Assembly (NCBI GenBank): GCA_047621865.1 | Contig: JBLHON010000001.1 | Location: forward strand, 1 to 39,351 | Length of the DNA stretch: 39,351 bases | DNA from: Crocinitomicaceae bacterium | Lineage (GTDB): Bacteria > Bacteroidota > Bacteroidia > Flavobacteriales_D > Crocinitomicaceae | Direction: 5' to 3' | Part shown: piece by piece, positions 1 through 39,351 of the stretch | Layout: each line of letters begins with the position of its first letter | Position numbering within the stretch: the first letter of the stretch is position 1 | Translations under genes and position numbers: made by a program | Notes under the pieces: generated by a model | Told to the model about the DNA's origin: nothing | Seen by the model: only the letters and a program-made list of their open reading frames with translations | Databases searched by the model: none

Positions 1-762
1 GATAGCGTTTTTGCTGCAATTGTAGATGGAAATATTACCGCATTTAGTGATACAACTATATGTCCAGGAGAAACTGCTACATTATCTGTCATTGGTGGTG
101 TTAGCTACACTTGGTCGCCCTCTAATACATTGAACACTCCCATTGGCTCACCAGTATATGCAACACCTGCGGCACCAACTCTTTATGTAGTTAATGGAAT
201 CGATGAGTATGGATGTCCGCATCAAGATTCAGTATTCGTAGACTTATTTCCAGCTGCATTCATTCAAACTGTGCCAGATATTCATGCTTTCTATGGAGAT
301 GCCGTTCAACTTGGTGCAACAAGTTCAACAAATGGTACTTTCATTTGGTCACCTGCTGAGTATTTAAGCTGTGTAGCCTGCACTGGTCCAATTGCACAGC
401 CAGATCAAAATTATGTATATACAGTCACGTACGTAGATGACAATGGATGTTCTGCGAGTGACCATGTGAATATTTATTACGATCCAATTCTGTACATTCC
501 AAATACATTTACGCCGAATAATGACCACGATGGACTTAATGCTTTCTTCAAGGCTGAAGGAGGAAATATTGCTGAGTTCAAAATGGACATCTACAATCGC
601 TGGGGTGAACTTATTTTCACGGCAAATTCATTGGATGAATCATGGGATGGAACTTATAATGGCGCAGAATGTCAAGATGGAACGTACACCTGGAAAGTCG
701 TTCTGAAAGATTTTGTAAATATCAATCATGTCCATGTTGGACATGTCAATATCATTCGATAA
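1..762 (+). CDS. Secreted multi-domain protein, C-terminal fragment (5' end outside window), ending in a T9SS type-B C-terminal sorting domain
   Basis: Frame 1 is open from nt 1, so the track start at 130 is only an internal TTG. Cys-containing Ig-like modules (ICPGETATLSVIGGVSYTWSP, GCPHQDSVFV, GCSASDHVNIY) precede the terminal block YIPNTFTPNNDHDGLNAFF..YNRWGELIF..WDGTYNG..DGTYTWKV. That block is typical of gliding-motility-associated (CHU_C-like) CTDs. Confidence 0.8.
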   Translation, partial: DSVFAAIVDGNITAFSDTTICPGETATLSVIGGVSYTWSPSNTLNTPIGSPVYATPAAPTLYVVNGIDEYGCPHQDSVFVDLFPAAFIQTVPDIHAFYGDAVQLGATSSTNGTFIWSPAEYLSCVACTGPIAQPDQNYVYTVTYVDDNGCSASDHVNIYYDPILYIPNTFTPNNDHDGLNAFFKAEGGNIAEFKMDIYNRWGELIFTANSLDESWDGTYNGAECQDGTYTWKVVLKDFVNINHVHVGHVNIIR

Positions 763-774
763 TCATAGATGGCG

Positions 775-1299
775 CTAAATAAAGCGTTCGTCAACTTCCA
801 TTACATGTGAACAATTGTCACATGTTCGAAGTTCTTCTGAAGCATAAAAATCCTTGAATCGCGACAAGAAATCGTGAACTATATCTTCTAATGGGAATCT
901 GAATTCGTGCAGCTGGTGGTTGCATTCATCGCAGAACCAGAGTAAACCATCCATCATATCAGTGCCCTTTCGCACACGTTCAATCACAAGTCCAACTGTA
1001 TTCTCTCCACGCATAGGAGAGTGCGGGATCTTTCCTGGAAGTAAGAAAATATCACCTTCCTTGATGTGAATATCCTTTGCTTTGCCATCTTCTTGAATCC
1101 GGACCATGATATCACCCTCCAATTGATAGAACAATTCCTCGCTCTCATTGTAGTGATAATCTTTCCGTGCATTTGGCCCACCAACAATCATTACAATGAA
1201 ATCTCCTGCCTCAACATAAAGGTTCTTGTTTCCTACTGGTGGTTTTAGAAGATCACGATTGTCTTCGATCCACTTATTAAGATTAAAAGGTGCCATCAT
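775..1299 (-). CDS. nbaC: 3-hydroxyanthranilate 3,4-dioxygenase (cupin; kynurenine pathway / NAD de novo synthesis)
   Basis: 174 aa. The N-terminus FNLNKWIEDNRDLLKPPVGNK matches the family. Cupin metal-site context is present (DYHYNESEELFYQLEG ... IPHSP). A C-terminal rubredoxin-like CDEC...CDNC pair is found in bacterial and yeast HAO enzymes. Confidence 0.9.
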   Translation of the reverse strand: MMAPFNLNKWIEDNRDLLKPPVGNKNLYVEAGDFIVMIVGGPNARKDYHYNESEELFYQLEGDIMVRIQEDGKAKDIHIKEGDIFLLPGKIPHSPMRGENTVGLVIERVRKGTDMMDGLLWFCDECNHQLHEFRFPLEDIVHDFLSRFKDFYASEELRTCDNCSHVMEVDERFI

Positions 1300-1423
1300 A
1301 ACGTGCGATTTAAAGTGCTGGAGTAAAGGTAAAAAAAGATTGATTAATTTAAGTCGTAGATTTGATGAGTTCAGTATTGACGAACTCCTTCGCTCAACCT
1401 TATCCTACCAGCCGTCCCATGAT

Positions 1424-1825
1424 TCACTCAATCACATTGATGCGAACAGTATAACTGTGCTTAAGTTCCCCTCGGAAATACTCTTGAATGAGCACATCAC
1501 TTACTCCAACTGAAGTGGCATTATAGATATAATATCTCGTGGCTGCATCACCTCCAGACATTTCAGATTTCTTCAAATCATCATATTCAAAAATCTTTTC
1601 TTCAAGAGCGAGAACTGAATTGTCTTCAGAGGCTACTGAGACCTGGTTCCCAACAGATGTGTGAACATGTCCACCATAATAGAGTTTCTGACCAACTTTA
1701 ACGGTCATTTCTGACATGAATGGTATAATGCTCACCATATCTTTAGATGGCTTGAATTTTCCTTGAGCATTGCTCGAATTTGAAAAACTAAATACACTTG
1801 CTGCAATAAGAATAAACAATTTCAT
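1424..1825 (-). CDS. Small secreted hypothetical protein (signal peptide, beta-rich)
   Basis: 133-aa ORF with N-terminal signal peptide MKLFILIAASVFSFSNSSNAQ. I recognise no family motif with certainty. There is a faint resemblance to small chagasin-like beta-sandwich inhibitors. Confidence 0.55.
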   Translation of the reverse strand: MKLFILIAASVFSFSNSSNAQGKFKPSKDMVSIIPFMSEMTVKVGQKLYYGGHVHTSVGNQVSVASEDNSVLALEEKIFEYDDLKKSEMSGGDAATRYYIYNATSVGVSDVLIQEYFRGELKHSYTVRINVIE

Positions 1826-1929
1826 AGGCTTTGTTTTTACTTGTTAGAATGCAGTACAGTTACCCGTGAATTACGGATTGGAAATTCTCATTTTTAACGG
1901 AAAGTTAACGTATTATGGATTGAAGAAGG

Positions 1930-3282
1930 CTACAAAACCCGTGCAATCTCACTTTTCAATGGGATATTCAATGCATCCAAACTTCCATTTCGCGCCTTCT
2001 CTACAAATTCCAATTTCACGTCTGGTCTGAATAGCAAACAGTGAGTTGAACCACCAAAATGGAACATGCCCAATTGCTCGCCTTTTTTGACCTGTTGCCC
2101 AACTTCAACGGTTACTTGACACGAAGAAACTTCGGCCATCCCAATTGCCATAAAGCACATTAGACCAATTTTGGGATTGTCAGCCTCGATGAAAATGATC
2201 GCTCTAGTGGCAACAGCAGTAAGGAAAGCCTGTGAATCATTTGGTGCAGAATCGTCTGCGCCGGCAGGGTTTTTAAATCCTTGATATAGGTTTTCGAGGT
2301 AATAGCTGCCATTGATAATCGTGGCTTTTTTGATCGTGCCAGCAACAGGACTATGCCATCTATGATAACTCAAAGCACTTAAGAAAGCCTGATAAACAGT
2401 TCCACCAGCAAATTGTGGAGCATAAGAGTCCCAAGACAGCATATTATTCAATGAATAAGGCTGTTTCTTGAGCCAGAATTGAGCAGTTTCTTGCACATTC
2501 TCAACTACTTGAAGAGGTCCAGATTCGCACGCATTTACAATTATATCATCATCATCAGGGCTGGCTACAGGGCGAACACCAGCAACGAATTCACGCGTGA
2601 AGAAATCATCCCACGATTTGTAGCCATAGTATTCATCACTAGGATCACAGACGAAAAAGTCCTGAAATTGTTTTTCTTGACAGGCCTTTGGATCATCTTG
2701 TCCTTGACATGCCACGGAAACCATCTCATTCAATGCCGTCTCGCTCAACCATGGAATAACCTTTGGTGTTGCACTTGGGTCGCCTTCAACCAGCACATAG
2801 CGGGATGCTTCTGTTTGAAGAAATTTAGACCAATGCCGCAAAATCGTCTTGAATTGCTGATTCACTAGTGTATTTGAAAAAACAGTGTAGCCAGAAGCAG
2901 TTCCCATTGGCCAATCGAGAAGAGCGTTAATTGGGAAGCCAATTAATCCACAAGGATCCTCGATGCCTTTATTTTCACATTCAATATATTCTGGCGCCTG
3001 AACCATAATCTCATTGAGTAATTGCAGAAAATGATCAAAATCACGCACTTCTGGTTCGCCAGTTGGAGAGAGTTTTTTCCGACTCAAGGCTTCTTGAAAC
3101 ATGGCATACACGGATACATTCAGAGCGAGATCTGCCTGAACCATAGCCTTGAAATTTCGAATAGGCTCAATAAGCTCACGTGGATTCTTCTCAACTTTCA
3201 GGATCAAATTATGGATCCATCCATTTGTATGCATTGGATTTGTTGGGAGCCAACCTCCCGTGCGTTTTTCCTTTGTCGACAT
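1930..3282 (-). CDS. Phosphatidylserine-decarboxylase-family (pyruvoyl-dependent) decarboxylase, long PsiD-like form
   Basis: 450 aa. The C-terminal block IIFIEADNPKIGLMCFMAIGMAEVSSC..GEQLGMFHFGGSTHCLLF contains the G-S self-cleavage / pyruvoyl-forming site of PSD enzymes. Upstream blocks YYGYKSWDDFFTREF and YHRWHSPVAGTI also match the PSD fold. The roughly 200-aa N-terminal extension is as in the long fungal/bacterial PSD-like subgroup. Confidence 0.85.
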   Translation of the reverse strand: MSTKEKRTGGWLPTNPMHTNGWIHNLILKVEKNPRELIEPIRNFKAMVQADLALNVSVYAMFQEALSRKKLSPTGEPEVRDFDHFLQLLNEIMVQAPEYIECENKGIEDPCGLIGFPINALLDWPMGTASGYTVFSNTLVNQQFKTILRHWSKFLQTEASRYVLVEGDPSATPKVIPWLSETALNEMVSVACQGQDDPKACQEKQFQDFFVCDPSDEYYGYKSWDDFFTREFVAGVRPVASPDDDDIIVNACESGPLQVVENVQETAQFWLKKQPYSLNNMLSWDSYAPQFAGGTVYQAFLSALSYHRWHSPVAGTIKKATIINGSYYLENLYQGFKNPAGADDSAPNDSQAFLTAVATRAIIFIEADNPKIGLMCFMAIGMAEVSSCQVTVEVGQQVKKGEQLGMFHFGGSTHCLLFRPDVKLEFVEKARNGSLDALNIPLKSEIARVL

Positions 3283-3675
3283 AGTGAATCAGTTAATAGG
3301 GTTCAAAAACCTTACAGTAAACTTTAGTGTTTCGATCAAGGATCGACGGATGAAATTCTACAGTTAGGTGTTTTATTGTGATGGAAAGATACATAATTCA
3401 AAACGAAATCTTGATAAAAAGTGCGGAAAATACTACCCTTTGCCGTTTTTTGAATTTCGCTCGAAAAAAAATGAACATTTTGGAGGAATTGTGTCGAATT
3501 TCTTCGTTTTAATGCTTCTGGTCTCTTTCGTTAATCCCACTGAAATTAAACGTCAAGAGGGAAAGTTTCTGATTGTTTTTGTGAACCTAAATGTGACTCG
3601 ATCCCAAGTTGTTGCGGGTTTGTAATAGTGTTGGTAATGAAAATCATCCAAGTCTGGAAGGCGTATTTAAGAAGT

Positions 3676-4269
3676 TCATTCCTTCTCGTAAAAAAAGACA
3701 TTGCTCGAGTTCCAGAAGGTTGCACCACCTGGTTGATGATATAAATCAATGAAAATGAGGTATTTACCATCGTAAGAATGAGCGCCCTGAATCAAGTCCA
3801 CCTGAGTTGAGCTTTCTACACGGATTTCCTGAGGATGATAGACCAAGAATTGCGTGCGGCTTTCCGCATCTAGAGGATTGATGGATTCACGAGTTACTTG
3901 AATACTTCGCGATTCATAGTTGTGTTTCCCCCCAAAATCAATAGGACGATCGTAAGAAGAGGCAGTGTTAATCGAAAGTCTGAATTTACACGAATAGGTT
4001 CCACTTGTATCAACCAGTGTATCCAATCTAAGTTTACTGATTTCTCCAACAAGCTCAATTAATTCTTTCATTTCAACACGACTAGTGTAAAGCTCGTTCG
4101 TATCGATAATCATTGACTTGTCATCGTTCAATTTTGGAAGAAGGTCCCAGATAGGGTTGCTGAAATGAATGCTGTCCGTTTCAATAGACTTGATTGAATC
4201 TTCTTCTACTTGCGCGTTCAATCCCTTTGAAAGAAGCAGAATTGCAAGAACGAGATAGCTTTTTACCAT
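3676..4269 (-). CDS. Secreted hypothetical protein
   Basis: The ORF track extends to 4347, but that extension runs through the upstream terminator. The ATG at 4269 gives a clean signal peptide MVKSYLVLAILLLSKGLNAQ. No recognisable family. Confidence 0.6.
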   Translation of the reverse strand: MVKSYLVLAILLLSKGLNAQVEEDSIKSIETDSIHFSNPIWDLLPKLNDDKSMIIDTNELYTSRVEMKELIELVGEISKLRLDTLVDTSGTYSCKFRLSINTASSYDRPIDFGGKHNYESRSIQVTRESINPLDAESRTQFLVYHPQEIRVESSTQVDLIQGAHSYDGKYLIFIDLYHQPGGATFWNSSNVFFYEKE

Positions 4270-4330
4270 GCTAATTGATACACTCAATAGCTTTTGAGGT
4301 TCACTTTCAGCGAAAGAAAGTTTCAACATA

Positions 4331-4357
4331 AAAAAAGGCCGTCCCAATGAGACGACC
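4331..4357 (-). terminator. Rho-independent terminator of the 1354-aa adhesin-like gene
   Basis: On the minus-strand RNA, GGUCGUC-loop-GACGGCC forms 7 bp including one G-U pair, followed by UUUUUU. On the plus strand the same position would be a C-A mismatch, which supports minus orientation. Confidence 0.65.
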
Positions 4358-4377
4358 TTTCAAACTATTCGTTGATC

Positions 4378-7300
4378 CTAGTTGTGAACAACTCGGAACG
4401 TTTTCTGTGCATTGTCATTGTACACCTTGATGATGTAAAGGCCTGTTTCCATTCCTTCGAAATCAATCTCAGTAGTTTCAAATCCATCAACAGCTGAATC
4501 TTTCGATGAGATTACTTTTCCTTTCACGTCAGTTACTTCATAATTGAAGACTTCAGTTGATCCAAAGTTTGAAATGTAAACGATTCCTGATGTTGGATTT
4601 GGGAATACACTCATCCCAGCAAAACTCAATTCGTTAATTGCTAAGAAATCACATGTTCCAACAGTTACAACAATGTTTGCTGTATCAGCAGGACAAACTC
4701 CATTCGAGGCAACATACGTATATGTTGAAACTCCAGAGCTTGTTCCAGATGTGATTGATGGACTTGGTAAAGCAGTGCTTGAAGGATCGTACCATGTACC
4801 TCCTAAATCAACTGTTCCACTCAAAGCACTTAATAAGTTCAATGGCTCATTTTGACATACTGTCAATGCTCCATCTGCTCCAGCACTTGAAGGTGCATAA
4901 ATTTGAACTTGCTGATCAACACTATCGACCGCGCAACCTTCAACTACATTGTATTGGAAGTCATATACCTGGTATGCTAATCCTGCAGAAGCAAATAATG
5001 GATCTGCAAATCCTGCTGTAGGAATCGACTCAGACCAGATTCCGCCTGCATCATTACCACCAATTCCGTTGAATAAGTCAACGACATCACCAGAACATGC
5101 ATCAATTAATCCAGTAGTTGTACCAGCTTCAATATCAATTTCAGTTAATGAAAGTGAGTAGACACCAGTCGTAGTTGTACTCCATGAATCGTGCATTAAG
5201 TAATAAGTATTCCCTGGCGTTAATCCACAGATACTTAAATAAGGTGCAGCTGAAGTAAAGTCAACTGCATCGTCATTTGCACCCACTAATGAATAGACGC
5301 TAAAGTCAGAACAATCAACTGTAGAGTAGATTGCTACTTGACCGTCAAACCCAACGTCTTTTCCTGAAATCCAAATATTTCCAGATGGAGGAGCGTCGAA
5401 TGTAAACCAAGTTGTGAAATCAATATTAGAGTCTCCCCATCCATCAACTTCGTTGAATCCTGTAACAGGAGGAGTAGCTGCTGCCTCACCAACTTCAGTT
5501 GTTGCACCTGTGTTATCAAACGCATAAGCTACGCCATCTACAGGAAGAGCCTGAGGTGAACAAGCTGCATCGTTATCTAGTGGCATTGTGAACGTGATTG
5601 GTCCAACGAAATTGGATGAATCACCACCGCACAAAGCTTGAACGTACACTTCATACACTCCACCTGACATGAACGTCACATCTGCTGTTGTATCTGTGTA
5701 GTTATTATCTGCATTCACAAATGTTCCAGTTCCAGGAGCGAATCCAAGTGGACCATATTGTAGATCAAACCCAGTTGATGGGTAACCTGGAGTTGCTGAC
5801 CAAGACCAGTTTGTAAATAATGAATCTGTTGCAGTTGCTGTTGTGATTCCAGTTACATCTGAACAGTTTGGCAAAGTTGTAAATGTTGCAAACAAACCTC
5901 CAGTACTTTGAAGGATCAATGGATTACAATCTGCAAAAATGTAGATGTCGTAATCAGTAATTGCAGTCAATCCAGGGATTATAGCAACAGTTGATGTAAA
6001 CGTTAAAGATGTTCCAGAAACTGCTGGATCAAATCCTGGAGGACCATATATTACAGTCCAATTCGTTTCACCTGCTAAACCTGCACTCCACGTAATTCCA
6101 GCTTCGTCATTATCAACATAAGTAAGAATGAAGTCTGTAGGATTAGGACAATCAGTGTAGAAGTAGTGAATACAAGAATTATTCTCCAAGAATGTAGGAT
6201 CATTGAACGAAACATCAATATCTTGATTTGGACCAGCAGCACCAATTGTAGCACCTGCACCATTGTTCCCGAAGTTACCAACTGCAAATTCAGTGTCTGC
6301 ATAAAGTGAATAAATCTCACCTGTAGCCTCATCAATGATGATTTGATAGGTGATCACGTCTAAAGGTGTTCCTCCAGGCCACATACTTTGGTTGTTCCAC
6401 TGTACGATGAATTGTTGGTTTGGTGCTGTTCCAATTGTTTCATAGAATACACCACCATTATCAGTGATAACATCATCCCAGAATCCATAGATACCATCTG
6501 CTGCTCCAGTTACGGCGGCATTTCCAAATCCTAAGATTCCAGTTAATGTTCCTAAGATGATTCCACCATTCTCTCCAATTGTAACATCATTTACAATTGT
6601 TCCTTGATAGAGTAACGAGAAAGGAAGTGACAATCCAAGAACTGCATCATCTATTAAATTTGCGTTTGTTCCTGTTACAGAGATGTCTGTAAACCCAGGT
6701 CCACAATCTACATTCCAATCCATATAGATTCCTTGATCGTATGTATTGAATGTGACTGGTCCTACATACGTAGAAGTATCTCCAGGCCCGCAAACTGCGC
6801 GTAAATAGAGTTCGTAGAAAGTATCAGGTGTTAATCCTGTGATTGTTTCAGGATTAAGGTTAGTTAATATACTTGTTCCGGTTCCAGGTGTAAAACCAGG
6901 AGCACCATATTCAAGTTCCCACTGAGTCTCTGCAAATCCAATTGTCCAAGCGAAAGTTGCCGTTGTAGGATCTGACGCCGTCACCATTAATGCACTTGGT
7001 GCTGGACATGTTGGTGCTTCAATGATGTTGATATCATCCAAGCAAATATCTCCTTCGAAAAGTCCATTTGCAACAGCTCTGAAACGAATTCGAACTGTTT
7101 GACCAGCATATGCTCCAAGAGCCGTTTCGCTCAAAAGCCATGCATCTGCCTGTGTTAATTGTTGAGCTCCTGTGAATGCTGTTACTGGATTCCAAGTAGC
7201 ACCGAAATCATTAGATATTTCAACATTTAGCGTTCCTATTTGGTTACCAAACATATGATAGCTGAATTGAAGCAATGGTACAGAAAGACCTGAAAGATCG

Positions 7301-8442
7301 AGATCTGGCGTTACTAATATTGCTTCATCTCCAACATTTGCACTTGAAGCTTCAGTATAGAAGTAGTTCGTTCCGCTATTTGCGACATTAGCACCAGTGC
7401 CAAATGAAGGTGTTGTTCCTATTCCAGTAATGTCCCAATCGTAGTTTGCAGTTGCTGATGCATTCCAACAATTTGAAGTTGTTAAAAGAGTTGTTGGCGT
7501 ATGTCCATCAACGTTATCTGACCAAGGAGTTGCTGCTACTGTACATGAAGTCAAGAATTGAAATGGTCCCGTCCATAGACTCTGTGACCCTCCACAATCT
7601 GCACGTACATAATACTCATAAGAAGTTGATCCAGATAAACCTGTAATTGGTGTAGGGTTAAGAAGTGATCCAGAGATTGTTGGTATTCCCGTTGGAATAA
7701 ATCCTGTAGGACCATACTCAATGTCCCACTGTGTAGCAGTTCCATTTTCCGTCCAACCAAAATCTGCAGTTGTTGCCGTAATAGAAGTTGCTGCAAGTGC
7801 TGATGGTGATGGGCATGTTACGTCAATAACGTTAATGTCATCAAAAGCAACCCCTTCGAATGTAATTGATCCATCAGAACCAAAAGCGAAACGCAATAGT
7901 ACAGAAGATTGACCGCCTAAACCATTAAGAAGGTGACTGGCACTGACCCAGCCTCCAGTTCCACTAGCCCCTGATCCAGTCCAGCCAGTTTGCTGTCCAC
8001 CAGGTGCTCCAAGAATCGTTCCGTCGTTATACCAGTTTACTGGATCGCCAAGAGCGCCAACGTTTTGCCAAGAGGTTCCACCATCAATAGATGATTGAAG
8101 AACCATTCCATCCCAACTGAATTCAGCATCGATCCAGATACTTACTTGAATTCCAGGGCTTGTTAGGGCCGTAAAATCAAATACGGGACTTTGAACAGAT
8201 CCAGTTTCACCGTTATTATAGAGTCCAGTAAGATTTGTTACATAAGCCTGTGTTCCACTCGCAGCACTATTGATTACTGCTCCAGCTGGAGTTCCCAATG
8301 CCCAGGTTCCCCCTGGATTGATTGTCCATCCTCCTGCACCACTTTCGAAATCTTCGAAGTAGGGATAGACTGTGATTTGAGCGTTTGCTTGCCATTGAAT
8401 TAGTAGAACTAATGTAACAAGACTAAGAAGTCGTCTTTTCAT
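4378..8442 (-). CDS. Large secreted adhesin-like protein (MAM-like and four fibronectin-III-like modules) with T9SS type-A C-terminal sorting domain
   Basis: Signal peptide MKRRLLSLVTLVLLIQWQANAQ. YPYFEDFESGAGGW is a MAM-like start. Four modules fit the pattern CP.PS....T...A.F.W.....T.W..EYG..GF.PG.G. The C-terminal ~80 aa (SVFPNPTSGIVYISN...GLYIIKVYNDNAQKTFRVVHN) looks like a Por secretion tail. Confidence 0.85.
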   Translation of the reverse strand: MKRRLLSLVTLVLLIQWQANAQITVYPYFEDFESGAGGWTINPGGTWALGTPAGAVINSAASGTQAYVTNLTGLYNNGETGSVQSPVFDFTALTSPGIQVSIWIDAEFSWDGMVLQSSIDGGTSWQNVGALGDPVNWYNDGTILGAPGGQQTGWTGSGASGTGGWVSASHLLNGLGGQSSVLLRFAFGSDGSITFEGVAFDDINVIDVTCPSPSALAATSITATTADFGWTENGTATQWDIEYGPTGFIPTGIPTISGSLLNPTPITGLSGSTSYEYYVRADCGGSQSLWTGPFQFLTSCTVAATPWSDNVDGHTPTTLLTTSNCWNASATANYDWDITGIGTTPSFGTGANVANSGTNYFYTEASSANVGDEAILVTPDLDLSGLSVPLLQFSYHMFGNQIGTLNVEISNDFGATWNPVTAFTGAQQLTQADAWLLSETALGAYAGQTVRIRFRAVANGLFEGDICLDDINIIEAPTCPAPSALMVTASDPTTATFAWTIGFAETQWELEYGAPGFTPGTGTSILTNLNPETITGLTPDTFYELYLRAVCGPGDTSTYVGPVTFNTYDQGIYMDWNVDCGPGFTDISVTGTNANLIDDAVLGLSLPFSLLYQGTIVNDVTIGENGGIILGTLTGILGFGNAAVTGAADGIYGFWDDVITDNGGVFYETIGTAPNQQFIVQWNNQSMWPGGTPLDVITYQIIIDEATGEIYSLYADTEFAVGNFGNNGAGATIGAAGPNQDIDVSFNDPTFLENNSCIHYFYTDCPNPTDFILTYVDNDEAGITWSAGLAGETNWTVIYGPPGFDPAVSGTSLTFTSTVAIIPGLTAITDYDIYIFADCNPLILQSTGGLFATFTTLPNCSDVTGITTATATDSLFTNWSWSATPGYPSTGFDLQYGPLGFAPGTGTFVNADNNYTDTTADVTFMSGGVYEVYVQALCGGDSSNFVGPITFTMPLDNDAACSPQALPVDGVAYAFDNTGATTEVGEAAATPPVTGFNEVDGWGDSNIDFTTWFTFDAPPSGNIWISGKDVGFDGQVAIYSTVDCSDFSVYSLVGANDDAVDFTSAAPYLSICGLTPGNTYYLMHDSWSTTTTGVYSLSLTEIDIEAGTTTGLIDACSGDVVDLFNGIGGNDAGGIWSESIPTAGFADPLFASAGLAYQVYDFQYNVVEGCAVDSVDQQVQIYAPSSAGADGALTVCQNEPLNLLSALSGTVDLGGTWYDPSSTALPSPSITSGTSSGVSTYTYVASNGVCPADTANIVVTVGTCDFLAINELSFAGMSVFPNPTSGIVYISNFGSTEVFNYEVTDVKGKVISSKDSAVDGFETTEIDFEGMETGLYIIKVYNDNAQKTFRVVHN

Positions 8443-8458
8443 ATAGGTTAATCTTTTA

Positions 8459-8590
8459 TTAAAAGTCCATCAAAATTACGACATAATAAATTGCGATCCC
8501 AACAAAGTTGTTCACAGTCCAGTTATAAGTGCTAAATCGGTATTTTCGAGGGTTGTGCTCGTTGAAAATTTCTTCAATTGCTAGTCTCAT
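8459..8590 (-). CDS. Possible 43-aa small membrane protein (below ORF-track cutoff)
   Basis: ATG at 8590, TAA at 8459-8461. Translation is MRLAIEEIFNEHNPRKYRFSTYNWTVNNFVGIAIYYVVILMDF, a polar N-half plus one hydrophobic C-terminal helix. It ends 16 nt upstream of the adhesin-like gene start on the same strand. There is no homology evidence. Confidence 0.3.
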   Translation of the reverse strand: MRLAIEEIFNEHNPRKYRFSTYNWTVNNFVGIAIYYVVILMDF

Positions 8591-8623
8591 TTGAATCATT
8601 ATCTTCGTTCAAAATTTTGAAGA

Positions 8624-9406
8624 ATGGAGTTGAAAGGGAAACATGCACTCGTTTGTGGAAGTACACAAGGAATAGGATTCGCAACTGCTAAATTGATGGC
8701 AGAACGAGGAGCATCGATTACGCTAGTTGCCAGGAATGAGGAAAAACTAATCTCAGCAATGGGCGAATTGGCTTCGTCTGAGGGTCAGTCTCACGGAATT
8801 CTTGTAGCTGATTTTTCAAAGCCAGATGGTCTAAAACAGGCAATTGATGGCTATGTAGCTGCAGGAAACCGACCTAATATATTGGTTAACAACACGGGTG
8901 GACCAAAAGGTGGGCCAATAATTAAGGCAGATGTTTCTGAATTCTTATCTGCATTTAATCAACATTTGATCTGCAGTCATATCTTGGTTCAGGCTCTCTA
9001 CCCAATGATGGCAGAAGATGGTTTTGGAAGAATCGTTAATGTGATTTCAACAAGCGTAAAGCAGCCCTTGAATAATTTGGGTGTTTCCAATACAATTCGT
9101 GGAGCTGTTGCCAATTGGAGCAAGACACTGTCAAATGAATTAGGTCAATTTAATATTACAGTGAATAATGTACTTCCGGGGGCGACCAATACCGGTAGAT
9201 TAAATAGTATTGCTGAAACAAAAGCGAGTAAATCAGAGCAAACTGTTGATGAGGTACTGAGCGACATGGCGAAACTTTCTCCTATGCAACGAATTGCTGA
9301 GCCAGAAGAGGTTGCTGAAGCAATTGCATTTCTTGCCTCAGATCGCGCATCCTATATTAATGGAATCAACGTCCCAGTTGATGGTGGTAGAACGAAATCA
9401 CTTTAG
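8624..9406 (+). CDS. Short-chain dehydrogenase/reductase family protein (FabG-like fold, atypical active site)
   Basis: The Gly-rich motif VCGSTQGIG, the NNTG motif and the PG motif (VLPGATNTG) are present. In the by-eye alignment to FabG, the YxxxK position reads S-NTI-R. Confidence 0.9.
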   Translation: MELKGKHALVCGSTQGIGFATAKLMAERGASITLVARNEEKLISAMGELASSEGQSHGILVADFSKPDGLKQAIDGYVAAGNRPNILVNNTGGPKGGPIIKADVSEFLSAFNQHLICSHILVQALYPMMAEDGFGRIVNVISTSVKQPLNNLGVSNTIRGAVANWSKTLSNELGQFNITVNNVLPGATNTGRLNSIAETKASKSEQTVDEVLSDMAKLSPMQRIAEPEEVAEAIAFLASDRASYINGINVPVDGGRTKSL

Positions 9407-9467
9407 GGCACTCAGCACTAAATAAAGATTGGGAAATTCTCGAAATTCGTATAGAAGTCTCGTGTGA

Positions 9468-11843
9468 TTAACGAAGCACGTTTACGTGACCTGGGATCAT
9501 TTTTTTTCTTCCTGAATTTGTCAGGAATTCAATCTTATAGGTGTACGTTCCATCCTGCGATATGTTCCCATTATAGGTGCCGTCCCAGACAAAGTCAAGC
9601 TCATTAGAAGAGAATACAATTTGTCCCCAGCGATTGAAAATTGCAATACTGAGTTCTTGAATTCCAACTGTGCTTGCTCTGAAATCATTATTGAAACGAT
9701 TACCGTCTGGTGTGAAGGTGTTTGGAACATAGATGTACCATTCCTCTTCAATATCAATTGGTTTCGAAATCGTATCAGTACATCCTTTATCATCTGTAGC
9801 AATCAATGTCACAACATAATATCCAGGATCAGAATAGGTGTTACTTGGGTGCACGAATGTCGATGAATTAAAGTCACCAAAATCCCACTCGTAAGTCGCT
9901 CCATTAATCGTTAAATTTTGAAACTGAATTGGAAGATTGTTGAATATCGTTTCACTCGTGATCGTGAAGTTCGCAATCGGATGAATCACAGTAACATTAG
10001 TTGTACCTTCAACAGTAAATGTCTGACATTCATCTGAAACAAGCACCCTGTAAGTCGTCACACCATCGTTTGCTGGATGTACCCAAACAAATTGAGTTGT
10101 TTCAGCACTGTGTGGCCACAGGTAGAAATAATTCCCGAATCCTCCACTTGCCGTTACACCAATCAAGACTGAATCGCCCGGGCAGATTTCAACATCTGGT
10201 GTCATTTCCAATGTCAAAGGTGGACTAGTAATCGTATAAACAATAGTCTCTGTTGCTGTATTCCCACAATTATCTGTTACCGTGATCGTATAGGTTGTAG
10301 ATGTTGACGGGAGAACATCAATTGTCGAGTCTGTACCTAGATCGGGCTCGAAGTTTGAGGACCATTGATACGTGTAATTTCCTGAACCACCAACTGGATT
10401 TGCTTCCAAGGTAGCTGCAACGAAAGGACAGATTTCTGTAATGTCAGCTGTCTCGTTCAATGTTAATGGTGGCAAAACGGGTACAATAATGTCTATGTCA
10501 TCAATTGCTGTTTCGCCGAGACAATCATCCGTAACTTGCACTGAATAGTTTGTTGTACCAAGTGGCGTTACTGTAATTGTTGGAGTTGTTGCTCCCGTAC
10601 TCCATAAGAATGTATATGGCGGCGATCCTCCTGAAGGAGTTGCAGTAAGTGTAATTGTTTCACCAGGGCAATTTATTTGACCCCCCGTAATTTCTACTTC
10701 AACTGGTTGAACATCTTCAATATAAATTGTCAATTCAAGTGGGTTTGAATTTCCACATGGATCGAGGATAGGTAAGGTGATAATCACTGATTCTTGACCT
10801 TCCACAATTCCATCTTGAAGTGCATCAAAAGAGAATGTAACGATTTGAACTCCCGCTGGGAATGTCACTGAATTTGGAATATTTGTATAATCTGTTCCTT
10901 CAATTGCCGTTCCACCAAGAATGATTGGAATCGTCATTGGAGTAGCTAAGTTGTTCGTTCCGCGTTCTAGTGTTACTGTGGTAGAAACACATCCCTCAGC
11001 CATAATGTTTGGATCATTGAAGACATTTTGCGTCATCTGATGTGACATCTCAACTGGCGTTTTGGACGACAAGCTATTTGCTTCTAGGAAAATCCCTGAA
11101 TCATAAAAAGGATCACCAGCATCAGCAATTGCGATAATTAAATGATAGGTCTCACCACACTGAACTTCAGATTCTGCAGTGAGTACTCTTGTAAATCCGT
11201 CGTATTGAATATAATTAGGTGATCCATTTTGTGGCGCCGTGCTTCCATCTCCATTGTTTACGAAAAAGCCAGGATTTGATCCAGCATTTACGTTATCAAT
11301 CGAAACCGTTTGTCCACTTGGTAATTTTGCAATATTCTGCATCCCAGAAATCCCTGGGCCAGAAATAAAGAAGGCAAAGACATCGTTAAATCCTGCGTTG
11401 ACATATTCTGGGTATTCTTCAGAGCCAAATACATAATTGAAGCTCACACTATCAGAGTAAGGAACAAAATCAAATTCGAGAATAGCCGCGTTAAAAGTTC
11501 CTGAAGTACCAACAATATTTGTTAGAAGACTAAAACCAGGTCGTCCATTATCCATTCCTGCATTGGCTGAATTATTTGGTCCATGAGGACCTGCACCTCC
11601 TTGATTAAGGACAGTTCCAGTTGTCATAACCACACCAGAGGCAAGTCCTACGTTACAATTTGTTCCGTCAAATGAACCAATTGCGGTGGGTGCACCATTG
11701 TATGAAATGTTGGAGACCGTTACGCCAGAACCGAGTAAAACATTTTGAACCAATGCATCAGGAGCTTGTACACTCGTCACCAAGCCTTGTCCTATGGAAA
11801 TCCATGGAAGCAAAAGCAATGATATGGTCGTTAGTAATCTCAT
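9468..11843 (-). CDS. Secreted multidomain protein (choice-of-anchor-L-like N-domain, Calx-beta-like, three Cys-flanked Ig-like repeats, PKD) with T9SS type-B C-terminal domain
   Basis: The ATG at 11843 gives signal peptide MRLLTTISLLLLPWISIGQ; the track start 11855 is TTG. GTDYTNIPNSVTFPAGVQIVTFSFDALQDGIVEGQE is Calx-beta-like. Three repeats fit CPG..(T/V)L.A..SGG.(P/N)Y.(F/Y).W. WDFGD...YSDPGYYVVTLIATDDKGC is PKD-like. The terminal block is YVPNTFTPDGNRFNNDF..NRWGQIVF..WDGTYNG..DGTYTYKI. Confidence 0.85.
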   Translation of the reverse strand: MRLLTTISLLLLPWISIGQGLVTSVQAPDALVQNVLLGSGVTVSNISYNGAPTAIGSFDGTNCNVGLASGVVMTTGTVLNQGGAGPHGPNNSANAGMDNGRPGFSLLTNIVGTSGTFNAAILEFDFVPYSDSVSFNYVFGSEEYPEYVNAGFNDVFAFFISGPGISGMQNIAKLPSGQTVSIDNVNAGSNPGFFVNNGDGSTAPQNGSPNYIQYDGFTRVLTAESEVQCGETYHLIIAIADAGDPFYDSGIFLEANSLSSKTPVEMSHQMTQNVFNDPNIMAEGCVSTTVTLERGTNNLATPMTIPIILGGTAIEGTDYTNIPNSVTFPAGVQIVTFSFDALQDGIVEGQESVIITLPILDPCGNSNPLELTIYIEDVQPVEVEITGGQINCPGETITLTATPSGGSPPYTFLWSTGATTPTITVTPLGTTNYSVQVTDDCLGETAIDDIDIIVPVLPPLTLNETADITEICPFVAATLEANPVGGSGNYTYQWSSNFEPDLGTDSTIDVLPSTSTTYTITVTDNCGNTATETIVYTITSPPLTLEMTPDVEICPGDSVLIGVTASGGFGNYFYLWPHSAETTQFVWVHPANDGVTTYRVLVSDECQTFTVEGTTNVTVIHPIANFTITSETIFNNLPIQFQNLTINGATYEWDFGDFNSSTFVHPSNTYSDPGYYVVTLIATDDKGCTDTISKPIDIEEEWYIYVPNTFTPDGNRFNNDFRASTVGIQELSIAIFNRWGQIVFSSNELDFVWDGTYNGNISQDGTYTYKIEFLTNSGRKKMIPGHVNVLR

Positions 11844-11989
11844 TCTATAGTACAAAGACGTAAAAATAATTAAAACGTTTGCCCAAACCGATACAAATTT
11901 TAAGCCAACATTCCATATTATAGTTTGTTAACGAATGAAATCACAATTTATTTGCTGGAATCCTATTAAATCGTGAGTTTTGCACCAGC

Positions 11990-12829
11990 ATGAACTGGTT
12001 CCGTAAAATAAGCAATAGACTTCGTACTACCATAAAGTATTCTGCTTCAAATCCTAAAAACTTTGAAGAGGTTTGGAGTTTTCAGAGCAATACAATTCGT
12101 CTGATTAGTTTAATCGTAATTATTTTCATTGTTATAGGTGGACTTTCTGTGTATCTATTTTCGGGCCCTCTTTCAGGTCTAGTGGGCGATACCTCAATAA
12201 AACGCTCGCAACTCGAAGATCAAAAAATTCTCATAGAGGAGTTGAATTCGAAGGTTGAATACCAAGAGAAATACATCGAAAATATTCGAATGATATTATC
12301 TGGAGAAGTTCCTGTGAACATAGAAAATGACTCTATCATTGAAATGCACGAAGTTGATCTGGATAAATTAAAAACACACATCACGAAACCAGAATCCAAA
12401 CTTTCTAAGGAAGTTAGAAATGATCTTAGCACGCCAGCAGGAAACAAAGATGTCAGTTTGACCTATTTTGGCAGTCCAATTACCGGGGTTATTAGCCAAA
12501 AGTTTAATGCAAAGGTTCATCCGGGAATTGACGTTGTTTCCGCAAAAGACACACCTGTTAAAGCATGCCTTGGAGGAACTGTACTCTATTCAGGTTATAC
12601 GAGAAAGGATGGATACATTCTCATTATTGGACATGCTGGCGAGTTCGTCTCTGTCTACAAGCACAACAAGACTGTATTAAAGAAACTGGGGAGTAAAGTA
12701 CAGCTTGGAGATCCAATTGCGATTATAGGGAATACGGGAGAAAACACAGATGGCCCGCATCTTCATTTCGAATTATGGTACAATCAAACGCCTGTTAATC
12801 CATCTGACTACATCAAGTTTACTCGTTAA
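11990..12829 (+). CDS. M23 family (LytM-type) metallopeptidase with N-terminal TM helix and coiled coil
   Basis: HPGIDV ... GNTGENTDGPHLHFELW are the HxxxD and HxH zinc motifs of M23 peptidases. The N-terminal helix is LISLIVIIFIVIGGLSVYLF. Confidence 0.85.
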   Translation: MNWFRKISNRLRTTIKYSASNPKNFEEVWSFQSNTIRLISLIVIIFIVIGGLSVYLFSGPLSGLVGDTSIKRSQLEDQKILIEELNSKVEYQEKYIENIRMILSGEVPVNIENDSIIEMHEVDLDKLKTHITKPESKLSKEVRNDLSTPAGNKDVSLTYFGSPITGVISQKFNAKVHPGIDVVSAKDTPVKACLGGTVLYSGYTRKDGYILIIGHAGEFVSVYKHNKTVLKKLGSKVQLGDPIAIIGNTGENTDGPHLHFELWYNQTPVNPSDYIKFTR

Positions 12830-14663
12830 CTCCCTGCAAGGAAGAGAGGCGATAATAGAATGCTTTGAGTTCCATAAGCTCTGTATGAGTTCCAGTTTCG
12901 ATAATCTCACCTTTTGATAATACAATGATCGTATCTGCATTTCGAATGGTGCTCAAACGATGGGCTATCACCAAACTCGTTCGATCCTTCATTAAATTAT
13001 CAAGTGCTCCTTGAACCAAATGTTCAGATTCTGTGTCGAGTGCAGATGTGGCTTCATCCAGAATTAGAATTGGAGGGTTTTTTAATACTGCTCGGGCAAT
13101 ACTCATTCGTTGACGCTGTCCACCAGAAAGTTTATTTCCTCGCTCACCAATGTTGGTATCATACCCATTTTCAAGATTCATGATGAACTCATGGGCATTC
13201 GCAATTTTTGCAGCTTGAATGATTGATTCTTTCGAAGACTCTAACATTCCAAATGCGATATTCTCATTCACTGTCGCATTAAACAGGATCGATTCTTGTG
13301 ATACAATTCCTATTTGCTGACGAAGATTATCTGCTGCTGTTTGCTTGATGTCTACACCATCATAGGTTATTGAACCTTCTTGAACGTCATAAAAGCGGGG
13401 CAAAAGATCGGCAATTGTCGATTTTCCACTGCCAGACTCTCCAACTAGAGCAATCGTTTTTCCAACAGGAATCTTGAAAGAAATATTCTTTAGGACATTT
13501 TCCTCTTGATACCGAAATGTTACGTTGTTGAATGCGACTTCCTTGGCGAGATCCGTTAAAAGTGTAGGATTTTCAACGTCGTGAATTTTCTCATCAGTAT
13601 TCAAAATATCATTGATTCGATCTTGCGATGCTTTCGCTTTATTCATGTTTGCCATCGACTGTGCAATCCCTTGTATTGGACGAAGTAGTTGAGAAAATAC
13701 AATTATAAAGGCTACGAAATGAGAACCATCAAATCCGGTTGAGTTCGTTGAATCGAGAATCAGAGAGCCACCATACCAAACGATACTGAGCATCACGATA
13801 GCACCGACTGTTTCGTTCAATGGCGATGAAAGGTCGCGCTTACGAAATGCCTTCGTGATGAGTTTTTGATGCTTGAGATTTTCGTGCTTGAAAGAATCGG
13901 TGACCTGTTTTGAGGCATTAAACGCTTTAATGATTCGAATTCCACTGAGTGTTTCTTCGATAATCGAGATCACTAATCCCATTTGCTCCTGACCTTGTTT
14001 GGCCGTTCTTTTAAGACTCTTCCCGATAACTGAAATAATGAGTGCGGTAAGCGGCAGAAGAATAATCGAGAAGAGTGTGAGTTCTGGACTCCAGTGAATT
14101 AGCAATGCGAGATGTATCGCTATTGAAAGTGGCTCCCTGAAAACGAGTTCGAGCATAGAAACTACGGCATTCTCGATCTCACCGACATCCCCTTGCATCC
14201 GCGACATCAAATCTCCTTTGCGTTCATCTGTATAATAGGATAATGGTAATCTGAGTGACTTTACATAAAGAGCATCCCTCAAATCTCGCACCACCGACAT
14301 TCGCAATTGCGACTGAAACCAGATGGCTCCATAGCGCGAAATGTTCTTCAGAAAGAAGGTAATAGCAACGGAAAAGCACACGAATAATAGTGCGCCCATT
14401 GGATCAGAATTAGACATTTCCTGCATCGTGTACTCGAAACTTTCGCCACAATATTTGATGAACCCAGAAAAACCTCCGTTGTAAATAGGCTCTATCAATA
14501 CTTCTGCCGTATCGTCTTTAACGAATATAATTTGAAGAAATGGTACGAATAAGGCAAACGTTAGAAGATTAAAGATTACATACAAGATATTACAGACAAT
14601 CGTAATGATTGCTAATGCCCTGTACTTAAAAGTGTATCTAAAAATTTCGCGAATTCCCTTCAT
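12819..14663 (-). CDS. ABC transporter, fused permease/ATPase (MsbA-like exporter)
   Basis: Six-TM domain, then Walker A GESGSGKST, signature LSGGQRQR and Walker B ILILDEATSALD. I chose the ATG at 14663 (MKGIREIFRYTF...). The track start 14735 would overlap the divergent rbfA start and promoter. Confidence 0.9.
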   Translation of the reverse strand: MKGIREIFRYTFKYRALAIITIVCNILYVIFNLLTFALFVPFLQIIFVKDDTAEVLIEPIYNGGFSGFIKYCGESFEYTMQEMSNSDPMGALLFVCFSVAITFFLKNISRYGAIWFQSQLRMSVVRDLRDALYVKSLRLPLSYYTDERKGDLMSRMQGDVGEIENAVVSMLELVFREPLSIAIHLALLIHWSPELTLFSIILLPLTALIISVIGKSLKRTAKQGQEQMGLVISIIEETLSGIRIIKAFNASKQVTDSFKHENLKHQKLITKAFRKRDLSSPLNETVGAIVMLSIVWYGGSLILDSTNSTGFDGSHFVAFIIVFSQLLRPIQGIAQSMANMNKAKASQDRINDILNTDEKIHDVENPTLLTDLAKEVAFNNVTFRYQEENVLKNISFKIPVGKTIALVGESGSGKSTIADLLPRFYDVQEGSITYDGVDIKQTAADNLRQQIGIVSQESILFNATVNENIAFGMLESSKESIIQAAKIANAHEFIMNLENGYDTNIGERGNKLSGGQRQRMSIARAVLKNPPILILDEATSALDTESEHLVQGALDNLMKDRTSLVIAHRLSTIRNADTIIVLSKGEIIETGTHTELMELKAFYYRLSSLQGVNE

Positions 14664-14721
14664 AGAGCCTACAAAGATAAGTTTTGTTTTCCGTAGAAAC
14701 ATAACCTGGGAATCAAATCCG

Positions 14722-14729
14722 TATTTTTG
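14722..14729 (+). promoter_or_regulatory. Bacteroidota -7 promoter motif TAnnTTTG (TATTTTTG) for rbfA
   Basis: Exact match to TAnnTTTG, ending 4 nt before the rbfA ATG. This implies a leaderless or near-leaderless mRNA. Confidence 0.45.
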
Positions 14730-14733
14730 CACC

Positions 14734-15069
14734 ATGAGTTCGATTAGACAGAGCAGAGTAGAGGAAGTAGTTCGTGAAGAATTATCGGTTTTTTTTCAGC
14801 GCCACGCACGTGATATTTGTTTGGGAGCAATGGTAACTGTGACAGTAGTTCGCGTAACACCAGACTTGTCTAGTGCGCGGGTTTACATGAGTGTTTTCGC
14901 TGGGCCAGACAAGAAGGAAGTGTTGCATAATATTCAAGTAAATTCGTCGAAAATCCGCAGAGAAGTGGGTAAAAGACTAAAGAATATGAAGAAAATCCCA
15001 GAGCTATCATTTCATATTGATGATTCTCTGGATTATGCGAATGAAATTGATGCACTTCTAAAAAAGTAA
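14734..15069 (+). CDS. rbfA: Ribosome-binding factor A
   Basis: MSSIRQSRVEEVVREELSVFFQR..VTVVRVTPDLSSARVYMSVF is the typical RbfA N-terminal pattern. The ATG at 14734 was chosen over the long track ORF start. Confidence 0.85.
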   Translation: MSSIRQSRVEEVVREELSVFFQRHARDICLGAMVTVTVVRVTPDLSSARVYMSVFAGPDKKEVLHNIQVNSSKIRREVGKRLKNMKKIPELSFHIDDSLDYANEIDALLKK

Positions 15070-15083
15070 TTATAAATGATCGC

Positions 15084-15194
15084 TTGTCACTTCGAGTGTT
15101 CTGCTTTTGCAGAATGTATCGAGAAGGACAATTTTTCAATAATCCAAGCGCCTTCGTCGAAGCTTCAGCGAAGGAGCATAATCCAATAATCCAA
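15084..15194 (+). repeat. Composite intergenic repeat, copy A (flank-hairpin-flank module, GAAGCTT-loop hairpin, TAATCCAA repeats)
   Basis: TTGTCACTTCGAGT + hairpin TTCTGC/TTTT/GCAGAA + TGTATCGAGAAGGACAATTTT, then TAATCCAA. Next comes hairpin CCTTCG-tcGAAGCTTcag-CGAAGG, then TAATCCAA TAATCCAA. It shares flanks and architecture with 25040-25230. Confidence 0.7.
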
Positions 15195-15201
15195 TCAGAC
15201 T

Positions 15202-16431
15202 ATTAACGTTCCATTTTACATAGCACGTCGTTACCTTTCCTCAAAGCGGAAGAAGAATGTAATTAACTGGATTACGCGAATTTCTGTGATCGGAATTGCC
15301 TCAATTACTGCTGCACTTATCATTCTATTATCTGCCTTTAACGGGATAGAAAAGATGATTGAGGACCTATATTCAGAATACGATACAGACATCACAATTC
15401 GTGCGAAAAACATAAAAACATTTAACGAAGAGCGTGTTGATTTTAAGAAATTACAGGCAATAAAAGGTGTTGTAGATTACTCAAGAGCAGTAGAAGAAGT
15501 CGTAATTCTTAAGCATGAGAATAAATGGGTGAACACCAAGTTGGTGGGTGTGGACGAAAGTTTTCTAAAGATGACGAATATGAGTAATCATATGGTGCAA
15601 CGTGGGGGAGAAGCAGTGCTTCAGAAGGACACATTAGATTTCGGAATTATTGGCGCTACACTCTTGGATAAACTTGGGGGTTATCTGCCCGAGAATGTTG
15701 GTTATGAAACGGTCGTCTGCTATGTGCCAAAACGGAAGATTAAGGTTGGTTTTGGACAAAATCCATTTAGAACTCAATCAATTCGTATTGCAGGTAAAAT
15801 GAATTACAATCGAGAAGTGAATGTCGAGAACTTCATTATCCCTCTCGCACTTTCTCAAGAAATGATGGGCTATAAAGGTCAGATTTCAGCGATTTATATT
15901 GACGTGAATGAGTCCTATGATAACGAGGATGTAAAAACGGAAATTCAAGCTCAGCTGGGTGATGATTTTGAAGTGAAGACAAACTTTGAGAAAAACGAAC
16001 TGATTTATAAAACAAGTCGAACAGAGAAATTAATCGTTCTCTTTATTCTTCTTTTCATCTTCATTCTTGCTGCCTTCAATTTAGTTGCATCATTAACCAT
16101 GCTCTTTGTCGAAAAACTGGCAAACATTAAGACGATGCAAAGTTATGGGGCGAATAAGCAGTTTATCTTTAAAATATTTTTCCTCGAAGGAATGCTTATT
16201 GCTGGCAAAGGAATTTTATTCGGAACATTGATTGGCTATGTTATTTGTTTCGCCCAGATTCAATTAGAGTTATTGACGATGCCCAATTCTGGTGGTGAAC
16301 CCTTCCCAATTACAATTTCATGGATGGATGGTCTGCTAATTATCTCGCTCGTTTCAATACTCAGTATTCTCTTTAGCTATTTCCCTGTGAAGTACCTCAT
16401 TTACAAGAATGTTTCCGACAAACTTAAGTAG
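15202..16431 (+). CDS. LolC/LolE-like FtsX-family ABC transporter permease, probable non-canonical ATT start
   Basis: The C-terminal FtsX domain has 3 TM helices, and a large extracytoplasmic domain follows TM1. The conserved family N-terminus (I)NVPFYIARRYLSSKRKKNVINWITRIS is encoded in frame upstream of the track GTG (15286). There is no ATG/GTG/TTG after the in-frame TAA at 15187. Confidence 0.75.
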   Translation: MNVPFYIARRYLSSKRKKNVINWITRISVIGIASITAALIILLSAFNGIEKMIEDLYSEYDTDITIRAKNIKTFNEERVDFKKLQAIKGVVDYSRAVEEVVILKHENKWVNTKLVGVDESFLKMTNMSNHMVQRGGEAVLQKDTLDFGIIGATLLDKLGGYLPENVGYETVVCYVPKRKIKVGFGQNPFRTQSIRIAGKMNYNREVNVENFIIPLALSQEMMGYKGQISAIYIDVNESYDNEDVKTEIQAQLGDDFEVKTNFEKNELIYKTSRTEKLIVLFILLFIFILAAFNLVASLTMLFVEKLANIKTMQSYGANKQFIFKIFFLEGMLIAGKGILFGTLIGYVICFAQIQLELLTMPNSGGEPFPITISWMDGLLIISLVSILSILFSYFPVKYLIYKNVSDKLK

Positions 16432-16516
16432 AATCCATTTTCAGTCCGCGCAATTACAACACCCAAATTCATAGATTGAATTATCTTCACATTTCAAAAT
16501 CGAGAAATCACGCAAG

Positions 16517-18277
16517 ATGTTGAATTCAGATCAGGGCCAATCGAATAAGCGTTTTGAGCGAATACTAGTTATTTCGCTGTTCATCTTACTTTGGGCCTAT
16601 CTGATCATTCGAGCATTTACAGTTTTCTTTGTCCACGATGAAATTGTAACGAAATGGAGTTTCATGGTCGACTGGAATCCTTTACCAGATCAAGGATTCG
16701 TTGATGCCAACAATCATTTTCTTCTGAGTTTTCTCGGAGGTCTGTTCATGAGGATTTTTAATTCTGATGCCATGATTGTGCTTCGTCTAGCTGGACTCTT
16801 GGCATTCCCGATCTATTTTTGGTCGATCTACGGCTTACGGAATCTATTTACGCAGAAAGCAAATTTTTACGGAATGCTAGTCGGACTGGTCTGCGTCGCT
16901 TTTTTAATCGAATATTTTGGTTTGGCCAGAGGATATGGACTTTCCTTTGCATTCTTGATGGCCGCGTTACAGCAAACCACACGTTACCTTCAACTAAACA
17001 ATAAAATGGCCTTGGTTGGATTGCTCGTGGCATGGATTTTAGCCGTGTATGCCAATCTTACTTTGATTCCTTTTGCCCTCATTGGAGTCATCATTGCTTT
17101 GTCCTATACCTGGATGCGTGGAACACGGAAATGGAGTATCGTCATTCTTCTTGCATTTATCCCGATCAGCTATCTCGTCAATTATTCGTTTGAACTCAAG
17201 GCACTTGGAAAGCTTTATTATGGAGGCAATGAAGGTTTCTTCGCCACAACGATACATTCGATCACACCTTATCTATGGAATGTTAAACATGTAGTAGTTG
17301 ACGTACTTTTGACTGGTGTAACCATCTTAATTGGATTCGTGCTTCTGCGAACTTATAGCAAAACGAAGAATTGGTTTGAGCCAAGAACGATCTTCCCGCT
17401 CTTCTTCCTGCTTGCTGTTGGTAATATATTCGCTCAACATTGGTTCTTGGATATTAATTACCCAGAAGATCGAACTGCACTATATATAGTCATCTTCTTT
17501 GTAGGCGCACTTTTTTTTACACTGGATTCAATCTGGAAACACAGTTGGTTTGCGATTGTTTACTCTCTCGGAACGGTAATTTTGTTCTGTGTTCATTTCA
17601 ACTTTAGTCATTCTACATTCTATTATGGCGAGCATATAGATAGGAAAATGGTCGAAATGATTCCAAATGAAGTGAAGGGAACTCCTCCAACTACAGGAGG
17701 TAGATGGAGTATGGAAAACGAAATGAATCGCACTTTGGATTTGCCATTGCGCGCGTTTCAGGAGATCAATTCTGAAGCTGACACGCTTGTTGATTACATG
17801 ATTTATTCTGTAGAACGTTGGCCTGGAATTCATAAATGGTATCGACCACTCTATACTGATAAGATCTCTGGACAAACCTTATTTGAGCGGAAGCATTTTT
17901 TAAACAGGACGAAAACAGATGAAAGTTCAGTAGCAATTGGAGGGAAAAATGAGTTTCAAGTCATCCATGAGACAGGATTGAAATCAGCAATGATGTTGAG
18001 ATGTAGTGGAACGCTCAAGAAGATGCATCGATATAATAAAGATGTTTATGTCGTATTCACTTCGAAGGACACCCTCACAGGTGCAGTACATACTTATGAT
18101 GCTCTTTCATTTATGCAAAATATGAAAGCTTCTAGTACAGGAGAGATTCATTTCGATTTTACCTATGCGATGAAACTCATGCCTGGAGCAAATCTATTTT
18201 CGGTCTACGTTTGGAATAAAAAAAGCGCCGAATTGGATGGAAAATTGAAATTGGAGGTATACTCAATTGATGATTAG
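16517..18277 (+). CDS. Polytopic membrane protein with C-terminal soluble domain, possibly a GT-C-type (ArnT/PMT-like) glycosyltransferase
   Basis: About ten predicted TM helices in the first ~370 aa. An acidic HDE motif sits in the first loop after TM1, as in GT-C enzymes. The C-terminal ~210 aa are soluble. The assignment is tentative. Confidence 0.5.
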   Translation: MLNSDQGQSNKRFERILVISLFILLWAYLIIRAFTVFFVHDEIVTKWSFMVDWNPLPDQGFVDANNHFLLSFLGGLFMRIFNSDAMIVLRLAGLLAFPIYFWSIYGLRNLFTQKANFYGMLVGLVCVAFLIEYFGLARGYGLSFAFLMAALQQTTRYLQLNNKMALVGLLVAWILAVYANLTLIPFALIGVIIALSYTWMRGTRKWSIVILLAFIPISYLVNYSFELKALGKLYYGGNEGFFATTIHSITPYLWNVKHVVVDVLLTGVTILIGFVLLRTYSKTKNWFEPRTIFPLFFLLAVGNIFAQHWFLDINYPEDRTALYIVIFFVGALFFTLDSIWKHSWFAIVYSLGTVILFCVHFNFSHSTFYYGEHIDRKMVEMIPNEVKGTPPTTGGRWSMENEMNRTLDLPLRAFQEINSEADTLVDYMIYSVERWPGIHKWYRPLYTDKISGQTLFERKHFLNRTKTDESSVAIGGKNEFQVIHETGLKSAMMLRCSGTLKKMHRYNKDVYVVFTSKDTLTGAVHTYDALSFMQNMKASSTGEIHFDFTYAMKLMPGANLFSVYVWNKKSAELDGKLKLEVYSIDD

Positions 18278-18351
18278 TACTTCGAATCATCCTCCTTGTC
18301 GAAAATGGGTAAAATTTTCTCTGAATCAATCGTATAATTTAAGAAAAGGCG

Positions 18352-18359
18352 TATATTTG
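18352..18359 (+). promoter_or_regulatory. Bacteroidota -7 promoter motif (TATATTTG) upstream of atpD
   Basis: Exact TAnnTTTG match 66 nt upstream of the atpD ATG, in the context TATATTTGCACC. Confidence 0.5.
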
Positions 18360-18413
18360 CACCCAAATTCCGATCAGTCGGAGGTGAAAAGAGTAAGCAT
18401 TTAATACAAATAA

Positions 18414-19931
<1,518 letters not shown>

Positions 19932-19943
19932 TACAAAAAGTAG

Positions 19944-20234
19944 ATGCAAGTAGAAATCATTACACCCGAATCAAAAATCTTTGCTGGAGAAGCAGTGGCG
20001 GTTCAGTTTCCGGGATTGGATGGATCATTTCAAGTGTTGTCGAATCACGCACCTATCATTTCTGCACTCAGTGGAGGTGATCTCAAGCTTGATCTCGAGA
20101 CAGCATTTGATGCTACAGATAAAACGAGTGAGCTGATTCAAAAAGATAAAGCCGATAATAAGGTAATTCGCGTTACAATAAAAGGAGGAGTGATGGAAAT
20201 GTTGAATAACAAAGTTGTCATTCTCGCTGAATAA
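19944..20234 (+). CDS. atpC: F1 ATP synthase epsilon subunit (short form)
   Basis: Lies immediately downstream of atpD. MQVEIITPESKIFAGEAVAVQFPGLDGSFQVLSNHAPIISAL is the epsilon beta-sandwich. At 96 aa, the C-terminal helical hairpin is largely missing. Confidence 0.85.
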   Translation: MQVEIITPESKIFAGEAVAVQFPGLDGSFQVLSNHAPIISALSGGDLKLDLETAFDATDKTSELIQKDKADNKVIRVTIKGGVMEMLNNKVVILAE

Positions 20235-20253
20235 TTGTGCGAAGCATAGATTG

Positions 20254-20288
20254 AAAGAGGGATTTGGAAGACCATTTCCCTCTTTTTT
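20254..20288 (+). terminator. Rho-independent terminator after atpC
   Basis: AAAGAGGGA ... TCCCTCTTT stem (8-9 bp, 14-nt loop) followed by a T-run. Confidence 0.7.
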
Positions 20289-20370
20289 GTTAAAGTACGT
20301 TAAGCTTCATGCCTTGCATATCAACCCAATACGATTGTTTACTTATTTTCGTTACTAATTCTCAGTTGAG

Positions 20371-21120
20371 ATGAGTCTTTTAGAAAAAATTAACCTAGAT
20401 ATTACTCCAAAGCACATCGCCATCATAATGGATGGAAATGGTCGTTGGGCGCAGCAACAAGGTGAAGAACGGTTGTTTGGGCACAATTTTGGCGTAGAAT
20501 CAGTTCGTGAAACACTAAAGGCTGCTCAAGAGATTGGAGTGAAATATCTTACCCTCTATGCCTTCTCCACTGAAAATTGGAATCGCCCGAAAGAAGAAGT
20601 TGATGGTTTAATGGATTTATTAGTTCATACAATAAGCCATGAAGTAGAGGAGTTAGATAAGAGTGATGTCGTAATTACAAGCATTGGAGATATTGAAGGA
20701 CTTCCAGAATCATGTCAGCATGAATTAAAAGAAGCTTTTGAGACGACAAAGAATAATACAGGCATTCAGTTGGTGCTAGCGTTGAATTATAGCGCCAAAT
20801 GGGAACTTGTAAATGCGACACGCGAAATTGCTCGTGAAGTAAAGGCCGGCACTATCGCCCTTGAGGATGTGAACGATGAACTTATCTCGAATATGCTTTC
20901 AACGAAAGATATTCCAGATCCAGAATTGTTGATTCGTACAAGTGGTGAGCATCGGGTAAGTAACTTCTTGCTCTGGCAAATTGCTTATGCTGAGTTTCAT
21001 TTTACTGATGTGCTTTGGCCCGATTTTAAACGAGAAGATTTATATAAGGCAGTAGTCGATTATCAATCGCGCGAGCGAAGATTTGGTATGGTGTCTGCCC
21101 AAATAGAAAAGAACTTATGA
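20371..21120 (+). CDS. uppS: Undecaprenyl diphosphate synthase (cis-isoprenyl transferase)
   Basis: HIAIIMDGNGRWA, YLTLYAFSTENWNRP, IRTSGEHRVSNFLLWQIAYAEF, and C-terminal RERRFG. Confidence 0.95.
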   Translation: MSLLEKINLDITPKHIAIIMDGNGRWAQQQGEERLFGHNFGVESVRETLKAAQEIGVKYLTLYAFSTENWNRPKEEVDGLMDLLVHTISHEVEELDKSDVVITSIGDIEGLPESCQHELKEAFETTKNNTGIQLVLALNYSAKWELVNATREIAREVKAGTIALEDVNDELISNMLSTKDIPDPELLIRTSGEHRVSNFLLWQIAYAEFHFTDVLWPDFKREDLYKAVVDYQSRERRFGMVSAQIEKNL

Positions 21121-23816
21121 TATTGAAACGAACTTCTATCCTCCTGGCAATGCTATTTCTTGGTGGACTTGTTATCGCTCAGACCGAAAATGGTGAAGCT
21201 GTGGATGTATCGATTGATCCTGTTGAAGATACAATTAAAGTTATCAAAGATGAGATCGAAAGCCCAATAACAACAACTGAGCCAATCATTGTTGCTGTTA
21301 AAGACACAACGAAACCAGATATCGTCACAATTGGAGAGGAATTTGAAGTAGATTTTTTACGACCACAAAAATATGAAATCGGCCCTATTCGTGTTGAAGG
21401 AGCTGAAAATTATGATCACAATGCAATTAAATTAATCGCTGGACTTCGACAAGGAACATCATTAAACATCCCAGGAGATAAAGTATCGAAAGCGATTAAA
21501 AACCTATGGGACGAAGGACTCTTCTCTGAGGTTGAAATCCTTGCTGATAAAGCAATCGCAGGTGTTATTTACCTTGTGATTAGAGTAAAACCTAGACCGA
21601 AATTATCACGCTTCAAATTCAGTGGTGTGAGCAAGCATGATGCTGATAAAATTCGTGAAGAGATCGATCTCTTTTCTGGAAAAACAATTACCGAGAACCT
21701 AATCTTTGCTACAGAAAGCCGCGTTAGTGGATACTTTAGAGAGAAAGGATATTATTCGATTGATGTACGTATTGATCGAACTCAGGATCCATTGATGAAT
21801 AATTCTGAAGTTTTCACAATCAATGTAGAAAAGAATCCACGTGTGAAGATTGGTACATTGAATATCAATAACAATGAAACAATCAAGGATTGGAAGTTGA
21901 GAAAAGCAATGAAGGATACCAAGCAGAAAGCATGGTGGAGAGTCTTTAAGCGCTCAAAATTTTCTGAGTCAGCTTACAAAAGAGATAAAATTGCAGTTAT
22001 CGAAAAATTTAACGCTGTTGGCTTGCGTGATGCGATCATAAAAACGGATACAGTATATCTCGAGGATGAGAAAAACCTGCACATTGAAATGAATATCGAT
22101 GAAGGGAATCCATACTACTTTGGAGATATTGAGTGGATTGGAAACACGAAATTCCGTTCAACTTTCCTCGATACAATTCTAGGAATTTCAAATGGTGATG
22201 TCTACAATAAATCATTGCTTGACCAACGTCTTTTCATGAGCCCAGATTCACGTGATATATCATCATTGTATATGGACCGTGGATACCTTTTCTTCCAAGT
22301 TATTCCGGTAGAAACAGGGGTTGTTGATAATCATATCAGTTATCAGATGAGAATCGTTGAGGGCAAACAAGCGCGAATTCGACGTATTATCATCAAGGGG
22401 AATACGAAGACAAACGATTATGTGATTAGGAGAGAGATTCGTACCAAACCTGGTGACTTGTTCAACAGGAACGATATCATTCGTACACAACGAGAATTGG
22501 CCCAGCTAGGTTATTTCGATGAGCAAGCATTCCAGGTGAATCCAATTCCAAATCCTCAGGATGGAACAGTAGACATTGAATACATCGTTTCTGAAAAATC
22601 ATCTGATCAGATTGAATTATCAGGGGGATATGGTGGAGCTGGAGTAAATGGTTCTGGTGGACGATTGATTGGTACACTCGGATTGACCTTCAACAACTTT
22701 AGTCTCAAAAACATGTTTAAGAAGGGCGCTTGGACTCCACTTCCTGGTGGTGACGGACAACGTCTTTCAATTCGTGCTCAAACAAATGGCCGTTTTTACC
22801 AAGGGTATAACTTCTCATTCACAGAGCCTTGGTTAGGAGGTAAGAAGCCGAATTCACTTTCAGTTTGGATGAACCACACTGCTTTGGGGAATGGGAATTT
22901 GAAAACAAATCCATTATACACTGGTCTTGGAATTACAGGACTTGGAGTTGGATTAGGACGTCGTAAGAAATGGCCGGATGATTATTTCCAAGCATATTAC
23001 GAAGTTGGGTACCAATATTATGATGTCGTTGATGATGCACGATTCGGAATTTTCACGAACGGGTATGCAAATGATATCAGTTTGAAATATGTGCTTCAAC
23101 GAAGTTCTGTAAGCTCGCCAATTTTCCCGCAGAATGGATCAAGCATTAAGTTTACTGCAAAAGGAACCTTGCCTTACTCGGCGTTTGATGGTGTGGATGA
23201 CTACTCCAATTACACGCCACAAGAGCGTTATAAATACCTAGAGTACTTTAAGTTGAAATTGACTGGAGAGTGGTACTTACCGCTTACAGCTGATAAGAAA
23301 TTGGTGCTAATGCCTCGTTTCGGATTTGGATTTATGGGTGCTTACAATAAGTCTAAAGGATTAACACCATTTGATCGATTTACACTAGGTGGAAGTGGAT
23401 TAACAGGCGTGAATCAAATTGGAGGTAAAGAAATCATTGCATTGCGTGGATACAATGACAATTCATTGAATTCAACAGATGGAGATCCATTAATTGCAAA
23501 GTATACCTTGGAACTACGTTACCCAATATCTTTGAATCCTCAAGCAACTTTCTACGCGCTAGCATTTGTTGAAGCTGGAAATACGTATCCTTCTTTTGAG
23601 CGTTTTAATCCGTTCAATGTGAAGCGAACTGCAGGAGTGGGAATCCGTGTATTCCTTCCAATGTTTGGGATGCTTGGTCTCGATTATGGATTGGGATTTG
23701 ATAAGTTGGATCCATGGTCAAGTGGATTTGGTTTAGAGTCAGATCAATTAATAGATACTAAAGGTTACTTCCCTAAATTGAACTTCACAATTGGAATGAA
23801 TCTAGGAGAACTCTAA
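21117..23816 (+). CDS. bamA: Outer membrane protein assembly factor BamA (POTRA repeats + Omp85 barrel)
   Basis: Overlaps the uppS stop by 4 nt (ATGA). Has a signal peptide, POTRA-like repeats (e.g. RIRRIIIKGNTKTNDYVIRREI), and a C-terminal barrel ending ...NFTIGMNLGEL. Conserved uppS-bamA-skp synteny. Confidence 0.95.
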   Translation: MILKRTSILLAMLFLGGLVIAQTENGEAVDVSIDPVEDTIKVIKDEIESPITTTEPIIVAVKDTTKPDIVTIGEEFEVDFLRPQKYEIGPIRVEGAENYDHNAIKLIAGLRQGTSLNIPGDKVSKAIKNLWDEGLFSEVEILADKAIAGVIYLVIRVKPRPKLSRFKFSGVSKHDADKIREEIDLFSGKTITENLIFATESRVSGYFREKGYYSIDVRIDRTQDPLMNNSEVFTINVEKNPRVKIGTLNINNNETIKDWKLRKAMKDTKQKAWWRVFKRSKFSESAYKRDKIAVIEKFNAVGLRDAIIKTDTVYLEDEKNLHIEMNIDEGNPYYFGDIEWIGNTKFRSTFLDTILGISNGDVYNKSLLDQRLFMSPDSRDISSLYMDRGYLFFQVIPVETGVVDNHISYQMRIVEGKQARIRRIIIKGNTKTNDYVIRREIRTKPGDLFNRNDIIRTQRELAQLGYFDEQAFQVNPIPNPQDGTVDIEYIVSEKSSDQIELSGGYGGAGVNGSGGRLIGTLGLTFNNFSLKNMFKKGAWTPLPGGDGQRLSIRAQTNGRFYQGYNFSFTEPWLGGKKPNSLSVWMNHTALGNGNLKTNPLYTGLGITGLGVGLGRRKKWPDDYFQAYYEVGYQYYDVVDDARFGIFTNGYANDISLKYVLQRSSVSSPIFPQNGSSIKFTAKGTLPYSAFDGVDDYSNYTPQERYKYLEYFKLKLTGEWYLPLTADKKLVLMPRFGFGFMGAYNKSKGLTPFDRFTLGGSGLTGVNQIGGKEIIALRGYNDNSLNSTDGDPLIAKYTLELRYPISLNPQATFYALAFVEAGNTYPSFERFNPFNVKRTAGVGIRVFLPMFGMLGLDYGLGFDKLDPWSSGFGLESDQLIDTKGYFPKLNFTIGMNLGEL

Positions 23817-23880
23817 AAGTATTGGCACTTGTTCACAATAAATGTATTAAATTCGCCGTTCGGCTGAAAAACAATATAGC

Positions 23881-24393
23881 ATGAAAGTACTAGTTCTCGC
23901 CCTCACAATGATCTTTGGCATAGGGTTTGCCAATAGTCAGAAGTATGCATACATAGATTCAGATTATATTCTGGGAGAAATGCCAGAATATACTGCGGCA
24001 AAAGAGAAATTGGATAAATTAGCTGATCGTTGGACAAAGGATATTGAAGCACGTAGGCTTCTTGTTCAACAGAAGAAGGAAAATTTTGCCCGAGAAGAAG
24101 TTTTACTACCAGCGGAAGAAAAAAAGAAGAGAGAAGCTGAAATTGAAACATTAGAATTGGAAGCGATGCAAATGCAAAAGACGCGCTTTGGAGTGAATGG
24201 TGATTATTTCAATAAACGGAAAGAACTCATTAAACCAATCCAAGATCAAGTCTATGACGCGATGCAGAAGGTTGCAACAAAAAGAAATTACATTTTCGTG
24301 TTTGACAAAGCAAATCAGAGCAATTTGGTTTATGCTGACCCCAAAAATGATATTAGTAAGAGCGTAATAAAGGAAATAGAGAACGCAAATTAA
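23881..24393 (+). CDS. OmpH/Skp-family periplasmic chaperone
   Basis: 170 aa with a signal peptide, YIDSDYIL, a long charged coiled-coil centre, and a position directly after bamA. Confidence 0.85.
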   Translation: MKVLVLALTMIFGIGFANSQKYAYIDSDYILGEMPEYTAAKEKLDKLADRWTKDIEARRLLVQQKKENFAREEVLLPAEEKKKREAEIETLELEAMQMQKTRFGVNGDYFNKRKELIKPIQDQVYDAMQKVATKRNYIFVFDKANQSNLVYADPKNDISKSVIKEIENAN

Positions 24394-24472
24394 GCCCTCT
24401 AGAATAAAGAGAAAACCAGTAACAAGCATTCGAATAAACACACTAAAAGTTCGAATCAATTAAAAAGAAAAG

Positions 24473-24985
24473 ATGAAAAAATTACTAGTAATATTATGTG
24501 TAGTGTTAAGTGCAGGATCTACGATGGCTCAATCAAGTATTGGTCATGTGAACTCACAAGCTTTATTGGACACGCTTCCTATGCGAAGAGTAGCATTGAA
24601 AAACTTCCAAATTTACGAGCAAAATGGAATGACAGAGTTGAGAGAGATGGAAGCAGACTTGAATGAAGGTATTGCAATCTTTCAGAAGAATCAGCCGAAC
24701 ATGTCACCAGTAATCATGAAAATTGAGCAGGAGAAATTGGAGAAAAAACGTCAGGCATTAATTGATAGAGACGAAGCATTCCAACAAGAATTGCAGGCAT
24801 ACTCACAAGAGCTCAATGTTCCAATTTTGCAAATGGTACAGAAAGCTGTTCAAACAGTATCTGATAGAAATAAATTGGATTATGTACTGGATGCAACGAG
24901 TGTTTTAATTGCAAATGGCAAAGACATTACGAATGAAGTGATCACTGAATTATTGAAATTAGACGCTGCAGCATCTCAACCATAG
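24473..24985 (+). CDS. OmpH/Skp-family periplasmic chaperone (second copy)
   Basis: 170 aa, signal peptide MKKLLVILCVVLSAGSTMAQ, coiled-coil core. It is the tandem partner of the previous gene, as is usual in Bacteroidota. Confidence 0.85.
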   Translation: MKKLLVILCVVLSAGSTMAQSSIGHVNSQALLDTLPMRRVALKNFQIYEQNGMTELREMEADLNEGIAIFQKNQPNMSPVIMKIEQEKLEKKRQALIDRDEAFQQELQAYSQELNVPILQMVQKAVQTVSDRNKLDYVLDATSVLIANGKDITNEVITELLKLDAAASQP

Positions 24986-25010
24986 ATTCTCGCTTTATCG
25001 GAAAGAATTT

Positions 25011-25039
25011 AGGCGCTTGTTTTCAAGCGCCTTTTTTTG
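25011..25039 (+). terminator. Rho-independent terminator after the second skp-like gene
   Basis: AGGCGCTTG-TTTT-CAAGCGCCT, a perfect 9-bp stem, followed by TTTTTTT. Confidence 0.85.
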
Positions 25040-25230
25040 TGCAGTTCTCGGTATGCTTATGCCGAAGCTTTAGCATAGGCACTACGAGCAAGGCTCTTCC
25101 CGATAGCTATCAGGACGAACTGACAACTTTCAATCTTTGTCAGTTCGAGTATCGCGTTCTTACGCGATGTATCGAGAACGACAATTTTAGTATTCTTCCA
25201 ACATCCAACATCCAACATCCAATAATCCAA
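25040..25230 (+). repeat. Composite intergenic repeat, copy B (GAAGCTT-loop hairpin, flank-hairpin-flank module, CATCCAA/TAATCCAA tandem array)
   Basis: TATGCT-tatgccGAAGCTTt-AGCATA hairpin (25052-25077). ACTGACA/TGTCAGT stem (25119-25144). TTGTCAGTTCGAGT + perfect hairpin ATCGCGT/TCTT/ACGCGAT + GTATCGAGAACGACAATTTT (25137-25188). Tandem TTCCAA CATCCAA CATCCAA CATCCAA TAATCCAA (25196-25230). Confidence 0.7.
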
Positions 25231-25249
25231 TCTTTCCTATCTTTACCCC

Positions 25250-26068
25250 ATGGGACCAATTGGTGTATTCGATTCTGGTTATGGTGGACTCACGATCTTA
25301 AATGATTTAAGAGAACGACTTCCACAGTATGATTATCTCTATCTTGGAGACAATGCACGAGCCCCTTATGGTACACGCTCGTTTGATGTTGTCTATGAAT
25401 TTACACTTCAGGCCGTCAACGAACTATTTGATCGTGGCTGCGAACTGGTGATTTTGGCATGTAATACAGCTTCTGCGAAAGCACTTCGAACGATTCAGAA
25501 GAAAGACCTTCCATTGATTGGCCCCAATAAACGTGTTCTGGGTGTCATTCGACCAAGTGCAGAAATAGTTGGCAGTTTTACTTCAACAAATGCAATCGGG
25601 ATACTTGCCACACAAGGAACTGTTAAATCGAGGTCCTACGAGATCGAGATTGGAAATTTTGCGCCAAATTGCAAAGTATATCAACAGGCTTGCCCTCTCT
25701 GGGTAACGCTCATCGAGAATAATGAACATGAGACAGATGCTGGAAGAGAGTTCATTCGACATGACGTAAAAGCGCTCCTATCTGAAAATAAACACATTGA
25801 CACATTAGTGTTAGGATGTACACATTATCCAGTCCTAAAATCATTTATAGAGTCGATCATTCCAAAGAATGTGCGTGTAGTTGCACAGGGAAAAATCGTT
25901 GCAAAGAGCCTAGATTCTTATCTAGATAGGCATCCAGAGATGGAAGAACAATGCACAAAAGGAGGAACTGTCCAGTATCTGACTTCCGAAAGTACCTCAG
26001 AGTTCGATCAAAATGCAGCGAAATATACAGATGATATAGTTCGGTCATCACACATTCAACTGCATTAA
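25250..26068 (+). CDS. murI: Glutamate racemase
   Basis: GVFDSGYGGLT, YLGDNARAPYG, and the catalytic Cys motifs LACNTAS and LGCTHYP. Confidence 0.95.
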   Translation: MGPIGVFDSGYGGLTILNDLRERLPQYDYLYLGDNARAPYGTRSFDVVYEFTLQAVNELFDRGCELVILACNTASAKALRTIQKKDLPLIGPNKRVLGVIRPSAEIVGSFTSTNAIGILATQGTVKSRSYEIEIGNFAPNCKVYQQACPLWVTLIENNEHETDAGREFIRHDVKALLSENKHIDTLVLGCTHYPVLKSFIESIIPKNVRVVAQGKIVAKSLDSYLDRHPEMEEQCTKGGTVQYLTSESTSEFDQNAAKYTDDIVRSSHIQLH

Positions 26069-26164
26069 ACCCCTGTCACTGCTCAATAATTAAAAAAATG
26101 TTCGTGCATGCATCTTTTTTAAAGGAACGCGCGTCTACACTTGGAACGGAAATAGATAAATCCG

Positions 26165-26172
26165 TATCTTTG
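26165..26172 (+). promoter_or_regulatory. Bacteroidota -7 promoter motif (TATCTTTG)
   Basis: Exact TAnnTTTG match 47 nt upstream of the ATG at 26220. Confidence 0.45.
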
Positions 26173-26219
26173 CGGTGTGAATACCGCGCTTACTGCCAAA
26201 TGACAAAAAAAACTATCAC

Positions 26220-26711
26220 ATGAAAAGAGTTCTTTTTATTGGTTTCCTACTACTTGCTCTTACAAGTAATGCGAATCCTGAAATTTTAAATGTTGACTCC
26301 AACCCATTAGAGCTTACGATAATTGAGCCTACTGAGGAATGGCAAGTCTATGACACCTATGATGGTGTTAAAGTTGAATATCGCATGACGAGATGTGGTG
26401 ACGGAGTTGAGCTGCGCGAACAGAATTTGATGCTCTTCCGTTTTACGAATACTTCGAGCGATGTTAAAACCATCTCGTATCGTTTTAAAATGTTTAGAGA
26501 CGGTGAATGCTATAGATGTGATCAAATTATGAAGGATGAATACCAACATGAGATTACATTATTAGCTGGTGCTAGTGTTGAAGGTGATTGTTCGATCGAA
26601 ACTGTTCGAAACCAAGCCTTACACATTCATGACAATTACATCAAACATGTTCCAGGTATGGCGAACACTCGTTTGACAGATTTCGAACTCGTAGACGTAA
26701 CAGTCAAATAA
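26220..26711 (+). CDS. Small secreted hypothetical protein
   Basis: Signal peptide MKRVLFIGFLLLALTSNA, 163 aa, several Cys (CGDG, CYRCD). It ends 12 nt before the next gene, so co-transcription is likely. No family recognised. Confidence 0.6.
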   Translation: MKRVLFIGFLLLALTSNANPEILNVDSNPLELTIIEPTEEWQVYDTYDGVKVEYRMTRCGDGVELREQNLMLFRFTNTSSDVKTISYRFKMFRDGECYRCDQIMKDEYQHEITLLAGASVEGDCSIETVRNQALHIHDNYIKHVPGMANTRLTDFELVDVTVK

Positions 26712-26723
26712 CTTACTACCATT

Positions 26724-29567
26724 ATGAAGTATCTAAAAATAGTTTCAGTCATTTTTGCGATAGCAGCTATGACAACGTCAGCACAAGCTCAGCTTTGCAG
26801 CGTTAGTATCTTACCAACGAATCCTGTCATTTTATGTGGCGATTCAGTTTCATTGCAAGCAGTTGGACTTTCTTCTATTCCCGCATTATCTACAGATTTT
26901 AATGGAGGTGCAATTGGAGCAGGTTGGCAAACGTCAGCAACATTGCTTTACAATAACCCATGTGGACCGTCTTTAGATGGTACTCCATCTGCTTGGTTCG
27001 GAAATGTTCCTTTACCGAGAACACTTACCACGAATGACTTCAATGTTACTTGTGGTGGTCTCGTATGTTTCGATCTTGACTTTGCAGGAGATGATGTTCC
27101 TGGTGGAGATTGCGAGGATCCAGATTTAACGAATGAGGGAGTTTTCTTCCGCTATTCGATTGATTTTGGAGCAACTTGGGTTGACATCTTTTATTTTACT
27201 GCAGTAGCTGGATATGCGAATGCATACTACCAATGGGATAATTATTGTTTCTCAATTCCAGCCGCAGCATGGGGGCCAAACACAATGTTCCAATGGGATC
27301 AGCCAAGTGCTTCGAGTAATGTGAATGATCACTGGGGAATTGATAATGTTGTTATCACTCCTTCTGATTGTGCATACTTATACGATTGGGCAAATATCCC
27401 TGGTGGAGATAATCCACAGATTCAGGTTGTATCTCCAATTTCAACTACCTCTTATCCGGTAATGTATTATGATACATTGCTTGTAGATTTTTGTTACGAT
27501 ACTGTAACGGTTATAGTAAATCCATTAGATGCAATTGTTACAACATCTGTAGATCCAATCCTTTGTGGTGGATGTGCTGATTTAAATGTTGGCATGGCTT
27601 TAGATCCTGTGGCAGGCCCATACTCTTATCTTTGGTCTTCAAATGTGGTCGATTCACTTATTGCAAACCCTCAGGTATGTTATGCAAATGGAACGAATAC
27701 CTATGTGGCTACGATATTGAATCTCACGACAGGATGTTCCGCCATAGACTCTGTCACGGTTGGGATAGCCCCACTGGATGCAGTGGTTACTTCTACAATT
27801 GATCCAATTTACTGTGGAGGATGTACAGATTTAGCTGCCTCATTCGTCTCGGATCCTTCTCCAGCGGCATATACATATTTATGGACGCCAAATGTCAGTG
27901 ATACATTAGCTCAAGGCCCAGAAGCCTGCCCTGCTGGAATCGATACGTATGTTGTTGAAATAACAAATACGGCTACAGGCTGTACCGCCATGGATTCAAT
28001 TACGGTTGATGTCCTTCCATTGAGTGCGGACGTCACGGCTGTATCAAATAACTTGCTGTGTGATGAATGTACGGATTTGAATGCTGTTATGCTTTTAGAC
28101 CCCGCACCAGCACCTTACGCCTATTCATGGTCGCCTGTTGTAGATGATCCTTTAATTCAATCGACATTTATCTGTCCAGGAAGTCAAGGAGGTACGTTCA
28201 ATGTAATTGCTACGATTACCAATACAGTTACTGGATGTGTAGCAACTGATTCAACATTGATTCTAGCAGAAACATGCGTCTGTGAATTCCTCACATTTAC
28301 TGCAGATAGCGTTTGTCAGCCTGGAGCTATATTTGACGTCATTGGTACCTATGAGCATGCTCATAGTCCAACAACTGGAACGATCGAAGTTACCGCGACC
28401 AATGCGTCAGGTTCTTACACAACGACAATTGTTCCTCCGTTTACGGACAGTACACTCTTTAATTACTTGATTGCTGGAATTCCAAATGATGGATCGCCAA
28501 CAACAGTAACAATACAATTTACAGATTCATTAATCTGCGTTTCAACCTTAGTAATTATGCCTCCACCACTTCCAACTGTTGTGAGTATTACAGGAGGAGC
28601 TGATTATTGTGATGGATTAACACCTGCAGACGTTATGGTCGAAGTAACTGGAACAGGAACGATAACGATTAACTATACCTTCAATGGTGCTCCTATGACA
28701 ATTACTACAGGAGCTGGCTCAGTTTCACTGGGTAATGCTGAAGGAACATATGTGATCACAGGTATCTCTGATAATTCCTGCTCTAATTTTGCTGCTGGAT
28801 CTGATGTGATTAATGTTTTCCAAGCTGCAACAATTACTGCAGGAGTTGATGTTGAAGTTTGTTATGGTGGGTTATCAGTTCTTAATGGTCAAGGTGGAGT
28901 ATCTTACACATGGGATAACGGCCAAGTGAATGGAGTCCCATTCGTTGCTGGAACAACTACCACGTACACAGTTAATGGAACGGATTTGAACGGCTGTACA
29001 GGAACAGATCAAGTAACGGTCATTGTTCATGAATATCCTGATGCTCCATGGGTATCACCTGATGGCGAAACGTACTGTTTAAATACTGGTTATGCTCCGT
29101 TTATGACAGATGGATCAGGAACGATCTATACTTGGTACTCAGATGCTGGTTTAACAAATGTTATTGGAAGTGGTCCATCTTTGGTTCCAGCTAGTATTGA
29201 AGGAACGAACACATATTACGTGACTCAGACTGAAAATGGTTGTGAAGGTGAAGCAAGTCCAATTGACATCTCATTCGAGAACTGTGAAGGAATCCTTGAG
29301 ATGCCAAACGTAATCACGTTTAATGGCGATTTCACGAATGACTTCTTTACGCCAATTCAAGTTGAAAACATGGTGTCAATGCATACATTAATCGTCAATC
29401 GTTGGGGGAACTTTATCTTTGAAACTGACGACATGCAGATCAACTGGATGGGATTAAATGCATCTGGAACGCCTGTTGAAGAAGGAACGTATTTCTGGAA
29501 GGTGAATTACACTGACATTGCAGGAAACAAAATCCTTGTTCATGGATTTGTAGAAGTTGTAAAATAG
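26724..29567 (+). CDS. Large secreted multidomain protein with T9SS type-B C-terminal domain
   Basis: Signal peptide, then a MAM/laminin-like N-domain (FNGGAIGAGWQ...HWGIDNVVI). Three ~83-aa tandem repeats and Ig-like modules follow. The terminal block is MPNVITFNGDFTNDFFTP..VNRWGNFIFE..W.G.N..G..V.EGTYFWKVNY. Confidence 0.85.
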   Translation: MKYLKIVSVIFAIAAMTTSAQAQLCSVSILPTNPVILCGDSVSLQAVGLSSIPALSTDFNGGAIGAGWQTSATLLYNNPCGPSLDGTPSAWFGNVPLPRTLTTNDFNVTCGGLVCFDLDFAGDDVPGGDCEDPDLTNEGVFFRYSIDFGATWVDIFYFTAVAGYANAYYQWDNYCFSIPAAAWGPNTMFQWDQPSASSNVNDHWGIDNVVITPSDCAYLYDWANIPGGDNPQIQVVSPISTTSYPVMYYDTLLVDFCYDTVTVIVNPLDAIVTTSVDPILCGGCADLNVGMALDPVAGPYSYLWSSNVVDSLIANPQVCYANGTNTYVATILNLTTGCSAIDSVTVGIAPLDAVVTSTIDPIYCGGCTDLAASFVSDPSPAAYTYLWTPNVSDTLAQGPEACPAGIDTYVVEITNTATGCTAMDSITVDVLPLSADVTAVSNNLLCDECTDLNAVMLLDPAPAPYAYSWSPVVDDPLIQSTFICPGSQGGTFNVIATITNTVTGCVATDSTLILAETCVCEFLTFTADSVCQPGAIFDVIGTYEHAHSPTTGTIEVTATNASGSYTTTIVPPFTDSTLFNYLIAGIPNDGSPTTVTIQFTDSLICVSTLVIMPPPLPTVVSITGGADYCDGLTPADVMVEVTGTGTITINYTFNGAPMTITTGAGSVSLGNAEGTYVITGISDNSCSNFAAGSDVINVFQAATITAGVDVEVCYGGLSVLNGQGGVSYTWDNGQVNGVPFVAGTTTTYTVNGTDLNGCTGTDQVTVIVHEYPDAPWVSPDGETYCLNTGYAPFMTDGSGTIYTWYSDAGLTNVIGSGPSLVPASIEGTNTYYVTQTENGCEGEASPIDISFENCEGILEMPNVITFNGDFTNDFFTPIQVENMVSMHTLIVNRWGNFIFETDDMQINWMGLNASGTPVEEGTYFWKVNYTDIAGNKILVHGFVEVVK
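27519..28270 (+). repeat. Three in-frame tandem ~82-83-codon repeats inside the 947-aa protein
   Basis: Units start at 27519, 27768 and 28014. Each reads (N/A/L)PL(D/S)A.VT.....(I/L)(L/Y)C(G/D)(G/E)C.DL.......DP...(P/A)Y.Y.W.P.V.D.L......CP......Y....I.N..TGC.A.DS. Confidence 0.75.
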
Positions 29568-29590
29568 ATTGAACACTATATTTAAATGAA

Positions 29591-29620
29591 AAGAGCCGCT
29601 CAATGAGTGGCTCTTTTTTT
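29591..29620 (+). terminator. Rho-independent terminator (possibly bidirectional) between convergent genes
   Basis: AAGAGCCGCTC-AAT-GAGTGGCTCTT stem with one G-U pair on the plus-strand RNA, followed by TTTTTTT. An A-run precedes it, so it could also act on the convergent HTTM transcript. Confidence 0.8.
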
Positions 29621-29721
29621 ATGCGTTCTATTGTTGTCCGTGCCGAAGATTGCATTGAATCCACTCTCCACCCAAGGAGAAAAGAACATAGAAGCTTACT
29701 TTCTCCTCTTAGGAGGACATC

Positions 29722-31080
29722 TTACCAAACCACGTCAGTAGAATCTACTTCTAAGGCTTTTCCTGCATTTGAAAGAGGAGTAATCCAATCATTAATGCTC
29801 TTATGCTTTTTACGTTCTTCCAATAGATCAGTATTAGGATCGAACATATACGTTGCAGGTAATCCATTGAAGCCAACTTTGATCTTTGCTTTGACCCAGC
29901 AATTTTTAATTCTAAGTTTTTTCCCAATTGATTCTTTCGTGTATTCTGCAAATTGGAGAACCATCTGAGGAGAATGACACATCTGTGTTATCTCATCAGG
30001 ATATAAGAATTTGTTTAGTTCAATTACGTCAAATTGCTTGGTGTCAAGATCGAAGATTGCGAATTCAGCTTCTTCAATTGTGCGATGTTGAATTTTCATT
30101 CTCCAAGCGAATCGTTGTCCTTCTCCCGTCCAATCAGTATATCCTTCCATTCCATAATGTCTCAAGGGAAGGAAGATTTGTATGAGCACATAAACGCCAA
30201 TAAGTGCAACTCCAATTGTTTTGAGAGGCTTGACTTCCTTGAGCTCAGAAGCAGCAGATTTGATGATTTTTCGTTTCATCAAGAATTCCTTTAGCCAAGT
30301 TTGATCCACAAAAAGGAATATGGCAGAGATACTAAAAATTGGAAAAATGTAAATATCATCGAATAAGTAGGCATTACTAAGACTGAATAAGATAATGCCT
30401 ATAATTCCAATTTTTCTAGTCTTAGGGATCCAGAGTAGTGCACCAACAAGCAGATCAAAAAGGAAACCACCATAAGCGATGAAGCTCTGCATCCCAGCTG
30501 ATGCGAGAAATTCTGAGCCTGTTTTATGTGCCTTGATATTGAGGAGCTCCTGAACTGGGTGCATGTCAAACCAATAAGGATTTATTTTTGCAATCGCTCC
30601 AAAGAAGAAAACTACAACTATTTGGAATTGAAGTAAACGATAGTTCCATTGAGGGATGGTTGATCTATGTCGCTTCTTACGAACACTCAGAGCAGCATCA
30701 GCAGGCATAAAAATCATCATAAAAGCAATCAAGCAAACCAGGTAAAGGTGATTGTTGTAAAGCACTTGATCAAGAAAGAAAAAGTAACTGAAGCCAAGTG
30801 CAAAGAACCCCATTGCAAAACGATAGAATAGCCCTAATGTGATTAATATAGCACTAATCATGAGACAGGCCAGTAACACTTTCATAGTATCTAGCTCCAC
30901 TAGAGGAAGATCCATGAATTCGTAAGGAAAGATCACACCACGTGGATAGAAACTGTCAATGATCTTGATATCGTGAATCCTTTTGAGGTCCCACAACAAG
31001 ATTAATCCAAATAGAATTCGAAATATAGCAAGGCCATGTGGCGATTTTGGCTGATTTGCCCAATTCAAAATTTTAGTCAT
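29722..31080 (-). CDS. HTTM-domain protein, homologue of vitamin K-dependent gamma-glutamyl carboxylase
   Basis: The blocks GLAIFRILFGLILLWDL, LDQVLYNNHLYLVCLIAF, IPQWNYRLLQFQIVVVFFFGAIAKINPYW and FAWRMKIQHRT parallel, by eye, the conserved blocks I recall from metazoan GGCX. The protein has multiple TM helices. Confidence 0.85.
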   Translation of the reverse strand: MTKILNWANQPKSPHGLAIFRILFGLILLWDLKRIHDIKIIDSFYPRGVIFPYEFMDLPLVELDTMKVLLACLMISAILITLGLFYRFAMGFFALGFSYFFFLDQVLYNNHLYLVCLIAFMMIFMPADAALSVRKKRHRSTIPQWNYRLLQFQIVVVFFFGAIAKINPYWFDMHPVQELLNIKAHKTGSEFLASAGMQSFIAYGGFLFDLLVGALLWIPKTRKIGIIGIILFSLSNAYLFDDIYIFPIFSISAIFLFVDQTWLKEFLMKRKIIKSAASELKEVKPLKTIGVALIGVYVLIQIFLPLRHYGMEGYTDWTGEGQRFAWRMKIQHRTIEEAEFAIFDLDTKQFDVIELNKFLYPDEITQMCHSPQMVLQFAEYTKESIGKKLRIKNCWVKAKIKVGFNGLPATYMFDPNTDLLEERKKHKSINDWITPLSNAGKALEVDSTDVVW

Positions 31081-31227
31081 CCTTCTTCAGTTATTACCAT
31101 CATGATTTTGATCCTATCTCGACTATTTGGAGACCAATCAGTGCTACAATATAATAGAAACATATAAAATCACGGCCACCAAAGTTGAGCTTCTTACCTC
31201 ACTTGTATGAAAGTAACGATTAATCTT

Positions 31228-31593
31228 CTAGCTTTCTTTTGACCGCGCGTGCTCTAATTTACTCTGAATAGTCCACCCCACAAGAAGTGCACGTTGCTTA
31301 GCAGCTTCTGCTTTTGGTCCTTCAAAATGCTCGTCTACAGTTGTATTGAATAGAGAAAGCCATTGATCAAAATGTTCTTTGTTCAAGCGCATACGCATGT
31401 GCTTTTGAGTGACATCCGTTGTATATCCTGCTTCATCCAGCAGCACAAATGACCAAAAATTCACCATTCTTGGCTTGTGTGCTTCGAAGTTCATTGCTGC
31501 GAAAAATGGTGCTAAAAGAGAATCCACGAGTACCTTTCCATAGAACAAATCAACGAGATTTTGAATATCTTCCTTGGATTGAATGTCTGTCAT
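31228..31593 (-). CDS. Group III truncated haemoglobin
   Basis: 121 aa. DIQNLVDLFYGKVLVDSLLAPFF, FWSFVLLDEAGY, the candidate proximal His in TQKHMRM, and HFDQWLSLFNTTVDEHF all resemble the Ctb-type (group III) trHb pattern. The start overlaps the upstream gene stop (ATGA). Confidence 0.85.
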   Translation of the reverse strand: MTDIQSKEDIQNLVDLFYGKVLVDSLLAPFFAAMNFEAHKPRMVNFWSFVLLDEAGYTTDVTQKHMRMRLNKEHFDQWLSLFNTTVDEHFEGPKAEAAKQRALLVGWTIQSKLEHARSKES

Positions 31594-33233
31594 AATTTTC
31601 GGTGTTTCCAGATAGAACGCAGCAGTAAAAATGCAAAGATTCCAAACGGAATGAAGAAATAATTGTTTTGGGAGTAGTAGGCGAGAAAGTAAGAGGCCAG
31701 CACAAAAAGGGTGAGGATGAATTGTTGGCCGAGTGCATAGATTCGTTTGTCATTCTTTTGAGCATTGACGACCAACTCGCCACGATTTGCTTTTTTTAGA
31801 AAGGTGCTGATTTCAGCAGGCAATGTAAGTAAGGAAGTAAATTGCTGCTTAATTGCATCCAGGATCATTTTTCGAATTCCGCCATCTTTGGTGACCATGT
31901 TCTTGAGATAGGGCTTGATCACATCCATTGGATTCAATTCAGGAGCCACAGTAGCACTCGTTCCCATGATCAATTGAATTGTGCGATCCAGTAGAATCCA
32001 CTCTTTTGGAATTCGAATGGTTTTGGTTAAATCTTTGAGGCTGATTTCCTTGCGAAGATTATCTAAACTGCTCCCTTTGAGGTCGTCAAAACTCAAATCT
32101 TTTAGATTCATATTATTGATCTTCACTTCATTTTGAAGAAACTGACTGAGTGCCGCGATCAATTGTTGAGCAATTTTTTCTGATTCTTCATTGTTTCCAA
32201 TAAAGCCTAAATTCCGTAGTGAAACTAGAATTTTTTCCTGATCCTTTCGAAGAATTGCCTGTAGTAGAATGGGGATTTCAGCGCGCATTTCCTCACTCAA
32301 TACTGCTACAGCACCAAAATCCAGAAGAATGAGTTCACCAGCTTCATTTACAAAAATATTCCCTGGATGTGGATCTGCATGATAGAATCCATCTTCTAAA
32401 ATCATCTTGCAATAGACGAGAATCAATTTTTCAGTCAGCGCAGCTCGGTCAATTTTCCAGGTGTCTAATTGTTGGACATTTGTGATTTTAACGCCCTGTT
32501 CAAAGCTTGTCACTAAAATCCGCCTTGTTGAGTGCTCACTAATAACCTTGGGAATTCGAACGCCATCTATAGAAGCAATGTTTTCGGAAATAACACGCAT
32601 GGATTCGGCCTCCTTCTCGTAATTCAATTCATCCTGAATCATGTCTTTCACTTGCTCATAGACATATTCCATTCCTTGAACTCTGATCACCCACGAAACG
32701 CGCTTTATGAGTTTTTGGATAATCGTTAAATCAGCTTTTGCAAGTTCTTCAATATCCTGATGCTGCACTTTAACGGCTACGTGATCTCCAGAATTCAACA
32801 CAGCATGGTACACCTGACCAATCGAGGCAGAGGCAATAGGTGTTTCATTGAATTCTTTAAAGATTGAAGTAATTGGAGCACCTAATTCTTGTTCAATAAA
32901 TGATTTTGTCTCAGAGAAAGGACTTGCTGGAGCATCATCTTGGAGTGATTCCAGCGTGTCCATATAGGCGTCTGGTAAAATATGTGACAACGTCGAAATC
33001 AGCTGGCCTGCTTTTGTGAATAAGCCCTGTAGTTCTAGAATTGCTGCTTTCACTCGAGCGGCATTCTTGGCGTTCAATTTTCCAATTCTGCGCTCGTAAT
33101 AAGCTTCACCAAAGATTTTTTTTCTTAGGAATAAGAATGAATAACTGAAGAGAAGTTGATTGGTTAGGCGAAACGCTTTTCTCGATCTTTTCCGAACAGA
33201 TGTACGTGCTTTCATACATGCCATTTTCAGCAT
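31590..33233 (-). CDS. ABC1/UbiB-family atypical protein kinase (AarF domain) with C-terminal TM helices
   Basis: PIASASIGQVYHAVL..GDHVAVKVQH, the catalytic HADPHPGNIFV and LLDFG. The hydrophobic C-terminus is FILTLFVLASYFLAYY..FIPFGIFAFLLL. Alternative ATG starts lie 3 and 6 codons downstream. Confidence 0.9.
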   Translation of the reverse strand: MLKMACMKARTSVRKRSRKAFRLTNQLLFSYSFLFLRKKIFGEAYYERRIGKLNAKNAARVKAAILELQGLFTKAGQLISTLSHILPDAYMDTLESLQDDAPASPFSETKSFIEQELGAPITSIFKEFNETPIASASIGQVYHAVLNSGDHVAVKVQHQDIEELAKADLTIIQKLIKRVSWVIRVQGMEYVYEQVKDMIQDELNYEKEAESMRVISENIASIDGVRIPKVISEHSTRRILVTSFEQGVKITNVQQLDTWKIDRAALTEKLILVYCKMILEDGFYHADPHPGNIFVNEAGELILLDFGAVAVLSEEMRAEIPILLQAILRKDQEKILVSLRNLGFIGNNEESEKIAQQLIAALSQFLQNEVKINNMNLKDLSFDDLKGSSLDNLRKEISLKDLTKTIRIPKEWILLDRTIQLIMGTSATVAPELNPMDVIKPYLKNMVTKDGGIRKMILDAIKQQFTSLLTLPAEISTFLKKANRGELVVNAQKNDKRIYALGQQFILTLFVLASYFLAYYSQNNYFFIPFGIFAFLLLRSIWKHRKL

Positions 33234-33357
33234 TGCAAAGTTGCAATAGCATACTTTAAAAGTAAGTTTCAGAGGGGAATATTCCTATCATATTCTCGAC
33301 AAGAAATGTTAATTCAGTGGATCTAATTCCAAGTGATTAAACGGGTGGAAATTTTTC

Positions 33358-34086
33358 CTAGTCCTTCTCACTTACAGCAGGCTCTTCTGGTTCAGCTGTA
33401 GAGGGAGTTTTAGAGAATGAAAATAGCCAATCGTACATATCATCTTTGCGAAATTCGCGCTCCATGCTTCCGTGATTGGCGCCAGCAATTTCTTTGTAGA
33501 TCAGGTTTGAACCTCCATTGCACGCTTTGATTGCCTTAACGATCTTCCGTGATTCAGTAACTGGTACAGGCTTGTCTGCTGTGCCATGTTGAATCCACAA
33601 TGGAACTTCAGCAAGATTACACGCGTCAGTTGATTTTCCGCCACCACATAATGCCACTCCAGCAGCTATTTTAGTTGGATGTTTCCCTGTGAAATGCAAA
33701 GTGCCGTAACCTCCTAAACTCATTCCACACACATACACACGATTTGTATCAGTTGCGTATTGCGCTTGAACATCCTCCAGTAGTTTCAAAAGCTTGTCAG
33801 GATTCCATGAAGAACCAGAGGGAACTTGGGGAGCGATTACAATAGCCGGAATCTGGCGACCTTTTCCGATTTCACAAATAACGCCATAGCTTTTTACTTT
33901 ATTCAGGTCCGTTCCAGATTGACTTCTACCATGAAGAAAGATCAATATTGGTGGGTTCGATTTTAAGATACTATCTGCTGGAAGGTTGATCCAATAATTG
34001 TAGGATGACTTCCCTTTAACAGTTGACAATTGTGCTGAAACCGAAAAGGTAAGCGTTAAAAAAGCGAGAAAGAAAGCAATTTTCAT
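33358..34086 (-). CDS. Secreted alpha/beta-hydrolase (carboxylesterase / PHB-depolymerase-like esterase)
   Basis: Signal peptide MKIAFFLAFLTLTFSVSAQ, an oxyanion region ILIFLHG, the nucleophile elbow GMSLGG, and a late His (GANHGSM). Confidence 0.8.
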   Translation of the reverse strand: MKIAFFLAFLTLTFSVSAQLSTVKGKSSYNYWINLPADSILKSNPPILIFLHGRSQSGTDLNKVKSYGVICEIGKGRQIPAIVIAPQVPSGSSWNPDKLLKLLEDVQAQYATDTNRVYVCGMSLGGYGTLHFTGKHPTKIAAGVALCGGGKSTDACNLAEVPLWIQHGTADKPVPVTESRKIVKAIKACNGGSNLIYKEIAGANHGSMEREFRKDDMYDWLFSFSKTPSTAEPEEPAVSEKD

Positions 34087-34100
34087 TTGTTGAATTTTGA

Positions 34101-34108
34101 CAAAAGTA
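34101..34108 (-). promoter_or_regulatory. Bacteroidota -7 promoter motif (TACTTTTG on the minus strand) for the esterase gene
   Basis: Exact TAnnTTTG match on the minus strand, 14 nt upstream of the ATG at 34086. Confidence 0.4.
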
Positions 34109-34177
34109 GGCGTTATCTCTACACTAATAAGCGAAAAATAGTTAATTGGTACAATTTCTCATGGATTGAGGAGCATG

Positions 34178-36400
34178 TTAAACCACTAATAAATCAGCAT
34201 CTCGAAGAGCCAAAATTGGTCTAGAGTACCAGAAAAGTTCAAATTCACTGAATTGTTTTTCGAAGTCAGTTTTGAGCTCCTCCAGTGTGAGTTCTGCATC
34301 ATTATAGATTGAAAGTGTCGGTAATTGATTCAGAAACCATTCACCTTGATCACGTTCCATTTCAACAACAACACTTTCTTTTTTCCCGTGAATGGTGAGC
34401 TCAATCATGTCCAGTGTCTTGCCATGTTTGGTCATTGTATAGTCTGACACCAATGGTTTTCGACCCAACCAGATTGGTTTAGCACTCGGCTTACTCATTG
34501 TCATTAGTTCATCTTCAAGACATTTTTCAATGTAGTCTGGGTGAATTGTCGTGGCTGGAGTGCTAAAATCAAACCATTCGCCAATGTAAATCTCAAAGCC
34601 AATTCCATGCATGAAATTCAGGAGTGATTTCTTAAGCCCAAAACTAAATTTATCGTGATCGATTCCTGTTTTATCTGTGAACTCAAGATCATTATTGGCA
34701 AAAGAGATCTCTTTATATGCTGGAGTGACTCCATATTTTTCTGGCTCCTGACCAACTGGGCTGTGTGTCGTCAAAGCAAATTGATGCCAAAAACCAGATT
34801 GAATAATTCCAATTTCGAAGAGCTGTCTTACCATTTCCAAGCTATCTACAGTTTCTTGAATGGTTTGAGTTGGATAGCCATACATGAGGTAAGCATGCAC
34901 CATGATCCCGGCATCTGTCAAATTTTGCGTCACGCAAGCGACTTGTTCAACGGTCACACCTTTGTCGATTAACCCCAATAATCGGTCTGAAGCAACTTCT
35001 AACCCACCAGAAATGGCAATGCAGCCAGAAGCTTTTAAGAGCACACAGAGATCTCTTGTGAAACTTTTCTCGAAGCGAATATTTGTCCACCAAGTAAACG
35101 TGAGTTTTCGCCGAATAATTTCAATTGCAACTGCTCTCATTAAAGCTGGTGGTGCTGCTTCATCCACGAAATGAAATCCAGATTCTCCTGTTTGGGTACT
35201 AATCTCTTCCATCCGATCTACCAGAAGATTTGCTGCAAGTGGCTCGTATCGTTTTATATAATCGAGTGAGATATCACAGAATGTGCATTTCCCCCAGTAG
35301 CAGCCATGTGCCATAGTAAGCTTATTCCATCGACCGTCACTCCAAAGGCTGTGCATTGGATTAGCAATTTCAATGACGGAAATATATGCATCAAGGAGAA
35401 GATCAGCATAGTCAGGTGTACCTATATCAGCTTGATTGTAATCTGCCTGAGACGCATTGTTTTTATAGATTACTTCGTCGTTTTCGCAAATAAATGTTCG
35501 CTTGAAGGTTTGATTATCTCCGTTCGTTCCAAGGGATTCAAAGATTAATTCGATCGGCAATTCACCATCATCCAAGGAGATAAAATCGAAGAATTCAAAA
35601 ACTCTCGAATCGCTCACTGATCTCAATTCTGTATTCGGGAATCCCCCACCCATGGCTATTTTAATGTTCGGGTAATTTGATTTAATGAATTGAGCACAAC
35701 GAAAAGCACTGTAAAGATTGCCTGGAAATGGGACAGAAAAACAGATTATTTTAGGCTCGTGAGCTTTAATTTGAACCTCGAGAAGTTCGAGTGTGATTGT
35801 ATCAATATACGTAGACTCATTTGAGAGTAGAGCATAGAGCTCATCAAAATTATTGGCACTCGTTCCTATACGTTCGGCATATCTGCTAAATCCAAAATTG
35901 TCATCAATACATTCGATAATGAAGTCAGAGATATCTTCCAAATAAAGGGTCGCTAAATGCTTTGCCTTGTCCTGCATTCCCATATTTCCAAAGGCCCATT
36001 CAAGATCATCAATTTCATCAAAACGACCTGCTTCAGGAAGAAGATTCCGTGTGCAAATTTGTCTCGCCAAGGTTTGATTTTTGCCTTGGAGGAAGGAAAT
36101 AACGGCATCAATGCTCGTTAGATAATCATCCTTAAGTGCGTGAATTCGCTCGGCATTTTCCGATTGAATTCGATCTGATTCATAGGCAGTATCAAAAATG
36201 TGTGTTAAGCTTGAAACGGAAAAAAGTTTGAGAATGACCTCTATTCCCAAATCCATTTGGAATGAAGTATATCCCTTCGTATTTAGAAATCCCTTGAGAT
36301 ATGCCGTTGCCGGGTAGGGGGTGTTGAGCTGTGTAAATGGAGGTGTTATAAGTAAGAAGTCTTTCACCGTGGAATCGATTAAATGGCTTGCAAGATACAT
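34178..36400 (-). CDS. B12-binding-domain radical SAM protein (class B-like), ~740-750 aa with uncharacterised C-terminal extension
   Basis: The N-terminal Rossmann-like module reads LLITPPFTQLNTPYPATAYLKGFL ... IICFSVPFPGNLYSAFRCAQFIKSNYPNIKIAMGGGFPN. The cluster motif is HGCYWGKCTFCD. The TIM-barrel region contains SGFHFVDEA and ISGGLEVASDR. I prefer the ATG at 36400; the track start 36430 is TTG. Confidence 0.85.
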   Translation of the reverse strand: MYLASHLIDSTVKDFLLITPPFTQLNTPYPATAYLKGFLNTKGYTSFQMDLGIEVILKLFSVSSLTHIFDTAYESDRIQSENAERIHALKDDYLTSIDAVISFLQGKNQTLARQICTRNLLPEAGRFDEIDDLEWAFGNMGMQDKAKHLATLYLEDISDFIIECIDDNFGFSRYAERIGTSANNFDELYALLSNESTYIDTITLELLEVQIKAHEPKIICFSVPFPGNLYSAFRCAQFIKSNYPNIKIAMGGGFPNTELRSVSDSRVFEFFDFISLDDGELPIELIFESLGTNGDNQTFKRTFICENDEVIYKNNASQADYNQADIGTPDYADLLLDAYISVIEIANPMHSLWSDGRWNKLTMAHGCYWGKCTFCDISLDYIKRYEPLAANLLVDRMEEISTQTGESGFHFVDEAAPPALMRAVAIEIIRRKLTFTWWTNIRFEKSFTRDLCVLLKASGCIAISGGLEVASDRLLGLIDKGVTVEQVACVTQNLTDAGIMVHAYLMYGYPTQTIQETVDSLEMVRQLFEIGIIQSGFWHQFALTTHSPVGQEPEKYGVTPAYKEISFANNDLEFTDKTGIDHDKFSFGLKKSLLNFMHGIGFEIYIGEWFDFSTPATTIHPDYIEKCLEDELMTMSKPSAKPIWLGRKPLVSDYTMTKHGKTLDMIELTIHGKKESVVVEMERDQGEWFLNQLPTLSIYNDAELTLEELKTDFEKQFSEFELFWYSRPILALRDADLLVV

Positions 36401-36458
36401 CGAATAACTCGTTGTCTCGCACGGATACAAACTTTAGCTTATTTATTCATCTCATGGA

Positions 36459-37085
36459 TCAGTTAGCTCCCACGATAATAGCGAAAATAAGTAGGAGGAG
36501 TAAGGGAATTCCGATCATAAAAAGACTAGTGATTAACATCCCCATACCAATGGTTCCAGAGGCATTAAGGATTAGCCAAATTATCAGTAAGATTAATCCT
36601 ACGAAAAAGGAGACAATCATCGCGATCGCAAAAATTACAAAGGCTGCTAAACCCGCAAATGGATCCCGATTTTCGTTTGATTTACTTTGATAGGATTCAT
36701 TGTTTGCTTCTGAGACCTCTTCTTGGATTTCCGTTTCTGAGAATTCTGCATCAGACAGATTTTGATCTTCTGAGAGCTCGTTTTCCTGAATGAGGTTTGA
36801 AACATTCTCTGACTCCTCTTCACTTACCTCTGTTTGACCTTCTGTATGTAGAAGATTTTCCTCAATCGATTTGCCTTCGTCATATGATCTCGAAGATTTT
36901 TTGAGTTCATTTTGGACAAAATCACCCTTATCCTTATGATCGATTTTAGCTTCCTTCTCCGTTTTGTATTTCTCTGTTTTATTCCAGAAGTGCCCTGGAA
37001 GATGCTTGCGTTTCGAAAAGGTAGAACCTGTTCCACAAGAACTGAGGATTAAGACTGTAATTAAGAAGATTGCTAGCTTTTTCAT
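36459..37085 (-). CDS. Lipobox protein with conserved basic N-motif, acidic low-complexity linker and C-terminal TM helices (paralogue 2)
   Basis: The ATG at 37085 gives MKKLAIFLITVLILSSCGTGSTFSKRKHLPGHFWNK. The centre is Glu/Ser/Asn-rich. The C-terminus is hydrophobic (AAFVIFAIAMIVSFFVGLILLIIWLIL...MLITSLFMIGIPLLLLLIFAIIVG). It is a paralogue of the adjacent gene. Confidence 0.7.
   Translation of the reverse strand: MKKLAIFLITVLILSSCGTGSTFSKRKHLPGHFWNKTEKYKTEKEAKIDHKDKGDFVQNELKKSSRSYDEGKSIEENLLHTEGQTEVSEEESENVSNLIQENELSEDQNLSDAEFSETEIQEEVSEANNESYQSKSNENRDPFAGLAAFVIFAIAMIVSFFVGLILLIIWLILNASGTIGMGMLITSLFMIGIPLLLLLIFAIIVGAN
36979..37052 (-). repeat. 74-nt block about 90% identical to 37657-37730 (5' coding ends of the two paralogues)
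   Basis: By-eye alignment gives 7 mismatches in 74 nt, while the remaining coding sequence of the paralogues is strongly diverged. Confidence 0.8.
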
Positions 37086-37118
37086 TGAAGGTGTATAAGC
37101 AGGTTTCAAAGGAGCAGA

Positions 37119-37763
37119 TTAATTTAAAGTAAAGATACGATTTCTGGGAAGGGGTTTTGTTCGCATCGCGATCATTACAACTATAAAGATAATTAGCGCT
37201 ATTAAGAGGGGAATTCCTGCCATTATTGAGCCTGTGATCAACATCCAAATCCCAACAGAGCCAAAGAAATGCAAGATGACCCATAAGATGATAAAAATCA
37301 CCCCTACGAAGAAACAGATAAAGAAGGAAGCAATCAAGAAGTCTTCCCAAAAACTAAGTCGACTAGCTTGGGTGACGGACATTGATTTATTCTCTAGGGT
37401 CTCCTCTTTTTCATCTGGAGCTGATGACTCAGAACTCTCGAGATTTGAGAGATTGTCATTTTGATCAACCAATGGGTCGTTCTCTTCAGAACGTGTTGAA
37501 AGCGCAACTTCATCTTGTGGCTCCAAGCTTGTTTCTTCTTTCTTGACGAATGTTTCGTTTTCACTTGTGTGGTTTCCATCACTGCTGCTTTCAGCATACA
37601 CCAATTTATAGGAATCGTCTTGTTTAGCACTCTTCTCAGCTTTGTGTTTATCTACTTTATTCCAGAAGTGCCCTGGAAGATGTTTTCGCTTTGAAAAGGT
37701 AGAACTTGTTCCACAGGAAGTGAGGATTAAAGCATAAACTGAGACGACCAGGAATTGTTTCAT
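37119..37763 (-). CDS. Lipobox protein with conserved basic N-motif, acidic linker and C-terminal TM helices (paralogue 1)
   Basis: MKQFLVVSVYALILTSCGTSSTFSKRKHLPGHFWNK, an acidic Ser/Glu/Asp-rich centre, and C-terminal FLIASFFICFFVGVIFIILWVIL...MLITGSIMAGIPLLIALIIFIVVMIAM. Confidence 0.7.
   Translation of the reverse strand: MKQFLVVSVYALILTSCGTSSTFSKRKHLPGHFWNKVDKHKAEKSAKQDDSYKLVYAESSSDGNHTSENETFVKKEETSLEPQDEVALSTRSEENDPLVDQNDNLSNLESSESSAPDEKEETLENKSMSVTQASRLSFWEDFLIASFFICFFVGVIFIILWVILHFFGSVGIWMLITGSIMAGIPLLIALIIFIVVMIAMRTKPLPRNRIFTLN
37657..37730 (-). repeat. 74-nt block about 90% identical to 36979-37052
   Basis: See the partner feature. The block encodes the lipobox plus the STFSKRKHLPGHFWNK motif. 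Confidence 0.8.
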
Positions 37764-37785
37764 TGACTAGGAATCTCGCACTGGC

Positions 37786-38937
37786 TTAATGCATTAGAAC
37801 CAAGCTCTCATTAACAGGAACTTGATCCAATGTACCAATAATCAAATATGTTCCATTTGGAAGCGCGTTCAAATCGTTTGCTCCCGAATTCAAGCTAGGT
37901 ACAAGCACATTTCCTAAAAGATCAATCAATTGAAGGTCCACAGAGGTTCCATCAAATGCGATCTGCACAAAACCATTAGAAGGATTTGGGGAGACAGAGA
38001 TTGCCGCTAAATTGCTTTCCTTAATTCCAACAGGTGCATTTACACTCCATCCAATATCTGTGAGAGCTGCCATTAATAGTGGACCTGGTGTATGTTGAAC
38101 TTCATTGTTGGTGAGATATGGAGTGAGAAGTCCATTCCCAGATGCGGGCGTGAATATTGCCTCGTCAAAATGCTGCAGACTTGATCCTCCTTCAAAAGTT
38201 GCTGGAGCAAATATTTGAGCTGACGTCCCTCCATTTTCCAGAACAGTAGCTGGGCCAGTAAAGAATATATCATTTGACTGAAATTCTGTTCCTAGAGCAG
38301 TTGATAAGTTTGGAAAAATGAGCGTGTTTGCCAATTGCTGTGATGACCCATTCACTAAGAAGTAGTCCCAAATAGATGGTAATCCGCCCAAGACTGGAAA
38401 CGGGAAAGAAGTAACGAGAGGAAGGATACTCGTTGCGTCAATGGTTCCAAATGATCCTACTCCAACGTCATATTTTGTCAATGACATAGCGCCAAGTCCA
38501 TGGGCAATTTCATGCATGAAAACGGTGATAAAATCATATTGTCCGGGTCCAGGAAGTCCGTCCAAACCAAAATAATAATTCACTGAGCTGTTCACATAAA
38601 TATCCATGTCGAATTCGCCTATATTCAATTCATTACTTGCGATTGAATTCGCCAAACTACTTGCATACCACCATCCGTTGAATGGAGCTCCAACAAAATC
38701 AAGTTCTCCATTTGGAAGGGTTGTAGCAAGTGGACCTGCCGCGGAAAGGTCTGTATAAATAACATTGACCTTTATTGGAATCGTTGAATTCAGGTATTGA
38801 CTCCAAATAGTTCCAGTAAAATCAATGGCTGCATCAATTGTAGGTGTTGTTCCCGTTTTAGTCATTGTAAACGAGGATTGAGAAAAAGAGGAAAGAACGC
38901 AAATGCTCATTCCAAGCGACAGAAGAATAGCTTTCAT
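37786..38937 (-). CDS. Secreted HExxH zinc-metalloprotease-like protein with T9SS type-A C-terminal sorting domain
   Basis: The ATG at 38937 gives signal peptide MKAILLSLGMSICVLSSFSQ. FITVFMHEIAHGLGAMS carries the HExxH motif (nt 38500-38514). The C-terminal ~80 aa (ISVSPNPSNGFVQIAF...LPNGTYLIIGTLDQVPVNESLVLMH) looks like a Por secretion tail. Confidence 0.8.
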   Translation of the reverse strand: MKAILLSLGMSICVLSSFSQSSFTMTKTGTTPTIDAAIDFTGTIWSQYLNSTIPIKVNVIYTDLSAAGPLATTLPNGELDFVGAPFNGWWYASSLANSIASNELNIGEFDMDIYVNSSVNYYFGLDGLPGPGQYDFITVFMHEIAHGLGAMSLTKYDVGVGSFGTIDATSILPLVTSFPFPVLGGLPSIWDYFLVNGSSQQLANTLIFPNLSTALGTEFQSNDIFFTGPATVLENGGTSAQIFAPATFEGGSSLQHFDEAIFTPASGNGLLTPYLTNNEVQHTPGPLLMAALTDIGWSVNAPVGIKESNLAAISVSPNPSNGFVQIAFDGTSVDLQLIDLLGNVLVPSLNSGANDLNALPNGTYLIIGTLDQVPVNESLVLMH

Positions 38938-39202
38938 ACTGAATATTATCATTAATGATGAGGTAAGGTACTGAGAATAATCTTCATTCTGATGGATACA
39001 ACTCTGGCTGCTTTTAGTTAGAATGCTCATAATCAGTTGGACAGGTTAAAAAGAAGGTGTTCACCTATTCTAGAGCGCTTAATTTATGCTACGAAACCCA
39101 GAATTAGTATGTAACCAATGGACAAGAATAAGTTTATTAGTCACCAAGAACAATAAAACGATACCCGAATAGTTTATTATTTTACCACTCGTAAATCTAC
39201 CA

Positions 39203-39351
39203 ATGAAAAGATTAAAAAACTACACTTATCTACTAACATTTCTTCTCTGTTTGCCACTAGCATCTGTTGCTCAAGAAAGTTTTGGAATTGTTGGAACTGT
39301 TGTCGATTCCAATGGAGTTGTGATCGAATCTGGGAATGTAATCATCCTCTC
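39203..39351 (+). CDS. N-terminal fragment of an outer-membrane protein (carboxypeptidase-regulatory-like domain, TonB-dependent-receptor-like), 3' end outside window
   Basis: MKRLKNYTYLLTFLLCLPLASVAQESFGIVGTVVDSNGVVIESGNVIIL is a signal peptide followed by the G.V.D..G.P...A.V pattern typical of CarboxypepD_reg domains. The frame stays open to the window end. Confidence 0.5.
   Translation, partial: MKRLKNYTYLLTFLLCLPLASVAQESFGIVGTVVDSNGVVIESGNVIIL

Follow-up and report, generated by a model that had tools for sequence, protein, structure and literature searches.

A bacterial pyruvoyl decarboxylase of the PsiD/Ao-ADC1 family, placed near nbaC by local insertion and probably acting on neither tryptophan nor arginine

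In a 39,351-nucleotide stretch of DNA from a Crocinitomicaceae bacterium (the window), a gene for a 450-aa protein of the phosphatidylserine decarboxylase (PSD) superfamily lies two genes away from nbaC, a gene of tryptophan and kynurenine metabolism, and the locus raises the question of what this protein acts on. An earlier note had proposed a soluble decarboxylase of aromatic amino acids or kynurenine metabolites rather than a phospholipid enzyme. The first half of this proposal, a soluble enzyme other than a PSD, agrees with the results described here, but the aromatic substrate that had been deduced from the presence of nbaC does not. The main result for this locus is negative: what had seemed a link to the kynurenine pathway arose by accident, through local insertion. 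The features on which the analysis draws are as follows:

775-1299, minus strand: nbaC, 3-hydroxyanthranilate 3,4-dioxygenase, 174 aa (NF009763)
1300-4377, no strand: variable, lineage-specific segment of ~3.1 kb with three unrelated genes (comparison with genomes G017 and G008)
1424-1825, minus strand: ORF for a small protein of 133 aa with a signal-peptide-like N-terminus; genus-level family
1930-3282, minus strand: gene for a PsiD/Ao-ADC1-type pyruvoyl decarboxylase proenzyme (P0001), 450 aa (ORF list, Pfam, PDB match and fold)
2014-2610, minus strand: PF02666 (PS_Dcarbxylase) catalytic domain, aa 225-423 (Pfam)
2044-2064, minus strand: FHFGGST motif, aa 407-413, with predicted serinolysis at Gly411/Ser412
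2362-2364, minus strand: codon for His307 in a YHRWH motif, equivalent by alignment to PsiD His296 and Ao-ADC1 His332; invariant
2722-3168, minus strand: PF12588 (PSDC) N-terminal helical domain, aa 39-187, which includes the pocket loop GLIGFPINALLDWPMGT, aa 112-128 (Pfam)
3250-3252, minus strand: codon for Trp11, which aligns with PsiD Trp27; invariant in 34 bacterial homologs
3676-4269, minus strand: orphan ORF with the signal-peptide-like start MVKSYLVLAILLLSKGLNAQ (ORF list)
4333-4361, minus strand: terminator-like hairpin, 13 pairs and then a T-run, just downstream of the gene for a 1354-aa protein

The ORF list bore out the arrangement described earlier: the decarboxylase gene, the 133-aa ORF and nbaC all lie on the minus strand, with gaps of 104 nt (1826-1929) and 124 nt (1300-1423). 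The 174-aa product scored 263.9 bits against NF009763 (cut-off 220), which identifies it as 3-hydroxyanthranilate 3,4-dioxygenase. The 133-aa ORF begins with the signal-peptide-like MKLFILIAASVFSFSNSSNAQ and matched no family among the Pfam and NCBIfam profiles, and the ORF at 3676-4269 had no homolog in 60 related genomes.

The Pfam and NCBIfam family matches at the locus are far beyond chance. The 450-aa protein matched PF12588 at aa 39-187 (1.9e-38) and PF02666 at aa 225-423 (9.8e-38) and carries FHFGG/ST, in agreement with the long form and GGS-T processing site read from the sequence earlier; the conserved blocks quoted at that time (YYGYKSWDDFFTREF, ACESGP, SYHRWHSPVAGTI, IFIEADNPKIGL, IGMAEVSSC and LGMFHFGGST) are all present in the translation. 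In a sequence search of the PDB, the top match was 9JER (E 1.8e-77, 264 bits), the pyruvoyl arginine decarboxylase Ao-ADC1 of Aspergillus oryzae (PMC12904898). PsiD, the L-tryptophan decarboxylase of Psilocybe cubensis, matched with E 7.7e-56 and 193 bits (8X4Q), and E. coli PSD with E 2e-6 over aa 219-331 only. The protein is therefore closer to PsiD than to the membrane PSD, as had been claimed, but its closest solved relative by sequence is Ao-ADC1. Foldseek searches with an AF2 model (pLDDT 79.8) ranked PsiD first (8x4q, E 1.6e-26, TMt 0.81) and Ao-ADC1 second (9jer, E 3.4e-24, TMt 0.78), with both matches spanning both domains over ~390-400 aligned columns, whereas E. coli PSD covered the C-terminal domain only (E 3e-9).

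The PF12588 plus PF02666 architecture is common to the protein, the Ao-ADC1 cluster representative (P0195) and PsiD-like representatives. With Ao-ADC1 (9JER, 9JF5, 9JFN) the protein also has the GGS-T motif and the catalytic His in common, and with PsiD (8X4Q, 8ZIA) the FHFGGS motif and the fold. Identity was 36.6% to the Ao-ADC1 cluster representative, ~33% to PsiD and 41% to the nearest PsiD-like representative. These data support assignment of the protein to the cytosolic long branch (PsiD/Ao-ADC1) of the PSD superfamily. Tat export signals occur in a few homologs, and a search for Rosetta-stone fusions among 10 longer homologs revealed no extra Pfam domain except weak Tat signals.

The catalytic site can be read by comparison with the two fungal enzymes. 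FHFGGST aligns with the PsiD G401-G402-S403 and Ao-ADC1 G441-S442 sites, and the motif and His307 are both invariant across 34 homologs. Ao-ADC1 His332 is the proposed general base of self-cleavage (PMC12904898); for PsiD, a serinolysis mechanism forming the pyruvoyl group has been described, and its N-terminal residue Trp27 plugs the substrate pocket (PMC11929908). By homology, the bacterial members are predicted to be self-processing decarboxylases. Self-cleavage of the proenzyme would take place at the Gly411-Ser412 bond, where His307 would serve as general base, and Ser412 would become the N-terminal pyruvoyl group of a 39-aa alpha chain (aa 412-450) that remains bound to a 411-aa beta chain (aa 1-411). 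The alpha-amino group of the substrate would then condense with the pyruvoyl carbonyl to give a Schiff base, CO2 would be released and a primary amine formed. The substrate is expected to be a free small molecule, most likely an L-amino acid, with the PF12588 domain probably shutting the pocket at the place where membrane PSDs bind lipid. By analogy with PsiD Trp27, the invariant Trp11 is probably an N-terminal plug.

The gene is sparsely distributed among close relatives. Homologs were found in 3 of 36 same-genus genomes, two of which place the homolog elsewhere, and, in the rest of the class, in 2 of 300 genomes. Homologs of 60-69% identity nevertheless occur across many phyla, and the bacterial clade is present in at least 552 species, many of them Photobacterium, Aeromonas and Flavobacterium. 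The decarboxylase gene is accessory, horizontally moved and stand-alone, in contrast to that of PsiD, which lies within a biosynthetic gene cluster. A quick, star-like maximum-likelihood tree grouped the 450-aa protein with bacterial sequences in a clade of 13 rows (SH-aLRT 99), apart from the fungal ADC1 clade. Forcing the bacterial and PsiD clades together was not rejected by the AU test (p-AU 0.205), the deep topology being poorly separated.

Residues lining the substrate pocket were compared with those of both fungal enzymes. The indole pocket of PsiD is formed by L112, P114, Y117, F289, V292, Y338, L339, M373, T374 and I376 (PMC11929908), for which the 450-aa protein has the equivalents I114, F116, N119, F300, A303, N348/D349, M382, A383 and V385. 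Most indole-contacting residues thus differ, the changes being P114 to F, Y117 to N, V292 to A, Y338/L339 to N/D and T374 to A. Clades were compared at the positions that match the tryptamine contacts of PsiD, as listed in PMC11929908. In the bacterial clade these nine positions hold F116, N119, A120, A303, L304, N348, S350, Q351 and A383, and in the PsiD clade they hold P, Y, M, V, T, L, S, L and T; the PsiD-clade signature (P116, Y119, M120, V303, T304, L348, L351, T383) is absent from the 450-aa protein. The ADC1 clade is marked by D304, D348 and S383, in place of which the protein has Leu304, Asn348 and Ala383. Leu304 and Asn348 are invariant in the bacterial clade, and the clade-specific conservation of D304 and D348 suggests that in the ADC1 enzymes these acids would bind the guanidinium group.

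A strongly conserved pocket that lacks both the tryptophan signature of PsiD and the acids typical of the ADC1 clade points to a third kind of amino acid or amine acid as the most likely substrate, which is to say that the substrate is probably neither tryptophan nor arginine. Among the candidates, a compound of such another kind is reasonably probable. Arginine is unlikely, as is tryptophan or any other aromatic compound, kynurenines included, and serine-headgroup compounds are more unlikely still. Taking all the evidence together, we consider it likely that the gene encodes an accessory, horizontally moved, cytosolic pyruvoyl decarboxylase whose substrate is neither of those of the two fungal enzymes.

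It is also possible, but improbable, that the protein is a pyruvoyl-dependent arginine decarboxylase (ADC) like Ao-ADC1, a maker of agmatine and a second, accessory ADC. Among solved structures, Ao-ADC1 gives the highest sequence score (264 bits vs. 193 for PsiD), and its pocket loop is nearly identical to GLIGFPINALLDWPMGT; I114, F116, N119, F300, L301, A303, M382 and V385 are also common to the two proteins. The matching loop and other pocket positions make arginine or another basic substrate possible, and D349, beside N348, could replace the missing acid. The two acids of the ADC1 clade are, however, Leu and Asn throughout the bacterial clade, the protein is only 36.6% identical to the representative of the Ao-ADC1 cluster, and the two clades are separate in the tree. 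Furthermore, the genome already encodes a PLP-type ADC, on another contig and immediately upstream of agmatinase (TIGR01230, 235 vs. 174 bits). A genome lacking another ADC would favour arginine, and this operon rules that situation out. Agmatine deiminase (PF04371) was not found in the genome, which is 78% complete.

Less probable again is a second PSD, or an enzyme for soluble compounds that carry a serine headgroup, for example lyso-PS, glycerophosphoserine or O-phosphoserine, with a role in lipid or envelope metabolism. The place of the protein in the PSD superfamily and its possession of the same catalytic motif are consistent with such a role, as are the Tat signals of a few homologs and the database name of the family, 'phosphatidylserine decarboxylase family protein'. 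Against it, all seven NCBIfam PSD equivalog models scored far below their cut-offs, the best being NF001941 (97.1 bits vs. 371). The earlier note had called for a check on membrane-association segments and had named the lack of another psd gene as a refutation. No membrane segment was found in the 450-aa protein, whose maximum 19-residue hydropathy is 1.52 compared with 2.59 in the real PSD of this genome. The latter is a separate 221-aa protein encoded on another contig, C202, which passes NF003678 (247 vs. 225 bits) and lies downstream of a 279-aa ORF that is cdsA-like by eye; neither cdsA nor pssA was found beside the decarboxylase gene, and no lipid-synthesis neighbour is conserved over 80 homolog loci. 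Ao-ADC1, which has the same architecture, has been reported to lack PSD activity (PMC12904898). Canonical membrane PSDs (E. coli Psd, PDB 6L06/7CNW; the short Bacteroidota type, NF003678) share PF02666 and pyruvoyl chemistry by G-S serinolysis with the family, but the 450-aa protein matches them weakly and differs in having an additional N-terminal domain of ~200 aa and no membrane helices. These data support the view that it is distinct from the housekeeping enzyme of phospholipid metabolism.

The significance of nbaC was assessed by comparing neighbourhoods. In the same-genus genomes G017 and G008, nbaC directly abuts the ortholog of the gene for the 1354-aa protein, which indicates that window positions ~1300-4377 are a lineage-specific insertion of three unrelated genes. 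Proximity to nbaC is therefore a result of local insertion, and the position of the gene says nothing about the decarboxylase substrate. Present in five of five genus genomes tested, nbaC belongs to the core genes of the genus and owes its nearness to the decarboxylase gene to the insertion alone. The decarboxylase homologs of G011 and G017 (58% identity) occupy another locus, on contigs different from those of nbaC, and a tblastn search of the ±10 kb flanks of 80 homolog loci in other species did not detect nbaC at any of them.

ORFs from the ±10 kb flanks of the same 80 loci were also clustered, and no neighbour family was conserved across genera beyond genus-level synteny. The earlier note had named a lack of conserved linkage to tryptophan-catabolic genes as refuting its proposal, and no such linkage was seen at these loci. 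A single multi-genus neighbour 'family' proved to be spurious: it consisted of a long ORF, found in high-GC genomes, that overlaps the target gene in antisense. The contexts are otherwise unrelated: a Bacteroidota contig with a TonB receptor, an integrase and GldN; Photobacterium with ABC-F, VF530 and a tdh/kbl-like pair (by Pfam domains); and Halarcobacter with type I CRISPR-Cas. The distribution of the 133-aa family is independent of the decarboxylase, which places the 133-aa protein outside any shared system. Kynureninase is encoded on a contig other than that of the decarboxylase gene and nbaC, so the kynurenine pathway is scattered in this genome; tryptophan 2,3-dioxygenase (TDO, PF03301) was not found in the genome at 78% completeness.

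It is thus very improbable that the decarboxylase works with the neighbouring nbaC on tryptophan or a kynurenine-pathway metabolite: the shared strand and short gaps, the lack of a visible terminator-like site between the genes, the presence of PsiD among the two closest solved relatives and the p-AU value for a tree uniting the bacterial and PsiD clades are outweighed by the insertion, the separate contigs in same-genus genomes, the empty flanks, the unequal distribution of the two genes in the genus, the location of kynureninase and the substituted indole contacts.

To return to the preferred reading, a pyruvoyl decarboxylase with a substrate other than tryptophan or arginine, the pocket signature of the bacterial clade is shared by ascomycete look-alikes. 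We put at about even the chance that the two groups together represent a third specificity, a PLP-independent route to a biogenic amine other than tryptamine or agmatine, by an enzyme that is Tat-exported in some lineages. To our knowledge, only two members of the soluble PSD-like family have been characterised, both fungal, PsiD acting on tryptophan and Ao-ADC1 on arginine, and a literature search for characterised bacterial members yielded nothing relevant. The bacterial clade is widespread yet patchy, is uniformly mis-annotated as a phospholipid enzyme, and has a conserved pocket that matches neither known specificity. Identification of the substrate would give bacterial metabolism a PLP-independent amine-forming enzyme, with a possible bearing on biogenic amines in food-spoilage genera, for example Photobacterium and Aeromonas, and on new biocatalysts.

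Some observations concern transcription and the borders of the locus. A sigma-70 promoter scan gave 8 sites compared with a shuffled mean of 9.1, with a consensus ill-suited to Bacteroidota. On the minus strand, no terminator-like sites were seen in the gaps that separate the 133-aa ORF from the decarboxylase gene and from nbaC; co-transcription is therefore possible in this one genome, and the three genes may form one transcript here. The hairpin at 4333-4361 marks the upstream edge of the inserted segment. Beside this segment, the 1354-aa protein is T9SS-sorted.

The earlier note described three minus-strand ORFs separated by gaps of 104 and 124 nt in window 775-3282, and the ORF listing bore this out; every sequence block that it quoted was found in the decarboxylase translation.

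1930-3282, minus strand: decarboxylase ORF, 450 aa
1424-1825, minus strand: small ORF, 133 aa
775-1299, minus strand: nbaC ORF, 174 aa, 3-HAO family in Pfam

The nbaC product passed its NCBIfam cut-off (263.9 versus 220 bits). T9SS sorting domains of types A and B are encoded by the flanking genes and place the organism in the Bacteroidota; G+C content is even throughout the window at ~40%. P0004, the database gene call for the decarboxylase, is 434 aa long and starts at Met17. Such a start leaves out Trp11, which is invariant, and the GGWLP motif, which is conserved (window 3235-3282, minus strand), and homologs align with the decarboxylase from residue ~4-9, ahead of Met17; the ATG at 3282 is to be preferred. 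An AT-rich non-coding gap of ~390 nt (window 3283-3675) lies upstream of the gene.

Family membership was examined with Pfam, with a sequence comparison against all PDB chains, and with an AlphaFold2 model for which 34 homologs were used (pLDDT 79.8, pTM 0.81). Two Pfam domains were found in the decarboxylase:

aa 39-187: PF12588 (PSDC), 1.9e-38
aa 225-423: PF02666 (PS_Dcarbxylase), 9.8e-38

The top PDB sequence match was 9JER (E 1.8e-77, aa 8-412), labelled 'PsiD-like domain-containing protein' and described in a review (PMC12904898) as Ao-ADC1, the pyruvoyl-dependent arginine decarboxylase from Aspergillus oryzae. In that review self-cleavage is reported to fall between Gly441 and Ser442 and to involve His332, and the enzyme is reported to lack PSD activity. 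The second was PsiD (8X4Q, 7.7e-56), while E. coli PSD matched at 2e-6 only, confined to aa 219-331. In the fold search the model matched PsiD best (E 1.6e-26, TMt 0.81-0.83) and Ao-ADC1 next (3.4e-24, TMt 0.78), both over ~390-400 columns; E. coli PSD matched the catalytic domain only (3e-9). FHFGGST (aa 407-413) aligns with the cleavage site, and His307 with the catalytic His, of both PsiD and Ao-ADC1, and both elements are invariant across the homolog alignment. None of seven NCBIfam PSD and archaetidylserine-decarboxylase equivalogs came near its cut-off (top 97 versus 371 bits). Hydropathy reached a maximum of 1.52 over 19 residues, so the protein is soluble, as proposed, and has no membrane-association segment. 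The original assignment to a PsiD-like group of the PSD superfamily is thus upheld by Pfam, PDB sequence and fold matches; the decarboxylase adds an uncharacterised new member to an enzyme family already known.

The suggestion that this is not the housekeeping PSD was also confirmed in the source genome (3.63 Mb, 78% complete), which carries three PF02666 genes. One lies on contig C202, with a cdsA-like gene immediately upstream of it. Its 221-aa product has hydrophobic helices at the N-terminus (hydropathy 2.59), exceeds the NF003678 cut-off (247 versus 225 bits) and is the phospholipid enzyme of this genome. The third paralog, P0002 (438 aa; contig C280, L003:1474-2790, minus strand), matches PF02666 only, carries the motif FKFGGSD and differs in its N-terminal ~190 aa. 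It falls far below every PSD equivalog cut-off, so this genome encodes a further long PSD-like protein that is uncharacterised.

An exhaustive HMMER search over 1.84 billion cluster representatives returned 3580 related clusters at E ≤ 1e-3, of which 393 reached E ≤ 1e-30. A maximum-likelihood tree built from 97 full-length rows placed the decarboxylase in a 13-row clade (SH-aLRT 99) whose named members are all bacterial (Sulfidibacter, Halarcobacter, Plesiomonas, Photobacterium, Rhizobium). PsiD and Ao-ADC1 were placed through cluster representatives: P0160 (Mycena), which comes closest to PsiD (358 bits), shares 41% identity with the decarboxylase, and P0195 (803 bits to 9JER) shares 36.6%. 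The decarboxylase lies about as far from the Trp enzyme as from the Arg enzyme, in a bacterial clade of its own. The backbone is star-like, and forcing the bacterial and PsiD clades together cost 32.6 lnL units, a topology that the AU test did not reject (p-AU 0.205); the phylogeny therefore defines a distinct bacterial clade but does not allow substrate to be transferred. The window decarboxylase has no Tat signal. In about 3 of 120 close homologs (60-62% identity) the N-terminus is extended by ~60 aa and shows a clear twin-arginine motif, RRTFLKTAA... (P0050, P0073 and P0110; probably P0054), which suggests that the folded enzyme may be Tat-exported to the periplasm in some lineages.

For a more direct view of substrate, PsiD tryptamine contacts (PMC11929908) were mapped to the query through the HMMER alignment and tabulated by clade.

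Pocket residues by clade (query numbering)
PsiD clade: P116, Y119, M120, V303, T304, P-Y-L at 346-348, L351, T383
Ao-ADC1 clade: bacterial-type loop plus D304, D348, S383, S/G409
Bacterial clade: F116, N119, A120, A303, L304, N348, S350, Q351, A383, F/Y409

The bacterial positions are invariant or nearly so in the homolog alignment. In the clade columns, they lack both the indole-binding signature of PsiD and D304/D348, the acids specific to the arginine-enzyme clade, which would bind guanidinium. Pocket composition points to a substrate that is neither Trp nor Arg. That the protein serves as a second arginine decarboxylase is improbable, and the genome does not need one. Contig C20 (L026:1282-3535) has a PLP-type gene resembling arginine decarboxylase, short at 465 aa, whose end overlaps the beginning of the agmatinase gene immediately downstream (above the TIGR01230 cut-off); this pair is the ordinary arginine-to-putrescine route. 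The bacterial-type pocket (F116, N119, A303, L304, N348, A383) also occurs in the ascomycete proteins P0136 (Colletotrichum spaethianum) and P0137, automatically named 'L-tryptophan decarboxylase' yet without the PsiD signature; the PsiD name has probably been over-transferred within the family.

Trp11 aligns with PsiD Trp27, which is described as closing off the pocket from the N-terminus like a plug (PMC11929908). Because it is invariant in bacterial homologs and also present in the ADC1 representative, it looks like a family-wide plug rather than a mimic of a Trp substrate. Sequence and fold establish the architecture, cleavage motif, catalytic His, solubility and closed-pocket loop. By analogy with PsiD and Ao-ADC1, the protein would cleave itself between G411 and S412, form a pyruvoyl group and convert a free amino acid to its amine by Schiff-base decarboxylation, with Trp11 providing N-terminal autoinhibition.

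The proposal of an aromatic or kynurenine-metabolite substrate, drawn from the nbaC neighbourhood, was not supported: the linkage to nbaC is not conserved, an outcome that the earlier note had itself named as refuting its idea. One genome per GTDB species was scanned, and at least 552 species had a relative; around the 80 best decarboxylase loci (±10 kb) tblastn found no nbaC (0/80), and ORF clustering found no shared neighbour family beyond genus-level synteny, the individual gene contexts being unrelated. Kynureninase in the source genome is on another contig, and pathway genes are scattered. nbaC was present in all five genus genomes tested, while a decarboxylase homolog is present in just 3 of 36 genomes of the same genus (58%, 58% and 44% identity), in each case on a different contig from nbaC; a sample of 300 other genomes from across the class gave only 2 with a match at E ≤ 1e-100. 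The gene order in the same-genus genome G017 is nbaC, an ortholog of the 1354-aa T9SS protein (~100 bp away), a 260-aa SDR and a 795-aa protein, and G008 has the same adjacency of nbaC to the 1354-aa ortholog. These orders mark the following segment as a lineage-specific insertion:

~1300-4377: 133-aa ORF, decarboxylase, orphan ORF (223 aa as listed)

The decarboxylase copies of G011 and G017 are 84% identical and have a common locus that differs from that of the window copy, and the window copy is nearer (68-69%) to metagenomic contigs from elsewhere, which suggests separate acquisitions. The decarboxylase is an accessory, horizontally moving gene, and the three inserted genes are unrelated to one another.

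The 133-aa signal-peptide protein matches no Pfam or NCBIfam family; members of its family are present in 15 of 36 genomes of the genus, with no dependence on the decarboxylase and often as tandem duplicates (for example in G005, G010 and G030), and the source genome has a second copy (G000:C66:319-642). The orphan ORF has no homolog among 60 relatives. The 1354-aa gene is followed by a terminator-like hairpin, strong and with 13 pairs (window 4333-4361, minus strand), which overlaps this ORF's TTG start (region 4269-4347); the true start of the ORF is more likely the ATG at 4269 (MVKSYLVLAILLL..., signal-peptide-like).

Follow-up and report, generated by a model that had tools for sequence, protein, structure and literature searches.

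A short GGCX-like protein encoded beside an ABC1–truncated haemoglobin gene pair in a Crocinitomicaceae bacterium: families, active-site residues and gene neighbourhood

[quoted passage not shown] Lys218, Trp223 and Asp263 act in deprotonation of the hydroquinone (PMC12647623), Asn290, His287 and Ser300 are ligands of the quinone head group (PMC13187478), Asn159 and His160 hold the substrate carboxylate, Phe299 belongs to the CO2 pocket, Tyr395 and Arg436 anchor the Glu/dipeptide, and the propeptide is bound in a cleft formed by clamp A and clamp B. Bacterial orthologues, that of Kordia algicida among them, have already been published as conserving the GGCX catalytic residues. One bacterial HTTM/GGCX-like protein, MloH of malonomycin biosynthesis in Streptomyces, is a proven vitamin K-dependent carboxylase (Law et al. 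2018, as cited in PMC12647623 and bioRxiv 10.64898/2026.08.19.745780); its substrate is a non-Gla one, a precedent for altered recognition. By description MloH, whose gene belongs to a biosynthetic cluster and which carries a fused DUF5819-like region, is set apart from the HTTM protein considered here, whose gene, unlike that of MloH, is solitary and without PKS/NRPS context. An orthologue from Leptospira, i.e. from a different phylum, can by description be likened to it as a bacterial GGCX homologue, whose epoxidase site is said to be conserved, for which no Gla substrates are known, and which reportedly has epoxidase but not carboxylase activity.

The UbiB/Coq8 kinases share with the ABC1 protein of the present locus the KxGQ motif, an Ala-rich loop, a catalytic Lys, the HxDxHPGN and DFG motifs and a C-terminal membrane anchor; the Campylobacter jejuni haemoglobin Ctb, about 30% identical to the globin of the locus, shares with that globin's family conserved Tyr, distal His, proximal His and Trp positions. 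The Ctb gene is not known to be adjacent to an ABC1 gene, and a search of the literature found no link between truncated haemoglobins and UbiB.

The window, i.e. the whole stretch of DNA analysed, comprises 39,351 nucleotides from a Crocinitomicaceae bacterium, and was compared with about 170 related loci, with flanks of 6–10 kb per locus. A first-pass annotation had proposed that its HTTM, ABC1 and globin genes form a module, which, had it held, would have placed bacterial homologues of GGCX in a physiological context for the first time. By this comparison, the adjacency of the three genes is, instead, a local accident in one small bacterial lineage.

The genes of the locus and their families

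Open reading frames and Pfam matches agree with the identities given in the first-pass annotation to the three minus-strand genes, and the stop/start overlap and the intergenic distance that it had noted are both seen directly in the sequence (table 1).

Table 1. Features of the locus, with positions in the window.
Feature	Positions	Strand	Basis
T9SS type B (CHU_C) secreted protein, Reelin subrepeat-B domain, 947 aa	26724–29567	+	Pfam + NCBIfam
HTTM + VKGC lumenal ('clamp A') protein, short GGCX-like membrane enzyme, 452 aa	29722–31080	-	ORF + Pfam
Globin-to-HTTM spacer, 147 nt	31081–31227	-	Read from sequence; without recognisable signal
Group III truncated haemoglobin, 121 aa	31228–31593	-	Pfam Bac_globin + family profile
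ATGA, ABC1 stop codon overlapping globin start codon	31590–31593	-	Read from sequence
ABC1/UbiB-family atypical kinase/ATPase, C-terminal membrane anchor, ORF 547 aa	31590–33233	-	Pfam + motifs
Alpha/beta hydrolase (esterase-like), upstream of ABC1, context only	33358–34086	-	Pfam Peptidase_S9/Abhydrolase
B12-binding radical SAM protein, 750 aa	34178–36430	-	Pfam Radical_SAM + weak B12-binding

The HTTM protein exceeds the Pfam gathering cut-off, which is 27.7 bits in both cases, for HTTM (192.5 bits, E = 1.3e-56) and for VKGC_lumenal_dom (112.7 bits, E = 1.9e-32), and no NCBIfam model matches it; in phmmer, human GGCX chains match its residues 4–436 (E = 1.7e-37). Its AF2 model (pLDDT 90.9, pTM 0.89) has 16 significant Foldseek matches in the PDB, all of them GGCX, with E down to 2e-22 and TMq of 0.67–0.84 (TMt only 0.55–0.59); the best of them (TMq 0.82–0.84) share its fold across the transmembrane domain, the cap, the LL9 loop and clamp A. 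Among bacterial relatives of the vitamin K carboxylase it is an ordinary one, of the 'short' GGCX-like form, in a family of 3,492 clusters at 50% identity (E <= 1e-3).

The ABC1 protein matches Pfam ABC1 (PF03109; 247.6 bits, E = 1.3e-73) and carries the motifs KAGQ74, SASIGQV135, VAVKV152, HADPHPGN285 and DFG305 and a hydrophobic segment at 500–518, but it remains below the cut-offs of the UbiB equivalogs of NCBIfam (278.2 versus 487.55 bits for TIGR01982, 207.3 versus 667 bits for NF003404), so that the earlier assignment to the UbiB family stands for the ABC1 family and not for UbiB proper. Since the quinone of Bacteroidota is menaquinone, not ubiquinone, its lipid client would differ from that of UbiB. 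The public collection's gene call for an identical protein is 541 aa, as it is for most relatives, and the true start is probably Met7, at position 33215.

The globin is recognized by Pfam Bac_globin (28.8 bits, cut-off 21) and by no NCBIfam model. The profile of its family finds Ctb (2IG3, 1.2e-16) as the best PDB match, the best group I protein reaching 4e-11, and the NCBI name of its relatives is 'group III truncated hemoglobin', in agreement with the group first proposed. Y18, H39, H65 and W78 are invariant across 25 relatives, and we take them, by their presumed helix positions, to be the Tyr, distal His, proximal His and Trp of Ctb. As for the other genes, every NCBIfam match of the B12-binding radical SAM protein is far under its cut-off, and a scan of 26 of the window's 27 ORFs of at least 150 aa revealed no VKOR-like gene.

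Active-site residues of the HTTM protein

The catalytic surroundings of GGCX are largely shared. In the alignment, N110, H111, K165, W170 and D209 of the HTTM protein correspond to N159, H160, K218, W223 and D263 of GGCX, and N236, F246, W326 and M328 to N290, F299, W399 and M401; the GAIAKINPYW block, whose Lys had been singled out in the first pass, faces GVKKLDADW, and K165 does match the catalytic K218. The site of hydroquinone deprotonation (K165, W170 and D209) and F246 of the CO2 pocket are present in 80 of 80 relatives, and the pair for the substrate carboxylate (N110 and H111) in 79, the remaining one being gapped there. As to the ligands of the quinone head group, N236 is invariant, His287 is replaced by Ser in the window and by Asn in most relatives, and Ser300 by Pro.

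Unlike GGCX, the protein has Gln (Q322) in place of Tyr395, within an ungapped W-T-x-G-x-[Y/Q]-x-[Y/F]-x-W-x-M block; Gln at this site belonged to the pattern by which the 80 loci were retrieved, but the independent alignment A1 also shows it, with a conservation of 90% or more. Arg436 stands opposite a variable position, i.e. this anchor is absent, and the Cys99–Cys450 pair is not conserved in the HTTM protein. The alignment stops at GGCX residue 505, with 16 window residues remaining, and the model contains one three-stranded sheet, fitting clamp A alone; in both, clamp B and the C-terminal domain are missing and, therefore, so is the propeptide cleft. With Tyr395 also missing, the protein would not recognize propeptides in the manner of GGCX. 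Thus, of the claim that the conserved blocks of GGCX are kept, the catalytic Lys and most of the active site stood, but Tyr395, Arg436, clamp B and the C-terminal domain did not. The short form, devoid of clamp B and carrying Gln where GGCX has Tyr395, constitutes a defined variant that is widespread among bacteria.

Gene neighbourhood across related loci

The ATG/TGA overlap of the ABC1 and globin genes is kept, with different flanking bases, in seven diverged loci (the window, L001, L002, L102, L106, L164 and L165), which supports the translational coupling that had been claimed for them. The pair is genuine and narrow, being limited to one Crocinitomicaceae-like sub-clade: ABC1 lies upstream of the globin in 2 of the 50 globin loci having at least 1.7 kb upstream, the remaining 78 globin loci gave zero ABC1 matches, and the commonest gene upstream of the globin encodes a hexapeptide/LbH protein (24/73 loci). 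ABC1 orthologues at 64–66% identity (L164 and L165) keep the overlap with the globin, with no HTTM gene within 6 kb, and those at 52–59% identity are without globin; L102 and L106 are also devoid of HTTM. A homologue of the T9SS Reelin/CHU_C gene, which in the window is convergent with the HTTM gene and is the conserved anchor of the surrounding block, directly follows the globin, with no HTTM gene between, in L001, L002, L102, L106, L120 and L164, and a homologue of the alpha/beta hydrolase is also found upstream of ABC1 in L106 and L165.

Of 80 Bacteroidota loci that carry a relative of the HTTM gene, two have ABC1 and globin genes within 10 kb of it and 78 lack them; when the count is confined to the 46 HTTM loci flanked on either side by 5 kb or more, there are again two positives. 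They are the closest relatives, L001 and L002 (71% identity), in which the order is HTTM > radical SAM > ABC1 > globin, unlike that of the window, HTTM being at the opposite end of the block. Relatives that are 70%, 64% and 61% identical (L161–L163) adjoin FolB, NUDIX, PRA-PH and TPR genes, with neither ABC1 nor globin near them, those at 56–60% identity adjoin recA, mutS and lepA, and ABC1 and globin were not found in the further HTTM loci L169–L172. L164 and L165 being negative as well, the globin–kinase–HTTM module proposed in the first-pass annotation fails across relatives, where the three genes are not co-located. In the window, L001 and L002, HTTM, B12-radical-SAM, ABC1 and globin genes are found within about 7 kb on one strand despite rearrangement, a shared grouping that could reflect selection rather than shared descent.

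The minus strand of the 147-nt gap contains no terminator-like hairpin, so that co-transcription of the globin and HTTM genes is possible in this genome. The gap folds no better than its shuffles (z = 0.87), the Bacteroidota -7 motif TAnnTTTG has zero exact matches in either gap, counts of promoter and terminator motifs over 29400–34300 are at or below shuffle expectation, and an Rfam scan of the whole window gave no match and, hence, no RNA element.

Possible functions of the HTTM protein and its neighbours

Most likely, the three genes function separately and became neighbours through lineage-specific rearrangement, the HTTM gene being a solitary, mobile member of the widespread short bacterial GGCX-like enzymes. 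ABC1 and the group III truncated haemoglobin would constitute a small translationally coupled pair adjoining a conserved block, which consists of the genes for the T9SS Reelin/CHU_C protein, an ORF of ~160 aa, murI and skp; the HTTM gene would, in this genome alone, have landed in a variable slot that has the globin on one side and the T9SS gene on the other. We infer the topology, chemistry and substrate class of the HTTM protein by analogy with human GGCX. It would be an inner-membrane enzyme with a periplasmic active site, and its quinone, unlike that of GGCX, would be menaquinone-6/7 of the bacterial inner membrane. Menaquinol would be deprotonated by Lys165, the counterpart of K218, which Trp170 and Asp209 would hold; O2 would then be added, yielding menaquinone epoxide and a strong base; the base would deprotonate a substrate whose carboxylate is bound by Asn110/His111; and the carbanion would receive CO2, positioned against Phe246. 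Given Gln for Tyr395 and the missing clamp B and C-terminal domain, the substrate would not be a propeptide-tagged Gla domain, and would be recognized differently and encoded elsewhere.

If the Leptospira orthologue is, as reported, an epoxidase only, the carboxylation step may not apply to the HTTM protein, which would then oxidize menaquinol with O2, the base or the oxygenation serving, e.g., quinone turnover or another deprotonation. The fully conserved residues of quinone deprotonation, the loss of the Glu-anchoring Tyr395 and Arg436 and of the propeptide clamp B, and an orthologue group without a conserved adjacent substrate gene are consistent with such a function; it is, however, rather unlikely, since the equivalents of the carboxylate-binding Asn159/His160 and of the CO2-stacking Phe299, invariant in the 80 relatives (but for the one gap), are difficult to account for unless a carboxylate substrate and CO2 are used, and MloH demonstrates carboxylation by bacterial members.

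In other Bacteroidota, paralogous HTTM copies are tightly operonic with genes for secreted FG-GAP/ASPIC repeat proteins. Such proteins account for 18 of 133 immediate HTTM neighbours versus 2 of 604 farther away, at gaps of -11 to 31 nt, and the linkage recurs in three or more sequence clusters, and in Bacteroidota that include cultured strains of Ulvibacter and Altibacter; a literature search found no HTTM–FG-GAP link. T9SS C-terminal-domain proteins make up 27% of immediate HTTM neighbours versus 10.8% at offsets of at least 3. Because iterative HMMs for type A and type B converged on each other, the two were pooled into one 'CTD' class, for which position served as an internal control. The ~3-fold enrichment is treated as weak, given how very frequent T9SS cargo genes are in these genomes (in the window, they make up at least 4 of the 27 ORFs of at least 150 aa, plus one weak match). 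The FG-GAP/ASPIC linkage offers a concrete place to search for the substrate of a short GGCX. There is a slim chance that the short GGCX-like enzymes of Bacteroidota are periplasmic menaquinone-dependent carboxylases of secreted clients, namely FG-GAP/ASPIC beta-propeller proteins and other T9SS cargo; if so, these would be the first bacterial Gla-type (or carboxy-Asp) proteins, the solitary copy of the window would be a trans-acting member of that system, and a common use of menaquinol and O2 could be why the HTTM gene came to lie beside the conserved ABC1–globin pair in three genomes.

Slimmer still is the prospect that the HTTM protein acts in the periplasm to modify secreted T9SS cargo, with the neighbouring 947-aa CHU_C/Reelin protein as a possible client in this locus. 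Both enrichments would fit, as would an active site that, by homology, may face the compartment crossed by such cargo, but the FG-GAP linkage is absent from the orthologue group of the window, genes for T9SS cargo are very common here, the neighbouring one is convergent, not operonic, with a homologue identically placed in HTTM-free loci, and the loci are not phylogenetically independent.

That globin, ABC1 and HTTM constitute one quinone/O2 module, in which the globin would deliver or sense O2, ABC1 handle menaquinone and HTTM consume menaquinol and O2, is very improbable and close to refuted by synteny: the theme is biochemically plausible, and the single strand, the ATGA overlap, the hairpin-free gap and the grouping shared with L001 and L002 all fit it, but those two loci have another order with a radical-SAM gene between, the 70%, 64% and 61% identical HTTM relatives are located elsewhere, four loci carry the ABC1–globin pair without HTTM, and 48 of the 50 globin loci that have enough upstream sequence carry no ABC1 there. 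The new context claimed for bacterial HTTM/VKGC homologues is therefore not real on the synteny evidence, and the locus adds one annotated member to each of three known families.

The B12-radical-SAM gene was considered as a conserved partner of HTTM and rejected, since it accounts for just 2 of the 77 downstream neighbours, those in L001 and L002. On the upstream side, a pyruvate carboxylase gene is found in five HTTM loci, all from one sequence cluster.

Identity and junctions of the three genes

The genes for the HTTM protein (GGCX-like), the globin and the ABC1 protein are three minus-strand open reading frames. At 31590-31593 the ABC1 TGA shares bases with the globin ATG in an ATGA, and 147 nt lie between the stop of the globin and the start of HTTM. 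ORF calls and the sequence itself confirm these features as the first-pass annotation had described them, and its reading of what the three genes encode was found to be correct by Pfam, phmmer and profile searches. The globin had been named as a group III truncated haemoglobin and, indeed, a profile of 25 relatives retrieves as its top match Ctb of C. jejuni (2IG3; 1.2e-16), itself of group III, above group I proteins, with the NCBI label of the relatives being 'group III truncated hemoglobin'. The assignment of the third protein to the UbiB-family kinases stands as far as the ABC1 domain and motifs are concerned (KxGQ, an Ala-rich loop, VAVK, HxDxHPGN and DFG, with a hydrophobic anchor at the C-terminus), but its score lies below the UbiB equivalog cut-off. 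The true start of the ABC1 protein is probably Met7 (33215), not 33233, because the public gene call for the same protein and most relatives are of 541 aa.

Features of the window and of loci from other genomes (L numbers) carrying relatives of its HTTM, globin or ABC1 gene
Feature	Position	Strand	Remarks
Clear T9SS-sorted proteins (CHU_C or Por_Secre_tail)	window 130-762, 4378-8442, 9468-11855, 26724-29567		four in 39 kb
Housekeeping cluster uppS-bamA-skp-skp-murI	window 20371-26068	+	left flank
HTTM gene	window 29722-31080	-	452 aa; Pfam HTTM 1.3e-56, VKGC_lumenal_dom 1.9e-32
Upstream ORF, 8 codons	window 31077-31103	-	
Globin gene	window 31228-31593	-	121 aa; Pfam Bac_globin 28.8 bits (cut-off 21)
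ABC1 gene	window 31590-33233	-	547 aa as longest ORF; Pfam ABC1 1.3e-73
B12-binding radical SAM protein	window 34178-36430	-	750 aa, ~190-aa N-terminal extension
Weak Por_Secre_tail match	window 37786-39030		below threshold
HTTM followed by radical SAM gene	L001:10001-13539; L002:6748-10322		
Hexapeptide/LbH homologue	L001:5416-5931		
Hexapeptide/LbH gene upstream of globin	e.g. L094:5381-5911, L117:5481-6008	as globin	within L081-L160
eCIS/phage-sheath-like genes	L164:479-5179; L165:1-3225		eCIS_core, Phage_sheath_1C, Pvc16_N
FG-GAP-adjacent loci	L013-L016, L018, L021, L022, L025, L043, L058, L060, L064, L065, L069, L071, L171		HTTM about 10001-11300 in most

On the minus strand of the globin-HTTM gap, a scan for terminator-like hairpins returned none; in the same gap the exact Bacteroidota -7 motif was not found, folding was no better than that of shuffled sequence and Rfam gave nothing. 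In the window genome alone, globin and HTTM may thus be co-transcribed. The small upstream ORF (ATG ATG GTA ATA ACT GAA GAA GGA TGA), the stop of which overlaps the HTTM start in a second ATGA, is probably due to chance.

Genomic context seen from each gene

The proposal that globin, kinase and HTTM protein form a quinone/O2 module is not supported by the organization of related genomes. Scanning one genome per species gave 80 HTTM loci (relatives at 29-71% identity, at most 10 kb per side; Bacteroidota throughout, where the record title names the taxon), against which the window's neighbouring genes were searched by tblastn. ABC1 and globin lie near HTTM in L001 and L002 only, the two closest relatives (71% identity), which makes 2 of the 46 loci whose flanks reach 5 kb or more to left and right, and their order is a different one: orf414 > HTTM > B12-radical-SAM > ABC1 > globin, then the convergent T9SS gene, with flanks equal to those of the window and HTTM at the other end of the block. 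Both genes are also absent from four extra HTTM loci (L169-L172). The HTTM relative at 70% identity has FolB on one side and an acetolactate-decarboxylase-like gene on the other (L162), those at 64% and 61% among PRA-PH, NUDIX and TPR genes (L161 and L163), and those at 56-60% adjoin recA, mutS, lepA or DUF2490. From these differing contexts it follows that the window's HTTM orthologue group is a solitary gene that changes genomic place.

In L001 and L002 the gene directly after HTTM encodes a 730-aa B12-binding radical SAM protein, the stop and start of the two overlapping in L001 (11353 vs 11356); in the window the two are separated by 3 kb, in which three genes lie. The window radical SAM protein scores far under the cut-off of every NCBIfam model, the best being those for RiPP C-methyltransferases and PhpK-type P-methyltransferases, and such a gene recurs near the globin in six loci.

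When 80 metagenome loci are viewed from the globin (relatives at 54-68% identity), ABC1 is directly upstream in L102 and L106 only, out of 50 loci whose upstream sequence extends for 1.7 kb or more. Far commoner there, and the commonest of all, is the gene of a 171-aa hexapeptide/LbH protein, probably gamma-carbonic-anhydrase-like, adjacent and on the same strand in 24/73 loci. Downstream of the globin, the T9SS Reelin/CHU_C protein and murI are the most frequent. The latter is often its convergent neighbour in other loci, and this recurrence indicates that the position of the globin is anchored to the uppS-bamA-skp-skp-murI cluster.

Orthologues of ABC1 at 66% and 64% identity (L164 and L165) keep the 4-nt overlap with the globin, HTTM and radical SAM genes being absent within 6 kb of the pair, and ABC1 orthologues at 59%, 54% and 52% identity stand without the globin. 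The coupling of kinase and globin put forward initially is borne out by the ATGA junction, which is kept in 7/7 ABC1-globin loci despite variation of the bases around it; it is real and narrow, its conservation being limited to a single Crocinitomicaceae-like sub-clade. HTTM does not belong to this pair. In L102, L106, L120 and L164 the globin is followed directly by the T9SS gene, with no HTTM between them, and in L165 the slot that HTTM holds in the window is filled by a different 321-aa ORF. The eCIS/phage-sheath-like genes of L164 and L165 are found a few kb upstream of ABC1-globin.

Fold and active site of the HTTM protein

Among PDB sequences, phmmer matches the HTTM protein with human GGCX only (1.7e-37; window residues 4-436 vs GGCX 51-505). 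An AlphaFold2 model (29 relatives; mean pLDDT 90.9, pTM 0.89) has 16 GGCX chains as its only significant PDB matches (E down to 2e-22), with best TM-scores of 0.82-0.84 when query-normalised and 0.55-0.59 when GGCX-normalised, a gap indicating that the protein spans about two thirds of GGCX. The model contains a single three-stranded sheet and the alignment ends at GGCX residue 505; this fits clamp A alone, the protein being devoid of clamp B and of the C-terminal domain. In GGCX, clamps A and B together form the propeptide cleft. The family comprises 3,492 clusters at 50% identity (E <= 1e-3), most members being of about 430-480 aa.

Residues were mapped on an alignment of the 80 relatives with human residues 51-505, their roles being taken from the GGCX cryo-EM papers (PMC12647623, PMC13187478). 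The 'GAIAKINPYW' block faces GGCX 'GVKKLDADW', and K165 is the counterpart of the catalytic K218. The conservation of GGCX blocks, previously judged by eye, holds for the catalytic residues: K165, W170 and D209 (GGCX K218, W223 and D263; hydroquinone deprotonation), N236 (N290; quinone carbonyl) and F246 (F299; CO2 stacking) are fully conserved, as are W326 and M328 (W399 and M401), and N110 and H111 (N159 and H160; substrate carboxylate) are found in 79/80 (one gap). It does not extend to Y395, the Glu/dipeptide anchor, which is Gln here (Q322), nor to R436 (opposite a variable position), H287 (S233; Asn in most relatives), S300 (P247) and the C99-C450 cysteine pair (absent; F51 and Y380). 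The Gln and the WRMK block belonged to the peptide pattern that retrieved the 80 loci, a caveat on their conservation; in an alignment of HTTM relatives gathered independently of that set, both are at least 90% conserved or invariant.

By homology, the enzyme would reside in the inner membrane with the active site towards the periplasm. Menaquinol would be deprotonated by Lys165 and, upon O2 addition, yield an epoxide and a strong base; the latter would take the proton adjoining a carboxylate held by Asn110/His111, and CO2, placed against Phe246, would then be added. As Tyr395 and the clamp cleft are missing, the substrate must be recognised in another way than Gla-domain proteins are. The genes adjoining the window's HTTM orthologue group encode no candidate substrate. 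An epoxidase-only role, as reportedly found for a Leptospira orthologue, is a less likely alternative.

GGCX-like enzymes are widely conserved in bacteria, the flavobacterium Kordia algicida being among the examples with intact catalytic residues, and MloH is cited as a functional bacterial carboxylase (Wu et al. 2025); in the model of a different HTTM protein given by a 2026 preprint, the clamp position is filled by a DUF5819 partner. Public annotation of HTTM relatives already reads 'vitamin K-dependent gamma-carboxylase'. Thus, HTTM, globin and ABC1 are each a further member of a known family, and the proposed new context fails. Among the papers searched, none connects truncated haemoglobins with UbiB/ABC1 or HTTM with FG-GAP proteins.

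Secreted-protein neighbours of HTTM genes

The sole lead worth pursuing is the FG-GAP linkage in related HTTM loci. No gene accompanies HTTM in all of the 80 loci, but secreted proteins are recurrent neighbours. The signal of FG-GAP/VCBS proteins, often with a UnbV_ASPIC domain or T9SS tail, is much sharper than that of T9SS tails in general: they make up 18/133 immediate HTTM neighbours vs 2/604 distant genes, a difference that the Fisher p-value overstates, since the loci lack independence. Of the 18, 15 share the strand of HTTM, at intergenic distances of -11 to 31 nt; these neighbours span three sequence clusters with differing gene orders, and the adjacency is found again in L171, fetched independently. 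Cultured strains with an HTTM>FG-GAP operon are Ulvibacter litoralis DSM 16195, Altibacter lentus JLT2010 and Ulvibacter antarcticus DSM 23424. The FG-GAP-linked HTTM copies are 28-40% identical to the window protein in the alignment, and single MAGs hold both types (L006 with L043 in JBLHYG01, L004 with L064 in JBLHVW01), one copy being window-type and solitary, the other FG-GAP/T9SS-linked and about 30% identical to the window protein. Therefore, the linked copies represent paralogous subfamilies, of which the FG-GAP/VCBS neighbours may possibly be substrates or partners.

Por_Secre_tail or CHU_C domains occur in 24/75 upstream neighbours of HTTM, and Por_Secre_tail in 12/77 downstream ones. 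Set against an internal positional control, T9SS-tail proteins are 27% of immediate neighbours vs 10.8% at offsets of at least 3, an enrichment that is weak since such genes are very common here. Those of the window, including the weak match, carry MAM, fn3, SprB, Calx-beta, PKD and Reelin-B domains. In L026, L028, L030, L034 and L035 the gene upstream of the GGCX-like one, divergent from it and on the opposite strand, encodes pyruvate carboxylase, an adjacency that probably reflects common descent, as all five loci belong to one sequence cluster.
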